A stretch of DNA of 64,000 nucleotides from an uncultured delta proteobacterium. Lineage in GTDB: Bacteria; Desulfobacterota; Binatia; UBA9968. Both the position numbers and the translations under genes were made by a program. The DNA is taken from NCBI GenBank assembly GCA_963755715.1, contig CAVWLW010000032.1, positions 105,991-169,990 on the forward strand, written 5' to 3'. The notes beneath the pieces were generated by a model, which was not told where the DNA came from, searched no databases, and saw only the letters and a list, made by a program, of their open reading frames with translations. Numbering within the stretch: position 1 is the first letter of the stretch; each line of letters opens with the position of its first letter. Below, piece after piece: positions 1-64,000 of this stretch.

Positions 1-2048
1 TCGACGATAACATCGGGGATCTCGGGAAAGCGCAGAATCGGATAAAGCGCCCAATCGAGACTCGTTACCTTCGCTCGATCGAATTTAACTTCTTCTTTTA
101 GCGCTCGACTGGTCGCTTGGATTACATTGCCTTCGATCTGGTTTCTCAGCCCGTTGGGATTGATAATCAGACCGCAATCATGGGCGATCACGACGCGCTT
201 CACGCGTACTTCGCCGTTTGCGAGATTGACGTCGACATCGGTCACGGCCGCAACATAAGCTTCGGTTCTGTCGTATTGCACAAAAGCAACGCCGCGCCCG
301 CTTTTCACTCCCGTTTGTTGTGACGGCTCCCGGTTGGGCCAGCCGGCACGTTTGGCCACCACTTCCAAAACAGCTTTGGCGCGCGCGTCGTTGAGATGGC
401 GCAAGCGAAACTCGATGGGGTCAATGCCGGCGGCCGTCGCTAGTTCATCGATAAAAGATTCATTCGCGAAGGTATTTTGCGGTGAGCCGAGTCCGCGCAG
501 CGCCGAAGCGCGCAGGGGACTAGAACGAAGCCAGTGGACCACCACCCGGTTGTTCTTGAAATTGTACGTGTGATTGGCGTTGCGATCGGCGCCCGACTGG
601 TTGGGCGTGCCCGATGCGTTGCCGGTGAGCGTGCCGGCAAGCAGACTGCCGGCGCTGCCGTTGGGCCGGCTCGAATGAGTCGGCGTCCAACCCTGGAAGT
701 CCCAGGCGACGACGTTGCCTGCTTGATCCAAGCCGCCGCGCACTTCCATGACCATAGCCGGTCCGAGCGGCTCCCAAACGTGCTCGTCCTGACGCATCCA
801 CTGCACGCGCACGGGTTTACCGACGGCTTGTGAGAGCAGAGCCGCATCCGCGGCGGCGTCATCCGCGCCGTTGTGGCCGTAGCAGCCGGCCGCTTCGATA
901 TAAATGACTCGAACATTGGCCGGAGAAATTCCCAGCAACTGCGCGATCGTCGGGCGCAACTGGTGCGCTCCCTGGGTTGCCGACCAGACGGTCGCCGCAC
1001 CGCTGGTGACTTCGGCGACGGCGCAAGATGGGCCGATGGAAGCGTGCAACTGGTAAGGCCAATGATAAGTCGCCTTGAAAGTCTTGGCCGACCCGCTCAG
1101 AGCGGTTTCCACATCGCCGGACTCCGCTGCCGCTTTATCATTGGCGGGAATTTTTTTCAGGAGATCGAAAAGCTCGGCGCTGGCCGGCAGGCGCTGCTCG
1201 TCTTGCCAAGTGACTTTCAGCTCGCGCGCCGCCCGTATCGCCTGCTCCTCGCGTTGACACACGACGCCAGCGAAGTTTTCTTTCACGACTATTTTTACCA
1301 CACCGGGAATTGTTTTGAGCGATGCTTCGTCGACACTCGTGAGCTTGGCGCCGACGCTGGCCGGATGGATCACTCGGCCGTGCAGCATTCCCGCTAGACG
1401 AAAATTTTGCAGATAAAGATGTTCGCCAGTGACTTTTGCCGGGATGTCAACACGCGCGATCGACTGACCGACAAACTTGTAGTCACGGGGAATTTTTGCT
1501 TTGACCTTGCCGCTTATCGCGCGGTTAAACGCCGTGCCGTTGAGCAAATCGGCGTAAGTGACTTTTTTCTTTGCATCGTCACCGACGCTGATCACGCCTC
1601 GAACGATCCTCAGCGATTCGACCGGCGCATGCAACTGCGTCGCTGCGAGTGATAATAACGTCGCCTTCGCTTCAGCCGCAGCCTGGCGCAGCTGACTGCC
1701 GCCGCGCTTGATGGTCTGGCTGCCGAAGGTGGGCGCCTGATCGACGGTGTTAGCCGTGTCGCCCTGGATCCAAGTGATTTTTTCGAAAGGAAAATCGAGC
1801 TCGTCGGCGACGATTTGACGCAGCGAGGTCGACACACCCGTGCCCAGCTCGACTTTGCCGGTCATCACGGTGATCGTGCCGTCGTTCTGTATGATCAGCC
1901 ATGAGTCGAGTTGGTCAGGCGGCAGTGGCCCACCGGAAGTTCGCAATGCTGGCGTGCCTTGGGCTTCGGTATCGAGCGGAAAACCGAATGCGACGACGAG
2001 TGCACCGGTAACCTTGAGAAATTGTCGGCGGGTGATCTCGAGGTTCAT
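1..2048 (-). CDS. Xanthine dehydrogenase-family molybdopterin-binding subunit (IorB/NicB-like) with Tat signal; runs off the window edge
   Basis: Missing from the ORF track because there is no stop in the window. Manual translation starts MNLEITRRQFLK (twin-Arg), contains TGKVELGTG...QIVADELD and ends ...AHDCGLIINPNGLRNQIEGNVIQATSRALKEEV. Confidence 0.9.
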   Translation of the reverse strand, partial: MNLEITRRQFLKVTGALVVAFGFPLDTEAQGTPALRTSGGPLPPDQLDSWLIIQNDGTITVMTGKVELGTGVSTSLRQIVADELDFPFEKITWIQGDTANTVDQAPTFGSQTIKRGGSQLRQAAAEAKATLLSLAATQLHAPVESLRIVRGVISVGDDAKKKVTYADLLNGTAFNRAISGKVKAKIPRDYKFVGQSIARVDIPAKVTGEHLYLQNFRLAGMLHGRVIHPASVGAKLTSVDEASLKTIPGVVKIVVKENFAGVVCQREEQAIRAARELKVTWQDEQRLPASAELFDLLKKIPANDKAAAESGDVETALSGSAKTFKATYHWPYQLHASIGPSCAVAEVTSGAATVWSATQGAHQLRPTIAQLLGISPANVRVIYIEAAGCYGHNGADDAAADAALLSQAVGKPVRVQWMRQDEHVWEPLGPAMVMEVRGGLDQAGNVVAWDFQGWTPTHSSRPNGSAGSLLAGTLTGNASGTPNQSGADRNANHTYNFKNNRVVVHWLRSSPLRASALRGLGSPQNTFANESFIDELATAAGIDPIEFRLRHLNDARAKAVLEVVAKRAGWPNREPSQQTGVKSGRGVAFVQYDRTEAYVAAVTDVDVNLANGEVRVKRVVIAHDCGLIINPNGLRNQIEGNVIQATSRALKEEVKFDRAKVTSLDWALYPILRFPEIPDVIV

Positions 2049-2095
2049 ATGATTGTTCGTCACTTTCGGCCGAGTTGATTCCCTCCGGTACCCGG

Positions 2096-3079
2096 TCATC
2101 TTCTGGCGCGCTCGGCAAACGACCAATCGTAGACGACTTGCGGTCTGACGGTGATTTTTTCCTTGGCGCGAAAAGTACCGACGGCGATCCATTCTTCGAC
2201 GACGGAGTCGGGCAACGTCAACTCGGGATTATATTGGTCGCGATAGACGGGATAGAATCTTTCCGCCGCGGCGCGGTCGAGCTTGAGCAATTTTTCGAGC
2301 AAACCGACGCCGATTTCGCGCTGGCTCTGTAAAAACAATATGGCCGAGCGTTGGCCGCGCAAAACGCGCACGATCTCATCCGGCTCTTTGTCGATTTTGC
2401 GCTGGGTCGTGCTCAGGCCGACGATGGGTATGCGGACGAATTCCGCCGTCTCCTTGACCGATAAGAGCGTCTTGAAGCCGCGCTGCTCGGCGCGATATTC
2501 GAATGGGCTGTTGACGACAGTCGCATCGACCGAACCGCCGACGAGCGCGGCAAAGCGCGCATCGGGGCTGCCGGCGATCGCTTGCAAGGTGACGTCTTTG
2601 TTCGGATCCAGGCCATTGCGGCTGAGCAGTTGATAAATCGCAAAATCGGCCGAGCTGCCGAAAGTGTTGATCGCGATTCGTTTTCCCTTGAGCGCTTTGA
2701 CGCTGTCGATTTCGGGCCGGGAAATAATCGCGTAACCGCTCGCCTTGGTGGTGACGCCGACGATTTTCACCGGCAAACCGCGCGTCGCCGCGCCGGCGAT
2801 GAACGGTAAAATGGTCACGTAGTCGAGTTCGTTGGCCAGCAGCGCGCTCAGCATCAGATTGGTGCCCTGAAACTGAATGTAGCGGACCCGGAGTCCTTCC
2901 TTTTCAAAAAAGCCACGTTCAGCCGCGATGCGGTCGGGTAGCGCCGTCCAGGCGGAGCCACCGGTCCAACCGATGTTGAGGACTTTGGATTCGGCGGCAA
3001 ATACCGCTGACGTGGCCAAGACGGCTAGGAAGATTGCCGCAACCCTAATGCAGGCGGCATGGCTGAATTTCGCGAGCAT
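2096..3079 (-). CDS. ABC transporter substrate-binding protein, NMT1/SsuA-like
   Basis: Signal peptide; GFFEKEGL, LKGKRIAINTFGS and ALVGGSVDA motifs. Confidence 0.85.
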   Translation of the reverse strand: MLAKFSHAACIRVAAIFLAVLATSAVFAAESKVLNIGWTGGSAWTALPDRIAAERGFFEKEGLRVRYIQFQGTNLMLSALLANELDYVTILPFIAGAATRGLPVKIVGVTTKASGYAIISRPEIDSVKALKGKRIAINTFGSSADFAIYQLLSRNGLDPNKDVTLQAIAGSPDARFAALVGGSVDATVVNSPFEYRAEQRGFKTLLSVKETAEFVRIPIVGLSTTQRKIDKEPDEIVRVLRGQRSAILFLQSQREIGVGLLEKLLKLDRAAAERFYPVYRDQYNPELTLPDSVVEEWIAVGTFRAKEKITVRPQVVYDWSFAERARR

Positions 3080-3096
3080 GGCGAAGGTGTTTGACT

Positions 3097-3834
3097 TTAT
3101 CCAGCCGCGGCTTGCTTCGTGGATACTTCGCCGAGGTGTTGTTTGAAAAAATCCAACGTGCGCGCCCAGGAAGTTGTGTCCGCTTCCGGTCGATAGCCAT
3201 GCCAGCCGCTGCGGTTAAAACCGTGCGGCGCGTCGGCATAGTAGAAAAACTCGTGCGCTTTGCCGAGCTTAGTCAGCTCGGCCCCAAGCCGGCGCATTTC
3301 GTCCGGCGGTGGATTTTTGTCGAGCTCGCCAAAGTGGCCTTGAATCGGGCAGGAGACGTTGGCCGCAAGGGTCGCCGGCGCGGGGCGTTCGCCCCATTGT
3401 TGATAGGTGCCGCCGCCGTAAAAATCCACGGCGGCTTTGAATGAGCCGGTTGCCGCGGCGGCAAGGAAGGCAATGCGCCCGCCCATACAAAAGCCGACGA
3501 TGCCCAGCCTGGACGTATCGGCGTTGGCGCAGCCTTTGAGAAAATTGACCGTGGCGTTGATATCGTTTAGGACATTGATATCGCGCCGGGTATTTTTGAA
3601 GTTGGCGGTTTCCTCGGGCGTTTTCGGTTCGCCCTCGCGATGGTAAAACTGCGGCGCGATGCCGATATAACCGGCCGCCGCGACGCGCCGGGTCATCTCT
3701 TGCGTGAACGCGGCAACGCCGTCCTGGTTCTGCGCGACGATGATGGCCGGAAATGGACCCGGTCCGTCAGGCTGGCTCAAGTAAAGTCCCATCGGGCTGT
3801 GATCGACGGTCACTGTTTCCCAAGAATTTTTCAT
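3097..3834 (-). CDS. Dienelactone hydrolase family protein
   Basis: GFCMGG nucleophile, GELD and APHGF triad motifs; GGAGGA RBS before ATG 3834. Confidence 0.9.
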   Translation of the reverse strand: MKNSWETVTVDHSPMGLYLSQPDGPGPFPAIIVAQNQDGVAAFTQEMTRRVAAAGYIGIAPQFYHREGEPKTPEETANFKNTRRDINVLNDINATVNFLKGCANADTSRLGIVGFCMGGRIAFLAAAATGSFKAAVDFYGGGTYQQWGERPAPATLAANVSCPIQGHFGELDKNPPPDEMRRLGAELTKLGKAHEFFYYADAPHGFNRSGWHGYRPEADTTSWARTLDFFKQHLGEVSTKQAAAG

Positions 3835-3979
3835 AAGCAGTCCTCCGTAAGTACGTCGGTTGGATTGGTCTTTCAATTAGTCCCTCGTTGGATTCGTGTC
3901 AATGGCAAAAGGGGATGAGCGCGCAGTCGATTTTCGACATCGCTTCCTTGGCGCGCGGAACGGTGTTAGATTTGCACGA

Positions 3980-5489
3980 ATGAATTTTTCGAGCCTATAT
4001 TTTCACTTTTCGTGGTCGCGCCGAAACCGTCGTCGCGCCCGGCATTTTTTGGCCGCCGGCATCGCCGCCGCCTTTATCTGCGTCATTTTGGCGCCGCGCT
4101 ATGTTGACGCCGCCCAAAAGAAAACCGCGAACCGGGACAATGCACCAGCGAAGCCGAGTCAAGCCGCAGAGACCGATCGCTCGGCGAAGTCGCCGCATGA
4201 GACAAAATCTTACGAGATCGCCTTCAAAGAATTCAAACTCACAGAACGGCCTGCGCGTGCTTCTCGCCGAAGACCATAGCGCGCCGACCTATTCCATTTG
4301 CGTCACGTACAACGTCGGCTCGCGCGATGAGCGGCCCGGTCGAACGGGGTTCGCCCATTTATTCGAGCATATGTTGTTTCAGGGCTCGGCGAACGTCGGC
4401 AAGGGCGAGCACTTCATTCTGATTCAAAACAACGGCGGCAGCGCCAACGGCACGACCAATATGGACCGCACGAATTATTTCGAGACTCTGCCGGCCAATC
4501 AATTGGAGTTGGGGATTTTTCTCGAGGCCGACCGCATGCGCGCTGCGGCGATCACTCAGGCCAATTTCGATAATCAACGGTTGACCGTGCAGGAAGAGCG
4601 GCGCCAAAGCTACGACAACCGCCCGTACGGAAAAACCTATGAGGCGGTCATCGACCTGGCTTACGACAATTTTGCCTATAAACACTCGACGATCGGCTCT
4701 ATGGACGATCTCAACGCCGCGACGATCGAAGACGCCGAGCTTTTTTTTCGCTCCTATTACGCGCCGAACAACGCGGTGGTCGCGCTGGTCGGCGATTTCA
4801 AGACCGACGTCGCGCTCCGTCTGGTCAAAAAATATTTCGAAAACATTGCGCCGCAAAAAACGCCGAAAGCGCCGGACATGACGGAGCCCGAGCAAAAAGG
4901 CGAACGGCGTAAAGTTATCGAGGACAACTTTGCGCGCACGCCGCGCCTCGATATCGTCTATAAAATCCCCCCCGGAAATACGGCCGATTGGTATGCCCTC
5001 GATGTTCTGGGTTACGTGCTTTCGAACGGCGTGTCATCCCGCCTGTATCAAAAGTTTGTCAAAGAAAAAGAGCTGGCGTTGAGGGTCGAGGCCGACGCCA
5101 ACGAACTGCGCGGCCCGTCGCTGTTTTGGTTCAGTATTATGGCCCGGCCGACGACCGACCTCGGCGCGTTGGAGACCCTATTGTATGACGAGATTGCGCG
5201 GCTGCAAAAGGAGCCGATCGCGGATTGGGAGCTCGCCAAAGTACAAATGCAGCTGCGCCGCCAGCGTGCGCAACAGACTTACAGCAGTCGCTCGCGCGCC
5301 AATTCTCTGGGCCACTTTGCAGTTTTTTATAACGATCCGGGATTGATCAATTCGATCTGGAGCCGTTACGAGCAAATCACCAAAGCCGATCTCCAAAGGG
5401 TCGCGCAGACCTATTTTCGTGAAAGCAATCGCACCGTCGTCACGACCCTGCCGAAGTCGGCGGCCGGAGAGAGCGGTAAAATTCAATGA
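3980..5489 (+). CDS. M16B zinc peptidase, catalytic subunit (one extra base near 4241 splits the frame)
   Basis: HLFEH (HXXEH) motif; a signal-bearing N-terminus (...FKEFKL) joins QNGLRVLL if one A is removed at ~4241. Confidence 0.85.
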
Positions 5490-6991
5490 ATGGGCACGGC
5501 AAAAGCTGGGATATTTGGCTGACGCTCGGCCGCTGCCTGATTGTCGCCGTGACGATCGTCGCGGCGCCGCCATTGCTACCCGGCCAAGAGTCGATCAGCA
5601 CGCCGCCGAGCAAGGTCGAACGCAAAAATAAAGCCCCGGTCTCGCGGGAAATTCTGCGTGTTAAACTGCCGAAGCCGGTCGAGGCCAAGCTCAAAAACGG
5701 CCTGACCGTGCTCATTCTTGAAGATCATCGGGCGCCGTTCGTCAATGTGCAGCTGTACATCGGTGGCGCCGGCGCGCTATTCGAGCCTGCCGATATGGCC
5801 GGCTTGGCCAGCACCACGGCGCACATGCTGCGCGAAGGAAGCCAAACACGGACGAGCATCCAGATCGCTGAGGAGATCGATCGCCTCGGCGCGTCGCTCA
5901 GCGCCGGCGCGTCGTTTGGTTCACCGGACGCGGTGTTGAGCGCGTCGGGGCTGAGCGACAACTTCGATCAATGGTTCAGCGTGGCGACAGATGTCTTGTT
6001 GCACCCGAGTTTTCCCGTCGAGGAGCTGGAGAAAATGAAACAGCGTCAGCGGGTGCAGTTGCGCGAACAGCGCTCGGCGCCGGGCTTTCTGCTGGACGAA
6101 CGGTTTCATCGTGCCGTCTACGGCGAGCATCCGGCGGCGAACGTCGCGCCTACCTTAGCCTCGCTCGATGCGATCAGCCAAGCGGCGCTGATCCAATGGC
6201 ACCGTGAGCGCTATGCGCCGCAGGACGCGATCCTCGGCATCGCCGGCGACGTGCGCGCGAAAAATCTGATTGCTAAGTTGGAAAAACAACTGGCGGGTTG
6301 GAAAAAAACCGAAGTCACAGAGACCTGGCCGCGCAATCCAACCGCCGCCACCGAGCGCAAGGTGTTCTTGGTAGACCGGCCAAATTCAGTGCAAACCACG
6401 CTGGCGCTCGGGAACATCGCCATCGACCGGCTCAATCCGGACTACACGTCGATGGTGGTCATGAATCACGTGATCGGCGGCGGTGCCTCGTCGCGCTTGT
6501 TTCTGAATCTGCGCGAAGAGAAAGGTTACACTTACGGTGTCTACAGCGATTTCAGCGCGCTCAGATATCCGGGGCCCTGGCGCGCCGGCGGCAACCTGCG
6601 TACCGAAGTCACCCAAGGCGCCCTCACGGAATTTTTTAACGAGATTCGCCGCATCCAAGACGAAAAGGTTCCAGCCGCAGAGCTGGAAGCGAGCAAGCGC
6701 TCGATTGTCGCAAGTTTTGCGCTGTCTCTGGAACAACCAGCGCGCGTGCTCGGCTTTGCCATCGCGATCAAACTCTATGGTCTTCCCGCCGATTATTGGG
6801 ATGCTTATCCGGCAAAGATTATGGCGGTGAGCGCTGACGACGTGCAGCGTGTCGCGCGCAAATATTTGAATCCGGATAGCTTGCAAGTTGTCGCCGTCGG
6901 CGACGCCGATAAAATCAAGCCGATCTTGGAACAGTACGGCAAGGTGGAAGTTTTCGACGCCAACGGCGTACCGCTCGGCGCCAAGCCTTGA
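5486..6991 (+). CDS. M16B peptidase non-catalytic partner subunit
   Basis: LKNGLTVL, SRLFLNLREEKGYTY (R/Y pair), no HXXEH; ATGA overlap with the upstream gene. Confidence 0.88.
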   Translation: MNGHGKSWDIWLTLGRCLIVAVTIVAAPPLLPGQESISTPPSKVERKNKAPVSREILRVKLPKPVEAKLKNGLTVLILEDHRAPFVNVQLYIGGAGALFEPADMAGLASTTAHMLREGSQTRTSIQIAEEIDRLGASLSAGASFGSPDAVLSASGLSDNFDQWFSVATDVLLHPSFPVEELEKMKQRQRVQLREQRSAPGFLLDERFHRAVYGEHPAANVAPTLASLDAISQAALIQWHRERYAPQDAILGIAGDVRAKNLIAKLEKQLAGWKKTEVTETWPRNPTAATERKVFLVDRPNSVQTTLALGNIAIDRLNPDYTSMVVMNHVIGGGASSRLFLNLREEKGYTYGVYSDFSALRYPGPWRAGGNLRTEVTQGALTEFFNEIRRIQDEKVPAAELEASKRSIVASFALSLEQPARVLGFAIAIKLYGLPADYWDAYPAKIMAVSADDVQRVARKYLNPDSLQVVAVGDADKIKPILEQYGKVEVFDANGVPLGAKP

Positions 6992-7087
6992 GTGCCGCCA
7001 GACCGTAGCCACACTGCTATCTCTTGTTTCCGATGCCCTTCTGCAAATATACTTCGGGCGCGATCCAATCGAATAACGGAGCCTAAA

Positions 7088-9502
7088 ATGTCGGCTGACG
7101 CGTCTGTTTCTTCTGGAGCATTGACCGGTCTACGAGTCCTCGATCTCACTGGACGAATGGGCGGGTATTGCGGGTTATTGCTTGCCAATCTCGGCGCCGA
7201 AGTGATTCTTGTTGAACCGCCAGGCGGCGACCGGCTGCGCCGCGAAGGACCGTTTAAAGACGACCAGGCCGATCGAGAGCAAAGTTTATCGTTCGCGGCG
7301 TATCATACCAACAAGCGCGGCGTCGTCTTGAACTTGGAGAATGACGACGATCCAACCACCCTGCGAGAGCTTGCGCGCGGCGCCGACGTGTTGCTTGAAG
7401 ATAAGCCGGCAGGTTATCTCGACGGTCGCGGGCTCGGCTATCGAGCGCTTCAATCGATCAATCCCACCCTGGTGTTGACTTCGATCACCGGCTTTGGTCA
7501 AGCCGGGCCCTATCGCGATTTCAAAGCGCCCAATATTGTCGCCTTTGCGATGGGTGGTCTGATGAATCTATGCGGCCACCCGGGCCACGCGCCGCTTATG
7601 GGCCCGTGCGATGTCGCGTACCATTTGGGCTCGGTGCACGCGGCCTTCGGCACGTTGGTCGCGCTCTTTAACCGGCGCGCCACGGGCCGCGGCGCGCATG
7701 TCGATGTATCGTTGCAAGATGTGCTGGCCGCCGATCCGTTTCTCCGTATCATGACGCGTTACAGCGTCAGCGGCGAAGTGCCGCAGCGCACCGGGCACAG
7801 CCAGTCGACCACGGTGGCGGAAACCTATCAATGCCGCGACGGCTATGCGCGCATCTTCGTCAATCAGGCCGATCATTGGAAACGTTTTGTTGACTGGCTC
7901 GGCCGGCCGCCGGAGCTGCTCGATCCAAAATTGGAAAACGTGCAGAACCGGTTCCCCTTGCGCCAAATCATCGACCGGCTGGTCGAGGCGCGCACGCTTA
8001 ATTTCGCAGTGCAAAAATTTTTCGATGAATTCCAGTCGCTGCGCTTGGCCGCCGCGCCGATTAATCCACCGAGCGCTTTTCTCGCCGACGAACAAACGCG
8101 CCACCGCGCATTTGTGACTGAGGTCGAACACCCGCAGTTGGGACGGCATGGTTTTCCCGGCGATCCTTATCATTTTTCCGAGAGCCCCTGGCGGGTCGAG
8201 CGCGCCGCGCCGCTGCTCGGCGCAGATCAGGCGCAAATCGGCGCGGCCTGGGCTCGCCCGTCGTCGTGGTTGACGGAGTGCCGCGACGGCGCGTCAGCAT
8301 CGGCGCCCGGACGAACTCTTTTCGAAGGGATTCGCGTGATCAGCTTTCCCACCGGCATCGTTGGCCCGGCGCTCGCCGGGATGCTTGCCGAACATGGCGC
8401 CGAAGTCATTGCCATCGAAGCGAGCCGGTCCGTGCGCAGCCCGCAGCGCGGCCAGAAATTTCAAATCGCCGCCGATCTGGAAAGCAACCGCGACCGCAAG
8501 CGTATCGTCGTCGACATGAAACATCCTGACGGCGTGGCTCTGGTGAAGCGTTTGATCGCCAAATCCGATGTCGTCGTGGAAAATTTCAGCGCCCGAGTGA
8601 TGGCGAGCTGGGGCATGGACTATGCGCGCCTGAAAGAGGTCCGGCCCGATATCATCATGGCGAGTCTGCAAGCGTTTGGCCAGACCGGCCCGCGCCGTGA
8701 ATACGTGAGCTTTGGGCCGATCCTGATGTCTTATTGCGGCATGGCCTATCTCTGGCGCGATCCGGAAATTGAACGGCCCGGTGCCGCATGTCAAACCGCT
8801 TTTCCAGATTACGTCGCGCCTTCTTACGGCGCCGTTGCCATTCTCGCCGCGTTGCATTTTCGCGCGCGCACGGGCCAAGGTCAGTACATCGATATTTCCC
8901 AGGCGGAAACAGCGGCAGCGATGATTGGGCCGGCCTATTTGGAATATCTCGTTAATGGCCGCGAAGCGCAGCCGTGCGGCAATTTTTCTCCGACCGCCGC
9001 GCCGCATGGCTGCTATCGCTGCAAAGGCGCCGATCAATGGTGCGTCATCGCCATTCAGTCCGAGGACGAGTGGATGCGTTTCTGCGACATCGCCGGTCAT
9101 CGCGAGTGGCTGACCGATCATCGGTTTTCCGAGCCGGCGGCGCGCGTGGCCTATCGCCAGGAGCTCGATTATTGGATCGGTGAGTGGACGGCAAAATATA
9201 CGCCGCACCAGGTGATGATGCTGCTGCAGCGCGAAGGCATCGCCGCGGCAGCGGTGCAAACGGCCGAGGATCTATACCGCGATCCGCACCTGCGCGAGCG
9301 CGGCTTCGCGCGCGAAGTTTTCCATCCGCAAATCGGTTGGGTGACGCGCGCCGGGCCGTCCGTGCGCATGATCGAGCACGGTTTCACGCCGGGCGGCGAG
9401 GCGCACGTCGCCGGCCAGGACAACGAAGCGGTGCTGAGCCAAATCCTCGGCATGTCGCGCGCCGAAATACTTGACCTAAGCGAGCGCCAGGTGCTGCGTT
9501 AG
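7088..9502 (+). CDS. Family III CoA-transferase (CaiB/BaiF), two fused domains
   Basis: Two repeats: LTGLRVLDL...LGAEVILVEPPGGD...GFGQAGP and FEGIRVI...HGAEVIAIE...ENFS...FGQTGP. Confidence 0.9.
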   Translation: MSADASVSSGALTGLRVLDLTGRMGGYCGLLLANLGAEVILVEPPGGDRLRREGPFKDDQADREQSLSFAAYHTNKRGVVLNLENDDDPTTLRELARGADVLLEDKPAGYLDGRGLGYRALQSINPTLVLTSITGFGQAGPYRDFKAPNIVAFAMGGLMNLCGHPGHAPLMGPCDVAYHLGSVHAAFGTLVALFNRRATGRGAHVDVSLQDVLAADPFLRIMTRYSVSGEVPQRTGHSQSTTVAETYQCRDGYARIFVNQADHWKRFVDWLGRPPELLDPKLENVQNRFPLRQIIDRLVEARTLNFAVQKFFDEFQSLRLAAAPINPPSAFLADEQTRHRAFVTEVEHPQLGRHGFPGDPYHFSESPWRVERAAPLLGADQAQIGAAWARPSSWLTECRDGASASAPGRTLFEGIRVISFPTGIVGPALAGMLAEHGAEVIAIEASRSVRSPQRGQKFQIAADLESNRDRKRIVVDMKHPDGVALVKRLIAKSDVVVENFSARVMASWGMDYARLKEVRPDIIMASLQAFGQTGPRREYVSFGPILMSYCGMAYLWRDPEIERPGAACQTAFPDYVAPSYGAVAILAALHFRARTGQGQYIDISQAETAAAMIGPAYLEYLVNGREAQPCGNFSPTAAPHGCYRCKGADQWCVIAIQSEDEWMRFCDIAGHREWLTDHRFSEPAARVAYRQELDYWIGEWTAKYTPHQVMMLLQREGIAAAAVQTAEDLYRDPHLRERGFAREVFHPQIGWVTRAGPSVRMIEHGFTPGGEAHVAGQDNEAVLSQILGMSRAEILDLSERQVLR

Positions 9503-9521
9503 ACGGAGAAAAACCAACTTG

Positions 9522-10172
9522 ATGGCTACGAAGCTGGAACAGCATGCCATACGGAAGCGATCCGGTATCGATCGTGCGATTCGCCAAGCGGAGCGCCAGC
9601 TCGCCGACGCCGATCCGGTCATGAAACGGCTAATCGCCCGACACGGCCGCTGTCCGCTCGCCGAGCGCAACTTCGAGCCGTTTCACATGCTCGCCAACTC
9701 GATCATCAGCCAGCAGCTTTCCACCAGAGCCGCCGCGACCATCAAGCAGCGCGTCGGCGCGCTTGTCGGTGTGCCGTTTCAAACGGATAAAGTTCTTGCC
9801 GTGCCGCAGGAGCTATTACGTAGCGCTGGATTGTCCGCAGCCAAGGCGCGCTACATCCGCGAGCTCGCCGCGCGCGTGTGCGACGGCCGATTGAATTTCA
9901 TTGAGCTCATGGCGTTTGATGACGAGCCGTTGATTGAAAAGCTCATCGAATCGCCCGGCATCGGGCGTTGGACCGCCGAAATGTTTTTGCTCTTCGGTCT
10001 CAAGCGCCTCGACGTGCTCGCCCTTGGCGATGCCGGCTTGCAGCGCGCAGCGCGATTGCTTTACGGTAAAAAACGTAAATCGCTGACTCTGTTGCCGCGT
10101 ATCGCCGAAGCATGGCGGCCTTACCGCTCGATTGCGTCCTGGTATTTGTGGCGCTCGTTGGAAAGTAACTAG
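9522..10172 (+). CDS. alkA: DNA-3-methyladenine glycosylase II (HhH-GPD)
   Basis: SIISQQLS, PGIGRWTAEMFLLF, GDAGL, WRPYRSIASWYLW. Confidence 0.88.
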   Translation: MATKLEQHAIRKRSGIDRAIRQAERQLADADPVMKRLIARHGRCPLAERNFEPFHMLANSIISQQLSTRAAATIKQRVGALVGVPFQTDKVLAVPQELLRSAGLSAAKARYIRELAARVCDGRLNFIELMAFDDEPLIEKLIESPGIGRWTAEMFLLFGLKRLDVLALGDAGLQRAARLLYGKKRKSLTLLPRIAEAWRPYRSIASWYLWRSLESN

Positions 10173-10182
10173 GCGCGATTCA

Positions 10183-10432
10183 ATGATTATTCCTTGGTCA
10201 TGTCATGTTTGCGCAAAGCAGTTTGACAAGTACGCCGGCGGGATTTGCGCCAAGTGTAAGAAATCGACTTGCCTAAAACATCTAAAACTCGTCGGTTACG
10301 TGAAAGATCAGGGCCCGGCGAGGACCGAGCAGATTACTTGTGTCAATTGCGTTAGAGGCTGGGGAAGTATCGACGCAGTTGAGGAGAAGTTCTTTTTCAA
10401 AGATCGCCTGGGTGCGCCGTCTGGGACTATAA
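10183..10432 (+). CDS. Small Cys/His-rich putative zinc-finger protein (probable indel near 10352)
   Basis: CHVC-x11-CAKC-x4-CLKH...CVNC; the alternative frame gives a stop at 10430-10432 that avoids overlap with the convergent gene. Confidence 0.55.
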
Positions 10433-10454
10433 AGCGACTGCCCGCGGCTTTTTG

Positions 10455-11087
10455 CTATCCAGCCTTACGAACTTTGCTTGCCCAAATATCGCTGATCTCT
10501 TTCGACGCGGCAATGCGGCCGTAGTGTTTCTTGACCAACGCCACCGCTTCGTTATGCGCTTGCGGTCCGTAAGTCGTGGCGCAGCAATCTTCGACGAGCG
10601 TGATGTAGTAATCGAGCATGAAGCCGACGGTGAGCGTATGAAAAACGCACATGCCGGTGCCGACGCCGGTGACGAGCAGGCTTTCGACGCCGCGAGCGCG
10701 CAGCAGCATGTCGAGATCGGTGCCGATAAACGCGCTGTAGCGGTGTTTGGTGACGATCATTTCACCGTCTCGCGGTTCTAGTCCCGCGTGAAACTCTGCG
10801 CCCCACGTGCCTTCGGCGCAGGCGAGCAATTCCGGATTCTTGAATTCCGTCCAAACCGGTGAGTTGGTCCATTGGTTGCCCGAGGTTTTCACGAAGCAGA
10901 TCGGAAAATTATGCGACCGCGCCTGGTTCACTAAATTCACCAAGCGCGGAATCATATCCTGTACGAACGCCATGTCGCGTCCGCGCTTGCAAGCGGCGCC
11001 GTCGCGGTGGCAGAAGTCGTTTTGCATATCGACGACGATGAGCATGCCGTGCTCGGGACCGACACGGTCTTCCAAAGAGAATGGCAT
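10455..11087 (-). CDS. Isochorismatase/cysteine hydrolase family protein
   Basis: VVDMQNDF, KHRYSAFIGT, GVGTGMCV (D-K-C triad). Confidence 0.9.
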   Translation of the reverse strand: MPFSLEDRVGPEHGMLIVVDMQNDFCHRDGAACKRGRDMAFVQDMIPRLVNLVNQARSHNFPICFVKTSGNQWTNSPVWTEFKNPELLACAEGTWGAEFHAGLEPRDGEMIVTKHRYSAFIGTDLDMLLRARGVESLLVTGVGTGMCVFHTLTVGFMLDYYITLVEDCCATTYGPQAHNEAVALVKKHYGRIAASKEISDIWASKVRKAG

Positions 11088-11097
11088 CGAAACGCTC

Positions 11098-12099
11098 CTA
11101 CTCGTAAAGTTTTTTGATGAAGCCGCTGTCGTCCAGCTCTTTCACTAGGCTGTTGTCAAAAAAAGCTTGCGGGTTGGCGGAGCGGGCGCGCGGGTTATCC
11201 TTGGCATAGAAGTCCAACAAAGTCGTCACGCCTTTCAAGGAAACGTACGGCGCGTTTTCAAAGTAGCCCGAAGTATAAAGTGTGTGGGATCGCTCCAAAT
11301 ATTTGGTCTGCGCCGGGGCTGTTCTGAGTTTTCTTGCGAGGACATCGATGCTTTCTTTGCGGTTCTTCTTGAAGTAGGCAATGCCCTCGACATATCCCCT
11401 CATGAAACGCAACGTCAAATCTCGATGCGCGCGGAGGTAAGCGCGAGTGGTGTCGATCATGCTGTGCAGGTAATAAATGTCCATGTCGGCGAGATCGGCG
11501 AGCGTGCGGAAGCCTTGGTCTTCGGCGAAGAAAAACGTCGGCTCGGTGAGGACCGCCGCATCGATCCCGCCTTTTTCGAGAGCGGCCATCATGGCGGGCG
11601 ACGACCCGATTTGCAGGGTCTGCACGTCGTTCGGAGTCATGTTCCAACCGCGCAGCATGATCAGCAACACCAAGTGAGAGGCGGCGCCCAGTCGCGTTAT
11701 GCCGATTTTTTTTCCGCGCAGGTCCTCGGGACGCTTGAGATCGCCGCGGGCCACGACCCTTTGCACGCCCTTGTTGACGATGGAGCCAATCATGATTACA
11801 TCGGCACCGCCGAGCGCCGCGTTGATGACGCCGCCGCCTCCACCGCCGAGGAACTGAACGTCTCCGGCAATCAGCGAGCTAACGCCGCCAGCGGAGGCGC
11901 CGCCGATCAAAATCACTTCGCTTTCGATACCATGCTTTTTGAAAAGCCCTTTTTCCTCGGCTATCCACAAGGCCGCGTTGATGGGTGTGAAGGAGCTGAG
12001 GCCGATGCGTAGCCGATCAGCGGCGAGGACCGTGGATGGGTATAAGCAAGCGCCGAGTAATAGTGCGAGACTGGTGATGGTGAGGAATTTCGACGCCAT
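11098..12099 (-). CDS. ABC substrate-binding protein, NMT1/SsuA-like
   Basis: Signal peptide; WIAEEKGLFKKHGI, DLRGKKIGITRLG, ALEKGGIDAA. Confidence 0.85.
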   Translation of the reverse strand: MASKFLTITSLALLLGACLYPSTVLAADRLRIGLSSFTPINAALWIAEEKGLFKKHGIESEVILIGGASAGGVSSLIAGDVQFLGGGGGGVINAALGGADVIMIGSIVNKGVQRVVARGDLKRPEDLRGKKIGITRLGAASHLVLLIMLRGWNMTPNDVQTLQIGSSPAMMAALEKGGIDAAVLTEPTFFFAEDQGFRTLADLADMDIYYLHSMIDTTRAYLRAHRDLTLRFMRGYVEGIAYFKKNRKESIDVLARKLRTAPAQTKYLERSHTLYTSGYFENAPYVSLKGVTTLLDFYAKDNPRARSANPQAFFDNSLVKELDDSGFIKKLYE

Positions 12100-12229
12100 A
12101 GAATTTATCCGAGATCTTTTAGCTCGTCACCAATGCGAAATCCTCATTTTATGAATTTCCTTCGAGCTCTTCATCCGAAATCCTAAGCACTCGGTCGACG
12201 CTCCGGTTGCCGATAACCAGCCGAGAACG

Positions 12230-13042
12230 TTATTTCCGATCTTCCGGCTTGATATACTTCACCGATGCGCCGCCCTTTTGCGAGTGGAGGTATCCTTCCA
12301 CGTCGCTCAGCGGATTGGTGTAGTAGCGCAACCGATGTTGGACGAGGTCGTCGGCGCGCAGCGCCATGTCGAAGGGCAAGTCTTTTTGCATATAGGCAGC
12401 GATCTTGGCGTTCTCTAAGGTTGCGCCGTTGCGGCTGGCGAGTTCTTTGGCAAGCGTGTCGACATAGCTATCGAGGTCTTTGTCGGGCACGACATCCGAT
12501 ACGAGCCCGACGCGTTCCGCCTCGATGCCGGTCAAGTTTCTACCGGTAAGGGAAATATAGAAAGCTTTCTTGAATGGAATGCCGGCGTGAAAGAGCGACG
12601 GTGTCGCGGTAGCGCCGTAGCTGCCGCGGATGACTTCCGGCATACCGAATTTCGCGCTCTCTGCGCTGATGACCAAATCATGGCCGTTGATCAGCGCCAA
12701 GCCGCCGCCGAGACACCAGCCGCGGACTTTCGCAACTGTCACCTGCGGCAGTTTGCGCATGATGTCGACAATCTCCGCGACGCCGCCAAAACCACGCGTG
12801 CGGCGACGGTTGTCTTGCCCGCGCATATCGTAAAGGTCGCGGCCGGAAGAATAAGAATCGCCGCCCCCGGTTGTGACGATGCAGCGAATCTTGTCGTTTT
12901 CGGCAAGCGCGCGGAGAATGCTCGATAGCTCGGCGAGCAAAGCGATGCTGAGAGCGTTTTTCTTTTCGGGACGATTTAGGATCAGCCAGGCGATGCCGGC
13001 GTTTTCGTCGATGTTGGCGTTGATGAGTTTGGTATCGGCCAT
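12230..13042 (-). CDS. Enoyl-CoA hydratase/isomerase (crotonase) family protein
   Basis: LNRPEKKNAL, SSGRDL, GWCLGGG, FGMPE. Confidence 0.9.
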   Translation of the reverse strand: MADTKLINANIDENAGIAWLILNRPEKKNALSIALLAELSSILRALAENDKIRCIVTTGGGDSYSSGRDLYDMRGQDNRRRTRGFGGVAEIVDIMRKLPQVTVAKVRGWCLGGGLALINGHDLVISAESAKFGMPEVIRGSYGATATPSLFHAGIPFKKAFYISLTGRNLTGIEAERVGLVSDVVPDKDLDSYVDTLAKELASRNGATLENAKIAAYMQKDLPFDMALRADDLVQHRLRYYTNPLSDVEGYLHSQKGGASVKYIKPEDRK

Positions 13043-13103
13043 GGTTTTACTCCGTAAGTTTAAGTTAGTTCAAGCCGTTCAAATCGTTTCTTGTTCTGTA
13101 TCC

Positions 13104-13215
13104 TGTCATTTCGAGGTCCTTCGAAATACTCAGGATAGACTCCGCCAAGAAATCTTTTCAGGAAGGATCTCCCATGGAGTTTACCCTGAGCGCAGTCGAA
13201 GGGTTCGAGATGACA
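13104..13215. repeat. REP-like palindromic element (TGTCAT...ATGACA class) with nested inverted arms
   Basis: TGTCATTTCGA...TCGAGATGACA ends; inner CTTCGA..CTCAGG..GACTCC / GGAGTT..CCTGAG..TCGAAG. Confidence 0.75.
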
Positions 13216-13252
13216 ATCGTTGATGTAGGATATTTTCTCGCTCTCAGATCGC

Positions 13253-14260
13253 CTATGTAAACCGGTAGAACGTTTTCGCATTGCCGGCGAGAATCTTTTG
13301 CTTGGTTTGATCCGATACATCCTTGCGGCGCACGACTTGGCTTACGCTGTGCGGCCATTCCATATCCCAGTGCGGATAGTCGGAGGCGTACATCATGCAT
13401 TCGTCGCCGAACTGTTCGATCACCAGCGGTAGCGCCGATTCCTCGCCTTCGCAGGTGAAGTAGCAGCGATGGTCCTTGATGTATTCGCTCGGCAGCAGCT
13501 TGAGCGGCTCCATTTCTGATTTGCGCAGTAAATATTTTTCGTCGAAGCGCTCCATCCAGTAGGGCAGGAAGCCGACGCCGGCTTCAAGAAAGCCGACTTT
13601 GAGCTTCGGAAAACGGTCGAGCACGCCATTGGAAATGATCGAGACGATCGAGAGCATTTGCTCGAACGGATGCGAGGTCATGTGCACGCCGATATATTTA
13701 TGAAAACGCGTGTTGCCTATCGCCACTTGGGCTGTCGCGTGAAAACCGACGGGCACGCCCAGCTCTTGCGCCTCGGCGTAAATCGGATCGAACTGGGGCT
13801 GGCCAAGGTCCAAGCCTTGCTGCACGTAGGTCGGCATCATCACGCCGACAGCGGCTTTTTCGGTCACCGCGCGACGCAATTCTTGCACCGCTTCGGGCAC
13901 GACTTGGGGCGCGATGACGGCGGCGTATTTGATCCGATTGCCGCTGTCCTGACAAAAGTCGCAGGCCCAATCGTTGTAGGCCGTGGCCAGTGCGACGGCT
14001 AGATCGAGCTCGCGCACCAGACCGATCGACAGGGCATTACTGGGATAGGCCACGGCATCGGCGATTTTTTCCACGTCGAGGTCTTTGCAGTATTCTTCGG
14101 GATTACTCGGCTTGCGACCGGTGGTGTCGTTTAGAAAGATGTCCCAGCCGAACGACGGGAAGTAAGGTCCGCTGCGCGCGCGAAATTTTTCCGGCAAATA
14201 TTTTTTATACGCCGCTGCGTCGAGATGATGGGCGTCGGCGTCGATGATCGTAAATTCCAC
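13253..14260 (-). CDS. Amidohydrolase_2 family protein
   Basis: IIDADAHH, GFHA, FLEAGVGFLP, YASDYPHWD. Confidence 0.9.
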   Translation of the reverse strand: MEFTIIDADAHHLDAAAYKKYLPEKFRARSGPYFPSFGWDIFLNDTTGRKPSNPEEYCKDLDVEKIADAVAYPSNALSIGLVRELDLAVALATAYNDWACDFCQDSGNRIKYAAVIAPQVVPEAVQELRRAVTEKAAVGVMMPTYVQQGLDLGQPQFDPIYAEAQELGVPVGFHATAQVAIGNTRFHKYIGVHMTSHPFEQMLSIVSIISNGVLDRFPKLKVGFLEAGVGFLPYWMERFDEKYLLRKSEMEPLKLLPSEYIKDHRCYFTCEGEESALPLVIEQFGDECMMYASDYPHWDMEWPHSVSQVVRRKDVSDQTKQKILAGNAKTFYRFT

Positions 14261-14362
14261 GATAAAGCCTCCTGAAAAGCGAGCAAAGTTACACCGGCTT
14301 GGGCAGTTTCGTGTTCCAAGGATCGCGTTTCCAGTTCAACCCGGGCCCCGAAACGGTATCCG

Positions 14363-16054
14363 TTAGTCCTGCAATCCGTAGCGTTGCGCGATGTTGAGAA
14401 AGACCGAGCCGACAAATACGGTGCCGATCGTAATGATCAGGCTGAAAGCGGCCAATTCGCCGACGTGACCGTTGTCCCACAGCTCCCAGATCGTCACCGC
14501 CACCACCTGCGAACCCGGTGAATAGAGCAGTAGCGCGATCGACAGCTCTTTGAACGTGATCAGAAAAATATAGATCCAGCCGGCCAGCAGCGCCGGCATA
14601 ATCAGCGGCACGACGACGTGACGTACCATCTGGAACCAGCTCGCGCCGCTCGCCAGGGCGCCTTCTTCAAGCTCCTTGTGCAGGCTCAATAGCGCGGAGT
14701 GACTAAAGCGAATTCCGTACGGTAGATAGCGGGCGGTGAACGCTAGCACCAAAATCCAAATCGTCCCATAGACCGGGATTGGCAGGATCAAATACATTTT
14801 CAAAATGGCGATGCCCATCACAATGCCGGGAAAAACCAGCGGCAGCATCGACATTTGGTCCAGCAACCAGCGGCCTTTGATCGACGCGCGCACGACCAAC
14901 CAGGCGGCGAAAAAAGTGATGACGACGGCGACCGTCGCCGACGAGACGCTGACGGTCAGGCTGTTCAGCACAGAGCGAATCACGCCGCTGTCGTTAAACG
15001 CAGTGACGTAGTTGTTGAGCGTTAGCAGGGAAAGCGCCTTGCGCGACGGCACCTGGGCAAAAGGCAGAAAGGACGACCAGGCGATGGCGACGATCGGCAA
15101 AAATTGCAGCAGCGGCAAAACCAGCATCAGCAAACCGCCAAACCAGCGCCATTTGCCGAGCGCGATTCGGTTGGGCCGGAAGTTTTTGCCGCTGATAGTC
15201 GTGAACTTATAGGTCTTGCTGGTGATGCGATAGTAAGGAATCAATCCCAGGGCGACCAGCACGATGAGAATGATCGAGTAGGCACTGGCCTCGCCATATT
15301 TCGGAATCAGCCCGCCTTTAATCTGCAGATAGATTTTGGTGGTGAGCACTTCGACACCGGCAGGAATGCCGATCAGCGCAGGAATTTCAAAAGCTTCCAG
15401 CGAGCGGATCATGGTCAATATCATCACCGCCAAGACGCTGGGGACCGCCAGCGGAAACGTCACGCGCTGAAATACTTGCCAACCGCTGCTCCCGGCTGTG
15501 GTCGCCGCTTCTTCCAATGACGGATCCATGGAGCGGAAGGGGGTCGACATGAGTAGAAACACGATCGGGATCCAAAGAAAACTTTCGACTAAAATCATGC
15601 CGCTCATGGAAAAGATGTTAAAAAAAGGTTGTCCGATGAGCGCCATTCCGACAGCATTCAGCATTCCTGCTTTGGGGCCGAGAAGCATGATCCAGCCGAC
15701 AACTTTGATGATGCCTGGAATCGCGAACGACACGTAGGCTGAGATATAGGCGAGTTTGCGAAATGGAGCGTCGCTGCGCTCGGCGAGCCACGCGAGCGCC
15801 GTGCCGTAAACCAAGGCAACGGCGGAGCTGCTCACCGCGTAAATCAGGGAATTGCTCAGCAATGTTTTAACGTCGCCGAGAGAATCGACGATGTTGAGGA
15901 AATGCTGAATCGTAAACGAGCCAGCTTGCAATCCCCGGTCGGTGACCAGGCTGGTGTGCAGTATGAAAAAAAACGGCGGCAAGACAAGATAGGCTAAAAT
16001 CGCCGTCGTGAACAGAAATAACATCTGCGCCGGGTTGCGCATCATCATGTGCAT
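14363..16054 (-). CDS. ABC transporter permease, Fe3+/FbpB-type (two BPD domains)
   Basis: Many TM segments; two EAA loops (SLEEAATTAGS, ELEEGALASGAS). Confidence 0.9.
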   Translation of the reverse strand: MHMMMRNPAQMLFLFTTAILAYLVLPPFFFILHTSLVTDRGLQAGSFTIQHFLNIVDSLGDVKTLLSNSLIYAVSSSAVALVYGTALAWLAERSDAPFRKLAYISAYVSFAIPGIIKVVGWIMLLGPKAGMLNAVGMALIGQPFFNIFSMSGMILVESFLWIPIVFLLMSTPFRSMDPSLEEAATTAGSSGWQVFQRVTFPLAVPSVLAVMILTMIRSLEAFEIPALIGIPAGVEVLTTKIYLQIKGGLIPKYGEASAYSIILIVLVALGLIPYYRITSKTYKFTTISGKNFRPNRIALGKWRWFGGLLMLVLPLLQFLPIVAIAWSSFLPFAQVPSRKALSLLTLNNYVTAFNDSGVIRSVLNSLTVSVSSATVAVVITFFAAWLVVRASIKGRWLLDQMSMLPLVFPGIVMGIAILKMYLILPIPVYGTIWILVLAFTARYLPYGIRFSHSALLSLHKELEEGALASGASWFQMVRHVVVPLIMPALLAGWIYIFLITFKELSIALLLYSPGSQVVAVTIWELWDNGHVGELAAFSLIITIGTVFVGSVFLNIAQRYGLQD

Positions 16055-16744
16055 TGTCAGGCCCTCGCGCTTAAATGGTTTTGAGTCTCGGGTTACGGCT
16101 TTCGGGTCAACATTAAACTCGAAACTGACATTGCAAGCTATATATCAAAACGGACGGGCAAGACAATTGCGGCTGTGGGAAGGAGGTAAGGGGTAAGAAA
16201 CACGCGGAGCGGGGATTGGCTGCACGCCTTACCCTCCCTCCAGCCTGACGCTCTTAAACCCCCGGGCCGATGAATGGCTCGCCCGGGGATCTCCAGACAA
16301 TGGTTCGAGCATCTCCGACCAGTTGTTCGCGGCGACCTTGCGACGCAATTCGTTCGGCTACAGCTTACCGTCCTAGCGTAGCACCTATATTTAACAATAA
16401 AGAGCGGTAACGGGTCAGAGCGATGAAATTAACGATTGGGGATCATGCAGATTTCGTGCGCATCTTGGATGTAATTTGGTATCGGGAATTTGCTGACTCT
16501 TGTCAGAAGCACGGTTAGAAAGTATGTCTTTGTGAAGGCCGATAACAATCTGGATCGGTGCAAAGGTCGAGACGCTGAAGGCGCGACAGACTACGGTCCT
16601 GATTCATGCATACCATGAATTGCTGTTAGCGTAAGAAGGTTGCGCCTAGGAATCGAGCGGGTTTCTATCCTACACACCCTGAGAAGACCCCCCAGCCAAT
16701 GAGTTGCTCGCCTAGCACGCCAGAGCCGGCATCGTGCGTTCAAA

Positions 16745-18040
16745 TTGATCTTTGTTCCGCTACTGATATTTTCGCTGTTCGCCCAGTGCGCTGTGGTCTG
16801 GACTCAACTGGAAGATATTCGAGGCGGCTATTTTGATTTCGTGCTGTACTACAGCGGCGCCAAGATCTTCAATGATGGAAACGGCGCGCAATTATATGAT
16901 TTACAGGTGCAAAGGGAGTATCAAAAAGAATTTGGCGTCGCCAATCAAAATCGGGATTTGCCGTTTAATCACCTCCCCTATGAGTTATTGCTGCTTCTGA
17001 TTCCAGCGAAATTTTCATTTCCCGTCGCCCACTCTCTTTGGGCGGCAATTAATATCCTGCTGCTTGCAGTAATCTTGCTCCGCCTTTCGCCTTTCGTCGA
17101 GGGTAGGCATCGGTGGTTGTTTGCTCTCATGCTATTCGCTTATTTCCCAACCCTAACAGCTCTCAAGATGGGTCAGGATTCAGTAATTACGACCTTTCTG
17201 CTGGTCGAAACTTTTGTGAGCCTCAAACGCAAACGCTACGCCATAGCCGGCGGCCTGTTAGCCCTGGGCCTATACAAACCGCAGTTCGTTTTACCGATGG
17301 TCGGGATATTTTTGCTACACCGCCGTTGGTCGTCGATATTTGGGTTTTTGTTTACGGGACTGTTGCTTGGCGTGCTCTCACTGGCGATGGTGGGATGGAA
17401 CGGCCTGCTCGGGTTATTTTCATTGTGGTTGCCGATGACGCAGCGTGGTCACGTCGTTTGGCCGGAACTGATGACGAATTTACGTGGCTTGATGTACATG
17501 ATATTGGACCTCGGTGGGTTATCGGGTGCAACGAATATCCTGACTTTGGCTTTTTCCATATTAGTTTATGTCATAGCGTTGCGCCTGTGGCCGCGAAGCG
17601 CGGACGAGCGGAATGAACTGTTCGATCTGCGCTTCGCCCTTGCTGTGGCGATGACCGCGCTAGTAAGTTTTCACTTGTACTCGTACGACGGCACTCTGCT
17701 GGCAATTCCTCTAATCATTATGCTGAACCAAATCTTGAAAGACCCCAATTCCTATCCCGTGCGGCATCGCATTTTTTTGGCTATTCTGATCGCATGGTTT
17801 CTTCCGTTAGTGCCGAATATACTTCTGAGCGCGGCGAGTCTCGCCTGGTGGGCGCTGCCTTTACCATTTCTTTTTGGTGTGATCGCTATGGAGATTTGGC
17901 GCTGCTCGAAGTGGACCGTCGGCAGGGATGAATTGGTTGGAACGGCTGTGCCTATGAGTCGACGCAGTTGGATCGTTAAGACGAAGGGAAATTCACGATG
18001 GAACAAACAGCAACTGGTAATGGCCAGACTTGGGATTTAG
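16745..18040 (+). CDS. GT87/DUF2029 membrane glycosyltransferase (GT-C fold); start uncertain
   Basis: DFVLYYSG, PFNHLP, GQDS, YKPQ, HLYSYD motifs; polytopic. Confidence 0.8.
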   Translation: MIFVPLLIFSLFAQCAVVWTQLEDIRGGYFDFVLYYSGAKIFNDGNGAQLYDLQVQREYQKEFGVANQNRDLPFNHLPYELLLLLIPAKFSFPVAHSLWAAINILLLAVILLRLSPFVEGRHRWLFALMLFAYFPTLTALKMGQDSVITTFLLVETFVSLKRKRYAIAGGLLALGLYKPQFVLPMVGIFLLHRRWSSIFGFLFTGLLLGVLSLAMVGWNGLLGLFSLWLPMTQRGHVVWPELMTNLRGLMYMILDLGGLSGATNILTLAFSILVYVIALRLWPRSADERNELFDLRFALAVAMTALVSFHLYSYDGTLLAIPLIIMLNQILKDPNSYPVRHRIFLAILIAWFLPLVPNILLSAASLAWWALPLPFLFGVIAMEIWRCSKWTVGRDELVGTAVPMSRRSWIVKTKGNSRWNKQQLVMARLGI

Positions 18041-19746
18041 AAGCGGATGTCATCGTGATCGGCTCGGGAGCGGCGGGGCTTCCGGCAGCGATTAGAGCAG
18101 TTGAAGGAGGCGCGTCGGTTATCGTCGTGGAGGCAAATTACGACGTTGGTGGGCACGCGATCATCAGCGGCGGCCATATGGCTCTCGGTGGCGGCACCAG
18201 CGCGCAGAAAAAATACAATATTCCCGATTCGCCGGACACGGTGTTTTCCGATCTGACCGATTGGTCGATCGTGCAGCCCAACGGTTCGCCGGATTTTCGT
18301 TACAACGACCGGGCAGTCATGCGCGCCTTCGCGGATCACTGCGCGCAAACTTTTGAATTCTTGCTGGCCAACGGTGTCGAGTTTACCGATAAGGCGCCGG
18401 ACAATCATGGTGCATCGACCACGGGCAACTCGGCGCCGCGCGAGAATCATGCGTTCTGGACTAAGGGTGCCGGCTTAGAAAGTCCCAACGCCGCAGCCGG
18501 AACGGGCGTGATCCGGCCGTTGGAAGCAAGCGCGCGCGCGAAGGGCGTGCGCTTTTTGCTGAACTACAAGATGACCGGGCTGATCCGTGAGCCGAACGTG
18601 GATGGAAACTCGGCGCCAGTGATTGGTCTCACGGCGCGATATACCCCGCGCATCATGCCCGGGTCAACGACGCCGTTAAAGAGCTTTCGTTCGGAGGGCA
18701 ATATCGAAAGCACGCTGCCGACGATGAAACTGCGCGCGCGCAAAGCGGTGATTATCGCCACGGGTGGCAGCACCAGCGACATCAATTTTCGCCGCATGTT
18801 TGACCCGCGCTTGACGCCGGTGATCCAAGTCGGCGGTGAACCGTATAGTTATCAAGACGCCAGCGGCGAACTCGCGGCGATGGCCATCGGCGCGTCGCTC
18901 TGGGGCCTGGCCAACCAAACATTGGAAAACGGCGCGACCATGCGCACCCAACGCGCTCTTGCGACCAAGTATAATTACACAACATGGAAGCTAGAGAGCC
19001 CGATTTTTCCATTGGTGCGCGCGACCGGTTTCAACGTGAAGGATTGGCAGGACTTGATTCTCGTCAACCAAGTGGGCAAGCGATTTTACGACGAGACCAA
19101 GGGCGACGTCCCGCACGGCAATCTCGGCGGCCAAATCACGCCGTGTATGCCCAATGATTATCGCAATGCCGAGAACGTTAAGTTCAATCCGACAAAATAC
19201 AATTTTACCCACGCGGCGCTGGCGATGAACGAGTATTCAGAGCCGCCGGATTATTGCGCGGGTCCGGTGTGGGCGATCTTTGACGCGGACGCGGTAGAAC
19301 GCGAAGGGTGGAAGGTCGTGCCGCCGTCCGTCGATCCAGACGGGTATTTTTTTGCCGCGAACACACTCGAAGAGCTCGCCACCGCGATCAAAAACGAATA
19401 TCAGGCAAAGCCCATGCAAGGCGCGACGCTACAAGCGACGGTGGAGCGCTACAATTCGTTCGTCGACGCGGGAGAAGACAAGGATTTCGGCAAGCCGGCG
19501 CCGAAACATAAAATCCAAACGCCGCCGTTTTACGCGGCTTGGGGGACGCCGGTGGTGCACGACACGCGGGCCGGCTTGAGAATCAATGCCAGGTGCCAAG
19601 TGATCGACATGAGCGGCAAAGTGATCCCCGGTCTCTACTGCGCCGGTGAGTCGGCCGGCGGCTTCAACCAACATGGTATGGGCCGCTGCGCTACGCAGGG
19701 ATTTATCGCTGGTACTGACGCAGCGAAGTTGTCGCGGCACGAGTAG
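17998..19746 (+). CDS. FAD-dependent oxidoreductase (FAD_binding_2; fumarate reductase/ketosteroid dehydrogenase-like)
   Basis: DVIVIGSGAAG, VIIATGG, HDTRAGLRIN, GLYCAGE. Confidence 0.88.
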   Translation: MEQTATGNGQTWDLEADVIVIGSGAAGLPAAIRAVEGGASVIVVEANYDVGGHAIISGGHMALGGGTSAQKKYNIPDSPDTVFSDLTDWSIVQPNGSPDFRYNDRAVMRAFADHCAQTFEFLLANGVEFTDKAPDNHGASTTGNSAPRENHAFWTKGAGLESPNAAAGTGVIRPLEASARAKGVRFLLNYKMTGLIREPNVDGNSAPVIGLTARYTPRIMPGSTTPLKSFRSEGNIESTLPTMKLRARKAVIIATGGSTSDINFRRMFDPRLTPVIQVGGEPYSYQDASGELAAMAIGASLWGLANQTLENGATMRTQRALATKYNYTTWKLESPIFPLVRATGFNVKDWQDLILVNQVGKRFYDETKGDVPHGNLGGQITPCMPNDYRNAENVKFNPTKYNFTHAALAMNEYSEPPDYCAGPVWAIFDADAVEREGWKVVPPSVDPDGYFFAANTLEELATAIKNEYQAKPMQGATLQATVERYNSFVDAGEDKDFGKPAPKHKIQTPPFYAAWGTPVVHDTRAGLRINARCQVIDMSGKVIPGLYCAGESAGGFNQHGMGRCATQGFIAGTDAAKLSRHE

Positions 19747-19800
19747 GGGCAACCCCCGTGGTTGCTCTGTCGGAAGGCAGGCACTGGGGTGTGCCCTTAC
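19743..19800. repeat. GTAG-family REP doublet between convergent genes
   Basis: GTAGGGGCAACCCCCGTGGTTGCTC ... GGCAGGCACTGGGGTGTGCCCTTAC. Confidence 0.7.
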
Positions 19801-21308
19801 AACTGAAAGATCAATGACTTGATCGTTACCGGCACAGTGCCGGACGGCTCCAGGGTTTTTCCCAGATCGATGAAGTCGAAGTCACTGAGCGTGACGCCGT
19901 CCAGACAAAGCAGAGGGTTCTCGATCGCGAAATCATCTCGGAGAATCGTGCCGACCAATCCCGCCAAGTCGTGGTCGAAGACGAGATAGATCGGCCGGCC
20001 GTTTTTCAAAGTGCCCGGCAAGCCATCGATCAGGCCGCGGCAAAATGCCGCGATGCGGATCGCGGTCGGCGGACCGTCCCAGCGGAACACGAGAGCGACT
20101 TCTGCAACTCCCTCTACCAAATCGAAGGCGCGAAAATGTTTCTGGATCGCCTGAGCGATTGTTGCGCTGACGATCTCGCCGGACAAATCGACGTCCGGCC
20201 GCAGCACCTGCAGATTTTTTTGCGGCAGTAAACTTTCATCGGTGCGGTGAATCGTATTGCCGCTAACTTGCACCGTGTGTTGCGCCGCGCCTATGACCGT
20301 GGCGCGGATGCACTCGCGCGCGGGCGCCAGCGGCGAGCGCAGCGCTCCGCTGCTTATTTGACGCTGGAGGGATTGTCCCAATGGCGCGCCGAGATCGCCG
20401 AATGATTTCGACTCCTTGCCATAAACATATTCGCCGACGCCGCCGGAAAAAATAACCGCATCGTAATGCTTCGCACCGCTCAGAGGTGCTGTTAGCCAGA
20501 GCTGAGCAAGCTCGGACGACGGTTGTTCGTCCTGCGCAAGGCTGAGAATTGCTTGCGCCATGTAATTCGTTAGACGCTCGACCTCCGCATTCGTGACCCG
20601 GCTGCCAACCTGCCACGCAAAGCCAACCTGGTGGGCCAATGCTTGGCCGCCCGGTTCTAACAAAGTGATCGTGTCTGCGTTGTCGGTAGCCAACAGTCGC
20701 CCGCCGATGTGAAACGCCGCGGTACTCAGCACGCGCCCGCATTCGGCGACGGCCAACTTCGTCGTGCCCCCGCCGATGTCGATGTTTAGCACTCGGCATT
20801 GCTTTTCAGCGGAATACGCGACCGCGCCCGAGCCATGCGCGGCCAGCAGCGCTTCGAAGTTGTGCCCGGCCGTGGCGCAGACGAAGGTGCCGCGCTGCGC
20901 GGCGAACAAGTCGGCGATGGCGCGTGCGTTGTCACGTCGGATCGCTTCGCCGGTGAGGATGATCGCGCCGGTGTCAATGTCGCGCGGGGTCAAGCCGGCT
21001 TCCTGGTACGCGGCGTCGACGAGACGACCCAGTGCTTGATCGTCGACGCGTTCACGACCTGCACTATACGGTGTCAAATGAACCGGCGACAAGTAGAGCG
21101 TGTCGCGTTCTGTGACGACAAAGCGGCTGGAGAGTTCCCGACCGAGTCGGCGCAGAACCAATTGCGAAAAAATAATCTGTGAGGTGGCAGTGCCGACGTC
21201 GATACCGACGCTCGTAAGCGTGATCGTGTCGAGCTTCCAAAGCGGATGTTCTTCCTCTTCGTCGAGCCCGTGCGCGTCGTGGTCGTGATCGTGGGGAAGA
21301 TCGTGCAT
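19797..21308 (-). CDS. eutA: EutA-like reactivating factor (actin/Hsp70-fold ATPase) with His/acidic N-terminus
   Basis: SVGIDVGTATSQIIFS, DTGAIILTGE, FVCATAG, LNIDIGGGTT, FSGGV, IRATVIGA, DFIDLG, VPVTIKSL. Confidence 0.88.
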   Translation of the reverse strand: MHDLPHDHDHDAHGLDEEEEHPLWKLDTITLTSVGIDVGTATSQIIFSQLVLRRLGRELSSRFVVTERDTLYLSPVHLTPYSAGRERVDDQALGRLVDAAYQEAGLTPRDIDTGAIILTGEAIRRDNARAIADLFAAQRGTFVCATAGHNFEALLAAHGSGAVAYSAEKQCRVLNIDIGGGTTKLAVAECGRVLSTAAFHIGGRLLATDNADTITLLEPGGQALAHQVGFAWQVGSRVTNAEVERLTNYMAQAILSLAQDEQPSSELAQLWLTAPLSGAKHYDAVIFSGGVGEYVYGKESKSFGDLGAPLGQSLQRQISSGALRSPLAPARECIRATVIGAAQHTVQVSGNTIHRTDESLLPQKNLQVLRPDVDLSGEIVSATIAQAIQKHFRAFDLVEGVAEVALVFRWDGPPTAIRIAAFCRGLIDGLPGTLKNGRPIYLVFDHDLAGLVGTILRDDFAIENPLLCLDGVTLSDFDFIDLGKTLEPSGTVPVTIKSLIFQL

Positions 21309-21323
21309 GGCAGATTCCAAGGA

Positions 21324-21347
21324 AGGGCGACCGCCGGTCGCCCCTAC
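21324..21347 (-). repeat. GTAG-family REP
   Basis: AGGGCGACCGCCGGTCGCCCCTAC; near-identical copy at 41852-41876. Confidence 0.75.
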
Positions 21348-21351
21348 CCGC

Positions 21352-22540
21352 TTATGCGACCTCGCCGTGCTCGTCGAGAAACAGCACTTTCGCGCTTTCG
21401 GCTCCGGCTTCGCCGGTGCACCACGGCACCATTTTTTTCATCTTGCAGGTGATGCCACGTTTTTTGAGCTCGGCTTCGAAGATCTGATGGATCTCCGGAT
21501 CTTCATCCTCATACTCGACTTGATAGCCGCCTTTTTTGCCGCTGACTTCGCCTTGGCGCAGCACAGTGGATTGGCTTGCCTGCCAGCGGTTGGCGGCGTG
21601 CTTGCGCGAGATGCCCTGATTCATCACCAAGTAAGTGGCCGGTGTGGAACCGACGTTGAAGTGTTGATGCAACCACAGCCCCTCGCCTGCGCCAGAAAGA
21701 TAAAGACTGCCCTCTTGCCAGTCGCAGCGGATGCGCGGCTCATTGCCGCGCTGCGTTAGGACGTAGCCTTCGCCCTCGGTGATATACAGATGCGCGCCTG
21801 GGCCGTGGCGATGGCCTTTCTTGTAGTGGCCCGATTCGAAGCGCGACACATGCGACTCCATCATGCCGGCGCCCATCACCATGAAACGCGTTCGTCCCGC
21901 CGCCACCCCGGCTTTTCCATTCGTAGAGCGGCAGTTTCTTGATGTCCGGGATGAAATTAGTTTCCCAAACTCTTCCTTTGTAGAGCTTGGCCTCGGCAGT
22001 GAAATAATCTGCACCACCGGCGTAGCGATCCGTGAAGTCGTAGGGATTGTTGAAAATAAAATCTTCGCTGGCCCACTGGCGCAACAGTTGCGGCAGATCG
22101 GTGACGGAAAACCAGCGCGCCGAGCGCGACAGGCTGGCGTTAAAGAACTGATGCAATGCGTTGGTCGGCAGCACGAAGTAACTGCCGGGCCCCCACTCAA
22201 AGGTTTGTTTCGCTCCTTGGTCGCGCCACACCGAGGTCGAGCCGTGTCCGCTCACGACATAAATCGCCTCGGTATATAGATGCCGCAGCGGCGCGGTGGA
22301 ACCGCCCGGCGGGAGTTCAACGATATGCTCGTCGCCTTCGTCGTCACCGTCCAGATAACAAAGCGCGCCCTTGACGCCATCGCCCTTGCGTGGCCACGGC
22401 CCAACTTCCACCGACTTCATGTCTTTGATGTAAACACCGCCGACGAGCGGCGCGCCTTCACACTTGCGCCAATCTTGATACCTGTCGATACGGACAACGG
22501 CCGGCTGTGTTTCCGGATCTAGATTGCTTGATGCGCTCAT
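21352..22540 (-). CDS. Bicupin protein (gentisate dioxygenase-like fold); single-base frameshift near 21884
   Basis: Cupin 1: RHLYTEAIYVVSGHG...LHQFFN; cupin 2: HRHGPGAHLYITEGEGY...HQHFN; removing one T in GCGTTTCATG fuses the two ORFs. Confidence 0.8.
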
Positions 22541-22706
22541 GATAGATCCTCCAACCTCACGCTTAAATTATCCTGAAGTTATTCAGGAACCGAGCTGCAT
22601 GTCAAATTCAGATCCGTCAACAGCAGTGGTGCTGTTAGATTAAGATCCGTCACTCCGTTCGAGGTGACCAGTCGTCTATCGTCTATGTTGTTGTCATTCC
22701 GAGCGA

Positions 22707-22839
22707 CAGACTGTGTGAAAACTCGATCGGAACCCTTCGACTCAGCTCAGGGCGAGCGGATAAGTACTTGGATTCTAACGAAGCCATCTCGTTCGTGGTG
22801 AGCGCCGTCGAACCATGAACGTAGTTTTCACACAGTCTG
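22707..22839. mobile_element. 133-bp MITE with perfect 17-bp TIRs and 4-bp TSD, inserted in a REP
   Basis: CAGACTGTGTGAAAACT (22707-22723) / AGTTTTCACACAGTCTG (22823-22839), flanked by GCGA on both sides. Confidence 0.85.
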
Positions 22840-22883
22840 GCGAAAGGGAGGAATCTTTGTCGACATCACGATCCGAAAAAAGA

Positions 22884-23933
22884 TCACCGCTGGCTGATTT
22901 CTTTGGCGAGGCGTTCCCACTTGTCGGTGTCATGCTCAAATTGTTCGAGAGAGCGACCGAATCCAGGATGCCAGCGCTTGAACGGCATTTCATTCGACGG
23001 ATGACCATACTGGAATTTTTCCAGTATTTTGCGAGAGCTCGAGCCGAGAAGGAAATCGACGAAAAGAGCGGCTGCGTGCGGGTGCGGTGGTTGCGCGGCC
23101 AAGGCGACGCATCCTGAATTCGTCGGCACCAACTCCATCGGCACCCAGGCGACCGCCGAGCCGCGTTCGGCCGAGACCATGGCGTGATTGCGGTAAATGT
23201 GAAACGACGCGCCGAGCTCGCCTGAAGCCATCAGGTCGACCAGCGCAGCACTGCTCACCGTATAAACCCGGATATCTTGAGCTTTGAGTTTTTTGACGAA
23301 CTCTTCGCCTTTAATCTTGATCATCGCGCCGATCATGCGCGCCGAGCTTTCGTTGAGGGTGATGCTCATTTTCCCTTTGAGCTGCGGGTGAAGCAGCCCA
23401 TCGAAGCCTTTCGGCACCGCGCTCGCCGGAATTTGTTCTTTGCTGTAGCCGAAACCCATATAAGACTCGCGAAAGATGGTCCAGAAGGTGAGCCCCTTGT
23501 CGGCTTTCTCTTTGGCTTCGCTTGGATAATTTACCAGGGCCGGCGAATCGTACGGGCGCGTGAGCGCGTTTGTCCGCGCCACCATCATGAAATCGTAAGT
23601 GGTTTCCAGGACGTCGAAGGTCGGACGGCGCGCTTTGGCTTCTTCCGACATGCGCGGCATCAGCTCGCTGCCGCCGGCGCGAAAAACTTCGACGCGCACG
23701 CCGGGATATTTCGTTTCGAAGGCGCGCGCCAGGGCTTTGTACGAGTCACCTGCCAGAGATGTGTACCAGGTAGCGACGCCTTCTGTTTTTGCTCCCGCAT
23801 GGAGTAATTGTTCGCGGTCCGCGCCCATGTAGGCGGCGATTTCCGCGACCGTCGCGGGCTTACGCGATTGCGCCGCCAGCAGCGTGGGGATAGTCAGCAA
23901 TACTGATAACAAGATCGCTTGCAGCCATCTCAT
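22884..23933 (-). CDS. ABC substrate-binding protein, Fe3+/AfuA-like class
   Basis: Signal peptide; GAKTEG..WYTS, FETKYPGV, PHPHAAALFVDFLL. Confidence 0.85.
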   Translation of the reverse strand: MRWLQAILLSVLLTIPTLLAAQSRKPATVAEIAAYMGADREQLLHAGAKTEGVATWYTSLAGDSYKALARAFETKYPGVRVEVFRAGGSELMPRMSEEAKARRPTFDVLETTYDFMMVARTNALTRPYDSPALVNYPSEAKEKADKGLTFWTIFRESYMGFGYSKEQIPASAVPKGFDGLLHPQLKGKMSITLNESSARMIGAMIKIKGEEFVKKLKAQDIRVYTVSSAALVDLMASGELGASFHIYRNHAMVSAERGSAVAWVPMELVPTNSGCVALAAQPPHPHAAALFVDFLLGSSSRKILEKFQYGHPSNEMPFKRWHPGFGRSLEQFEHDTDKWERLAKEISQR

Positions 23934-23994
23934 CTTTACGGCTCTCCCGATAGAGAAAAGTTCATGGACGATCCGTCTCGCGCGGCGGCTTTGC

Positions 23995-25089
23995 TCATCC
24001 GCCTTTACGGCTGATTTCTTTTAGAAGTCTTTCCCAGCCTTCCAGTTGTTTCTCGTATTTGTCCGTGGCAATCCCGTGGTCCGGGCGCCAGCGTTTAAAG
24101 CCCAAGTTTTTGGCGGCGCTGCCGTATTCGTATTTTTCCAGCACTGCTTGGCCTTCCGGTCCGAGAAGATAATCGGCCAAGAGCAGGGCGGCGTGCGGAT
24201 GCGGCGGCTGCACGGCGATGGCCGCGCCGCCGACATTGGTCGGCACGATGTCCATCGGCACCCAATCCACCGGCGCGCCTTTAGCGATGGCGTTGAGCGT
24301 GTGATTGCGAAAGATGGCGGGCGAGGCGAGAACTTCACCCGAGGCGATCAGATCGAGCAGAGCCGGCGGAATGATCGTGTGCAACGCGATCTCTTGCGCC
24401 TTGAGCTTTTTGACCAGCTCCACGCCTCTGGTGCTGATCATCGCGCCGATGACTTTGTAAGCCGGATCGCTGACCGACACGCCCATGCGGGCTTTCAGCG
24501 CCGGATGGAGCAGCCCTTCATAATTTTTTGGCACGGCGCTTTTAGGAAGCAGTTTGGTATTATAAGCGAAGCCAATGTAGGACTCGCGCGCGATCGCCCA
24601 GAAATACAAACCTCTTTCGCCTTTTTCTTTAGCGTCTTCCGGATAGGACGCAAAATGCGGCGAGAAATAGGGACGCAAAAGAAAAGCGTCTCGCATAAAC
24701 ATCAGATTGCCTTCGGTGGTTTCCACCGCGTCGGCGATATATTTTTTGGCTTTCGATTCTTCGTACATACGCGCGGTCATGTCGGAGCCCGAAACTCGAT
24801 AGGCTTCGACTTTCACGCCGGGGTATTTAGTTTCGAAGGCTTTGACCATGCCTTTGTAGGATTCGCCGGCGAGCGATGTGTACCAAGTGAGCTTGCCCTC
24901 GCTCTTCGCTCCTGAGTAGAGCAACTGTTCTCGATCAGCGCCGCTATAGGTGGCGATCTCCGTAATCGTCATCGGTTTGCGGCCTTGTACCCAGGCCTCC
25001 GAGGGCAACAGGAACAGCAAGCAAAGCACGAGATCTAGAATCAGCATTTTTGCTTTGCTGCCGTTTTGTTTAGTAAGATGACCTTTCAT
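23995..25089 (-). CDS. ABC substrate-binding protein, Fe3+/AfuA-like class (tandem paralog)
   Basis: GAKSEGKLTWYTS, FETKYPGV, PHPHAALLLADYLL. Confidence 0.85.
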   Translation of the reverse strand: MKGHLTKQNGSKAKMLILDLVLCLLFLLPSEAWVQGRKPMTITEIATYSGADREQLLYSGAKSEGKLTWYTSLAGESYKGMVKAFETKYPGVKVEAYRVSGSDMTARMYEESKAKKYIADAVETTEGNLMFMRDAFLLRPYFSPHFASYPEDAKEKGERGLYFWAIARESYIGFAYNTKLLPKSAVPKNYEGLLHPALKARMGVSVSDPAYKVIGAMISTRGVELVKKLKAQEIALHTIIPPALLDLIASGEVLASPAIFRNHTLNAIAKGAPVDWVPMDIVPTNVGGAAIAVQPPHPHAALLLADYLLGPEGQAVLEKYEYGSAAKNLGFKRWRPDHGIATDKYEKQLEGWERLLKEISRKGG

Positions 25090-25205
25090 TTCTGGGCAAT
25101 CTCCTTGGCTAGTTTCTCCCACTTGATACCGTCTTTTTCAAATTGCTTCAGCATTCTTACCGAAGCCAGGATGGCGGCGCTTGAATCATATTCATTCGAT
25201 GATCC
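25086..25205 (-). pseudogene. 3'-end stub of a third AfuA-like SBP gene
   Basis: Reads ~FKRRHPGFG..QFEKDGIKWEKLAKEIAQK* versus FKRWHPGFGRSLEQFEHDTDKWERLAKEISQR* of 22884..23933. Confidence 0.8.
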
Positions 25206-25569
25206 GATGGAGTCCAATTGATAACCGGTACGGAACTATCGCCCGATACCACGGCCAAACAAATACTGTCAACGAGCAGTGCACAAAGCGTTACCCAGCC
25301 TTCTCTATAACCAATTCTTCACCGTTAATTCTCCGATTCGTCATCCATTGTTAAACTCGGCCGAGTAGTTCCATGCTGTCGCGCATTCTTCCCAAGGCTT
25401 AATCTTTTTCTCAAGCGCGATTGGAGCGCCCTTTTGTGGGGTTACGAGCAACACCCATTTGGGGTTTGACGGAGCGTCTTCGTTGTTGGTATTGCGGCTC
25501 TGGATAGTGGCAGTGGGTGCAAGAGGGGAAAACTGGCTTCCAAACATAGGATTACCAAGGAGGTGCTCT

Positions 25570-26169
25570 ATGAAGAAATTACGAATGTTAATTGTTGTTG
25601 TGGCTGGCCTTTTGGCCACAGCTACCTTGGCCCGCGGTGAGACCTTGAACGCCACGCTGACGGGCTATGAGGAGTCGCCGTCGGTATCCACAGTCGCCAA
25701 CGGGGATTTCAGCGCGATCATTGAAAACAATGGTGCCGCTGACCACTTCCACTATACCCTGACGTACAGTGGGCTGCAGGGGACGGTGTCACAGAGCCAC
25801 ATCCACATTGCCCAACCCGGCGTGAACGGCAGCATCGTTATCTGGCTATGCCAGACGGGCACGAATAAGGATCCTACCGGCCTTTCCCCTCAGTGCCCTC
25901 AAGAGGGGACCGTGACTGGGAGGATCACGGCCGCAAACGTCATAGCCGGGTCCACGACAACCCAGCAACTCAATGCTGGTGACTTTGCCGGGGCCATAGC
26001 CGCCATCCGGGCCGGCTTTGCTTACGCGAACGTACACACGCTTCCCCTCTCGCCGGGCGGTGAGATCCGCGGGCAGATCGACGCACATCGGCAAATAGTG
26101 ACTTCGATAGCGACGACGGAAGGTCGACAACTGAGGCAGACAACATCGGAAGATGATCGGTGCCGCTGA
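25570..26169 (+). CDS. Secreted CHRD-domain protein
   Basis: Signal peptide; LTGYEESP, SHIH, YANVHT...PGGEIRGQI; AGGAGG RBS. Confidence 0.88.
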   Translation: MKKLRMLIVVVAGLLATATLARGETLNATLTGYEESPSVSTVANGDFSAIIENNGAADHFHYTLTYSGLQGTVSQSHIHIAQPGVNGSIVIWLCQTGTNKDPTGLSPQCPQEGTVTGRITAANVIAGSTTTQQLNAGDFAGAIAAIRAGFAYANVHTLPLSPGGEIRGQIDAHRQIVTSIATTEGRQLRQTTSEDDRCR

Positions 26170-26256
26170 ATAACAAGCGTGTGCAGGCATAACTCAACGG
26201 CACGCATAAATGGCTAGTGCGCAGAGCCTGCGAAGCTGCGCCCATGTCCTCCCGCG

Positions 26257-26500
26257 TTATCTATTCGCTTGTTCGATGTACTCACGCAAAAACGAGATTA
26301 CTTCCGGGCGGTGTCTGAGAGGCGGGCTGGAATAGGCGTTCTCCCGCTTCACCGACTTCAAAGCGCGGCTGAAAACGCATGGCGGTGGTCGCGTCCTGGA
26401 GGAAGTCCTGATCCCGTGACAAGGCGTCGAAAGCCTTTCGCAATATGCTAATCGACTCCGCCGGCGCCTTCGGCGGCAACAGCGCCATTCGTGTCATGCT
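26257..26500 (-). pseudogene. Diverged 3'-end copy of the tctC-like gene (30541..31635)
   Basis: MTRMALLPPKAPAESISILRKAFDALSRDQDFLQDATTAMRFQPRFEVGEAGERLFQ...EVISFLREYIEQANR*. Confidence 0.9.
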
Positions 26501-26798
26501 GTCAGCAAAAACTAGTCTTGCGAGCGATAGCTTCCAGGTATCGGACCGGTGTAGCGGGTTTGCATCGATTTTAACGCCCGGCGCGGCCATTGCCATCATT
26601 TCGCCACTTTGATAAACGCTTCTGCTCTAATTGACGCTGTCAGGCACGGTACCGGAGTTTGCCGTTTTACGGTCATTTCGCCTGCGCGCGAATATCCGCG
26701 AAAGGAGGGGGAAAATATGTAATGCAAGACGAATGGCGATTTGACACTAGCCGCTTCATTCACAGCCGAAACATGCCACGTAACTCGGAGGACAAACT

Positions 26799-28174
26799 AT
26801 GAGGTCACAATCGATTTCTATAAAAGTTTTCCTGCTGTTTACGGTTATCTTATTTCCACTTGCGCCTAAATTTGCCCCAGGCGGCTTGCAAAGCGTCTTG
26901 GCTTGGGGAGACGATGACAATGATAGGCGATCGTTCCCGCAGAAGGCCACGTTCACGACTCTGATCACCACTCCACGCGCCCTTGAGGGGTTGACCGGAG
27001 ACAATCATGGTAATCTGTACACCGGCGGTTCGGTCACCGTCGCCACTACCCCCATCACCCCCTGCCCTATTTGGAAAATCAATATCAACAATCCCGCTCT
27101 GGTGGAGGTTGGGAAAATTACGCCCAATGCATCTCCCTTCACTTGCGGCTTCGCTGGCATTGCTTTGAATGACATCGGCGATGTGTTTGTCGCGGACGGA
27201 GCCGGGGCAAGAATATTCAGCTTTACACCGAATAGCGGCAGTCCGCCGACCGTGAGCGTGCCATATGCCATCGGTACTCCGGGCGCCAACGGTCTTGCCT
27301 TTGACGAGAAGGGAAACCTGTGGGCCAGCGATGGGGTTACCGGTCAGGGAAGGGTTTGGAAAATCACCGGGCCCGGAGCCAACTGCACTGCCCCGCCCGC
27401 TGTTATAAACTGCGAAGAGGTTTTTCGTATCCAGCCGATGTCGAATGAAGTGAATCTCGTGGCCGGCGTGGGCGGAGTTGGGCGTGACGTCCGCGACTTG
27501 CCGCCTGGTGTTATAATAGTGACACCAACAACTCGCAATGCGGCACTAACACCGTCTGTCCAGCACCCTTCACTACTCCCTGTGCTCTCGGCTCCCAACC
27601 CCTGGTTGCGAACGGTTTAGCCTTCAATAAGAAGGGCGATCTTTTCAATATCGACACCGCTCGGGGAGCGCTTTGGAAGATTGAATTCGATCGGCATGGA
27701 AACCTCAAGAGTCCGACCGGCTGCGATACCACATTCACGGCAAACACGCTGTGTCTCAGCAATATCTTTGTCGCTCATCCGATTCTCGAGGGCGGCGACG
27801 GCATAGCCCTCGATCGCGAGGAAAATATCTGGGTCGATGCCAATGAGCGGAATGCGGTGGCGGTGGTTACCAGAGAGGGGAAAGTCTTTGAAATTTTCCG
27901 CAACCCGGTCAACTTACCGAAGCCTGTCGGATTTGGAGTCGGATTGAGGAACGCAGGTGACCAAAATGGTGTGGGAAACGATCACATTCTTGAATTCCCA
28001 ACGAGCCCATTTCTTACCGGAAAGGTATTTTGCACATCTATGTCTGACGGCAACCGGCGCGACAACTCCCCAAATACGGGCGGAGAGATTGTGCCGGGCT
28101 CAGCGATTCTAGGTAAGATCTCCTGCATGGATCAGGAATTAAAAATTCCCGGTCTGCCGCTACCTGTTCGGTAG
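26799..28174 (+). CDS. Secreted SMP-30/gluconolactonase-like beta-propeller protein (one base missing near 27545)
   Basis: Signal peptide; repeated ANGLAFD, ANGLAFN and GDGIALD blades; after the shift the frame continues to the stop at 28174. Confidence 0.75.
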
Positions 28175-28191
28175 AGTCGTCAGCCGCGATG

Positions 28192-28219
28192 GAGTCTCCT
28201 GGGACCGACCAGGAGACTC
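28192..28219 (+). terminator. Stem-loop after the beta-propeller gene
   Basis: GAGTCTCCTGG-gaccga-CCAGGAGACTC perfect 11-bp stem; weak U-tract. Confidence 0.55.
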
Positions 28220-28332
28220 ACTGCGCTTTGCTGAAATTCACCGCTTCGACCGACTTTTAGTAATGCCTTCATTCAATCACTGCGGCTCTGATTCTCAGTG
28301 TTCTGTTCGTAGAGAAATATTTCGACCTCTTA

Positions 28333-28408
28333 GTCATACCCGAGGGTTTCAGTCGGGCGTCCAGTCAGAGTTTCGTCTGGATTCCCGCTTCAAGCATGCG
28401 GGAATGAC
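28333..28408. repeat. REP-like palindrome (GTCAT...ATGAC class)
   Basis: GTCATACCCG...TCCAG...CTGGATTCCCGC...GCGGGAATGAC. Confidence 0.7.
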
Positions 28409-28561
28409 GGAATAACAGAAAAATCGTCACATGTGGATCTGTTCTGCGTGAACTTACACCCCGGATTTCGGGCTGCGGAAGTTTAGCGTTTCTTTGATAG
28501 CCATTTCGGCCCGGCGATCGGTCCGCGCTGTCTAATATTACCGATAGAGAGTGTGAGCCGC

Positions 28562-28690
28562 CTACTTATTCGCGTCTTCGATGTACTTGCGAAGAAAAGC
28601 TATGACCTCGGGCGATGTCTGCGAGGCGCGCTGGAACAAGCGCTCGCCGGCTTCGGGCATGGCACCAGTTTTCGGTGGCGTAACAGCAAA
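28562..28690 (-). pseudogene. Second 3'-end copy of the tctC-like gene, containing a 51-bp perfect repeat
   Basis: EAGERLFQRASQTSPEVIAFLRKYIEDANK*; 28605-28655 is identical to 30584-30634. Confidence 0.9.
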
Positions 28691-28841
28691 TTTCCGATCA
28701 CGCTTATGACTCTCCTCGCATCAATTCCATTTCGTTGGTATTGATTAGCGATCCAAAGCTAGGCGGGTCCGGCTGGTAAAGCACTGTAACCGTGCCCTGA
28801 AGAGCCCATAGTGAACAACCGCAGCTAATCGCCGCTGGTAG

Positions 28842-30476
28842 ATGAGTCCTGAAGAAAAGTCACGAAGAAGAAAGCAAGCGCGCAAGTCTGGTAACCCGCC
28901 GGATCAGCCGACGGCGACACTTTCAAAGGCGCTGACGGTCACACTGGCGATCGCAATTCTGGCGCTAGCGCTCGCGGTCCGCCTGTACAGCATTAATAGC
29001 GCCCCTCTTTGGCACGATGAAGCCTATACGCTTCTCGCGGCCGAGTTGCCTCCCGCGCAAATCGTCGATCTTCTGAAGCACGATTCGGGGCCTCCTCTGT
29101 ATTATTTTTTGCTGCACTATTGGGTCTCTTTGTTTGAAGAGAGCGAGCTTGCCGTTCGCTCGCTATCGACTCTCTTCAGCATACTGTTGATTGCAGGAAT
29201 ATTTTGGGCGGGTCAACGTTTGTACTCGACTGAGGCAGGTCTTCTTGCCGCATTGATCGCGGCGACTTCCCCGATACAGATTCATTATTCCCAGCAGGTG
29301 CGGATGTATACCCTTTTGCCGCTTGTTTCGCTGGCTTCGATCTATTTCCTGGTCCGATATCTTCAGACTTCCCAGCGAAGATATATCGCCCTGTGCGCCG
29401 TGGCGACAATATTATGTTTGTACACCCATTCGTTTACTTTTTTCCTCCTTCCTGTTCACCTTACGCTGATTCTTTTTGAAGGCGGCCGGCAAAAAAGATG
29501 GAAGGACCTGGCGGTCATGTATGCGGTGGTGGGCTTCAGTTATCTGCCGTGGCTGCCGGTTTTCCTTTTGCAATTGAAAAACAAGGATCCGATCGCCTGG
29601 TTCAGTCTTTTCTGGCAAGACTGGGGCCCGTTGGAAGCGGTTGCCTGGACGTTGAGTTCCTTCTCGCCCGGCGGGGCGCAGCCGCCGATTGTCGACGGGT
29701 TCAATGTGCCGGCGTTTGGCCGGGTCGGCCCGGCGTGCTTTTTTGGTGTCTTAGTTGTTGCCGGCGTTGCCCATCTGATCAAGACTCGATGGAGCAGAGA
29801 TCGGTTGGGCGCGCTCTGTTTCTCGGCCTACATGATCGTCCCGCTCGCTTGTTCGGTGATTTCTTCGGTTTTGATCAGCCCGAACTATCTTGCGGGTCGC
29901 GTCGACCAAATGGTGTTTCCGGCATTCTGTGTGATCGCGGCTCTGGGAATCTGTGCTGTTCCCTCTTGGAATTTGAGATGGCCAATGGTCGGCACCATGC
30001 TAATTTTGTCAGCTCTGACGTTGCAACAATTCTACGGCCGCGATTTTGCCTGGGGCGCGCGGGAGGTCAGCGACTTCATCAGTGCGCGCATTCAATCCGG
30101 GGATCCCATTGTTTGCACCGGTTTGACCCGCACGTCGCTGACCTATTACATGCGCCGCCACGGCGGGCGAGCGAAAATGTTTTCTTATCCCCGCGATACC
30201 GCCCAGCACCTCGGCTACCAAAACAACATCAATCTCTTGGAAAATCCCGACTATCTCGCCGCCGAGGCGCAGGGAATTATTAATGATATGCGATCCGCCA
30301 GTGCTCCAGGCGGTCGTTTCTTCGTCGTGTTGGGATATGCCTTGATGGTCAATAAACCGTTGTGGGAAAAGCTATCTGCCACCGCCGACTTGGAACTGCT
30401 CGAGCCTCCGTCGTACGTGGGTCCTCAGAACGGCAACAATGGCGTGGTGGTGTTGCGATATCAATTCAAGAAATAG
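28842..30476 (+). CDS. GT39/ArnT-PMT-like membrane glycosyltransferase (GT-C fold)
   Basis: LWHDEAY, PPLYYFLLHYW, VRSLS, YSQQVRMY; polytopic. Confidence 0.85.
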   Translation: MSPEEKSRRRKQARKSGNPPDQPTATLSKALTVTLAIAILALALAVRLYSINSAPLWHDEAYTLLAAELPPAQIVDLLKHDSGPPLYYFLLHYWVSLFEESELAVRSLSTLFSILLIAGIFWAGQRLYSTEAGLLAALIAATSPIQIHYSQQVRMYTLLPLVSLASIYFLVRYLQTSQRRYIALCAVATILCLYTHSFTFFLLPVHLTLILFEGGRQKRWKDLAVMYAVVGFSYLPWLPVFLLQLKNKDPIAWFSLFWQDWGPLEAVAWTLSSFSPGGAQPPIVDGFNVPAFGRVGPACFFGVLVVAGVAHLIKTRWSRDRLGALCFSAYMIVPLACSVISSVLISPNYLAGRVDQMVFPAFCVIAALGICAVPSWNLRWPMVGTMLILSALTLQQFYGRDFAWGAREVSDFISARIQSGDPIVCTGLTRTSLTYYMRRHGGRAKMFSYPRDTAQHLGYQNNINLLENPDYLAAEAQGIINDMRSASAPGGRFFVVLGYALMVNKPLWEKLSATADLELLEPPSYVGPQNGNNGVVVLRYQFKK

Positions 30477-30540
30477 AATCTTCCATTGCGATTCCGATGA
30501 TCGTTCTTGAATAACGCCAATCAGAAATTCGATCGACGAT

Positions 30541-31635
30541 TTACTTGTTTGCCTCTTCGATATACTTGCGGAGAAAATTAACCACCTCGGGCGATGTCTG
30601 CGAGGCGCGCTGGAACAAGCGCTCGCCGGCTTCGCCGACTTCGAAGCGCGGTTGAAAGCGCATCGCAGTGATCGCTTCTTGCAAGAAATCCTGATCGCGT
30701 GACAGCCCGTCGAAGGCTTTGCGCAGAATCGCGATGGTTTCCGGCGGCGCTTTCGGCGGCATTAAAACCATCCGCGTCATGTTGGTGCTCGACATATTCG
30801 CCGCTTTGAGCGCTTCGTATTTGATCCCCGACGGCGGCTTGCCAAAAACTTCTTTGTAATAAAAGGTGAACGGCAGAAGCTCCGGCACGTCGCGGCTGAC
30901 CAAGATTTCGCCGCTCGGCGCAACCAGGTCCGTGTAATAGATCGGCACGACCATGCCGGTCTTGACCATCTGCGGCTCCACTTGGGTGCGGTAACTGGGA
31001 AGAGTTTCATCGTGATATTGCGCTTCGCCGCGCTGCACGGCGAGACGCGCGTCGGAGCTGTTGTTGTAGCCGGTGACGTAATCGTATTTGAGTCCGAGGA
31101 TATCGAACGACAAGCGAAAGCGAACGTCTTTGGAGCTGCTCACGCCGAGACCGGCGGCGCGAAACTTTTGCGCCTTGACGAAATCCGAGGGCTTCTTGAT
31201 GCCCGGTGGAACATCGGCGCGGATGTAAGAGACGGTGACGCCGTGCACGCCGGTGATAAAGCCGAATTTGCCGATATCGACGCGCAGAGCGGGATCTTTA
31301 ATCTGATGCTGAAAAAGCGCGCCGGTGAAATAGGCCGCCGTAAATCCGTCAGCCTTAGCAACCTCGCCGATGTAGTTCACCGCCGTGAGACCACCGCCGC
31401 CGCCCATGGCTTGAACCGTGACCGTGGGGTTTCCTGGAATGTGGCGGGGGAGATGCTTAGCAAAAATCCTACTCTCGATATCTGTCGGGCCGCCGGCGGC
31501 GAAGTTGATGACGACGTTGAGAGTCTTGCCTTGATAGAAGGGACTCTTTTCGGCCGCGTAGGCCGTCGTCCAAAGCGCGGCCAACGATAAATAGTTAAAC
31601 GCAAGAAAGCAACGTCGCCAACGTTTTCCTTTCAT
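30541..31635 (-). CDS. Tripartite tricarboxylate transporter substrate-binding protein (TctC/Bug)
   Basis: FYQGKT..VINFAAGGPTD, HIPGNP, MGGGGG, AVQRGE. Confidence 0.85.
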   Translation of the reverse strand: MKGKRWRRCFLAFNYLSLAALWTTAYAAEKSPFYQGKTLNVVINFAAGGPTDIESRIFAKHLPRHIPGNPTVTVQAMGGGGGLTAVNYIGEVAKADGFTAAYFTGALFQHQIKDPALRVDIGKFGFITGVHGVTVSYIRADVPPGIKKPSDFVKAQKFRAAGLGVSSSKDVRFRLSFDILGLKYDYVTGYNNSSDARLAVQRGEAQYHDETLPSYRTQVEPQMVKTGMVVPIYYTDLVAPSGEILVSRDVPELLPFTFYYKEVFGKPPSGIKYEALKAANMSSTNMTRMVLMPPKAPPETIAILRKAFDGLSRDQDFLQEAITAMRFQPRFEVGEAGERLFQRASQTSPEVVNFLRKYIEEANK

Positions 31636-31928
31636 TACTTCTCCTTTCGGCTCGATGAGCAACGGCAGGAATCTTACAGAGCTGATTTTTAGGTCGACGT
31701 CAGTTAATCCGCTTCGCTTTCCAAAAACAAACTTTTGTCTCGCCGCTGTTCATACTCCATCCGCCACCTCTTTGTCCAATCGGGTTTTTATAAATTTTAC
31801 TGGCCACGCGATTGTCGTGATGCACTAGTTTGCCTGGTCTCTAATTGAACAGACCAAAGCCAGCGATCGGCTTGAAGCGGCACGATTGGGAACGAAGCCC
31901 GCTGCGAGATGGTAGAATAACTGGCAAA

Positions 31929-32036
31929 GCGAAGATCGATGTTGATGTGGGAACGTATGAAGTAAACGTCGACGGTCAATTATTAGAAAGCGCACCGGCG
32001 CACGTGCTGCCGCTAGCGCAATGCTATTTCTTGTAC
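31929..32036 (+). pseudogene. ureC: C-terminal stub of the urease alpha subunit
   Basis: [36 protein letters not shown] matches the conserved UreC C-terminus (IEVDPETYEV..DG..L...PA..LP.AQRYFLF). Confidence 0.8.
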
Positions 32037-32042
32037 GCAAGC

Positions 32043-33056
32043 CTACAAGCCGAAGATTTGTCGAAACTCGCGGGCGTAGTCGTCGAAATGAAGGTAGACG
32101 TCTTTAGGAACGGCCTTTAGCTTTAGTTTGGTTTGATCCATTTTGGGCGCCAGGGGCTCGATGTCGCTGCGCGCGGGAATGCGGCGCATGCCGCGCACCA
32201 TCTGCTGGCCTTTTTTCGACGTGGCGAAGTCGATCAGCAGTTTGGCGGAATTTGGATTGGCGGCCTTTGCGCTCAAGCCTATGCCGCTCACGGTGGCGAC
32301 GATGGGATCGAAGGTTTCGACCCAGTCTACGGGCGCTCCTTCGCTTTTCATGCGCTCGGCGCGAAAGTTATAGGCCCAAGCCAGCGGCACCTCGCCGGCG
32401 CCGAGCAGTTGCGCCGTCAGGCCGTGACCGCGCCGCCACAACGGGTTCTGCGCCGCTAAACGTCTCATGTACTGAACGGTTTTTTCTTTGCCCCAGACCG
32501 TCGCCAACGTGCCGAACCAGTCGTAGTCCGTGGAGTCCATCAACATCTTGTCCTTCCACTTCGGGTCGAGCAGGTCCGGATAATTTTTCGGCGCGTCTTT
32601 GGCGCCAATCATTTTGGTGTTGTAGCAGAGCACCAGATTATTGACGAAGATGCCGGTCCAGTAGCCTTGCGGATCTTTGAACTCGCTGAGAAAAGCGTCT
32701 CTTTCCGGAGTCAGATAAGGCGCGACCATATGCCGGTCCGCCACCACCGACATGGCGGCGGTGGAAATCGCGTCGAACAACCAACGGCCGGCGCGGGTTT
32801 CGCTCAAGACCCGATTCATCAACTGCTCTTCGCCGGCGCGCACGAGCTCGGCTTTGATGAACGGGTAGTCCTTCTGAAAGGCGTCGAGCAACGGCTTCGA
32901 CGTGTCGATCGCCATCGAAGTGTACCAGACGAGCTTGCCTTCTTTTTTTGCGCCTTCGATTAAAGCGGCATGGGACGGAGTTTGTGCGTTAAGGTTGCCG
33001 GTCAGCAACACACTGATGAGAACCGATGAAACGAGAAAACGGAAATGAGTTTTCAT
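32043..33056 (-). CDS. ABC substrate-binding protein, Fe3+/AfuA-like class
   Basis: [32 protein letters not shown]. Confidence 0.85.
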
Positions 33057-33142
33057 TCTAGTCCTCGCGATTGCATGCCGGTCGAGGATGGCGAGGAGCG
33101 AAGATCGCGATCATCTATCATCGATCCTCTATCCTCGCGATT

Positions 33143-34264
33143 CTAAGCTCTCGGATAAAGCGCATCCATCATCAATTTCTTATGGTGTCCGGGCGTGCCC
33201 AGATACTGATAAAGCGTATGCGCGAGCACGCTGTGCGCCATCATCGGATGGCTGTAATCGGTTCCCGGTCCGGCCCAGACCATGTGGGCGTAATTCGTCC
33301 CATGATAGTAGCCGTCGCTGGCCGTCGCTTTCGCTTCGTGAGCCCCGGCGCGAGCGTCCAGGCCGCTGTCGATGCGCCAGATCGCTTCGTAAGTCGCCCA
33401 GCGCGCCATATCGAGATTGATCGAAATATCGACGCAGTGATCCTGCACGCGCTGAAAACGGCCGATCGGCTGTCCGAAGACGACGCGGGTGCGCGTGTAC
33501 TCGCAGGTGATGTCGAAGACTTCCTGGGTGGCGCCGACTTGATAGGCGGAGAGGATCGGCAGCGACTTGTCCAGCGCGGCTTCCAGCGTCGCCCAGCTCG
33601 CGCCGCTCGATCCGAGGAAATCCAAAGGCGAAACGGCGACATGATCGAAGCGCACTTCGGCGACGGAGACGAAAAATCCGACGTGCGGCGTGATCGTCAC
33701 GCCGGGACTTTTGGCGTTGACGAGGAGAAACACCACTTTGCCTTCCTCCGTGCGCGCGGCGCAAAGAAAGTTCGTGGCGGCTTCGGCGTCGAAGACGAAG
33801 CGCTTGGTGCCGTTCATCACGTAGCCGCCGGGAGTTTTCGACAGACGCGTCTCGACCGCTTCCGCTCCCCAGTACGCCGCCTTATCGGTGATGGCGGGCA
33901 CGACGATCGACGAGCCATCGCAAATCTTCGGCAGCAACATTCGTCTTTGCTCTTCGGTGCAGGCTTCGAAAATCATCTGCGCACTGAGCACGCCCGAGGT
34001 AAAAAGCGGGCCGGGGACAGGGCCGTGCCCCAGCGCTTCAAACACGACGGCGCAATCCATCGTCGACACGCCGGCGCCGCCGTACTCTTCCGGCAACATC
34101 ATGCCGAGCCAGCCGATCTCGGCAGCTTTCTTGAGCAGCTGCGGCCGGAAGGTCTGCTTGTTTTTGTACCACTGCGTCATCTGATGCGCGGGCACTTCCG
34201 CTTTGACGAAGTCCTCCGCCACTTTTTTAAATTCTTCTTGGGTTTCGGTAAGTGCTAAGTCCAT
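33143..34264 (-). CDS. Acyl-CoA dehydrogenase (probable non-catalytic partner)
   Basis: GWLGMMLPEEYGG, NGTKRFV, RVVFGQPIGRFQRVQ. Confidence 0.88.
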   Translation of the reverse strand: MDLALTETQEEFKKVAEDFVKAEVPAHQMTQWYKNKQTFRPQLLKKAAEIGWLGMMLPEEYGGAGVSTMDCAVVFEALGHGPVPGPLFTSGVLSAQMIFEACTEEQRRMLLPKICDGSSIVVPAITDKAAYWGAEAVETRLSKTPGGYVMNGTKRFVFDAEAATNFLCAARTEEGKVVFLLVNAKSPGVTITPHVGFFVSVAEVRFDHVAVSPLDFLGSSGASWATLEAALDKSLPILSAYQVGATQEVFDITCEYTRTRVVFGQPIGRFQRVQDHCVDISINLDMARWATYEAIWRIDSGLDARAGAHEAKATASDGYYHGTNYAHMVWAGPGTDYSHPMMAHSVLAHTLYQYLGTPGHHKKLMMDALYPRA

Positions 34265-34318
34265 GTGCAACTCCTTTGCGGCAGGCAATAGGCAACAGGC
34301 AATAGTTCGGAGCCTTGC

Positions 34319-35533
34319 TTAGTCTGTTTCTGGCGCTTTTTCCGTCGTCGGGCGGCCGAGGCCGAGGCGACGGGCGAAAATTAGTCTGTCAGTGTCCAGG
34401 GTGCCGCCGCCGTGCAACTGGCCTGGGCCGGTGCGCACAGCGTATTCGAAATCGATCACTTCGTGCACGGACAGGTTTTGTTCGAGAGCATCCGCCCCCA
34501 TGATCGCTTGCAAGCGCTCGCCGTTGCGCAGGCGCAGCATGCGCTGATAGTAGCGCTGCTGCGGGCCGCCGTAGGGATGCGGTTTCTTGGCGAAGCGGCG
34601 CCAGTAAATGAGCTGGTTGAAGCGCCGCAGAGTATTCAACTCGATGGTCATCTCGGCGATCAGGTCGCGCACGCGCGGATCTTCGATGATCGGTTTGCCG
34701 TCGATGTGCGTGCTGCGGCAGTACTCGACGACGCGCTCGATCAGCGGATCCACTGCGATGCGGCCGTCGCCGCCGTGCTCGAGCTCCATGTGGGTGCTGG
34801 CGACTTTCCAGCCGTTGTTCTCGCCGCCAATCAAATACTTCGCCGGCACGCGCACGTTGTCGAAGAACACCGCGTTCTTGATGCCCATCATCAAGTTCAT
34901 GTGCTGGATGGTGACACCGGGAAGATTCGCGGGGATGTGCAGCCAGGCGAGGTTCTCATGGCGCTTGCCTTGCGGATTGGTGCACACCAGCGTCCACAAA
35001 TAATCCGGCGGCAGATGGTGGCCGACCATGACCTTTTGGCCGTTGACGAGGTAGTCATCGCCGTCGCGTAGCGCTTTGGTTTGACAATTCGCAATGTCGC
35101 TGCCGCCGTGCGGCTCGGTGAGCACCTGCCAAACGCAAATCTCCGCTTTTGTGATCGGCGGTAAAAATTCCGCTTTCTGTTCGTCGGTACCCCAGCGGAT
35201 CAACACCGGCGCGACGATGCGCGCCAGAGTGTAGAACACATGGGACAGATTGAGTCCGTACTTGAAGAGCTCGGTGTCGAGCACCACCTGATGATCGACC
35301 GTGAGATCGGCTCCGCCGTACTTTTTAGGAAAAAGCGGAAACAGCCAGCCCTTCTTTCCCAGCTTTTCGGCCAGGCCGCGGCGAAATTTATATTCGTCTG
35401 CGTCCTCGCGCGTCGACCACGACGCCGACCAGCGCAGGTGCTCGTGGCCTTTGAACTCTTCGGCCATCCAAGCGGCGACCTCTTTTCTAAAATCCACTAC
35501 GTGCGGTGGATCGGCGCTAACGTTAAAATCCAT
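34319..35533 (-). CDS. Acyl-CoA dehydrogenase (probable catalytic subunit)
   Basis: TEPHGGSD, VNGQKV, FFDNVRVP, GENNGW, MELEH, GGT. Confidence 0.88.
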   Translation of the reverse strand: MDFNVSADPPHVVDFRKEVAAWMAEEFKGHEHLRWSASWSTREDADEYKFRRGLAEKLGKKGWLFPLFPKKYGGADLTVDHQVVLDTELFKYGLNLSHVFYTLARIVAPVLIRWGTDEQKAEFLPPITKAEICVWQVLTEPHGGSDIANCQTKALRDGDDYLVNGQKVMVGHHLPPDYLWTLVCTNPQGKRHENLAWLHIPANLPGVTIQHMNLMMGIKNAVFFDNVRVPAKYLIGGENNGWKVASTHMELEHGGDGRIAVDPLIERVVEYCRSTHIDGKPIIEDPRVRDLIAEMTIELNTLRRFNQLIYWRRFAKKPHPYGGPQQRYYQRMLRLRNGERLQAIMGADALEQNLSVHEVIDFEYAVRTGPGQLHGGGTLDTDRLIFARRLGLGRPTTEKAPETD

Positions 35534-35626
35534 AGTTCACTCCTTTTCTTTCCCGGTCTAGAGTCTCGGTCTAGGGTCTCGAGTTCTCTTAACCCGAGGC
35601 ACGACACGCTGGACTCGAAACTGAAT

Positions 35627-36808
35627 TCATATCACTCCACTCGCTCTCAATTCTTTCACTGCGTCGATGTCGTAGCCCAAGTTCGCCAAAACTTGTTCCG
35701 TGTGTTCGCCCAAGAGCGGCGCCGCGCGAAAAAATTTCGGCGGTGTGTCCGACAGGTTGATCGGGCTGCCGACCAAATTGCTCATGCCCATCTTCGGATG
35801 GCTGATTTGTTTCGGAATCCCGAGATGTTTGATCTGCGGGTTGTCAAAGACTTCAGCAATCGTGTTGATTGGCGCATTAGGGATTTGGTTGGCATCGAGA
35901 CGAGCCAGCCAATATTCGCGCGCCTTTGTGCGGAACTGAGCGCGCAGCATATTCACGATCTCTTCATGCCGGTCGGTGCGATGTTTGTTCGATGCGAAGC
36001 GCGGATCACCGACCAAACCATCGAGCTCGCCGGCTCTCAAGAAATCTTCCCAAGCTTGGTTATGGGAGGAAAGATGAACCATGAAGGGTTTGCCTTCGCA
36101 ATCGAGCAGGCTGTAAATGCGTCCCTTGGGAAAATTTTCCCGCGATACCGCTTCGCCGCCGTTCAAGTAATCAGCGACGTGGGACTCGATGAAGGCGATC
36201 GCCACTTGCAGCAGCGACACGTCGATGAACTGGCCGCGTTCGGTTTTCGCCCGCGCGAAGAGCGCCGCCATGATGCCGTGTGCGGCGAAAATCCCGGCGG
36301 AATGATCGACGAAAGAGACACCGGCCACTTTGGGATCGTCGAGGTCGGTGACCAGGCTCATCATGCCGCTGAGCGCTTGGCCGATCGTATCGAAGCCCGG
36401 CTTGTCGCGGTAGGGTCCGCTCTGGCCGTAGCCGGAGATCGAGCAGTGAATCAGTTTGGGATTGAGTTTTGAAAGTTCTTCGTAGTCGAGGCCGAGTTTG
36501 GCTCGAGTCGGCGGACGAAAGTTTTCAAGGAAAATATCCGCCGTCGCCAAAAGCTTGCGTAAAATTTCGCCGCCTTTTTTGTGCCGCAGATCGATGGTAA
36601 CGCTTCTTTTATTACGGTTGAGCGCGCGAAAGCTCGGGCCGTAGCCTTCATATTTGGGATTGCGCCCCCGGTGCGTGTCGCCGCCGTTGGGCAATTCGAC
36701 TTTGATTACGTCGCAGCCGAGGTCGCCGAGGAGGCTGCTCGCATAGGGGCCGGCCACGTGGCCGCTGACGTCGATACAAGTATAACCTTCGAGAGCTCCG
36801 GAAATCAT
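35627..36808 (-). CDS. Family III CoA-transferase (CaiB/BaiF)
   Basis: AGPY, LGCDVIKVE, NRNKRS, ENFRP, SGYGQSGPY, catalytic Asp in FVDHSAG. Confidence 0.92.
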   Translation of the reverse strand: MISGALEGYTCIDVSGHVAGPYASSLLGDLGCDVIKVELPNGGDTHRGRNPKYEGYGPSFRALNRNKRSVTIDLRHKKGGEILRKLLATADIFLENFRPPTRAKLGLDYEELSKLNPKLIHCSISGYGQSGPYRDKPGFDTIGQALSGMMSLVTDLDDPKVAGVSFVDHSAGIFAAHGIMAALFARAKTERGQFIDVSLLQVAIAFIESHVADYLNGGEAVSRENFPKGRIYSLLDCEGKPFMVHLSSHNQAWEDFLRAGELDGLVGDPRFASNKHRTDRHEEIVNMLRAQFRTKAREYWLARLDANQIPNAPINTIAEVFDNPQIKHLGIPKQISHPKMGMSNLVGSPINLSDTPPKFFRAAPLLGEHTEQVLANLGYDIDAVKELRASGVI

Positions 36809-36964
36809 GCGCGCTTCAAATCCTCAATACAGGTTTCATTTATCGCAATCAAAAAAGGTTTTCTACAGTTTGGCGAGTTGACCGCCCGAGCTATAAAATT
36901 TGTTGAGCAACTTCGTCATATATGCAACTGTGTCGGCGACTGCTGCCCATTCAGGAGGATTCCC

Positions 36965-37687
36965 ATGCGTTATGAACTATACTATCAACCGTCGATCCAA
37001 GGCCGCGGCGAGTTTGTTCGCCTTTCACTAGAAGATGCCGGCGCGGATTACCTCGACGTCGCGCGCGATCCTAACTTCGGCCGTCCCGGGATCGTGAAAT
37101 TCCTCGAAGACCCGTCTTTGGAACATCCACCGTTTGCCCCGCCGTTTCTCAAAGCCGGCAAGCTGCTGATTTCCCAAACCGCCAACATTCTCCAGTTTCT
37201 CGCGCCGCGGCTCGGTCTCGTGCCGAAAAACGAAGCGAGCCGGCTCTGGGCGCATCAGTTGCAACTGACGATTGCCGATTGGCTGTATGAAGCCGGCCAG
37301 ACACACCATCCGATCGCGAACGTCCTCTACTACGAGCAGCAGACGGACGAGGCCAAAAAGCGCGCCGCGCATTTCATCTCAACGCGCATTCCAAAATTTC
37401 TCGGCTATTTTGAAAGAATCCTCAAACAGAACGCCAAAGACAGGGACTTCGTTTTCGGCAAGAAAGTTTGCTACGTCGATCTCTCGCTGTTCCAGATGAT
37501 CGAAGGGTTGCGTTACGCTTTTCCAAAGACAATGGCGCAACTCGAATCGCAATACCCGAGAATGGTCACTTTGCACGATCGCGTCAGGGCGCGTCCGCGC
37601 ATCGCGGCTTATCTCTCTTCACCGCGGCGGCTGGCGTTCAACGAGCAAGGCATTTTCCGCCACTATCCCGAGTTGGAAGAAGGATGA
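36965..37687 (+). CDS. Glutathione S-transferase
   Basis: LYYQPSIQGRGEFVRL, FAPPFL, SQTANIL, YVDLSLFQ; GGAGG RBS. Confidence 0.9.
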   Translation: MRYELYYQPSIQGRGEFVRLSLEDAGADYLDVARDPNFGRPGIVKFLEDPSLEHPPFAPPFLKAGKLLISQTANILQFLAPRLGLVPKNEASRLWAHQLQLTIADWLYEAGQTHHPIANVLYYEQQTDEAKKRAAHFISTRIPKFLGYFERILKQNAKDRDFVFGKKVCYVDLSLFQMIEGLRYAFPKTMAQLESQYPRMVTLHDRVRARPRIAAYLSSPRRLAFNEQGIFRHYPELEEG

Positions 37688-37807
37688 CGCAAAAGGGAAA
37701 CTGTGGACCGAGCAGGGCTTCCGGAGCTTCGCTCGATGCCGACCTTATCGGCCTGGGTTTAGAATACAGACTCAGTCCAACCCTATGAGCCGGCTGCTAG
37801 CAGAAAC

Positions 37808-37840
37808 AAAAAAGGGACGGCCGGCTGCCCGACCATCCCT
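37808..37840 (-). terminator. Rho-independent terminator of the 37865..38284 gene
   Basis: AGGGATGGTCGGG-CAG-CCGGCCGTCCCT stem followed by a T-run on the minus strand. Confidence 0.65.
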
Positions 37841-37864
37841 CTCGCAACGTGCATGTTTAGGAGA

Positions 37865-38284
37865 TTACTTAGTGGCCGGTTTCTTCTCCGTCACGTCGCC
37901 TTTTTTCTCCGTCGCTTTTTTGGATCCGGCCTTGACCGAGGTGGCGATCATCTTTCCATCCTTCTCGGTGTAGGAAACCCTCACCATATCGCCCACTTTG
38001 ACCTTTTCCAGCGCGTCTTTAGCGCTCTTGGAATCGGCGGCCAGCTTGATCTCTTTGTCATTTCCCTTGACTGCGAATGTGCCCGCCTTCGCGTCCACCG
38101 ACGTGAGCTCACCGGTAATCCGATGGCTCTTCGCCTTCTCGGATTTCGTCTCCGTTTTCTTCTCTGCCGGAGCGGCTGGAGTCGCGGGTGTAGCGGGAGT
38201 AGCCGGTTTCGTCTGCGCGAAGCCGAGAGCGCTGAAACTTAACGTAGTCAAAGCGACAACTAAAATCTTGATCATGTTTTTCAT
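37865..38284 (-). CDS. Small secreted Lys/Ala-rich protein with a probable OB-like domain
   Basis: Signal peptide, (PAT)n linker, ITGELTSVD...VKVGDMVRVSY; AGGAGG RBS. Confidence 0.8.
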   Translation of the reverse strand: MKNMIKILVVALTTLSFSALGFAQTKPATPATPATPAAPAEKKTETKSEKAKSHRITGELTSVDAKAGTFAVKGNDKEIKLAADSKSAKDALEKVKVGDMVRVSYTEKDGKMIATSVKAGSKKATEKKGDVTEKKPATK

Positions 38285-38540
38285 GGTATCACCTCCTTTC
38301 TTTTTGTTAGACTTGGTTGTTAGACGTGATATTTTCAAAATCCCTTCAAATGCTCCTATAGGTAATAAAAATCTCACACGGTAGCTCACTTAGCCAGTTG
38401 TACGCGATATCCGGACATCCGCACCCAGTGAACTTGTGGTGCTCCGATTCCTGGATTCGCACAGCATTATTTAAACATTGTGAGGAAGCGTAGTGCAGAG
38501 TGGTCCTTCAGAAGCGGAGGAATCGCAGCCTAAATTTTTA

Positions 38541-38652
38541 GGCTGCGCAACGCCTTTCCAAAAAAACGACGGCGCGACTCGAACCGCAACACCCGAGGCT
38601 GGCGTTTAAGAGCAAGAAATTTTCCGCCACTATCCTGGGTTGGAAAAGTGAT
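38541..38652 (+). pseudogene. Degraded, internally deleted copy of the GST 3' end
   Basis: Aligns to ~37506-37560 and ~37630-37687; shared ATTTTCCGCCACTATCC at 37652 and 38619. Confidence 0.85.
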
Positions 38653-38782
38653 AGACGCGGAAGAAGAACAAAAAAACGCTGGATCGAGGGGTCGTTCTAA
38701 TCGAAATTAATAAACGCGGTAGGCGGTAGATTGTAAAGGTTGTTATGTCTGATCCTATGAGCCTGCCAGGGTGGTTTGCGGC

Positions 38783-39831
38783 TCAATCGCCGGTGAGATA
38801 CGCGTCGCGGTAGCCCTCTTGGCTCGCCAATGACTGGCGCACCGATTCCGCCTCTTCTCGAGCGTCGAAATGTCCGACCCGGACGCGATAATAGGTTTGT
38901 CCTTTCACCTCGGCCTTGACCACGTAGCTATCATAGCCGCCGGCTTTTAACCGTTCGATCAAAGTATCGGCAACAGCTTTCCCGGGCACAGCGGAAATCT
39001 GCACCGACCATTTTTTGCTCACCTCTTCAGTCGACTGAGAGGTGTGCACGCGTGGCTTTGCTGGAATTGGCGCGGCGCTTCGATTCGCGCGCAACTGGCT
39101 GTCTCGATCGAAGACACGTTCTGCGGTCTCGAATCGATGCCAACCTGTCCCGAGGCTGTAGACTGCGCGAGCGGAACTCGCGGCGGGGATTTTTCGCTCG
39201 CCCCATCCGCTCGCTCTTGAATATTCTTGTTGGTGAATAGGCCAAGATAAAAGATGACGACCGCGGTCGCGGCAAACAACGCCGCCGACACGATGCCCCG
39301 CATCCAATTAAAATAAAAGCGCCGGTGAATTTTCGGGTGCTTTGCACGCTCGCCCCCCGGTAATTCCCGATGATCGGAGTAAGTTTCTAAAGCCTGGCCG
39401 TCAAGGAGCGACTCGCTCGCGATCGAGCCATGGGATGGCGGGAAAGCTTCAGTCAAGGCTGCTTTGGTCTGTAACACGGGCCGGAACCTTGCGATCAACT
39501 CGGCGGCTTTGGCGCCGCGTAATTCCGCCGCGCAAGGTTCAAACGTAAACCCCGTCGGCCGTAAGTGTCCAGACTGAAAGTCGGTTTCGCTTTCGTGGCG
39601 CAGCAAGGCCTCCTGGATGTTCGCCGACTCGCCGATAAAAACTTGGCAATCGAAGTTGAAGAGCCCGTATACACCTGAAGTCGACGGCGCGGTGGCCGAG
39701 ATTGCCTCTCGTGTGAAACTTTCCGAACGGCCCTCCGGCTTCCACGACAAGCTCCAGCGCACCGGCTCTTTCTCAATATCTGCAGCGGGTGACTTCAAGA
39801 TCGGACACCTGAACAAATGTCTTAGATGCAT
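38783..39831 (-). CDS. GIY-YIG-like domain + TM helix + SPOR domain protein (frameshift near 39093)
   Basis: SGVYGLFN..VFIGESANI...AELIARFRP; hydrophobic GIVSAALFAATAVVIFYLGLF; WSVQISA...YYRVRVGHF SPOR motif in the second frame. Confidence 0.7.
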
Positions 39832-40134
39832 TAACAGTTCGACAATGTTGCGACTAGTTTAAACGACTCCGAAGAGTGTGTCACGAAATAATGCTGCCCA
39901 TCGAGGGTCTCTTGCCTGAAAACGATTGCGAATTAGGAACTCAGTGGAAGGGCATGGCAAAAGTGTGCTCAACGAGTTTCAATCTCGCCAGATCATCGTG
40001 CGCGTACATATGAAACGATTTAATGCCCTATCGCTCGGTCGCCAATAAGGTTTGGCCGGCGAGATGCGCGGCGAGCTAGGCAATACTCCCGCCCGACCGT
40101 CAGGCCGTGCTCCAGGCTTTTCTGCCGCTAAAAC

Positions 40135-40587
40135 TCACACGGCGCCATTTTCCTTAGAATAGTCGGTGGTCAGCCATCGTTCGGGGCGCATGCGGATAAG
40201 GACGTTATCGCTATGCGTAGGCGTCTCCTCCATATAGCGGTCCACATAGCGGTCGCCCATTTTTTCTCCGAGATAACGGCGGGCGAGGGGACGCAGATCG
40301 CGCTCGATATCCGCCGTTTCAGTAGAAGTGATGGCGCCTTCCACGCTGACGTACTCGTACGGCGGAGTTTCCGTCTGCACGCAGAGACTAAACCTGCCGG
40401 CCCGCGCGAGCAGTCGACCCTTTCGCGACTCCCGACCGGTCATGATTCGTAGATCTCCTCCCACATCGTAGGCATACCAGATCGGTACCGTGAGCGGTCC
40501 CCGGCCGTCTTCGGAAATGCTAATGATGCCGACGTGAACATCGGCCAGAAACGTCTCGCGCTCTTGTTTCGTCATGATGAGTGACAT
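40135..40587 (-). CDS. Pyridoxamine 5'-phosphate oxidase-like (split beta-barrel) protein
   Basis: RETFLA..HVGII, PLTVPIWY, SRK, YVSVEG, MRPERW. Confidence 0.85.
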   Translation of the reverse strand: MSLIMTKQERETFLADVHVGIISISEDGRGPLTVPIWYAYDVGGDLRIMTGRESRKGRLLARAGRFSLCVQTETPPYEYVSVEGAITSTETADIERDLRPLARRYLGEKMGDRYVDRYMEETPTHSDNVLIRMRPERWLTTDYSKENGAV

Positions 40588-40741
40588 TTTGTCCTCCGTA
40601 TAAATGAGTCGATTTAAGTTGCGTTCATTTCAAGGAAGAGTGATGACACCGTTCTCAACTATATCTATCGAGTTCGGGATCGACAACGACTGAAACCAGT
40701 TGACTCGTAGATAGAAAGCTCGTGCAGTATTAGACTCAGGT

Positions 40742-41830
40742 ATGCATCTTCCCGTGAACCCGCCCGTTTTGCCGATGCTCGCCAAGCGGGTCGAGGAATT
40801 ACCGGCAGGCGCAACATGGATCTTCGAACCGAAATGGGACGGCTTTCGCGCTCTGGTGTTTCGCGACGGGGACGAGGTCCTGATCCAGAGTCGCGACGGG
40901 AAGTCACTGAACCGTTACTTCCCGGAACTGCTCGAGCCGCTCTGCGCACAGTTGCCCGTGCGCTCCGTGCTCGACGGCGAAATCGTCGTCGCCAAGGATG
41001 ACGCGCTCGACTTCGATGCGCTGCAGTTGCGCATTCATCCCGCGCAGTCGCGGGTGAAGCTTCTTTCGCGAGAAATTCCAGCGTCGATTGTGTTTTTCGA
41101 TCTGCTCAGCGAGGGAGATCGGGATCTGCGCAGCATGGCGTTCGCAGATCGTCGATCCATGCTCGAATCGCTGCTTTCATCCGTAGCGCCGCCGATCCAT
41201 TTGACGCCCGCAACCAGAGAATCGAGCATTGCGGCGGATTGGTTTCGTCGCTTCGAGGGCGCCGGTCTCGACGGCGTCGTCGCCAAACCCGTTTCGGGAA
41301 CCTATGAATCCAACAAGCGGGTGATGCTCAAGGTCAAGCACGAGCGCGATTGTGACTGTGTCGTTGCCGGCTTTCGCTGGCACAAAAAAGGTGAGCGCAC
41401 GATGATCGGGTCGCTCTTGCTGGGCCTTTTCGACGACTCCGGCGCGCTGCAGCATGTCGGCGTGTGCGCGAGCTTCACGGAAAAGAAGCGCCGCGAGCTG
41501 GTCGAATTCCTCGCGCCGTACCGCGATAATGCTCTTGCCGCGCACCCTTGGAAAGATTGGGCCGAGCATGCACCAGCGAGCGGTGAAGCCGAACATCGCA
41601 TGCCTGGCGCCCAGAGCCGGTGGAGCGGGGGCAAGGACTTGTCTTGGGAGCCGCTCCGTCCCGAACTGGTCGTCGAAGTCGCTTACGACCACATGCAGGG
41701 CAGCCGCTTCCGTCACACCGCGCAATTTCGCAGGTGGCGCACGGACAAGAAGCCGAGCGAGTGCACGTACGCCCAGCTCGAAATCGTTCCGCCACAAGAG
41801 CTGGCCGCGATTTTCGCTGGCGATCGGTGA
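40742..41830 (+). CDS. ligC: ATP-dependent DNA ligase, LigC-type
   Basis: EPKWDGFR, LDGEIV, FFDLL, DGVVAK, KVKHER, LRPELVVEVAYD, RWRTDK. Confidence 0.9.
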   Translation: MHLPVNPPVLPMLAKRVEELPAGATWIFEPKWDGFRALVFRDGDEVLIQSRDGKSLNRYFPELLEPLCAQLPVRSVLDGEIVVAKDDALDFDALQLRIHPAQSRVKLLSREIPASIVFFDLLSEGDRDLRSMAFADRRSMLESLLSSVAPPIHLTPATRESSIAADWFRRFEGAGLDGVVAKPVSGTYESNKRVMLKVKHERDCDCVVAGFRWHKKGERTMIGSLLLGLFDDSGALQHVGVCASFTEKKRRELVEFLAPYRDNALAAHPWKDWAEHAPASGEAEHRMPGAQSRWSGGKDLSWEPLRPELVVEVAYDHMQGSRFRHTAQFRRWRTDKKPSECTYAQLEIVPPQELAAIFAGDR

Positions 41831-41851
41831 TACGCGTAATTCCAACAAGGA

Positions 41852-41876
41852 AGGGCGACCGGCCGGTCGCCCCTAC
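41852..41876 (-). repeat. GTAG-family REP overlapping the Prim-Pol stop codon
   Basis: AGGGCGACCGGCCGGTCGCCCCTAC. Confidence 0.75.
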
Positions 41877-43186
41877 GACTTCATGGCGCGTCGGTTACGC
41901 CATTCACGCGTTGGATCGTCATCCGGGTCGGGGGTTTCTTGCGCTGGGCGCAACTCTTCGGGCACCTTACGCAGATTCACTCGGATGCGGGTCCAGGTGG
42001 ACGACCTGCCGCGCATGGAGTCGATCAGCACGTCGTCGACGGCGAGCAGCGCGGCGGCTTGGGGATATTTACTTTTCCATCTTTCCAGACCGGCGAGGGC
42101 CGCTTCTTTGTCCGGCGAATTCGCAATCACCAGAAGCGGCGCTTTGGTCCGCGGCTTCTTCGCGACATTCTTCACAGCGGAACGGGCGCGCGAAGGTTGC
42201 ACGCGCGGCGCTTCGCCCTCCATCTTACGAAAATGTGGCGGCCAGGGCGCATCGCCGAGACCTGCCGCCTCGTCTGCCGCAGCGAGCTCTAGCAGCTTTT
42301 CGAGCGAACCTGGCGCGGCGTCGATGTCTGCGTGCGGATCGCCGAACTCCGCGAAGCGCTTGGGAACCGTGAGCACGGTGAAGTCGGCCGGGTCGCAGTT
42401 GGGGACCTCATGCCAGTGAAGCGGCGTGGACACACGGGCGTCGGCCACCGGGCGCACCGAATAGGCGGAACAAGTCGTGCGGTCCTTGGCGTTCTGGTTG
42501 TAGTCGAGGAATACGCCGTGGCGCTCTTCCTTCCACCACTTTGAGCTGGCCAGCGCCGGCGCGCGGCGCTCGACCGCGCGCGACAACGCGAGCGCGGCGC
42601 GGCGCACCTGGTCGAACGTCCAGCGTTGTTCGATCCGCGCGTTCACGTGCATGCCGCGTGAGCCGCTCGTTTTGGGCCAGCCATAAAGGCCCATCTCCTC
42701 GAGAAATGTTTTCACCTCGAGAGCCACGCGGCGCACGTCGTCCCAGCTCACACCGGGACCCGGATCGAGATCGACGCGTAACTCGTCCGGATGATCGAGA
42801 TCGCCGGAGCGCACCGGATGTGGATGCAGTTCGATGCAGCCCAGGTTCACAACCCACGCGAGCCCCGCTGCGTCATCGACGACGATTTCCTCCGCTTTGC
42901 GGCCGGATGGAAATGACAGCGTAACGGTGCGCAACCACGATGGCCGCTTGGCGGGTGCGCGTTTCTGATAGAAAGCCTCGCCTTCGGCCCCGTCGACGAA
43001 ACGTTTGAGCACCAGCGGACGATCCCGGATTCCAGCGAGAGCGCCCGGCGCGACCGACAGGTAATAGCGCACGAGATCGAGTTTCGAGAGCTTTGTCTGC
43101 TGGGAAAAATACGGCTTGTCGGGGTGGGTTACCTGGACCTCGCGCCCGTCGATCGACAGAACCTCGGCTTTGTCTTCTTTCATCAC
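41873..43186 (-). CDS. Stand-alone AEP primase-polymerase (Prim-PolC/LigD-Pol-like)
   Basis: THPDK, FYQKR, ELRVDLDP, KTSGSRGMH, VFLDYNQN, SAYSVR. Confidence 0.9.
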   Translation of the reverse strand: MMKEDKAEVLSIDGREVQVTHPDKPYFSQQTKLSKLDLVRYYLSVAPGALAGIRDRPLVLKRFVDGAEGEAFYQKRAPAKRPSWLRTVTLSFPSGRKAEEIVVDDAAGLAWVVNLGCIELHPHPVRSGDLDHPDELRVDLDPGPGVSWDDVRRVALEVKTFLEEMGLYGWPKTSGSRGMHVNARIEQRWTFDQVRRAALALSRAVERRAPALASSKWWKEERHGVFLDYNQNAKDRTTCSAYSVRPVADARVSTPLHWHEVPNCDPADFTVLTVPKRFAEFGDPHADIDAAPGSLEKLLELAAADEAAGLGDAPWPPHFRKMEGEAPRVQPSRARSAVKNVAKKPRTKAPLLVIANSPDKEAALAGLERWKSKYPQAAALLAVDDVLIDSMRGRSSTWTRIRVNLRKVPEELRPAQETPDPDDDPTREWRNRRAMKS

Positions 43187-43495
43187 GAATCCGACTAACG
43201 CTCAGCCTTGCGGCCAGGCCTTTACAAGCTTAACAATTTCGCTCCATCGATCTAGTTCTGTTTTGATTTTGCAGGTTGAATCCCATTTGATTCGTCCCAT
43301 CCACACGCCGGCGGTATCTGGCTCGATCGGGCGCTTGTACTCGACGAAAAGCAGCTCTCCGGGTGGCAATTTTATTTGAACTCATTTGATTTTTATTTTC
43401 TCATTGCTGTATAAGTTCCGTGCGGTCGCTTTTTAACTGACTGTAAAACTCCACAGCTGTCGAGGCGTGCTAATTTTTAGCGAAAGGAAAAGCTC

Positions 43496-44176
43496 ATGAA
43501 GCAACATATCTTTCTTCTCGCGGCGATGGCGGCGCTCGGTGTCGTCAGCAGTGATAGGGGCCAGAGCATTGGCGCTGAAGGCGCGCAGGCCAGTCCTGCC
43601 ATGAGTTTTTTTGTCAGTAGCACCGGGAGCAAGACTGTCAATTTGGGCGGGTTGCGCGGAGCGGATAAGATTTGCCAGGGGCTGGCGAGCGCAGTCGGTC
43701 TCGGCAACAAAACCTGGCGCGCCTACTTGAGCGCCGAGCGGGACCCCGACAACGGCAACAAGCCGACCGACGCGCGCAGTCGCATCGGCACCGGCCCTTG
43801 GTCCAATGCCAAAGGCGTCGTCGTCGCGAAGGATCTCGACGAGCTGCACGCCCGCAAAGGAGACGCCGACCTGTTTCTCGACGAGCGCGGGCAACGCGTT
43901 CCCGGCAATTGGCCGGATTCACCAAAACCCACGGTGCATGACATTCTGACCGGCTCGACGGCCGACGGTAAGCTCATGGCTGGTAAGACGTGCAACGATT
44001 GGACATCGGACGCTAAAGACCAACAGGCTCAGGTGGGTCACTCGGATGGCCTGGGACCCGGCGGCGATCCGTCCGGGAGATACGCCGTATGGAACTCGGC
44101 ACATGAGAATGGCAGCTGCGCCGATACCGCTCCGCGCGGAGGCGGGGGCCGGATTTACTGCTTCGCAGCGAAATGA
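43496..44176 (+). CDS. Secreted lectin/endostatin-like fold protein
   Basis: Signal peptide; NLGGLRGADKIC, WRAYLS, HDILTGS, C..WTS, IYCFA. Confidence 0.75.
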   Translation: MKQHIFLLAAMAALGVVSSDRGQSIGAEGAQASPAMSFFVSSTGSKTVNLGGLRGADKICQGLASAVGLGNKTWRAYLSAERDPDNGNKPTDARSRIGTGPWSNAKGVVVAKDLDELHARKGDADLFLDERGQRVPGNWPDSPKPTVHDILTGSTADGKLMAGKTCNDWTSDAKDQQAQVGHSDGLGPGGDPSGRYAVWNSAHENGSCADTAPRGGGGRIYCFAAK

Positions 44177-44418
44177 ACGGGCGAGTTAATCGAGCCCATC
44201 TCGTCGTGCTTGCTCGATAGCGACTCTTGTTGGCGGCCCGCGGTTTACCGCATGGCTAAACGCGGGCGAAAGGTCGTTACGACAAATCCCGCCATGCGAA
44301 GGGCGGCGTATGCCTCTTCCGCTGGGCGAGCAGATCCAGCAGGCCATAGAGTTTCCTGCATCGCGTTCATAATTGCTCAAATAACTAAAGCTCACTCCGT
44401 TAAAAGGAGGACATTTCC

Positions 44419-44811
44419 ATGGCAAAGACCACACTCAATCCCGATGGACTGCCGGTGCCGCGTGGGAGTTATTCGCTGGTCAACATTGCGCAGCCGGGCC
44501 GGATGGTGTTCATCGCGGGCCAGACGGCTTCAGATCATGAGGGCAAGGTCATCGGCGCCGGCGATGCACGGGCACAGACGCGTTTCATACTGGGGAAGAT
44601 TCAACGCGCCGTCGAAGCCGCCGGCGGAACGATGAACGATGTCGTCGCCCTGAACGTCTTCACCACGGATGTGCGCAACCACCGTGACATCAACGAAACG
44701 CGCCGTGAAGTCTTGGGATCAAACTTCCCAACCAGTACGATGGTGCAGGTGGTGGCGTTGGCGCGACCAGAGCTGCTGCTGGAGATCAATGCGATCGCGG
44801 TTATTTCGTGA
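44419..44811 (+). CDS. RidA/YjgF family protein
   Basis: YS, VFIAGQ, PTSTMVQVVALARPELLLEI; AAGGAGG RBS. Confidence 0.9.
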   Translation: MAKTTLNPDGLPVPRGSYSLVNIAQPGRMVFIAGQTASDHEGKVIGAGDARAQTRFILGKIQRAVEAAGGTMNDVVALNVFTTDVRNHRDINETRREVLGSNFPTSTMVQVVALARPELLLEINAIAVIS

Positions 44812-44876
44812 TTCCATAAAACAACAACTAGCCAACTCCAGACTGATCCTTTGGGACGGGCTCCGAGGATTGCTTC

Positions 44877-45464
44877 ATGACTGAGAGACCGTTCAGCGAA
44901 ACCGCGGGGCGATCGATCCAGCTCTTCAACGGAGTCAATCTCAATGGCTGGCGGCAGGCCGGCCCAGGCAGATTCAGGATCGAGGATGGAATGCTCGTGA
45001 CGGAAGGCGGCATGGGTCTGCTATGGTATTCGGCCCGACAGTTCGGAAACTTCGAGCTCCAGGTAGACTGGAGGGTGACGAAGAAAAGCGACAACTCAGG
45101 GATCTTCGTTCGTTTCCCTGCGCCGACCGTTCCCAATGAAGCGGGCGGCGATCCACAGGTCGCGATCAATCAGGGATACGAAATCCAGATCGACGACGAG
45201 GGCGCGCCGGACGGCGCTATGATTCACAAGACCGGCGCCATCTATAGCGTCCAGCCACCGGAGAAGATCGCCTCCAAGCAGCCGGGCGAGTGGAACACCT
45301 TTCTGATCCGCGTCGAAGGACAGATTTACAACGTCACGCTAAACGGCGAACCGGTGGTCACCAACTTCAAGGGCAATCGTTCCATGCGCGGTCACATCGG
45401 ACTGCAGAACCATTCACCCGAGGACCAGGTTTTTTTCCGCAACATCATTGCCACGCCGTTCTGA
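44877..45464 (+). CDS. DUF1080 (3-keto-disaccharide hydrolase) protein
   Basis: LFNGVNLNGW, NSGIFVR, YEIQI, TGAIY, EWNT, GHIGLQNH, FRNI. Confidence 0.88.
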   Translation: MTERPFSETAGRSIQLFNGVNLNGWRQAGPGRFRIEDGMLVTEGGMGLLWYSARQFGNFELQVDWRVTKKSDNSGIFVRFPAPTVPNEAGGDPQVAINQGYEIQIDDEGAPDGAMIHKTGAIYSVQPPEKIASKQPGEWNTFLIRVEGQIYNVTLNGEPVVTNFKGNRSMRGHIGLQNHSPEDQVFFRNIIATPF

Positions 45465-45589
45465 ACTGGAATGTGTCAATGCAACGCCTGACCGTGCGCC
45501 TTGCGACTGGACTCCGCTTGCACGCCGACGGTGAATCTCGAGTTCAATCCGCACGGGATAAAACGATAACCCCCGTCAAGGAGACGTTC

Positions 45590-46669
45590 ATGGTCATGGA
45601 TCGAGTCGTTCACATAACCAAAAAGTGGCTGGGCAGCGCGCTTTTGCTGCTCGGGGCGGTCGAGTGTTTTGCCGCCGCTGCGCCCGCGTCGATTTCACAA
45701 TTGGCCCTCTATCAAGGCGCCGACCGGGAAAAGATTTTGATCGAGGGCGCCAAGAAAGAAGCCGCGTTCATGCTCTACGGCTCCCACACTTGGTATCGCA
45801 CCATGGCCACGGAGTTCGAGAAAAAGTATCCATTCATCAAGGTTACGGAGTATCGCACCGATGGACGAACCTTGATCAAGCGGGCGTTGGAAGAAATTCG
45901 CGCCGGCCAATACATCGCCGACGTGATCGCGACGACCGGCGAACAGATGGATCTGATGAAACGCGAGGGAGTATTTCTAGAATACCATGTTCCGGAAGCG
46001 CGCAATTATCCCGAAGACGTCAAGCACAAAGGCAAGAACGGTTTTTATTATGTCGGCCACTACGAAACCTACGCCAGTTTGGGCTTCAATACCTCGTTCA
46101 TCCCGACCGCCGATGCGCCGAAAACCATGCTCGATTTATTGAATCCGAAGTGGAAGGGCAAGATGTCGATCGTCAGCACCACGACGGGAACGCGTTGGAT
46201 CGGCAGCACGCTGGAATCCTTCGGCCGGGAATATCTCGATAAGCTCGCCGATCAAGACGTCAAAGTGCAAAACATGTCCGGGGCGGCCTTGTCCGGCATG
46301 GTGGTCTCGGGTGAAGTCCCGCTGTCGCCGACGATCTTCGACGCCAACATCACCCAAGCCAAACAAAAAGGCGCGCCGGTGGAATGGCGCCCCCTCGAAC
46401 CCGTCGTGACTACCGTTGCGTATGCCGGCTTGACGCTCAAGGCGCCCCATCCCCACGCCGCCTTGCTCTTCCTCGACTGGCTCCATTCCAAGGAGGGTCA
46501 ACAGATGATCCAGAAAGGCGGCCTCTGGTCGCCCCGCGAAGACATCGGATCATTGGCGCAAAAATTCAAAAAATCCTACATCGACGAGAAATACGGCGTC
46601 GAAGAAGCGGAAAAAAAATACGCCGAGTGGGACAAGTTGATGCAGCAACTGTTTATCAGACGAAAATAA
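45590..46669 (+). CDS. ABC substrate-binding protein, Fe3+/AfuA-like class
   Basis: [37 protein letters not shown]. Confidence 0.85.
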   Translation: MVMDRVVHITKKWLGSALLLLGAVECFAAAAPASISQLALYQGADREKILIEGAKKEAAFMLYGSHTWYRTMATEFEKKYPFIKVTEYRTDGRTLIKRALEEIRAGQYIADVIATTGEQMDLMKREGVFLEYHVPEARNYPEDVKHKGKNGFYYVGHYETYASLGFNTSFIPTADAPKTMLDLLNPKWKGKMSIVSTTTGTRWIGSTLESFGREYLDKLADQDVKVQNMSGAALSGMVVSGEVPLSPTIFDANITQAKQKGAPVEWRPLEPVVTTVAYAGLTLKAPHPHAALLFLDWLHSKEGQQMIQKGGLWSPREDIGSLAQKFKKSYIDEKYGVEEAEKKYAEWDKLMQQLFIRRK

Positions 46670-47068
46670 GTCAATGCTGAAGTGGCTGACCAAGGAAAGA
46701 GAAAGCCTGGTCGTTAGTACGTCGGAAGGTCCTGTGGTTGGTAACTCCGATGATCGGTTGATTCCGTCGGCAAACCTTAAAGGTGAGATACTTGTGCCGT
46801 ACCGAAGTCCACAGCAGCATCTCACTGAAACCCCCGCCACTCACAGCCTAAAGAAAAACGACGAAGCACCGTCACCGGAGCTACCGGAGATTTGTTACAA
46901 CAAGAAAGATGCCACAGTAAAATACGTTGTACCTTGTCGGTGTTTTCAGTTTGCCGGTAAGATCCGCCTCATAATGATCCAAGCGGTTGTACAAGTACGT
47001 ACGGACCCAGGGGTTTGTTAGCACGTGGTTGGCGGTCGCTTGCTCGTTCTACGAGCCAGTGACACGAA

Positions 47069-47413
47069 CTATTTGCCGTCGTCGATGCTGACGACGATGA
47101 TGGCGTTGGCGATCAGCCAGCCGTCGTCGCCCTTTTCATTCAGCACCTGCAATCCGCCGTGGACGACGTTGACGTGCCCGCCGCCGTGGGGCAACGTTTC
47201 CAGCACGGCTTTCTTATCTACGGCCTCGGGCTTCGGCACGCCGATGGTGACCTCCACCCGCATATCGTCCGCGGTCTTGCCCACCAGCCGCGGAAATCCC
47301 AAGCTGCTGTGATGAATCGCATCGAACACCGCCCGCTTGGCGGCATTGGTGTAATCCAATCCGTGCACATCCACTCCCATTCCCATTTCTGTAACGCACC
47401 GTACTAAAGCCAT
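47069..47413 (-). CDS. Lin0512-family protein
   Basis: EMGMGVDVHG.DYT.AAKRAV.DAI.HSS, IGVP, LPHG, GGL. Confidence 0.85.
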   Translation of the reverse strand: MALVRCVTEMGMGVDVHGLDYTNAAKRAVFDAIHHSSLGFPRLVGKTADDMRVEVTIGVPKPEAVDKKAVLETLPHGGGHVNVVHGGLQVLNEKGDDGWLIANAIIVVSIDDGK

Positions 47414-47668
47414 ACCTGGTTACCTCCATGCAAACGAAATCAGTTTCAAACGTTCCAAAGGTTCCAATTCTTCAGATGTTCCAGTAGTTGAGCGCCTGCG
47501 TTTCAACGAGAAAACGAGCGCTAAGTTCTCGATGTCGCTCTATTTATGCGATCTCGTATCGTCGAATCAATACCTTGCGCTGGTTGGACCCACGGGTAGA
47601 GCTAAATACGTTTTGAACGATTGGAACGGAGCGCAGCGGTGAAACGACTGAAACGGGCCGCAAGTATT

Positions 47669-48775
47669 TCAATCGCGAATATCCTGCAGAAACCATTCGG
47701 TCGGAATCTCGCGCCCGAGGCCGGCTTGCTTGGCGAGCTCGTAGACTTTACCCGCCACCGCGTGGAACTGGGCGCCCTGCAGATTGCCGCGCTCGGAATA
47801 CGTGATCTGATCCGGCGAGCTGCGCCCTTTCACCTTGCCGGCGACGAGGTCGGCGAGCGTGATCCGGCGATCCGGCAGCGTGTTGCCGTGCTTGCGGCGG
47901 TCACGGCGGCCGTCGCCATACTTATGTTGCTGTGGGCGCGCTTCGTAGCCGACATGCTCGGCGTCGGTGGCGAGCTCGGGATGGCCGGTGGGCGCCGGCG
48001 TGTCGCCGAACCGCAGGTAGACGTCGACCCGTTTCAGGCTCTCGGTGTCGGGTTTGCCGGTGCCGCCGACGACCACGATGTGGGTGCCTTTTTCGAGCCA
48101 TGCGCCGTCGGTCACTTCGACCGCGGAATCGGTGAGAGCCGCCACGATGTGGGCGCCCTTGTAGACCTCTTCGGGGCGGTTGCAGACTTTTACCTCGATA
48201 TTGTATTTCGCCGCCATCTCGTGCGCGAAGCGCTCGCGGTTTTCGCGCGTCGGGCTGAACACCTGCAGCTTCTCGATTTTGCGCACGCGCGTGAAAGCCT
48301 CCATGTGCGTGCGCGCCATGCCGCCCGCGCCCAGCATGCCGACCACCTCGGCGTCTTTGTTCGCGAGGTACTTCACGCCGATGCCGCCGTCGGCGCCGAC
48401 CCGCATGTGCTGCAGGTAGCCGTCGTTGACGAAGGCAAGCGGTTCGGCGTTCTCGATCGAGGTCAGCAGGATCAGGCCGCAGTAAAGGCCGGGCCGCACA
48501 CAGTACTTTTCCTGCGTGACGACGCCTTTGTATTCTTTTTCATAGACGATGTCGGACTTCATGCGGATCGCGAAGTAGCCGGCGGTCGATCCTCCCTCCA
48601 TGGTGCCCCACTGGTAGTTCCGCGCCGGATCGCTGGTGGGAATACGGATGTCGATGCGCGGCCGGCAGACCGCCTCCTGGGCAGCGAGCTGCAAATAAGA
48701 TTGTTCCAGCGCCGCAATGGTGTCCTCCATGGTGAGGACCTGTTGGACTTCTTGGTTGTTGATGATGAGCGTCAT
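47669..48775 (-). CDS. Ornithine cyclodeaminase/mu-crystallin family protein
   Basis: RPRID, MRVGA, GMLGAGGMA Rossmann motif, GTHI. Confidence 0.85.
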   Translation of the reverse strand: MTLIINNQEVQQVLTMEDTIAALEQSYLQLAAQEAVCRPRIDIRIPTSDPARNYQWGTMEGGSTAGYFAIRMKSDIVYEKEYKGVVTQEKYCVRPGLYCGLILLTSIENAEPLAFVNDGYLQHMRVGADGGIGVKYLANKDAEVVGMLGAGGMARTHMEAFTRVRKIEKLQVFSPTRENRERFAHEMAAKYNIEVKVCNRPEEVYKGAHIVAALTDSAVEVTDGAWLEKGTHIVVVGGTGKPDTESLKRVDVYLRFGDTPAPTGHPELATDAEHVGYEARPQQHKYGDGRRDRRKHGNTLPDRRITLADLVAGKVKGRSSPDQITYSERGNLQGAQFHAVAGKVYELAKQAGLGREIPTEWFLQDIRD

Positions 48776-49024
48776 GATGTGCAATTACCTCTTCAGCCGG
48801 CGGATTAATGTGGAGTAATGACAACGGGAGCACTTCTCCGTCAAGATTTCCGCAGCCTACGGCTTCAGCGGAGTCGCTGCAAGGCACGCGAAGCAAAGAT
48901 TGTAAAAATTGTTATGTCAGGCCGCGTTCGTTGACCTGGGGGTATCTGCGTTGGAGCTGAATGCAGGTTGAGATAGCCAATTAAGGTTTGCGGTGACGTA
49001 TAGCAATTGCTAAAATCGTGCTCA

Positions 49025-49282
49025 ATGGAGGTCGTCTTCACCAGCTCCGCGTTTCGACACGGCTACACCAAACAAGATTTTTATGAACTATTGGCAACGG
49101 ATTATTTGAAGATTCGAAGTCAACGCGGACTCGATGAGGTCTATGAATTGCTCGGAAGAAATCTAAGCGGCTCCTATCTCCACGTTGTCTATCGTGTCTT
49201 ACCCGACCATCGGCTACGAGTTTTTCATATGAATGGCATGACTGAAGCGCAAAAGCGGCGCTATCGGAGGTTCCGAAGATGA
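49025..49282 (+). CDS. Putative BrnT/RelE-fold toxin
   Basis: 85 aa; RHG, LLGRN..G.YLHVVY, MTEAQKRRY C-terminus. Confidence 0.65.
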   Translation: MEVVFTSSAFRHGYTKQDFYELLATDYLKIRSQRGLDEVYELLGRNLSGSYLHVVYRVLPDHRLRVFHMNGMTEAQKRRYRRFRR

Positions 49283-49596
49283 AAAAGACAAAACGAAAAG
49301 CTTCTCGTTTAACCAGTAAGTCGACGGATGAAGAGGTCATCCGCTGGACAAAGTCCCATGATGTGTTCGATCGGCTGGAAAAAGGCGTATCTGAAGTCGT
49401 CGAGGATCACAGCGATTTAGACGAGGCTCTTCGAGAAGCAATTTTCCAAGACAATACTGCCCAACTTAATATGCGCCTCCCGCCGGCCATGAAGGCTGTG
49501 CTGAGCAAGCTTGCACGCCAACGCACAACGGATGCGACTACCCTTGCCCGTATATGGCTAGCGGAACGGTTGGAACGGGAACTCAAAGCCGGATGA
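49279..49596 (+). CDS. Putative CopG/RHH antitoxin
   Basis: ATGA coupling; EEVIRW..HD, LNMRLP...LSKLA...TLARIWLAERL. Confidence 0.7.
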   Translation: MKKTKRKASRLTSKSTDEEVIRWTKSHDVFDRLEKGVSEVVEDHSDLDEALREAIFQDNTAQLNMRLPPAMKAVLSKLARQRTTDATTLARIWLAERLERELKAG

Positions 49597-49691
49597 ATTG
49601 ACTGTTAGCGTGATGAAACCGACCCCATTTACGGAAGATACAAAATTCGTTAACCAAGCTGTAACCTCACCGCCAGCGGCATCGCCTCGGC

Positions 49692-50106
49692 TCCACATCG
49701 GCGGCATTTTTGGAAATTTGGTCAGCGCCGGATCCATGTGATCCCAAGGCTGAGCGCTGGAAGTGAAGATGTCCAAGGTCGGCTTATACAAGCTCGGGTC
49801 ATCGAGGCTCCCGGCCGTGATCATCGCGAGGTCCGGCATAGCGCTGGTCTTGCCGAACAAACTCGCACCGCACTCCGGGCAAAAACCGCGGCTCAACGTA
49901 TTGCCACTGTCTGCTTTGCCGTCGTAATACTTGACCGCGCCCGTAATCTTTAGCGCCGCGGCCGGCAGTCCGATGTCAGGTTCATATGCGCCACCGCTTG
50001 CCTTCTGGCAATCGCGGCAGTGGCAATTACCCATAAAAAGCGGATCGGCGGAACATTCGTAGCGCACCCGACCGCAAAGACAGCCTCCGGTAAATCGAGT
50101 AGCCAT
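49692..50106 (-). CDS. GFA (glutathione-dependent formaldehyde-activating) family protein
   Basis: GGCLCG, CHCRDCQK, FCPECG; natural stop probably ATG-TGA near 49693, masked by an extra G. Confidence 0.88.
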
Positions 50107-50298
50107 AGTTTTTACTCCTTGCTTGTCCGTCAATTCTTAGCATCACTATTTCGAGAAATCGATGATGAGCCACGGACCACGTGCGTTTGACCAAGAGCCG
50201 ATCGATCAGCTCATCAAAAATAGTTGAGCTGGAAAAGTCTAGACCTCCGCCAGAATTCGCGCTTTCGTTATTGCGAAGGCGCTTTTAGGAGTTGTGAT

Positions 50299-50337
50299 AT
50301 AAGGGTTTCTTATAAGAAACATATGAGTTTTTCTTAT
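50299..50337. promoter_or_regulatory. Tandem LysR-type (T-N11-A) dyads plus a 16-bp perfect palindrome
   Basis: ATAAG-N5-CTTAT (50299-50313), ATGAG-N5-CTTAT (50323-50337), GTTTCTTATAAGAAAC (50305-50320). Confidence 0.5.
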
Positions 50338-50578
50338 TGGACAAACGTCAACTTTTGGAAGTAGAAATCGCGGTGGTAATGCATGTGCGAGGGGGAGAAC
50401 GAGCAAACATGGCTGCCCGCCGAGATTGATGATCTGTTTTATCAGATCGACAAATGAACAAACTACCAGACTTGATCTTTCAGTCTCCCCATAATTTCAG
50501 TGCGGCGAATATTTACGCAAGTAAGGCAAGTCTGATTCGGCAGACCGCCTCTAAGTGCCGGAGAGAGGGGTAACGACC

Positions 50579-53357
50579 ATGGCAGGGGGATCCAGAAATC
50601 TAATAGTTCTTTCGGACGGAACCGGCAATAGCGCGTCGAAGGCGTTCAAGACCAATGTATGGCGCCTTTATCAGGCCCTCAATCTGCGGGACGGAAAACA
50701 GGTCGCTGTGTTCGGCGACGGCGTCGGAACATCGAGCATTACGCTTCTGCGGATCATCGGCCTCGCGCTCGGCGTGGGGGTGAAGCGCAATGTGCTCAAT
50801 CTCTACAAGTTCCTGTGCCACAACTACTGGCGGGAGGAAAAAGACGGCCGGACAGAGAGCGACCGCATCTGGATGTTCGGATTCAGCCGCGGCGCATTCA
50901 CGATCCGCGTGCTCGCCGGTTTGGTGCATTCCGAAGGACTGGTCACGTTCGAGACCGAAGCGGATTTGGAAAGGAATGCGCTCGCCGCCTATCGCGCCTT
51001 TCGCAAAAAGGCTTTTCCTGCGAAGGCCTGGTGGGTCTTTTGGGTCCCGGTCGGGCGTTGGGTCCGCGACGTTTTGATTTCCTTGTGGCAACCTATCACG
51101 GGCGGCGTCCCATACGAGCATGTAGCAAAGCGTGAGAACATCGAAATCCATTTTGTTGGGGTGTGGGACACGGTCGCGGCCTATGGCCTGCCGATCGACG
51201 AACTCACGATCGCGGTCGACAAATGGGTCTGGCCGATGAAGTTCGAAGATACCTCACTGCTGGAACGCGTGCGGCACGCGCGACATGCCTTGGCACTCGA
51301 TGACGAGCGGCGAACCTTTTACCCAATCCCCTGGGACGAACGGGAGGAAAAGAAGCAGCGCGGCACGGTCGATCCCGATCGCCTCACGCAGGTCTGGTTT
51401 CCCGGTATGCATGCCGATGTCGGCGGCGGATATCCGGACGATGGACTCTCATTCGTGCCGCTGTGCTGGATGATCGGCGAAGCGGAGAAGAAAGGGCTGA
51501 ACTTCGAAAAACTCATCGTCGAGACCTATCGGTCGCTCGCATCGCCGACTGGCCGCCTTTACGATTCACGCGGAGGGATCGTTGGCGCGCTGTGGCGCTA
51601 TCAGCCACGCAATGTCCAGTTGCTGATGGACAAGAACGATGACACGGTCCCATTGGATAAAAGGGTCACGCCGCTGGTGCATCATTGCGCGGTGACGCGC
51701 ATGACTTACGGCAATGACGGCTACGCGCCGAAGTCGCTGCCATTCAAGATCAACATTCTGCTGCCGAACGATGCGCGAATCCCGTTTGACACGAGCGAGG
51801 TCAATACCGCTTTGCAGACGGTCACCGATGCCCCCACGAAGACGGTGCTAACCGATCTCAAAACGCTGATTGAGACGGCGGAAGCTCAAGAAAAGCGCGG
51901 GCATTACTTCGCGTTGGTGCTCGACACGATCTGGTGGCGGCGGTGCGTCTATTTCGTCACGCTCGGACTGGCGTTGATCGCGCTCGCATTCCCGGTGATC
52001 TATGCGCTGCTCGATTGGGGCGACAAGACCGAAAAGATCAATCAGATCACGGGCGGCACTGTCGCTTACCTGCTCAGGCTCTTCAAAGGATTCATACCGA
52101 GTTTTGCGAGCCCGTGGGTCGATGCTGTTACGCAGGAGCCCCCAACCTGCCGTCAATATCGTCCTGCTTTTCATCATCAGTCTCGCGATCAGTGGCGTCC
52201 TGAAGCGCCGTATTCAGGACCGCGCCCGCGCCGCGTGGAACGTTCAGCCGAAGGTTGGCGATAAAAAGATCGATCGTTTGAGGCTCGCGGGGCAGCGCCA
52301 TGCACTTGCGGCAGCGGCCGTCGTCCTCGCCATTGTCGCTTATTTCTCGTACGGGAATTGGAAGAGCTTTTGGGCGGCGGTCATCGGCGCAGTGCTGAGC
52401 GCGCTTGTCGTCTTCTTCCGAAGAAAAGAGCCCAAGAAAGTCGATCCAGCGAATCCGCCTGCCGCGTTATGGATCGCACGCGAGCTCAGAAACTCAAAAA
52501 AGGCCGTTGCTGCCTATCGCTGGGCCGCGCAAACTGGATTCCCTGCGCTCTTCATCCTGATCGTTGCCTGGCTCGCCGCGTCGGGGCTGAACCTTGGACT
52601 ATACAACCTGCGAAGCACGAACGGCGCTTTCTGTGAGGCGGACGAGGTTGATAAAAACCAGACTGAGGAGGCGCGCAAGCAGGAAACGCAGCAGCGGGCC
52701 CTGAATGACAAGCTAGGCTCCGCAACTGTCGATATCAGTTCGCCATGCGCTCGCACTGGCCTGTGGCTCGTCGCCGGGCGGCAATACCGCATCCGGATCG
52801 AGCCTGGGGTCGCTGAGACTGCGCCAGGGACATTCGAGAAAAAGCCTGAATATGCCTGGTTCGACAAAGGCACGCCTGCCGATGTCGTCGGCTTTGGCGT
52901 TGATAGCCGCGCTCATTTCGCAGGGATGACGCTGAAGCACTGGTGGCGGGAAAACTACTTCCAGCCGATCGCGCGGGTTGGGAACATCGGCAATTACGAA
53001 TATCCGCTCCATCCTGCTGCGCCGCTTCCCAAGGTGGATTTTTCAACCTGCAAAGCGGACGCGCCAGCTGACGTTGAAAGCCCGGCGCCGGTGTCCGCGA
53101 GGCTAGAGGAACTGGGCTGCGAGAAAAGGAAAGAAATCCAGCGAAACGAAGTGCTGATCGCCGACATCACGCCGGACTCGACCGGAGAGCTCTACATCTA
53201 TGTCAACGATGCCATTCTGTTTTGGGACAGTCGAGACCATCACAAGTTCTACAAGAACAACAGCGGCAAAGCGAAAGTCACCGTGACGCGGACTGTCGCG
53301 CCCGCGACAGTCGATTTCAATTCCGCCGAGGGCGGCAAACCGCAGCAACGCAATTGA
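50579..53357 (+). CDS. DUF2235 (Tle1-like alpha/beta hydrolase) with TM segments and C-terminal beta domain (frameshift near 52140)
   Basis: SDGTGN, TNVWRLY, GFSRGA, GVWDTV, HALALDDERR, WFPGMHADVGGGY; an extra C in a C-run joins the two ORFs. Confidence 0.82.
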
Positions 53358-53452
53358 GGGATCTCGCAGGCGCGGGCCGCGGAGTAAAGAAGCAGGGATC
53401 AAGCCGCGCTGGTTTCAAGATCGGACTGCGCAAGCCAGTCAGCCTGAACGCT

Positions 53453-54490
53453 TCAGTTCTCAAGCACCTGTTTCATACGCCGCACCAAGTCCGGCGAGAC
53501 GGCGCCCAGCTCTTTTCCCAGCGCGGTGATCGCTTCGCCGGTCGTGAGGCTCGGGTCGAGGCCGGCTTTTTTCGTTTCCGCGATAAAGTCGGTGTCGATC
53601 AACATCTTGGCGAAAGCGTCGCGCAAAATTTTGAGCCGGTCCGCGGGCAGGGCAGGCGGGCCGAAAAAGGGACGGCCGATTTCATCGGGCAGCACGAGGA
53701 TTTTTGCCAGCTGCCGATCGGCGTCGCCGACTTTGTGTTTGTCCATCAATTCCCAGATCGTCGGCACTTCGGGGAGGTTGGGATAGCGCTTGCGTCCGCT
53801 TTGAGCGAGCGCGCGAACAAAGCCCGTCTTCGCCCAGGTCCGCGAAGGCTCGGTGCCGAAAAAGGCCTGCACGCTCCCGGCCCGACACTGTATCTCGCCG
53901 CGCTCGATCGCCAGGTTGGCTTCGGGCGAGCTCTGGTAGCCCGGCACCATGCTTAGCTTGAGCCCGAAGACTTCCTGCAGAAATCTCGGAAAATAATAAT
54001 CGCCGGTGCCCAGACCCGTGGACCCGCACTTGACCGGCGCCGCCGCGCTGCGGAGATCCTCCAGCGCCTTGAACGGTGCGTCGGCTCGGATATAGAAAAC
54101 CCGCGCGCTCTCTTCCGACGAGCCGATCCAACTGTACTTGAACCATTCGAACTGAACTTCCTTTTGTCCAGCCAGTTCCTGCAAATAAATTCCCGGGCTG
54201 ACCATGCCGAGAGTGAGACCGTCCGGTTTGGCAACGCGATAGATGTAGTTGGCTGCGACGATAGAGCCGCCGCCGGCCATGTTCTGGACGATAATGCCGG
54301 GATTGCCCTGCACATGCTTCTCCAGATGCTTGGCGATGATCCGCGCCCAGACGTCGAACGATCCCCCCGCGTTGAATCCCACCCGAATAGTCACCTGCTT
54401 GCCCTGATAAAACGGCGCCTGCGCCGAAAGATCGGAGATCCACGTCAAACAAACCAAAATAACGCCAACGATGTTTCTCAAGATGCACAC
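53453..54490 (-). CDS. TctC/Bug substrate-binding protein
   Basis: FYQGKQV..RVGFNAGGSFD, NMAGGG, KPDGLT, AIERGE. Confidence 0.88.
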   Translation of the reverse strand: MCILRNIVGVILVCLTWISDLSAQAPFYQGKQVTIRVGFNAGGSFDVWARIIAKHLEKHVQGNPGIIVQNMAGGGSIVAANYIYRVAKPDGLTLGMVSPGIYLQELAGQKEVQFEWFKYSWIGSSEESARVFYIRADAPFKALEDLRSAAAPVKCGSTGLGTGDYYFPRFLQEVFGLKLSMVPGYQSSPEANLAIERGEIQCRAGSVQAFFGTEPSRTWAKTGFVRALAQSGRKRYPNLPEVPTIWELMDKHKVGDADRQLAKILVLPDEIGRPFFGPPALPADRLKILRDAFAKMLIDTDFIAETKKAGLDPSLTTGEAITALGKELGAVSPDLVRRMKQVLEN

Positions 54491-54753
54491 TCCATGAAGA
54501 TTTTTCCTTTGATTCGCACCGTCGCGACTATAGCAGCGCTTTGCGGTCTCGCCAACGTTTTGATAGCTGATTCGAGATGATTAATCGTGGATGGCTGATG
54601 CCTACGGTTTCTCGTATCACGCCCAGGAAAACCACAAGACGAGCACCAGAGGGGAGCAATGCAAATCCATCAAGTCAATGATCCACGTAAGTTTTGTGGT
54701 GAAACTGCGCTGAGCACCATGTCGATCGCGTCATTTTTCGCGGGGGGATCTCG

Positions 54754-55443
54754 TTGAGCGATAACATTATTTCCTACATTGACATGTGCCGACGCGAGGG
54801 CACGAGTCTCCAGCAAGGAATGAATTTTGGTATAGGTGGAACTCACTCAGTCATATTGATGTCGGTTCGGCGCAATGCACCATATAGGGATCGGCTTGAA
54901 GATAACGGTACAACTCTCGTTTACGAAGGGCATGATCAACCAAGAGGACCGAAGCAACCGAATCCAAAGACTTTAGATCAGCCAGAACGATTTCCTTCTG
55001 GTCGACTAACACAGAATGGCAAATTTCATAAGGCCGCCCAGCTTTTTAAAACTGGAAAACGCCCGCCAGAGCGCGTACGGGTTTATGAAAAGATTCACAA
55101 GGGAATATGGTCCTACAATGGTATTTTCCATCTTGTCGATTCTTGGTGCGAAGGTGATGAGTTCCGCGAAGTGTTCAAGTTCCGCCTAATCGCGGTCGAA
55201 GGAGACGAGCGATTTGATCAACCGCCTCAAAGGAACCTTCAACGGCGTCGCTTGATACCGACACCGGTCAAACTCGCAGTCTGGAAAAGAGATGGTGGAA
55301 AATGCGTGATCTGTGGCGCGACTGACCAGCTTCACTTCGACCACGATTTACCTTGGTCAAAAGGTGGGACATCGGCAACTGAAAAAAACGTGCAGCTACT
55401 CTGTGCTCGCCATAACTTGGAGAAACACGATCAGATTATATGA
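54754..55443 (+). CDS. HNH endonuclease with N-terminal SRA-like domain
   Basis: PYRD...LVYEGHD...QNG...RVYEK...YNG.F; VWKRDGGKCVIC...HFDHDLP.SKGG...NVQLLC..HN. Confidence 0.8.
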   Translation: MSDNIISYIDMCRREGTSLQQGMNFGIGGTHSVILMSVRRNAPYRDRLEDNGTTLVYEGHDQPRGPKQPNPKTLDQPERFPSGRLTQNGKFHKAAQLFKTGKRPPERVRVYEKIHKGIWSYNGIFHLVDSWCEGDEFREVFKFRLIAVEGDERFDQPPQRNLQRRRLIPTPVKLAVWKRDGGKCVICGATDQLHFDHDLPWSKGGTSATEKNVQLLCARHNLEKHDQII

Positions 55444-55729
55444 CCGTTACCGGTTACATTTAAGATCGAGAGTAACTTTCTCTGGAGAAGCCTGACCCTC
55501 AAGATCTCTCGTCACTCGTCGCTCACGGATTTACACCACTATGAGCGCGCGCGGTTAAAAAGACCGGTCTCTTTTCTGAATTGCCAGCCCATTCAATGTC
55601 ACCCGCGCGCTGCAATAGACTGAGTTGCGCGTCGAGAATCGTTGCGACCCCGATCGTATCGTGGTAACCGGAATCAAGTTTATCTCAAGGGTCGGCGGCG
55701 TTGTGAACGAAGCAATAAGGCAATCGCGT

Positions 55730-56748
55730 TATGGAATATCCATCGACACCTTGCAACAATCTTCTCGCTGGCTGCAATATTTTTGCTTTACCTGCTTTCG
55801 GTGGCAAACGCTGAAGAGACACGGGTAGTCGTCGCATACAGCTCGATCAATCCTAATTCTTCTCATCTGGAAATCGCGCGGGCGCAAGGTTTCTATCGCA
55901 AATACGGCTTGGACCCGGAGATCATTCTCGTGCGCAGCAGCGCGACGGCGACCGCCGGTTTGGCTGCAGGCAACATTCAATTCGGATTTATTGGAGGCTC
56001 GGCGCTTCTGAACGCGGCGGCGGAGGGATTACCGCTCACTATGCTGGCGTCATTCGACGCTCAGCTCACCTACGAGATTATCGCGAGGCCGGAGATTAAG
56101 CACGTGAACGACTTAAAAGGAAAGAAATTCGGCGTAGGTTCTCTCGGCGGGACGCCCTGGATGGCGGCAAAGCTGGCGTTTGAATATCTCGGCCTCGACG
56201 AAAAGAGAGATCGCATTCAGGTCATCGCGATGGCCAACCAAACGAGCCGTTATCACGCGCTGGATCAAGGCTCTATCGACGCCGCCATCTTGCAGGGTAA
56301 TTTTAGTCGTGCGCTTATTGGCAAAGGATTTAGCATGATCGCGGACCTTGAACGAGCCAAAATCCCGTTTGTCGGAGCCGGGGTGGTTGTTTCGTCTCGA
56401 TTTTTGCGTGAAAACCAAGCCACGATAGAAAACTTCTTGAGAGCGCTGCTGGACAGCCAAAGCTTTATCAATCGTTCTGAGAATAAGCCGGCGGTGTTGA
56501 AAATAATGGCAACCCATCTCAAGGAAAAAAATCCGGCAGCCCTCGAAGACGGATTCCAAGTACTTAGCGCAAACATGAGCCGAAAACCGTTTTCGTCCGT
56601 CGCCGGTCTCAACAACATCAAGCGGATGCTGGCACTCTCCAATCCGAAAGCAGGAAACGTGAAGCCGGAGAAATTGACGGACGACAGTTTATTGCGCAAC
56701 TTTGATAGAAACGGAATTCTGGATCGCGCGCTGGCCGGTTCCCTGTAG
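55730..56748 (+). CDS. ABC substrate-binding protein, NMT1/SsuA-like (start uncertain)
   Basis: GFYRKYGL, DLKGKKFGVGSLG, ALDQGSIDAA; ATG 55730 is in frame only if one G is removed. Confidence 0.82.
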
Positions 56749-56868
56749 TCAATCTTTTTGTGGGACAGCAGATCACGTGGAGACTAAGGTTTGCCCAAAG
56801 CGAGCGAAGTGACGTCACGGTCTAGCACGGGAGCGGTTTAGCCACCCGGGTTGAGTTGCCGCTGTTGA

Positions 56869-57693
56869 CTAACTCAGCTGACGTCTCGATCCGTCCGTCA
56901 CGTCGATGAGGACGCCGTCTGGATCGGCCAGATGAACCATTCCGTGGGGACACGTGGAAAAAAGTCGCTGCCGCGCGTCTCCCTCATCGGCTTTGCGGGC
57001 ACGCCTCGGCGCAATCGACGGATCGCGCTCGATTAAAGCGTCGAGATCTTTTTGAAATGCCGCAACGCTTTCCACATGAAATCCCAAGTGATCCAACGCC
57101 GGCCTTTCGATTCCCGATCCCAGGTAATCCGTGATGTCCCAGGGCATGATGGTAAACGTCAATCTGCCATCGGTGAGATAAAAGTTGGGATCGTCGGCGG
57201 GCCTTTCTAAAGCGGCCAGCTCGAAAACTTCGACATAGAACTCGGCCAGAACCTCGGGGCTCACGGCCCTAAGCGCCAAGTGGTTGAGGTGGCGTTCCTG
57301 CTGCCATTCCCCTTCCTCGTAAACGCCTCGCCTTTTCCCAGCCCCTTTTGATAGATCGAAGACATTACCTGCGGGATCATGGGTGCTGATGCCGGCGAAG
57401 GATCTGCCACCGGGCCTGTGCAGGACTTTGATCTTTGGGTATTTAGCGTGGAGGCGAGCATACACGGTCTCGACATCCTCGACCTCGAACCCAAAGTGGT
57501 CCAGACCGGATTGGCGCCCGGGAGCCCTGGAATTGATATTCAGCCCAACGTATCCGTCTCCGACGACTGCGGCTCCGCGCGGCTCGTCCGACGACGGCTT
57601 GGACGATCGCATACCAAAAAGCGATTCGTAAAATCTGCCCAGTAAAGTGAATCGATCGCTTACAATCGCGACATGCTTCAACTTCGCAAACAT
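56869..57693 (-). CDS. Two-domain VOC/glyoxalase family protein
   Basis: LKHVAI, LDHFGFEV, DPAGN, LNHLAL, LDHLGF, DPDG. Confidence 0.85.
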   Translation of the reverse strand: MFAKLKHVAIVSDRFTLLGRFYESLFGMRSSKPSSDEPRGAAVVGDGYVGLNINSRAPGRQSGLDHFGFEVEDVETVYARLHAKYPKIKVLHRPGGRSFAGISTHDPAGNVFDLSKGAGKRRGVYEEGEWQQERHLNHLALRAVSPEVLAEFYVEVFELAALERPADDPNFYLTDGRLTFTIMPWDITDYLGSGIERPALDHLGFHVESVAAFQKDLDALIERDPSIAPRRARKADEGDARQRLFSTCPHGMVHLADPDGVLIDVTDGSRRQLS

Positions 57694-57987
57694 CGTTCGC
57701 TCCTCCAGTCGTTCAATGTTGCTCTCTTATGCTATCCGATAAACAAGCGTATTCACTAGCACAGTGAAGAGTCAAGAAAAAACCCTCCAGTCTGGAACCT
57801 TTCGGGCCTCCGCCAACCTGCGCATTTCTCTATTGCCTATAGGCTGTTGCCTAATTATAAAGGAGACCGCGAAGATTTCCGTGGAGCGTTCTTCTGCGAA
57901 GCAGCGACGGTGAAAACTACCGGACCGACTAGCATCCGGAGAACGATCAAAACGAAATCTCTATCAATCATGAAGGAGGAGATCGCA

Positions 57988-58617
57988 ATGAAAAGCTTGT
58001 CTGCCATTGCTATGGGGCTGCTGCTTGTCACCGGACTCACGGTTTTGGGCTGCTCACCACAGATGTCTGGTCAAGGCGACGCGGGATGGATCACGCTCCT
58101 TGACGGCTCGAACCCCAAGACCCTGGACAACTGGAACCGGATCGGCGACGCCAATTGGCGGGTCGAGGACGGCGCCGTCGTGGCCGACAAAGGCAAGGGT
58201 GGCCATCTGGTCTCGAAGAACTCCTACAAGGACTTCCAGATCCGAGCCGAGTTCTGGGCGGACCACACCACGAACAGCGGTATCTTTTTTCGCATTTCCG
58301 ATCCCAAAGCTATCGGATCCAAGACCGCGTACGAGGCGAATATCTACGACCAGCGCCCAGACCCGGAGTACGGCACCGGGGCCATCGCCAATGTTGCCAA
58401 GGTATCTCCGATGCCCAAAGCGGGCGGCAAATGGAACACCTATGAGATCACCGCCAAAGGCTCGCATCTGACGCTCGTGCTCAATGGGACCAAAACTGTC
58501 GATATCCAGCACACCCAGTTCACGGAAGGTCCGATCTCGCTGCAGTTTGCCAATCGTGAAAAAGGAACCCCCGGCGGCGCCATCAAATGGCGCAGGGTGC
58601 AGATCAGGCCTCTGTAA
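57988..58617 (+). CDS. DUF1080 lipoprotein
   Basis: Lipobox VLGC; NSGIFFR, YEANI, TGAI, KWNT, GPISLQ; AGGAGG RBS. Confidence 0.88.
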   Translation: MKSLSAIAMGLLLVTGLTVLGCSPQMSGQGDAGWITLLDGSNPKTLDNWNRIGDANWRVEDGAVVADKGKGGHLVSKNSYKDFQIRAEFWADHTTNSGIFFRISDPKAIGSKTAYEANIYDQRPDPEYGTGAIANVAKVSPMPKAGGKWNTYEITAKGSHLTLVLNGTKTVDIQHTQFTEGPISLQFANREKGTPGGAIKWRRVQIRPL

Positions 58618-58925
58618 CTCGCGCCATCCACAGCGTAGCGGCGACGACTGCTGGGTTTATGGCGTATCTACGGTGCGGTCGATGTCTTCCTGAAGCGAGA
58701 CGATATCAGCATCAGAGCAAGGCTATTCCGCGGTTTTACGGAATGTAAAGATTGGAAACGCGATCATGTAGATTGCGGTTAGCAGGGAACTAAATTTAAA
58801 TATTGTATGACGCAGATTATCAATACAATCTTTTTATGCTGCTTGGGGCGTCATCGTTTTCGTCAGATGTGGTCCTTTTGTCATTCTCCAAATTATTGCC
58901 GGCGATTGACGGAAGCTCGAATAAA

Positions 58926-60471
58926 CCCGGATTGCGCAGTGAAAGATTTGTGGAGTAAGGAGAGAGAGAAAAAGGATAAGAGGAGTAGTGGTTTAGGATG
59001 AAAGAGCCGAGGCGAAAGCGATCACCGCTGTATCGGAAGATTTTGTTTGGGTTTACCGATCATCCGATCACGGTATGGGCTGGGGTAATTTTGCTGCGGG
59101 TTTATTTTGAATGGATCAAACTACGAGAGGAGCTAGACGAAACATTAGTGGAATTTCGCAAGCGGTCAAACAACCAGATAGGGTCGGTGGAGGTGATGCT
59201 GAGTTGGTTTTATGGGTTAGCTTTGGGAGCAGAACGGTTTGAGCATTTCACGCGGTATCGGCGGGATCGGCTGTTGGGGGAGCTGTTAGGGATGAAGCGA
59301 TTTTGTTCGCCGGACACGTTGAGGCGGCTGTTTTTGCGATTTCACTATCGCGAGGTGACCGAGACGAGCGAACGGCTGATGAGGTTTAGCTTAGCGCGGA
59401 TGCGACCGATACTGATGGGGCATACGGTGGATTTGGATTCCACGGTGTTGTGTCGATACGGCGAGCAGGAGGGGAGTTTAAAGGGGTACAATCCGAGCAA
59501 GCCTGGGCGCAGGTCGCATCATCCCTTGGTGGCATTTTTAGCTGAGGGGCGCCGATTGTTATGGGCGAGTATGCGAAGTGGGAATAGCGGCAGCGCCAAC
59601 GGCTGTGTGGAGTTCATCAAGCAAGCGGTTACGGTGCTTCCCCAGGGGCATCGGATTGGACTGTTACGGGCCGATGCGGGATTTTTCGAGAAACGATTCT
59701 TGGAGTACTTAGAGAGCCAAGAGTTGCCGTACATTATCGTGGCCCGGTTGACTGCGGTGGTACGAAAGCTCGTGATTCATCGGATACCGTCCACGGCCTG
59801 GCGGGTGGTGGCACGGGGGATCGAGGTGGCAGATCTGGAAGTCAGTCTGCCGAACTGGAAAGCAGCGAAGCGTCGCTTTGTCTGTCTGCGTCAGGAGATT
59901 TCGGAGCGGCCCGAGGCCAGAGGGAGACGATTAATAGATTGTCCGGGATATACGTATCGGGTGATGGTCACCAGCGTACCGTATGCCGCCGAAGTGGTTA
60001 CCCGAATGTATGCGGGGAGAGCCGACAGTGAAAACCGCATTAAGGAGTTAAAAGAGGACTTAAGCTTGGACAGCTTTTGTCTTAAATCTTTTGACGCCAC
60101 CGATGCGGCTTTTCGTATGGGCTGTGTGCTGTACAATCTATTGGCGGATTTTCGCGAGACGGTGTTGCCGCGCTCGTGGTTTGAAAGACGGCTGAGAGCG
60201 GTTAGAGACTTCGTGTTTTTGGTGGGCGCTGATTTGATCTCTCAAGGGCGCCGGATACAGATCCGTTTTGCGATGCCACAACCCGATCGACCCGAGTTCT
60301 TGCGTCGCTTGCGCACGGTGTCCGACGGACTTCCGATTGCGGCGCAGTTGGAATGGTCTCTTACCGACCAAACTCCAAGCCATCCCGACAAAATCATTAC
60401 CCCCATTCCACTTCTCAACTCCGTACCGTCCCAAGTTTCTTTCCCCTGATTTCTCTACTGCGGAATCCGGG
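58926..60471 (+). mobile_element. IS1380-family insertion sequence
   Basis: TIRs CCCGGATTGCGCAGT / ACTGCGGAATCCGGG (14 of 15 match) flank a transposase. Confidence 0.88.
58998..60449 (+). CDS. IS1380-family DDE transposase
   Basis: VDLDST, GYNP.KPGR.SHHPL, LRADAGF, Y.GR..SENRIKELK. Confidence 0.9.
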   Translation: MKEPRRKRSPLYRKILFGFTDHPITVWAGVILLRVYFEWIKLREELDETLVEFRKRSNNQIGSVEVMLSWFYGLALGAERFEHFTRYRRDRLLGELLGMKRFCSPDTLRRLFLRFHYREVTETSERLMRFSLARMRPILMGHTVDLDSTVLCRYGEQEGSLKGYNPSKPGRRSHHPLVAFLAEGRRLLWASMRSGNSGSANGCVEFIKQAVTVLPQGHRIGLLRADAGFFEKRFLEYLESQELPYIIVARLTAVVRKLVIHRIPSTAWRVVARGIEVADLEVSLPNWKAAKRRFVCLRQEISERPEARGRRLIDCPGYTYRVMVTSVPYAAEVVTRMYAGRADSENRIKELKEDLSLDSFCLKSFDATDAAFRMGCVLYNLLADFRETVLPRSWFERRLRAVRDFVFLVGADLISQGRRIQIRFAMPQPDRPEFLRRLRTVSDGLPIAAQLEWSLTDQTPSHPDKIITPIPLLNSVPSQVSFP

Positions 60472-60702
60472 TTGAACACATGTGCATGGATTGTGCCCTA
60501 AGCTCGACAGGACTTTGGAGAGATTTGGTCAATGCGCGGGAGTTGAGGGCTCGTAAGGCCGGCGGCAATTTTGCCTGTTAAGGTTTTTCGCATACATGAA
60601 ATCAGGTTAAATTGTCGGCTGACAGAAAAAGGGGAATTATAGCGATACACAAAACGGCGGGGGTAACGTAACGAGTCGACTTCTGGGATCGGAGCGGAAA
60701 AC

Positions 60703-61230
60703 GCTTGCGAAAGACCTTTTCGCACGTCGACGCAGACAATCGATTTCGACAAAGAAACGCTCCCGCAGATGTCGCGCGGCGTTCATCACCCTATCGAAAG
60801 ACACGGTGTTGGACCGGGCGCGCAGATAGTATAAACGAAAGTCAGACGCCGGTAGTTATCGCTTCGCAACGCTGCAGAATTGGCGACTCATTGACAAGTA
60901 CGTCGCGCCGATGCTCGGTGAAATCCAGATTCAACGGGTCGGGGTTGAAACGGTCGAGTCCGCGGCCGCAGAGTGGTCACCATGACATCAGTCAACAAGG
61001 CAAATAACGTGCTCACTGCGCCCACGGCGACCTTCAAGTTGGGCAGCGCTATGGACCCATTGAGCAAAGGCAAACCTTGCTGAACTCGCCGAACGGCTGA
61101 GGGTTTCAGAAGAGGTGAGACCGACAAAGGTTTATCCGCCAGAAGAGCTGCAGACGGTGATCAACAAGACGGCAGGGCTGGTTGGAATCGTCTTGACGGT
61201 GATCGGGCTGTATCTTCATAGTCCCACGCC
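60703..61230 (+). pseudogene. Decayed tyrosine integrase (N-terminal/core-binding part)
   Basis: Fragments RLRKTF, IDKYVAPMLGEIQIQRV, ANNVLTA and KVYPPEELQTVINKT across several frameshifts. Confidence 0.5.
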
Positions 61231-61435
61231 CGAACAACTCTTCGCTGCTGATTTGCCCATGACACAATTGAATCATGTGTCCAAAATCTGCTCATGGAGC
61301 TAGTTAATTCCAGCTTGCTCAACTAGGCAAATCCCGTAAATGGCAGTTTATTTAGGTGGTATTATCTGACAAAAACTGCCATAATTTACTACTCGCTACT
61401 ACGAATCTGGGAATGGAGGGTTTGCGCGCCAACCA

Positions 61436-61777
61436 ATGAGGGTTGCGATCAATAAATTTTCACATGCCGATGTTTTCGACCGATGCTGGAAACGCCGTTC
61501 GGGGCATCGCCTAAATTCCCTACTGTTTGTTGTCCTTCTTTCCCTCGCGGTTCCTGGCTGTGAGACGACCACCACCACGATGCCTGGTCCTTCAAGCGGC
61601 TCCACCGGTAGAAGAGAAGCGCCGCGCGGCTTTTTTGACAAATTGACCGATGCAATAACCGAGCGGGAATGTAGCGTTGCCCATTTTACATGTCCCTACG
61701 GTTTCGGGGCCGCCGACGAACCTTGTGACTGTACCGACCCGCGCGGAGTTGTCTTACAAGGTCGTACGGTCAAGTGA
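61436..61777 (+). CDS. Small Cys-rich putative lipoprotein
   Basis: Hydrophobic stretch + VPGC; C-terminal C-x5-C...CDC. Confidence 0.55.
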   Translation: MRVAINKFSHADVFDRCWKRRSGHRLNSLLFVVLLSLAVPGCETTTTTMPGPSSGSTGRREAPRGFFDKLTDAITERECSVAHFTCPYGFGAADEPCDCTDPRGVVLQGRTVK

Positions 61778-61995
61778 CACTAAATGTGAACTGTACTTTT
61801 TGTAACTCGTCGTTAAAAGTCAGCGCAAGAGTCTGCCGTGCGACCTTTTTTTAGTGGACGCGGCCGATTCATATTAGTTTTCACCTCAGTCGACGAATTT
61901 TTCGCATATGTCGTTGGCTCGAAGACGATGGCAACGTCGCACGCCCCTTAGGTATAGTTGTTGCTCTGGCGAATCGTCTGAGGTGATCGCAAAAA

Positions 61996-62403
61996 ATGGT
62001 GAACGCATCGCGTCACAAGATATTGATCATTGAGAAACAGCCCAACTATACTCAACCCGTGGTCAAGCAGGTTCTCTTTGCCGGATTGCTTCCGTTGATC
62101 GCGGTGACCGGGGAAGGAGGGTTGCGAAAAGCGATCGAGCATCACCCGGATTTGATCTTGCTCGAGTTGGACCTTACGGATATGGACGGCCTGGAATTCG
62201 TGTCGCTACTTAAAGAAAAACCTCAACTTGAACAAATTCCTATCATTGCTATGAGCATCTTTCCGTACATGAAGAATGCTGCGTTGTATGGGGGGTGCGA
62301 TGATTTTCTAAAAAAACCGGTGAAAATGATCGATTTGATGGGCCACATCAGGCGATTCCTATACGAAGCTCCATCCGTCTCTCCGAAACGATTGGCTCGA
62401 TAA
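61996..62403 (+). CDS. Single-domain response regulator, atypical
   Basis: PDLILLELDL.DMDG, IPIIAMS, GCDDFLKKP. Confidence 0.85.
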   Translation: MVNASRHKILIIEKQPNYTQPVVKQVLFAGLLPLIAVTGEGGLRKAIEHHPDLILLELDLTDMDGLEFVSLLKEKPQLEQIPIIAMSIFPYMKNAALYGGCDDFLKKPVKMIDLMGHIRRFLYEAPSVSPKRLAR

Positions 62404-62624
62404 GCCGGCGATCCTGCATTTTTTCCTGTAAATATTTGACTCGTTGATGCCAGTTTGGTTTTTCTTGCGACCTTTGATCGCCCCTCCGCGGCGGCCGAAG
62501 AAAGGCCTTGTCGTGTTCCTAGGAAAGATGTACTAGAACGATAGAGATCGTATTGCGTTTTGATTGCACAGTGTTACGAGACATTTCTAGCCAAACGGAC
62601 TAAATCGTAAAGGAGGCCAGGGCC

Positions 62625-63443
62625 ATGTCAGTTGTAACCATTGCTCACGCAGCCTTCAGTGGCGGGAATGCAATAGCTGAGAAGGTCGCATCCCTGTTGA
62701 ATTATCGCTCGGTTGCTCGCGAAGTCCTAATCGAAGCGAGTAAACGCTACGGCATACCCGAGGCGAAGTACACTGAAGTGCTCGAAGGCGAGGGGCATTG
62801 GTGGGAACGTTGGCGAGAAAGCGTTCGGCTTTACCGCATCACTCTGCAAGCCGCCATGTGTGAAGTCGCCGAAGAAGGCAATTTGGTTTATTACGGGCGT
62901 GCCGGCCAACAATTGCTGCCTGGCATTCCTCATGTGCTCAAAGTCCTGATCGTTGCGCCGGTGGAGTATCGCATCGAATTGGTGCGAGCGCAGCAAGGAA
63001 TGGATAGCGAAAGCGCGCGGCAGTATGTGCGCGAGTTGGATCGAGTGCGCAGCCGACGTTTTCGCGCGGTCTTCAACGCCGACTGGCAAGATCCGATTGG
63101 ACACGATTTGGTATTGAACAGCGGTAGGTTCTCCCCGGAGGTGGGCGCAGCGCTGATCGCCGACACGGTGCGACGGCCGGAATTTCAACCGACGCCGGAA
63201 TCAATAAAAGCATTTCAAGATTTGGCCACGACGGCGCGCGTCCAAGCCGCATTGATCACCTCGGCGAAAACTCGCAACGTTGTATTGAACGTTAAGAGCG
63301 ACAACGGTACGGTCACCATCTCCGGGATCTTGGCCGATCCTGATTTGGAAAAAGAGATCGTGCGTATCGCCAAGAGCGTTGCGGGAGTATTGGAGATCGT
63401 TACCGACATCGAACCGCCGCCGATCGAATACATGCATCCATAA
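62625..63443 (+). CDS. Cytidylate-kinase-like family protein with C-terminal BON domain
   Basis: VVTIA...SGG..IAEKVA, VYYGRAG, HDLVLN; NVKSDNGTVTISG...AKSVAGV; AGGAGG RBS. Confidence 0.85.
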   Translation: MSVVTIAHAAFSGGNAIAEKVASLLNYRSVAREVLIEASKRYGIPEAKYTEVLEGEGHWWERWRESVRLYRITLQAAMCEVAEEGNLVYYGRAGQQLLPGIPHVLKVLIVAPVEYRIELVRAQQGMDSESARQYVRELDRVRSRRFRAVFNADWQDPIGHDLVLNSGRFSPEVGAALIADTVRRPEFQPTPESIKAFQDLATTARVQAALITSAKTRNVVLNVKSDNGTVTISGILADPDLEKEIVRIAKSVAGVLEIVTDIEPPPIEYMHP

Positions 63444-63480
63444 AGCGCGCCGAACGCAATTGTTTTTCCGGTAACAGGAC

Positions 63481-63999
63481 ATGTCGGAATTCGAAGCTCA
63501 CGATATTGATTTTATGAAGCTCGCTTTGGCCGCCGCCAAAGAAGCTGCCAGCCGTTGGGAAGTTCCGGTTGGGGCCGTTGTCGTGGCGGCTGGAGAAGTA
63601 ATCGGCACGGGTTATAACTGCCGCGAAGAGCGCCAGAGTCCGCTCGGACATGCCGAAATCGTAGCCGTCGAAGAAGCGTCCAAGCAGTTGGGTACTTGGC
63701 GTCTCGATCAATGTGATATCTATGTCACGCTCGAACCCTGCCTCATGTGCATGGGCGCGATCTTGCAGGCGCGAATTCGTAAGTTAGTGTTCGCCTCTCT
63801 CGATCCGAAGGCCGGCGCGGTTGAATCTCTTTATCGATTATGTGAGGATCAACGGCTCAATCATCAATTACCGGCGCTAGGCGGCGTTCTAGCCGATGAA
63901 TCCGCGGCTTTACTTGCGGATTTTTTTGCGCGCCTAAGATCGCGCAAACGAGATACACGAAAAGCGGAGAGGTGGCCGAGCCCGGTTGAAGGCGCTTGA
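63481..63999 (+). CDS. tadA: tRNA adenosine(34) deaminase
   Basis: EVPVGAVVV, HAE, TLEPCLMCMGA, DPKAGA, LLADFF. Confidence 0.93.
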   Translation: MSEFEAHDIDFMKLALAAAKEAASRWEVPVGAVVVAAGEVIGTGYNCREERQSPLGHAEIVAVEEASKQLGTWRLDQCDIYVTLEPCLMCMGAILQARIRKLVFASLDPKAGAVESLYRLCEDQRLNHQLPALGGVLADESAALLADFFARLRSRKRDTRKAERWPSPVEGA

Positions 64000-64000
64000 C
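63966..64000 (+). tRNA. 5' part of a tRNA, probably tRNA-Ser (anticodon beyond the window)
   Basis: GGAGAGG-TG-GCCGAGCCCGGTTGAAGGC-G-CTTGAC: acceptor 5' strand, long class II D-loop, start of the anticodon arm. Confidence 0.8.

Follow-up and report, generated by a model that had tools for sequence, protein, structure and literature searches.

Truncated copies of a Bug-family gene end among accessory genes in an uncultured Binatia bacterium: probable scars of C-terminal displacement

In E. coli, e14 and phage 21 occupy the 3' end of the icd gene in such a manner that the insert brings a substitute gene end and the original end survives beyond the insert as a pseudogene copy; both are kilobases-long prophages that integrate at a fixed att core by means of a tyrosine integrase. 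The locus reported here resembles e14/icd in that the gene appears to be kept intact by a replacement end, with the old end beyond the insert; however, it has no integrase, its repeats are 93 and 245 nt long and its units hold a single gene each. It also resembles an integron, as single-gene units are ordered serially beside a fixed anchor, but it has no IntI, attI or attC, and its units, unlike integron cassettes, are not co-oriented with a common promoter and have their own upstream regions.

The C-terminal displacement model itself has already been proposed for rhs, CDI and T6SS loci, including rhs (Jackson et al. 2009, PMC2935791) and Vibrio T6SS arrays (Kirchberger et al. 2017, PMC5361080). 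In those arrays, several displaced 3' ends, each 5'-truncated and accompanied by its former neighbour genes, lie in series behind a full-length gene, there is no integrase and the newest unit adjoins the gene; the proposed mechanism is either homologous recombination through circular intermediates or homology-facilitated illegitimate recombination for which the conserved part of the gene is the anchor. The tips so displaced encode variable toxin domains, come with cognate immunity genes and are kept by selection. At the present locus, a full-length gene was likewise accompanied by 5'-truncated copies of its end (89% identical for the proximal and 77% for the distal copy). Unlike the rhs/CDI/T6SS tips, the dead ends all specify one conserved C-terminus, that of an ordinary binding protein, the cargo genes are unrelated, on the opposite strand and without toxin-immunity logic, and the pattern reaches housekeeping genes such as thyX.

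Restriction-modification units between direct repeats of 46 to ~420 bp, some overlapping gene 3' ends and near-identical to each other (e.g., 44/46 or 417/423), are described by Furuta, Abe and Kobayashi (2010, PMC2853133). That case of long target duplication shares with ours direct repeats of >30 bp, the lack of a mobile-element gene and a one-copy empty site in a related genome, whereas the present repeats are 77–89% identical, include one copy of foreign allelic type and end at the stop codon.

Layout of the locus

We analysed a stretch of DNA of 64,000 nt (the window). Its relevant features are as follows, in the direction of the anchor gene.

32043..35533, minus strand: upstream backbone, whose synteny is shared by relatives, with an SBP gene and two genes for acyl-CoA dehydrogenases
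30541..31662, minus strand: anchor gene, intact, for a divergent Bug/TctC-family periplasmic solute-binding protein of 373 aa (ORF, BugD similarity)
30541..30634, minus strand: present 3' terminus of the anchor gene, i.e., the one repeat copy that is part of the complete gene, with its first 50 nt identical to stub B
28842..30476, plus strand: cargo 1, gene for a GT39/PMT_2-type membrane glycosyltransferase of 544 aa, convergent with the anchor gene (PF13231, E = 1e-14)
28656..28841, no strand: DNA upstream of the GT39 gene, reaching the 5' boundary of stub B and without anchor-gene homology in the alignment
28562..28655, minus strand: stub B, 5'-truncated, the last 30 codons and stop codon of a Bug allele (89% identical to the intact end)
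28333..28411, no strand: multi-copy repeat element of 79 nt that has inserted into the spacer from stub B to the propeller gene and contains a ATTCCCGC/GCGGGAAT hairpin
26799..28174, plus strand: cargo 2, gene for a secreted NHL-like propeller protein, split in the present assembly (ORFs, contigs of other samples)
26257..26501, minus strand: stub C, 5'-truncated, the last ~81 codons and stop codon of a different Bug allele (91.7% identical to the gene end of another species, G027)
25570..26169, plus strand: cargo 3 or old neighbour, gene for a secreted CHRD-domain protein (PF07452, E = 2e-20)
22884..25122, minus strand: downstream backbone, tandem SBP_bac-type binding-protein genes SBPa and SBPb, syntenic in relatives

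Behind the anchor gene, the order is the GT39 gene, stub B, the propeller-like gene, stub C and the CHRD gene. A 46-nt repeat family has three copies across the locus, spaced by 2305 and 1979 nt. Each of the three cargo genes is opposite in strand to the anchor gene and has 186–300 nt of upstream DNA of its own. The initial annotation had read the region as such an array, and ORFs, repeats and blastn recovered its elements at or near the same coordinates; the copy that it extended from 28562 to 28690 is real, but its homology reaches 28655.

The anchor protein was similar to BugD (2f5x) in a comparison with solved structures (E = 6.3e-7, residues 43–191), and six more Bug/TTT binding proteins were among the solved-structure matches at E ≤ 1. 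It matched no Pfam family at E ≤ 0.01, TctC (PF03401) included, and no NCBIfam family at E ≤ 1. Judged by its sequence, the protein is a divergent member of the Bug/TctC family; the label 'tctC-like' first given to the gene holds for the Bug-family similarity but not for a Pfam assignment. A paralog in the window (53453–54490) does match TctC (1.6e-14), and the Bug family is hugely expanded, with 88 matches within the genome. The dN/dS of intact orthologs of the anchor gene was 0.05–0.11, with values of 0.07–0.11 for the anchor gene itself compared with its orthologs. The anchor gene was ~90–98% identical to that of a relative (G021) save at its very end, with 23 differences among 79 positions in the final ~80 nt; the intact gene is mosaic near its end.

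Every junction of the array was bridged by independent contigs from four runs of four soil studies: stub B, the GT39 gene and the intact end by X1 record 6 (28626–30613), stub C and the propeller gene by X6 record 25 (26389–27467), the CHRD gene and stub C by X1 record 1, and the repeat element and stub B by X6 record 27. Therefore, the array is not a misassembly, as had initially been considered. The same array was found on three metagenome contigs (L085, L090 and L086) at 84–99% identity, i.e., it is stable across lineages that are 84–99% identical. The compared contigs showed neither an excision joint nor an empty-site joint, and rare forms are beyond the reach of contigs. The 79-nt repeat element had many matches of 80–90% in relatives and coincided with a depth peak in contigs.

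Ancestry of the two stubs

On balance, we consider the stubs to be probable scars of two successive recombination events, i.e., of C-terminal displacement by host recombination. The comparison of 19 orthologous loci showed that the gene content behind the orthologous gene differs among relatives, and the site is hypervariable across the genus; the invariant cargo that would have spoken against gene gain was not found. Each stub with its downstream neighbour was collinear with the arrangement behind the intact gene in other species: the Bug gene adjoins the propeller gene in G029 and G016 and the CHRD gene in G027 and G019. The CHRD gene lies behind the orthologous gene in G027, G019, G012, G017, G029, G003 and G020. 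G029 and G017 have the order Bug–propeller–CHRD, with no stub separating the last two genes; these two have lost it, or else the present genome (G000) gained stub C by another route. The propeller and CHRD genes are thus common residents of the locus, in some relatives stub-free.

Stub C was 77–78% identical to the intact end of its own genome (197-nt blastn HSP, E = 1e-35, whole genome) and 91.7% identical over 241 nt to the functional 3' end of the G027 gene, compared with a genome background of 74–81%. Its dN/dS against G027 was 0.22, and the 1-nt indel that it carries in the present assembly was absent from contigs of three other samples. Positions 25113–26498 aligned contiguously with the CHRD–spacer–Bug end of G027 (76.6%, 1419 nt), and the alignment ended at the 5' edge of stub C. 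Right beside the stub, identity to G027 dropped to 58–70%, which is hard to fit to any single simple import. In addition, the polarity may be reversed, as either copy may be the incomer. From their sequences, the two stubs and the intact gene appear to be alleles of different ancestry, with stub B closest to the resident end.

It is unlikely, in our view, that a stub is instead a foreign passenger at the non-homologous end of a relative's fragment that was anchored downstream and left the intact gene untouched. Such an import agrees with the excess of G027 identity in stub C over the background, with the stub-free order of G029 and G017 as a plausible recipient state and with the CHRD gene of G000, whose nearest counterparts are the copies of G012 and G027. 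However, identity to G027 does not continue from stub C into the supposed import, and the end of the intact gene is itself mosaic. The DNA around stub B also argues against it, since the downstream spacer and propeller gene are widespread and the GT39 gene is novel, placing the insert on the gene side.

The closest sequence to stub B was the resident intact end (89% over 93 nt at 30542–30634, with a 50-nt identical block; whole-genome blastn, E = 5e-28). All differences fell within the last 43 nt (clustering, P = 2e-4): 11 nt in 9 codons, of which three are amino-acid changes that take 5 nt. The copies had first been called mostly synonymous, which for stub B is only half right. The termini IEEANK, IEDANK and IEQANR were confirmed, and the view that the copies are displaced ends of once-intact alleles is borne out by the identity of stub C to the functional G027 end and its dN/dS. 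The spacer behind stub B aligned to the Bug–propeller spacer of G029 (197 of 249 positions identical, 79%, z = 10). The GT39 unit sits between 93-nt repeats, and G029 has Bug–spacer–propeller with one repeat copy.

The GT39 gene had no DNA match among the matches listed for 60 other genomes (30 from the genus), and its protein had relatives of ≤31% amino-acid identity in 3 of 40 family genomes. GT39 relatives of 81% nucleotide identity share the gene alone (28825–30481), in other contexts. A donor arrangement, with an intact Bug gene followed directly by GT39, was not found outside the present clade. Among the three cargo genes, only GT39 looks newly acquired.

The propeller gene has two ORFs in the present assembly (26799–27620 and 27857–28174) and is a single ORF of 458 codons with an extra T after 27546, as in the contigs of other samples; its ortholog is intact in G017 (416 aa). 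The evidence for the fold is weak (NHL Pfam E = 0.0011, below the cut-off; TRIM3 NHL in PDB, E = 0.008). The CHRD ORF runs from 25459, with a probable start and signal peptide at 25570.

Simple decay of full-length tandem paralogs, with the stubs as their remains, is a very improbable origin. The size of the family is in keeping with it, and in two relatives (G003 and G004) the ortholog is directly followed by a complete tandem paralog, Bug2. However, the stubs are of the ortholog type (Bug1), with 57–63% identity to Bug2 in a multiple alignment and matches of only 13–58 nt in pairwise local alignment, and stub C shares 92% identity with a gene of the orthologous set. The DNA downstream of each stub is what follows a single intact gene elsewhere, and decay leaves the genome-wide excess of stop-bounded 3' ends unexplained. 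Tandem-paralog decay, named at the outset as one case against displacement, thus failed to match the stubs.

Gene-tail copies across the genome

In a genome-wide, ORF-based survey, 25 of 120 local parent/stub repeat pairs ended ≤7 nt from a stop codon, against 2.5 expected (binomial, 8e-18), and three ended at ORF starts; uncertainty in the ORF starts makes this 3'-over-5' bias in part an artefact of counting. Stop-bounded stubs were found near ~23 other ORFs of the genome, downstream of 17 of them, and identity within the 25 pairs was at most 96.5%. Stubs of thyX were present in 4 of 16 genomes (four species); all end at the stop codon with differing 5' ends, and they are independent. The occurrence of scars at many unrelated genes suggests a general by-product of recombination and not a dedicated system.

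These data bear on a further alternative, in which cargo inserted into the gene tail with in-situ duplication of a 93–245 nt target and later divergence of the copies, and which we regard as decidedly unlikely. The unit is flanked by direct repeats of >30 bp without a mobile gene, and relatives have a single-copy 'empty' state. The proximity of stub B to the resident end means that in-situ duplication, or later gene conversion, also fits, and the first thyX stub (s1) of G000 is likewise closest to its own gene (95%). However, stub C resembles the gene of another species much more than the resident one, the stop-bounded pairs never exceed the above identity, an end of homology ≤7 nt from the stop in 25 pairs is not predicted by random staggered duplication and the differences in stub B are clustered.

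None of the 51 ORFs of the window had a recombinase or integrase domain, and the nearest mobile gene was a DDE transposase (58998–60449). The genome has 13 tyrosine-recombinase (PF00589) matches, none on contig C32 and none on a contig that holds one of the 23 parent ORFs with stop-bounded stubs, and the genome gave no serine-recombinase match; the initial annotation was right that none is nearby. The three copies had no homology past the stop codon. The locus had no Rfam match at E ≤ 1 and no tRNA, and no hairpin was common to the junctions, which had only small unrelated hairpins.

It is highly doubtful that small integrative elements accumulated in tandem at an att site within the gene 3' end, as for e14 or phage 21 in icd, with an integrase since lost or acting in trans, given the lack of an integrase in the window and on contig C32 and the 0 of 23 similar loci sharing a contig with a tyrosine-recombinase match. 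Direct repeats of a gene 3' end around inserted DNA are its classic signature, and the survey also caught a tRNA 3'-half repeat 3.6 kb from its tRNA; against these stand single-gene units without a shared core beyond coding sequence and the same cargo without repeats in relatives. The repeats of 93 and 245 nt have no common att extent.

A dedicated, recombinase-independent, integron-like platform that docks at the gene's 3' end is barely credible. Serial units with one opposite-strand envelope or secreted gene each would fit it, as would the recurrence of break points ~93–98 nt before the stop, in stub B, in the stub of G003 and in the mosaic of G000 and G021. However, the units have no conserved site, structure or protein in common, the array is unchanged at 84–99% and the same scars occur at unrelated genes. 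The original proposal of integron-like capture does not stand: a recombinase is lacking, the junctions share neither a site nor a hairpin, the cassettes have no common orientation and the stubs differ in length; its framing as gene capture is further weakened by the residency of the propeller and CHRD genes. Nothing points to a dedicated capture system.

Proposed route of displacement and its meaning

In C-terminal displacement, the incoming DNA would consist of a replacement gene end and a different downstream gene, spliced into the tail of the resident gene, and the old gene end would remain as a dead stub. Homologous anchoring would be through the conserved coding sequence, with the far end joined illegitimately inside the resident tail; the event type would thus be homology-facilitated illegitimate recombination. 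The same product would also arise if a circularised fragment entered by a single crossover. The genome has NHEJ genes, namely LigD within the window and three Ku genes. We infer that the propeller unit came first and the GT39 unit last. The stubs would persist as neutral direct repeats, so that gene conversion or loop-out of cargo would be possible.

More tentatively, the last codons of ordinary conserved genes might be reusable, recombinase-free docking points for accessory genes in this soil genus and perhaps widely in uncultured prokaryotes: incoming DNA with its own copy of the tail would be joined by host recombination (RecA and Ku/LigD, possibly via small circles), and the old tails would be stacked downstream. 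If so, C-terminal displacement would be a general route of accessory-gene gain, well past polymorphic toxin loci, and the stubs would be a readable record of successive acquisitions as well as substrates for cassette loss and re-mobilisation.

Layout and reality of the array

The window lies on a 170-kb contig of the genome under study (G000), which belongs to an uncultured soil bacterium and comprises 7.4 Mb in 76 contigs. The array lies behind a divergent Bug/TctC-like solute-binding-protein gene (the Bug gene), and its elements are listed below in the direction of that gene.

Elements of the array
30541-31662 (-): intact Bug gene (anchor), an ORF of 373 aa
28842-30476: PMT_2/GT39-type gene, convergent with the Bug gene, first element downstream
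28562-28655: stub B, the last 30 codons and stop of the Bug gene (93 nt), 89% identical
28333-28411: multi-copy 79-nt hairpin repeat, next downstream after stub B
26799-28174: secreted NHL-like (propeller) gene, convergent with the Bug gene
26257-26501: stub C, the last ~81 codons of the Bug gene (245 nt), 77% identical
to 25570: CHRD gene, convergent with the Bug gene, last element of the array

The Bug protein had no match in Pfam or NCBIfam and showed similarity to Bug/TctC binding proteins of solved structure (BugD, E=6e-7); its family had 88 matches within G000. The best whole-genome nucleotide matches to the 3' end of the gene were stub B (E=5e-28) and stub C (E=1e-35). The closest full paralog showed 59% protein identity, and its DNA-level match was undetectable in the 3'-end part. 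In all three copies, i.e., the intact end and both stubs, homology ended at the stop codon. GC content showed no sharp island edge, at 0.50-0.60 over the array and 0.56-0.64 in the flanks.

We assessed the array in public sequencing runs. The stretch was present in 20 of the 24 runs listed (10 studies), every junction was bridged by contigs at 95% identity or higher (four runs, four studies), and the same array was found in three metagenome contigs at 84-99% identity. Misassembly was ruled out by the bridging contigs of independent runs. The positions, identities and bridging contigs thus confirmed repeated 3' ends of a tctC-like gene with interleaved cargo, as the initial annotation had described. 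An extra base that breaks the frame of stub C (26312) was absent from the contigs of other samples, and in the propeller gene these contigs had an additional base (27546), with which the gene is a single 458-codon ORF. Because both frame breaks occurred only in the G000 assembly, they are probably strain or assembly indels. Among the contigs examined, which drop rare variants, no excision or empty-site joint was found across the GT39 unit. As a separate observation, the CHRD 3' end and the spacer to stub C (26080-26240) were hypervariable even inside the species; 85 nt (26107-26191) were swapped for 68 other letters in contigs of three runs, with several indels nearby.

The 79-nt repeat forms a ATTCCCGC...GCGGGAAT hairpin and looks like a MITE/REP-type element. 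It had no Rfam match. Copies 80-90% identical occurred in most relatives, at many sites, at least two further copies were present in G000, and the repeat coincided with a depth peak in soil contigs.

Ancestry of the stubs and of the intact end

We compared the stubs and the DNA behind them with the same gene in related genomes. Window 25113-26498 aligned without a break to the CHRD gene, spacer and Bug 3' end of the relative G027, and the alignment stopped at the 5' edge of stub C. Once the 79-nt repeat was taken out, the spacer that follows stub B aligned with the Bug-propeller spacer of another relative, G029 (308 vs 304 nt; z=10 against shuffles; 197 of 249 aligned columns identical), whereas the spacers behind the intact end and stub C did not. 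These alignments indicate that each stub, together with the DNA that follows it, is an arrangement found today behind the intact gene in other species.

In pairwise local alignments, stub C was 91.7% identical over 241 nt to the functional gene end of G027, compared with 78% to the resident gene and at most 80% to all other orthologs over comparable lengths. The background identity between G000 and G027 was 74-81% (20 kb of the window). The dN/dS of stub C against G027 was 0.22, and that of intact orthologs was 0.05-0.11, values that fit a once-functional allele under relaxed constraint since. The earlier proposal that the copies were once functional alleles is borne out by these figures for stub C. 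The intact Bug gene was 90-98% identical to that of the relative G021 over most of its length; 23 differences fell in the last 79 positions and 29 in the preceding 321, and this excess indicates that the end of the intact gene is itself mosaic.

Stub B had its closest match in the resident end (89%). The two were identical over the first 50 nt of the stub, and all differences fell within its final 43 nt (P=2e-4), comprising three amino-acid changes, five synonymous changes and the stop codon. This likeness may reflect in-situ duplication, an insertion accompanied by long target duplication (PMC2853133), or it may reflect later gene conversion.

A stub in the relative G003 started at most about 9 nt from the start of stub B, with unrelated flanks. 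Taken with the mosaic boundary against G021, it suggests that breaks recur some 93-98 nt ahead of the Bug stop. The three break points, namely the start of stub B, the start of the G003 stub and the G000/G021 identity drop, lay ~80-98 nt ahead of the stop (window 30634-30640 / 28655; 5370-5380 of L058, the G003 stretch). The tandem CGAAGYCGG CGAAGCCGG motif, at which both stubs started, is a possible hot spot of recombination.

Relatives and the search for dedicated machinery

We examined 19 loci in 18 related genomes holding the Bug ortholog (Bug1 type) or its paralog Bug2. The conserved backbone consisted of two acyl-CoA dehydrogenase genes, usually a solute-binding-protein (SBP) gene, the Bug gene and an SBP gene array. 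The gene content directly behind the Bug gene differed between relatives, so the cargo behind the orthologous gene, whose comparison the initial annotation had called for, was not invariant.

Gene content directly behind the Bug gene in relatives
Nothing, SBP array directly next: G022, G008, G013, G005, G006, G033, G024
CHRD: G027, G019
Propeller: G016 (contig ends)
Propeller, then CHRD: G029
230-aa gene, propeller, then CHRD: G017
Two other secreted-protein genes, then CHRD: G012
406-aa gene: G021 (contig ends)
3193-aa gene: G014
Tandem paralog Bug2: G004
Bug2, Bug1-type stub, 378-aa gene, then CHRD: G003

At both G020 loci, a Bug2-type gene alone was present. Among all these loci, the Bug C-terminus had additional partial copies in two genomes only, G000 with two and G003 with one; G029 and G017 had no stub. 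Bug2 is a full tandem paralog with ~71% aa identity (4090-5472 of L058, on G003:C5; 4158-5189 of L057, a stretch of G004:C9). Derivation of the stubs from decayed Bug2 paralogs was considered and rejected. In G003, Bug2 lies between the intact gene and the Bug1-type stub, so that the cargo there is a binding-protein gene. The GT39 gene had no DNA match among the matches listed (60 other genomes searched, 30 of the genus), and its protein was found at no more than 31% identity in three of 40 family genomes. For a donor with an intact Bug gene beside GT39, metagenome contigs gave only the same clade and GT39 relatives in other contexts.

The initial annotation had also stated that no recombinase is nearby, and this held: no integrase or resolvase domain was found among the 51 ORFs of the window, and none of the 13 tyrosine-recombinase matches in G000 was on the contig of the array. 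Serine recombinases had no match in the genome, and the nearest mobile gene was a DDE transposase 27 kb off. Around the array, the tRNA search and Rfam gave no match, and promoter- and terminator-like sites were not more common than in shuffles. The unit boundaries shared no inverted repeat, and the small hairpins at the junctions were unrelated to each other. The analogy with integrons failed in all its defining tests. The original interpretation is partly supported: displacement of gene ends through recombination is likely, and integron-like capture is not supported. LigD ligase and LigD primase-polymerase genes lie side by side 10 kb from the array (40742-43186), and Ku had three matches in G000 (C9:10188, C30:30495, C25:157352); these non-homologous end-joining genes are relevant to illegitimate joining. 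The window-wide Pfam scan also revealed a T6SS Tle1-like phospholipase domain in one ORF (50555-52264), an SRA-HNH nuclease ORF (54754-55443) and the DDE transposase, which is IS4-like (58998-60449).

Stop-bounded gene ends across the genome

We compared each G000 contig with itself (word size 9), keeping lone same-strand matches of 50-500 nt no more than 12 kb apart, and counted pairs with one copy within a long ORF and its partner in no comparable ORF. Among the 120 local parent/stub pairs, the ORF copy ended within 30 nt of the stop in 44 (stub downstream in 33, upstream in 11). For 25 pairs, from 23 ORFs, the distance to the stop was at most 7 nt, compared with 2.5 pairs predicted by uniform placement (binomial 8e-18). 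Only three pairs ended within 7 nt of the ORF start, a count that is too low, since an ORF-based survey places starts with uncertainty. Several of the ORFs with stop-bounded pairs had two stubs each; example loci are C12:2955-10248, C41:87179-97917, C43:15646-26937, C61:22660-24616 and C35:50996-52927. The parent genes were of diverse families (thyX, asparaginase, two MetE-like, O-methyltransferase, amidohydrolase and NMT1-type binding proteins), and the Bug gene was involved in one of the 44 pairs. Parent/stub identities ranged from 68% to 96.5%, none near 100%. The inserts were mostly unique or held ordinary paralogous genes; a repeated mobile element was rejected, as the inserts had no common repeat. 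None of the 23 stop-bounded ORFs had a tyrosine recombinase match on its contig.

Of the 16 genomes of the genus examined for thyX, four carried stubs of its 3' end; G000 and G004 had two each, G014 and G007 one each (G000:C32:35907-45902, compared as L111 with stretches L096-L110). All ended at the stop codon and their 5' truncation points differed, indicating independent events; that is, events at the tail of this essential gene are recurrent and independent. Most were about equally close to their own gene and to the nearest relatives' genes.

Two further repeats were observed. The window has another example of a repeated gene end: the last ~60 nt of a GST_C_3-domain gene (36581-37687, +) are repeated 968 nt downstream (38597-38658, 84%), with an opposite-strand 174-aa ORF (37865-38389) between the copies. 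The survey pairs also included one in C27, where a tRNA 3' half is repeated 3.6 kb downstream (95%, 57 nt; 297034-300729), a classical island signature, and this contig had no tyrosine recombinase match.

C-terminal displacement is the name given to such a structure in rhs genes by Jackson et al. (PMC2935791), and Kirchberger et al. (PMC5361080) account for Vibrio T6SS immunity arrays similarly, via homology-facilitated illegitimate recombination. The structure at the Bug locus is the same, whereas Bug is an ordinary, non-toxin gene. Incoming DNA and the resident gene would have the conserved gene body in common, and the incoming DNA would bring its own gene end and whatever followed that end in the donor. 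Its far end would be joined within the tail of the resident gene, leaving the old tail behind; an identical product would result if a circularised fragment entered by a single crossover. This model accounts for the stub order, the differing stub lengths, the foreign allele in stub C and the mosaic end of the intact gene. Homology would be lost at the stop codon because non-collinear donors and recipients have only coding sequence in common, and the 3' bias may arise from selection against 5' stubs bearing promoters. Taken together, the most likely explanation is that C-terminal displacement occurred serially at an ordinary gene that encodes no toxin; scars of this class are common in G000.

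Most bacterial accessory genes lie in hotspots without mobile-element genes, and their route of arrival is still largely inferred. Stop-bounded tail stubs are physical scars of single insertion events, which show in what order the events took place, which allelic type the gene had before and afterwards, and exactly where the junctions lie. The pattern comprises the Bug locus with its two stubs, some two dozen more G000 genes and independent thyX stubs in four species, and its main value is this genome-wide and cross-species extent. If it is a mere by-product of frequent recombination among non-collinear relatives, it would still provide a useful annotation class, i.e., dead gene ends that are neither small ORFs nor regulatory elements. 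If it is general, it would offer a testable, recombinase-independent mechanism for hotspot formation, and a simple computational marker with which gene gain in uncultured lineages could be dated and traced.

Follow-up and report, generated by a model that had tools for sequence, protein, structure and literature searches.

A predicted GIY-YIG-fold pseudo-nuclease domain fused to a transmembrane helix and a SPOR domain in a Binatia bacterium

Gene organization and the frame break in the window copy

In the 64,000-nt stretch of DNA analyzed here (hereafter, the window), which belongs to an uncultured delta proteobacterium of the Binatia (GenBank contig CAVWLW010000032.1), a single gene is located on the minus strand from 39798 to 38783 (38783..39798). 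It begins with TTG, ends with TGA, and encodes a 338-aa protein if a 1-nt deficit is bridged; this is the length of the intact homolog P0001 (338 aa, 95% identity). As written, the region is divided between two open reading frames (ORFs). The first, 39019..39831 (−; 270 aa), contains GVYGLFNFDCQVFIGES followed by one hydrophobic segment, and the second, 38783..39307 (−; 174 aa), lies in a different frame and holds a SPOR domain. All of the elements that a first-pass annotation of this DNA had assigned to 38783..39831 were found there, but the true start is TTG at 39798 and not ATG at 39831. The TTG codon (39796..39798, −) was present in eight of nine aligned loci, with GTG in the remaining one (L001). 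An SD-like AGGTG (39806–39810, −) lies 8–12 nt 5′ of the start, the upstream block (a/g)GGTGcCCGATC was conserved across the aligned loci, and in-frame stops were observed 3–7 codons 5′ of the start in four loci (L002, L003, L007 and L008). The start was placed at TTG 39798 because of the conserved TTG/GTG, the SD-like aGGTG and these nearby upstream stops. A promoter-like GTGACA-17-TAAACT (39856..39884, −) is a consensus match and a weak candidate, since three such sites were found compared to 1.2 ± 1.3 in shuffled sequences.

Homology searches returned 317 homologs at E ≤ 1e-3. Among the 120 listed, the length ranged from 238 to 463 aa, and a family-derived SPOR HMM matched 116. In intact homologs the protein is encoded by one ORF of about 325–390 aa, P0001 being the best of them, and 13 of 15 species-representative genome loci carried a single intact ORF. 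The first-pass annotation had read the region as one gene, fused through a transmembrane (TM) helix to a SPOR domain, and had proposed a search for full-length homologs, in which two separate genes would speak against the fusion; 116 of the 120 listed homologs carry SPOR, and the two-gene alternative failed.

The single frameshift that had been suspected upstream of the SPOR domain was located at 39092..39096 (−), within the periplasmic linker, where 5 nt replace two codons of the intact homologs. Codon GCC (A234, 39097–39099) is followed by AGTTG and then by CGC-GCG-AAT (RAN) in the −1 frame, and the intact homologs read IETA-xx-RANRSAAP, with two codons at xx. The upstream frame runs into a premature stop (39019..39021, −) 25 codons past the break, and the as-written product from TTG is 259 aa. 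A real deletion would leave the window copy with a membrane-anchored product that has no SPOR domain, whereas an assembly error would mean an intact protein. The chance that this copy is genuinely a pseudogene or a truncated allele, in which a 1-nt deletion drops the SPOR domain and leaves a 259-aa membrane-anchored stub, appears to be slightly short of even. The break site is not a homopolymer, and the assembly does not look indel-prone, because no second split gene was noticed in the 64-kb window. The same linker region is interrupted in two more genome copies, L008 and L011, in L008 by a 2-nt insertion relative to the near-identical L007. However, both halves of the window gene are otherwise undamaged and approximately 95% identical to intact P0001, and linker-confined breaks in 3 of 16 copies would also be expected if strains were mixed, or the consensus was wrong, in metagenome assemblies. 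Given the frame-broken copy, the whole protein may not be made in the window organism. The pseudogene reading is limited to the window copy and does not conflict with any interpretation of the family.

The recurrence of linker frame breaks in other copies had been overlooked in the first-pass annotation. Programmed −1 frameshifting was considered because the SPOR domain lies in the −1 frame in the window, L008 and L011. It was rejected as the main reading, as most copies need no shift, the break positions differ, the window break site has no slippery heptamer, and an agreement in direction of 3/3 has a 1-in-4 chance.

When 17 window neighbors were compared by tblastn to 15 related loci, no conserved neighbor was detected; the sole match was of 25% identity and lay ~1.2 kb upstream in L004. 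A Pfam scan of 39 flanking ORFs from eight loci detected no division genes; the genes identified were metabolic and unrelated. The gene is therefore without a conserved operon among the 15 related loci. A functional link to the neighboring genes for LigD ligase and Prim-Pol was rejected because no conserved neighbor was found; the LigD genes that lie beside the window gene were absent from all 15 loci.

Membrane topology and domain folds

The protein contains a single TM helix, GIVSAALFAATAVVIFYLGLF (residues 168–188 from the TTG start; 39235..39297, −), with a mean Kyte–Doolittle value of 2.34, and no 19-residue stretch elsewhere in the protein reaches 1.6. The flank on its N-terminal side carries five K/R and no D/E, and that on its C-terminal side carries three of each; on the basis of these flank charges (positive-inside rule), the predicted topology is N-in, C-out. 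The preceding cytoplasmic linker (39298..39447, −) contains an (H/R)E(F/L)P motif, of which F and P (alignment A1, columns 245–246) are almost invariant, and a basic juxtamembrane sequence, KHPKIHRRFYFNWMR (flank charges +5/0). The periplasmic linker (39020..39234, −) is of low complexity, rich in S, A and P, and shows the lowest conservation in the protein (mean pairwise identity, 0.37). It is followed by the SPOR domain (38801..39019, −; Pfam accession number PF05036, profile positions 2–72 of 76), which was detected at E 4.3e-16 with 59.4 bits, compared to a gathering cut-off of 21. The family profile also matched the solved SPOR domains of CwlC (1x60), FtsN (1uta), DedD (6ztg) and DamX (2lfv). 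The one TM helix, the low-complexity linker and the C-terminal SPOR domain had all been proposed from the sequence, and all three were confirmed. SPOR domains bind denuded septal glycan strands and localize to the septum, as stated in bioRxiv 10.1101/2022.07.01.498525.

The N-terminal domain (residues 19–117; 39448..39744, −) was assigned to the GIY-YIG fold from an AF2 model, Foldseek, a profile comparison to the PDB, and the occurrence of PF01541 in its relatives. The AF2 model, built from a 114-row alignment, had a pLDDT of 80.9 and a pTM of 0.72. Its strands and helices (E42–47, E52–58, H61–71, E83–88 and H91–105) follow the order beta-beta-alpha-beta-alpha, as in the GIY-YIG superfamily. 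With the shallow alignment A1 (34 rows, 68–98% identity) the pLDDT was 44.6, indicating that distant relatives were needed for a usable model. In the Foldseek search of the PDB, ranks 1–10 were all GIY-YIG domains. UvrC of Thermotoga maritima and Bacillus caldotenax came first (E 2.5e-4 to 4.2e-3; probability, 1.00; target TM, 0.65–0.77), followed by GRXS16 (2lwf, E 5.1e-3) and then R.Eco29kI, T4 EndoII and I-TevI. The family profile matched the UvrC N-terminal domain (1ycz) at E 0.0034 and GRXS16 (2lwf) at E 0.026, and a single-sequence search of the PDB gave one match, 2lwf, at E 0.9. A homodimer prediction for the domain scored 0.02 compared to a mark of 0.42, a value that speaks neither for nor against a dimer.

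The Pfam scan of the window N-domain detected no family at E ≤ 1, the PF01541 cut-off of 22.6 bits not being reached, and NCBIfam gave a sub-threshold UvrC match only (E 0.04). The GIY-YIG assignment of this domain thus rests on transitive and structural evidence. Among 47 scanned relatives, PF01541 was listed at E ≤ 1 in 26 and reached its gathering score in 10, which are standalone proteins of ~100 aa and match the window domain at E 4.8e-10 to 1.4e-7. The closest clusters in the ESM Atlas consist of 100-aa proteins, and 13–31% of their members carry PF01541. A phmmer search with the 120-aa N-domain against 1.84 billion representatives returned 291 matches at E ≤ 1e-3 (86 at E ≤ 1e-10), indicating that the likeness is more than chance. 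Judging from the model and these matches, the N-domain is predicted to have the GIY-YIG nuclease fold, closest to the UvrC N-terminal domain. The first-pass annotation had proposed this fold and named Foldseek as a check; the PF01541 matches in relatives, the UvrC profile match, the AF2 model and the ten best PDB matches all bear the proposal out.

Active-site positions and conservation

When the domain was aligned by HMMER to T. maritima UvrC (1ycz), Y19 corresponded to Y44, Y29 to F54, R39 to A64 and Y43 to H68. The correspondence of E76 to A98 and of N88 to Q110 depends on a single weak alignment, P0236–1ycz (E 0.16), transferred via MAFFT alignment A2. The UvrC numbering is consistent with the PDB titles of the mutants Y19F, Y29F, Y43F and N88A. 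In the window domain F, A, A and Q thus stand for Y29, R39, E76 and N88; of the five canonical catalytic positions, four have changed (Tyr to Phe, Arg to Ala, the metal-binding Glu to Ala, and Asn to Gln). The motif pair GVY...FIGES had been recognized from the sequence and is present in GVYGLFNFDCQVFIGES of ORF 39019..39831 (−). GVY (residues 42–44) is kept, and the second motif reads FIG (54–56); the superfamily spacing is 10–11 residues. The catalytic Arg, Glu and Asn had likewise been read as replaced in QEALLRH, KAAELI and RPVLQ, and A64, A98 and Q110 map to these motifs as claimed, the Glu and Asn positions via the weak alignment. The conserved helix-1 Arg (UvrC R39) is described as a signature residue of GIY-YIG nucleases in a figure legend of PMC9071465. 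The accessible part of a GIY-YIG census (PMC1564403) contains no mention of transmembrane or inactive members, nor of E76, R39 and N88, and that of a nucleotide excision repair review (PMC7835731) contains no list of catalytic residues.

In the 47 fused sequences, the GIY Tyr was kept in 45 and the His in 38, and the YIG Tyr column held F in 22, L in 11 and Y in 3. Arg was found at its column in none of the 47 (A in 31, T in 9), compared to 21 of 66 short sequences. The Glu column, at which the alignment is weak (E 0.16), held A in 38, V in 5 and M in 2 of the fused sequences. At the Asn column, which follows the last helix and lies at Pro+3, Q was found in 35 and N in 2 of the 47, and N in 42 of the 66 short sequences. 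Fused sequences retained zero to two of the five canonical residues (one in 40 of 47), and short sequences retained up to all five, the complete set occurring in 2 of 66. Because four of the five canonical positions are replaced, the N-domain is, by its sequence, a predicted pseudo-nuclease with respect to the canonical mechanism.

The mean pairwise identity was 0.79 in the GIY-YIG-like domain and 0.78 in SPOR, compared to 0.37–0.48 in the linkers, and dN/dS between the window and eight loci was 0.09–0.18. Both domains are under strong purifying selection. The hallmarks shared by fused and standalone sequences are P38, G42, Y44, G56, L65, P81, F84, E87, R94, L101 and P107.

The standalone GIY-YIG proteins of ~100 aa are the nearest relatives outside the fused clade (30–45% identity, E 1e-11 to 1e-7). 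Unlike the fused protein, they lack both the TM helix and the SPOR domain, and many retain more canonical residues, the commonest signature being YYRHQN and the full Y, Y, R, E, N being limited to the two sequences above. In a tree of the domain, the separation of fused from standalone sequences took 6 label changes, compared to 36.9 in shuffles, some of the short sequences being contig-end fragments of fused genes. These relatives fall in ESM Atlas clusters named ‘hypothetical protein’, and some overlap Pfam DUF7508. The graded standalone series, from fully canonical to degenerate GIY-YIG, had been missed in the first-pass annotation.

Proposed function and relation to known systems

The combination of a GIY-YIG-like domain, a TM helix and a SPOR domain in one protein is unreported. 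We consider it somewhat probable that the family represents a bitopic SPOR-class protein of the inner membrane, in which a GIY-YIG-fold pseudo-nuclease serves as a septal, non-catalytic binding module. The proposed order is a cytoplasmic GIY-YIG-fold domain, an N-in TM helix, a disordered periplasmic linker and a canonical SPOR domain. By analogy with studied SPOR domains, the latter would bind denuded glycan strands at the division site and so concentrate the protein at the septum, and the pseudo-nuclease domain would be held at the cytoplasmic face of the septum as a binding module. As to its ligand, the neutral to acidic character of the domain and the absence of the conserved Arg lead us to favor, slightly, a protein over DNA.

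This layout (cytoplasmic N-terminus, one TM helix, long low-complexity linker and C-terminal SPOR) is that of Escherichia coli FtsN, DedD and DamX. In FtsN and DedD the cytoplasmic part consists of short tails only, whereas the cytoplasmic head of the window protein is predicted to be a folded GIY-YIG-like domain. The NCBIfam matches were all far below their cut-offs: TIGR02223 FtsN (27.8 vs 107.65), NF008179 FtsN (18.4 vs 525), NF008641 DedD (15.8 vs 150) and NF007953 RlpA (25.2 vs 201). Homologs are labeled DedD or DamX in the source databases; judged by profile scores, these names are not supported, since DedD was below its cut-off and DamX was without a model in the NCBIfam output.

The best structural and sequence-profile match of the domain was the UvrC N-terminal domain (1ycz/1yd0–1yd5; 1yd6). 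The two share the AP..(S/P)GVY lead-in, the (Y/F)IG strand, the L..H helix and the LI...P...(N/Q) ending. Unlike UvrC and Cho, the window protein is without UvrB-binding, RNase H-like and HhH domains, and unlike UvrC, it is membrane-anchored and SPOR-fused; the UvrC model NF011261 gave 12.4 bits compared to a cut-off of 818. Arabidopsis GRXS16 (2lwf) likewise joins a GIY-YIG domain to an unrelated module, but it is a glutaredoxin fusion and a soluble chloroplast protein, whereas the window protein is SPOR-fused and membrane-anchored. The N-terminal GIY-YIG domain of GRXS16 reportedly has nuclease activity.

Alternatively, although we regard it as unlikely, the dead GIY-YIG domain still binds DNA, and it would tether or sense the chromosome at the closing septum, for example by coupling clearance to constriction. 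Every solved relative among the Foldseek matches is a GIY-YIG domain acting on DNA, and the strong conservation of the active-site face, including the GIY Tyr (45/47) and the His (38/47), suggests a retained ligand pocket. The GIY-YIG domain of plant MSH1 is said to bind branched DNA without cutting it, which also speaks for DNA binding. However, the domain lacks a basic character: its net charge is −2 in the window (pI 5.6) and averages 0.0 across the 47 fused relatives. The conserved Arg is missing from all 47, and a conserved acidic stretch, HESETDFQS, adjoins the active site. Isolated GIY-YIG catalytic domains, moreover, bind DNA weakly and rely on extra DNA-binding domains, which are absent from the window protein. 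Nor is any DNA-metabolism gene conserved nearby, LigD being in none of the 15 loci. Less probable still is an unrecognized divisome-associated class in Binatia-like bacteria, in which a septum-anchored, dead UvrC-type GIY-YIG domain acts as a sensor of DNA or DNA structure. If this were true, the binding of SPOR to glycan would couple the sensor to septal wall remodeling, linking chromosome clearance and constriction.

A further candidate, which we consider improbable and marginally behind such a sensor, is an enzyme, a nuclease or phosphodiesterase using Y44, H68, E87, R94 and E100 at the inner membrane face. Y44, E87 and R94 were at least 90% conserved over 114 rows including standalone relatives, and a Glu two residues past the canonical site (E100 in the window) was present in 29 of 47 fused sequences. 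An unconventional active site may exist, given that E87 and R94 are nearly invariant and E100 is close by. The low dN/dS (0.09–0.18) agrees with such activity, but purifying selection is equally expected of a binding module. Against an enzyme, the replacement affects four of the five canonical residues at once. The changes Y19F, Y29F, Y43F and N88A in T. maritima UvrC reportedly abolished activity. PDB titles present these mutants as active-site probes, and give R.Eco29kI as inactivated by a lone Glu-to-Gln change (3mx4). Finally, the reading of the region as two abutting genes, one for a small protein of the cytoplasm or membrane and one for a SPOR protein, can be dismissed as very improbable: the window as written does contain two overlapping ORFs in different frames, but the intact homologs are single ORFs, the SPOR ORF itself encodes neither a signal peptide nor a TM helix, and its sole upstream starts fall within the TM helix and linker of the other frame.

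SPOR proteins are the best-understood route by which bacterial proteins are sent to the division site, and the role of each depends on its non-SPOR part. In this protein that part has a predicted nuclease fold whose chemistry appears to be lost and which is conserved as tightly as SPOR, which argues that selection maintains a non-catalytic role for it on the inner side of the septum. The series that begins with canonical standalone GIY-YIG proteins, passes through forms with Gln for Glu and ends in the fused form with its four substitutions would provide a clear natural example of the passage from nuclease to pseudo-enzyme. We know of no cell-biology data for the candidate phylum of the host. 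As a whole, the protein is most likely a septal-ring protein of Binatia-like soil bacteria, in which a putative pseudo-nuclease domain would act as a binding module.

Gene structure, start codon and topology

On the minus strand, a 270-aa ORF (39019..39831) contains GVYGLFNFDCQVFIGESANIQEALLRH and, further on, one hydrophobic stretch; a downstream 174-aa ORF in another frame (38783..39307, minus strand) ends in a SPOR domain (Pfam PF05036, E 4.3e-16; 59.4 bits, cut-off 21). The N-terminal motifs, single transmembrane (TM) helix and C-terminal, differently framed SPOR domain described in the first-pass annotation were all present. Three-frame translation showed that the upstream frame reads to ...SSIETA, and that the -1 frame goes on ...RANRSAAPIPAKP... 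into SPOR. A full-length homolog search, proposed in that annotation along with a fold search, retrieved 317 proteins at E<=1e-3 with the 270-aa ORF as query. The 120 listed were 238-463 aa long, and 116 of these matched a SPOR HMM that was built from the fusion family itself. The top homolog, P0001 (338 aa; source name 'DedD'), was 95% identical, and homolog sequences were unbroken across IETA-xx-RANRSAAP. When one genome per species was scanned, the gene turned up at 15 loci, 13 of them with a single intact ORF of ~338-390 aa. These comparisons indicate that the GIY-YIG-like and SPOR halves are one gene, as had been claimed, and the intact single-ORF homologs contradict the alternative of two separate genes.

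At the break, the window has five nucleotides (AGTTG, 39092-39096) in place of two codons in intact homologs, so that the periplasmic linker is one nucleotide short. Three of the 16 genomic copies were broken in the linker before SPOR, each with SPOR in the -1 frame: that of the window, locus L008 (8001-9085; 2 nt are inserted compared with L007, which is almost identical and intact) and locus L011 (175-1280; split upstream of SPOR). The breaks in the window and L008 both lie within about 15 nt downstream of a TCGATCGA motif. The C-terminal tails of five database homologs (P0123, P0128, P0144, P0149 and P0171) also look out-of-frame, and no further split genes were found in the 64-kb window. 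The three recurrent breaks may stem from errors of assembly, from mixed strains or from genuine lesions; for the window copy, a real lesion and a consensus error in the hypervariable linker are about equally probable.

Alignment of the loci indicates that the true start is TTG 39798, not ATG 39831. The start codon was TTG in eight of nine aligned loci and GTG in L001, with a conserved (a/g)GGTG 8-12 nt upstream, and L002, L003, L007 and L008 carry an in-frame stop 3-7 codons upstream of it. Read from TTG 39798 with one base added, the gene matches P0001 in length, at 338 codons. The sole hydrophobic segment spans residues 168-188 (mean KD 2.34). Because the preceding 15 residues include five K/R and no D/E, and the following 15 three K/R and three D/E, the positive-inside rule predicts a cytoplasmic GIY-YIG-like domain and a periplasmic SPOR domain, the periplasmic linker being rich in S, A and P.

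Fold, active site and conservation of the N-terminal domain

The N-terminal domain had no Pfam match at E<=1, and its only NCBIfam match was a sub-threshold one to the UvrC N-terminus (E 0.04). When residues 1-120 were compared by phmmer with a set of 1.84 billion representatives, 291 sequences matched at E<=1e-3, of which 86 did so at E<=1e-10 and 26 at E<=1e-30; fused proteins ranked on top, with mostly standalone proteins of 92-125 aa below about E 1e-11. PF01541 (GIY-YIG) was matched at E<=1 by 26 of 47 Pfam-scanned relatives from the standalone range and reached its gathering score in 10, the best being P0213 (31.6 bits), P0233 (29.2) and P0241 (28.6). The profile of A2, a 114-row alignment of the domain including distant relatives, matched two solved structures, the N-terminal domain of Thermotoga maritima UvrC (1ycz, E 0.0034) and the GIY-YIG domain of GRXS16 (2lwf, E 0.026). 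A2 also gave a structure model with pLDDT 80.9 and pTM 0.72 (predicted strands 42-47, 52-58 and 83-88; helices 61-71 and 91-105), and was used instead of a shallower alignment, whose model had pLDDT 44.6. Every one of the ten best Foldseek matches in the PDB was a GIY-YIG domain. The UvrC structures from T. maritima and B. caldotenax led (E 2.5e-4 to 4.2e-3, probability 1.00, target TM 0.65-0.77), then came GRXS16, followed by R.Eco29kI, T4 EndoII and I-TevI. ESM Atlas neighbours were 100-aa hypothetical proteins, with PF01541 on 13-31% of members. Since transitive sequence, profile, predicted structure and fold search, four independent lines, converge, we assign the domain by prediction to the GIY-YIG fold, in agreement with the first-pass annotation.

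The domain belongs to the GIY-YIG superfamily at the level of fold, but not by its catalytic residues. Arg and Glu are the signature catalytic residues of GIY-YIG domains (figure legend, PMC9071465). Residues were mapped from HMMER alignments to 1ycz, whose numbering agrees with the PDB titles Y19F, Y29F, Y43F and N88A. Those four point mutants reportedly lost activity in the 2005 UvrC structure paper. UvrC Y19 is kept as Y44, Y29 is replaced by F54, and Y43 corresponds to H68, a His shared with many family members. The catalytic Arg, Glu and Asn, already read as lost in the first pass, are replaced: R39 by A64, E76 by A98 and N88 by Q110, the last two positions being transferred via A2 from a weak pairwise alignment (E 0.16). 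A Glu is present two residues after the mapped E76 position. Among the 47 fused rows of A2, the Arg column holds Ala in 31, Thr in nine and Arg in none, the Asn column Gln in 35 and Asn in two, and the metal-binding Glu column Ala in 38 and Val in five; among the 66 short, standalone rows, Arg occurs in 21, Asn in 42 and, at the Glu position, mostly Gln (29). Of the five canonical residues, 0-2 remain in fused rows (exactly one in 40 of 47) and up to all five in short rows, as in P0236 and P0259; the commonest signature among short rows is YYRHQN. Because retention runs from five in short rows to 0-2 in fused rows, the alignment indicates that the family is a graded series from canonical nuclease to fused pseudo-nuclease. 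The standalone ~100-aa proteins (P0198-P0267) form a sizeable GIY-YIG-like family whose members mostly carry Gln in place of the metal-binding Glu and retain Tyr, Tyr, Arg and Asn; some weakly match Pfam DUF7508.

Averaged over all pairs of 31 intact fused proteins, sequence identity was 0.79 in the GIY-YIG-like domain and 0.78 in SPOR, compared with 0.51 in the TM helix, 0.48 in the linker on its cytoplasmic side and 0.37 in the periplasmic one. The GIY-YIG-like domain is under strong selection; its dN/dS was 0.09-0.18 between the window and eight loci (median over all 36 pairs, 0.17). A domain tree, built on few columns and including some short rows that are fragments of fused genes, grouped fused and short rows separately; it required six fused/short label changes against 36.9 in shuffles, with 0 of 500 shuffles as low.

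Distribution and genomic surroundings

The 15 loci came from metagenome-assembled genomes whose titles read Candidatus Binatia or 'uncultured delta proteobacterium', as well as from Thermodesulfobacteriota and Syntrophobacter; the assignment of a few short contigs to other phyla may reflect mis-binning. Only one of 17 window neighbours was matched in any of the 15 loci (L004, 25% identity), and eight loci were flanked by unrelated metabolic genes. Intergenic gaps of 303 and 393 nt separate the gene from its two neighbours, and a weak promoter-like sequence lies at 39856-39884, so that it appears to be monocistronic. An ATP-dependent DNA ligase with LigD-type ligase domains (40742-41830, plus strand) and a separate LigD primase-polymerase gene (41873-43186, minus strand) lie nearby; their adjacency is probably coincidental, because the window neighbours are not conserved, and the LigD genes do not accompany the SPOR gene at the 15 loci. 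The convergent arrangement of the two suggests a split NHEJ LigD.

Directly downstream, 37865-38389 (minus strand) encodes a small, probably secreted protein with a PATPATPATPA repeat and a weak match to DUF5666 that stays under its cut-off (24.1 against 27 bits). On the plus strand, a protein gene (50555-52264) with a Tle1-like T6SS phospholipase catalytic domain (E 4.8e-68) is overlapped by 263 nt by a downstream 451-aa ORF without a Pfam family (52002-53357). A 229-aa ORF (54754-55443, plus strand) joins a SAD/SRA (5-methylcytosine-binding) domain to an HNH nuclease; with its low GC3 (0.45 versus about 0.65-0.75 in neighbours), it resembles a modification-dependent restriction enzyme that was acquired. 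A cytidine/deoxycytidylate deaminase-fold ORF at the window edge (63481-63999, plus strand; MafB19-like deaminase, E 1.1e-36) is probably an ordinary TadA-type deaminase.

Comparison with SPOR proteins and proposed function

The fusion protein has the same layout as FtsN, DedD and DamX, but the NCBIfam cut-offs place it outside the FtsN, DedD and RlpA families. In the full-text literature searched, GIY-YIG and SPOR were mentioned jointly only as unrelated rows of a gene table, GIY-YIG and FtsN not at all, and 'transmembrane' was absent from the available text of the 2006 GIY-YIG superfamily census (PMC1564403). Because such a GIY-YIG fusion was found neither in that literature nor in that part of the census, we rate the GIY-YIG-like/SPOR fusion as unreported, although its components are of known kinds.

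Plain DNA binding by the N-terminal domain appears less likely than the first-pass annotation inferred, because the domain has a net charge of -2 in the window copy (mean 0.0 over fused rows), lacks the conserved Arg and contains an acidic stretch that is itself conserved. A minor alternative is residual or unconventional catalysis through Y44, H68, E87, R94 and E100. The abstract of one study states that all characterised SPOR domains bind denuded septal glycan (bioRxiv 10.1101/2022.07.01.498525). By analogy, the fusion protein would be concentrated at the division site, and its conserved pseudo-nuclease head would then act as a binding module at the cytoplasmic face.
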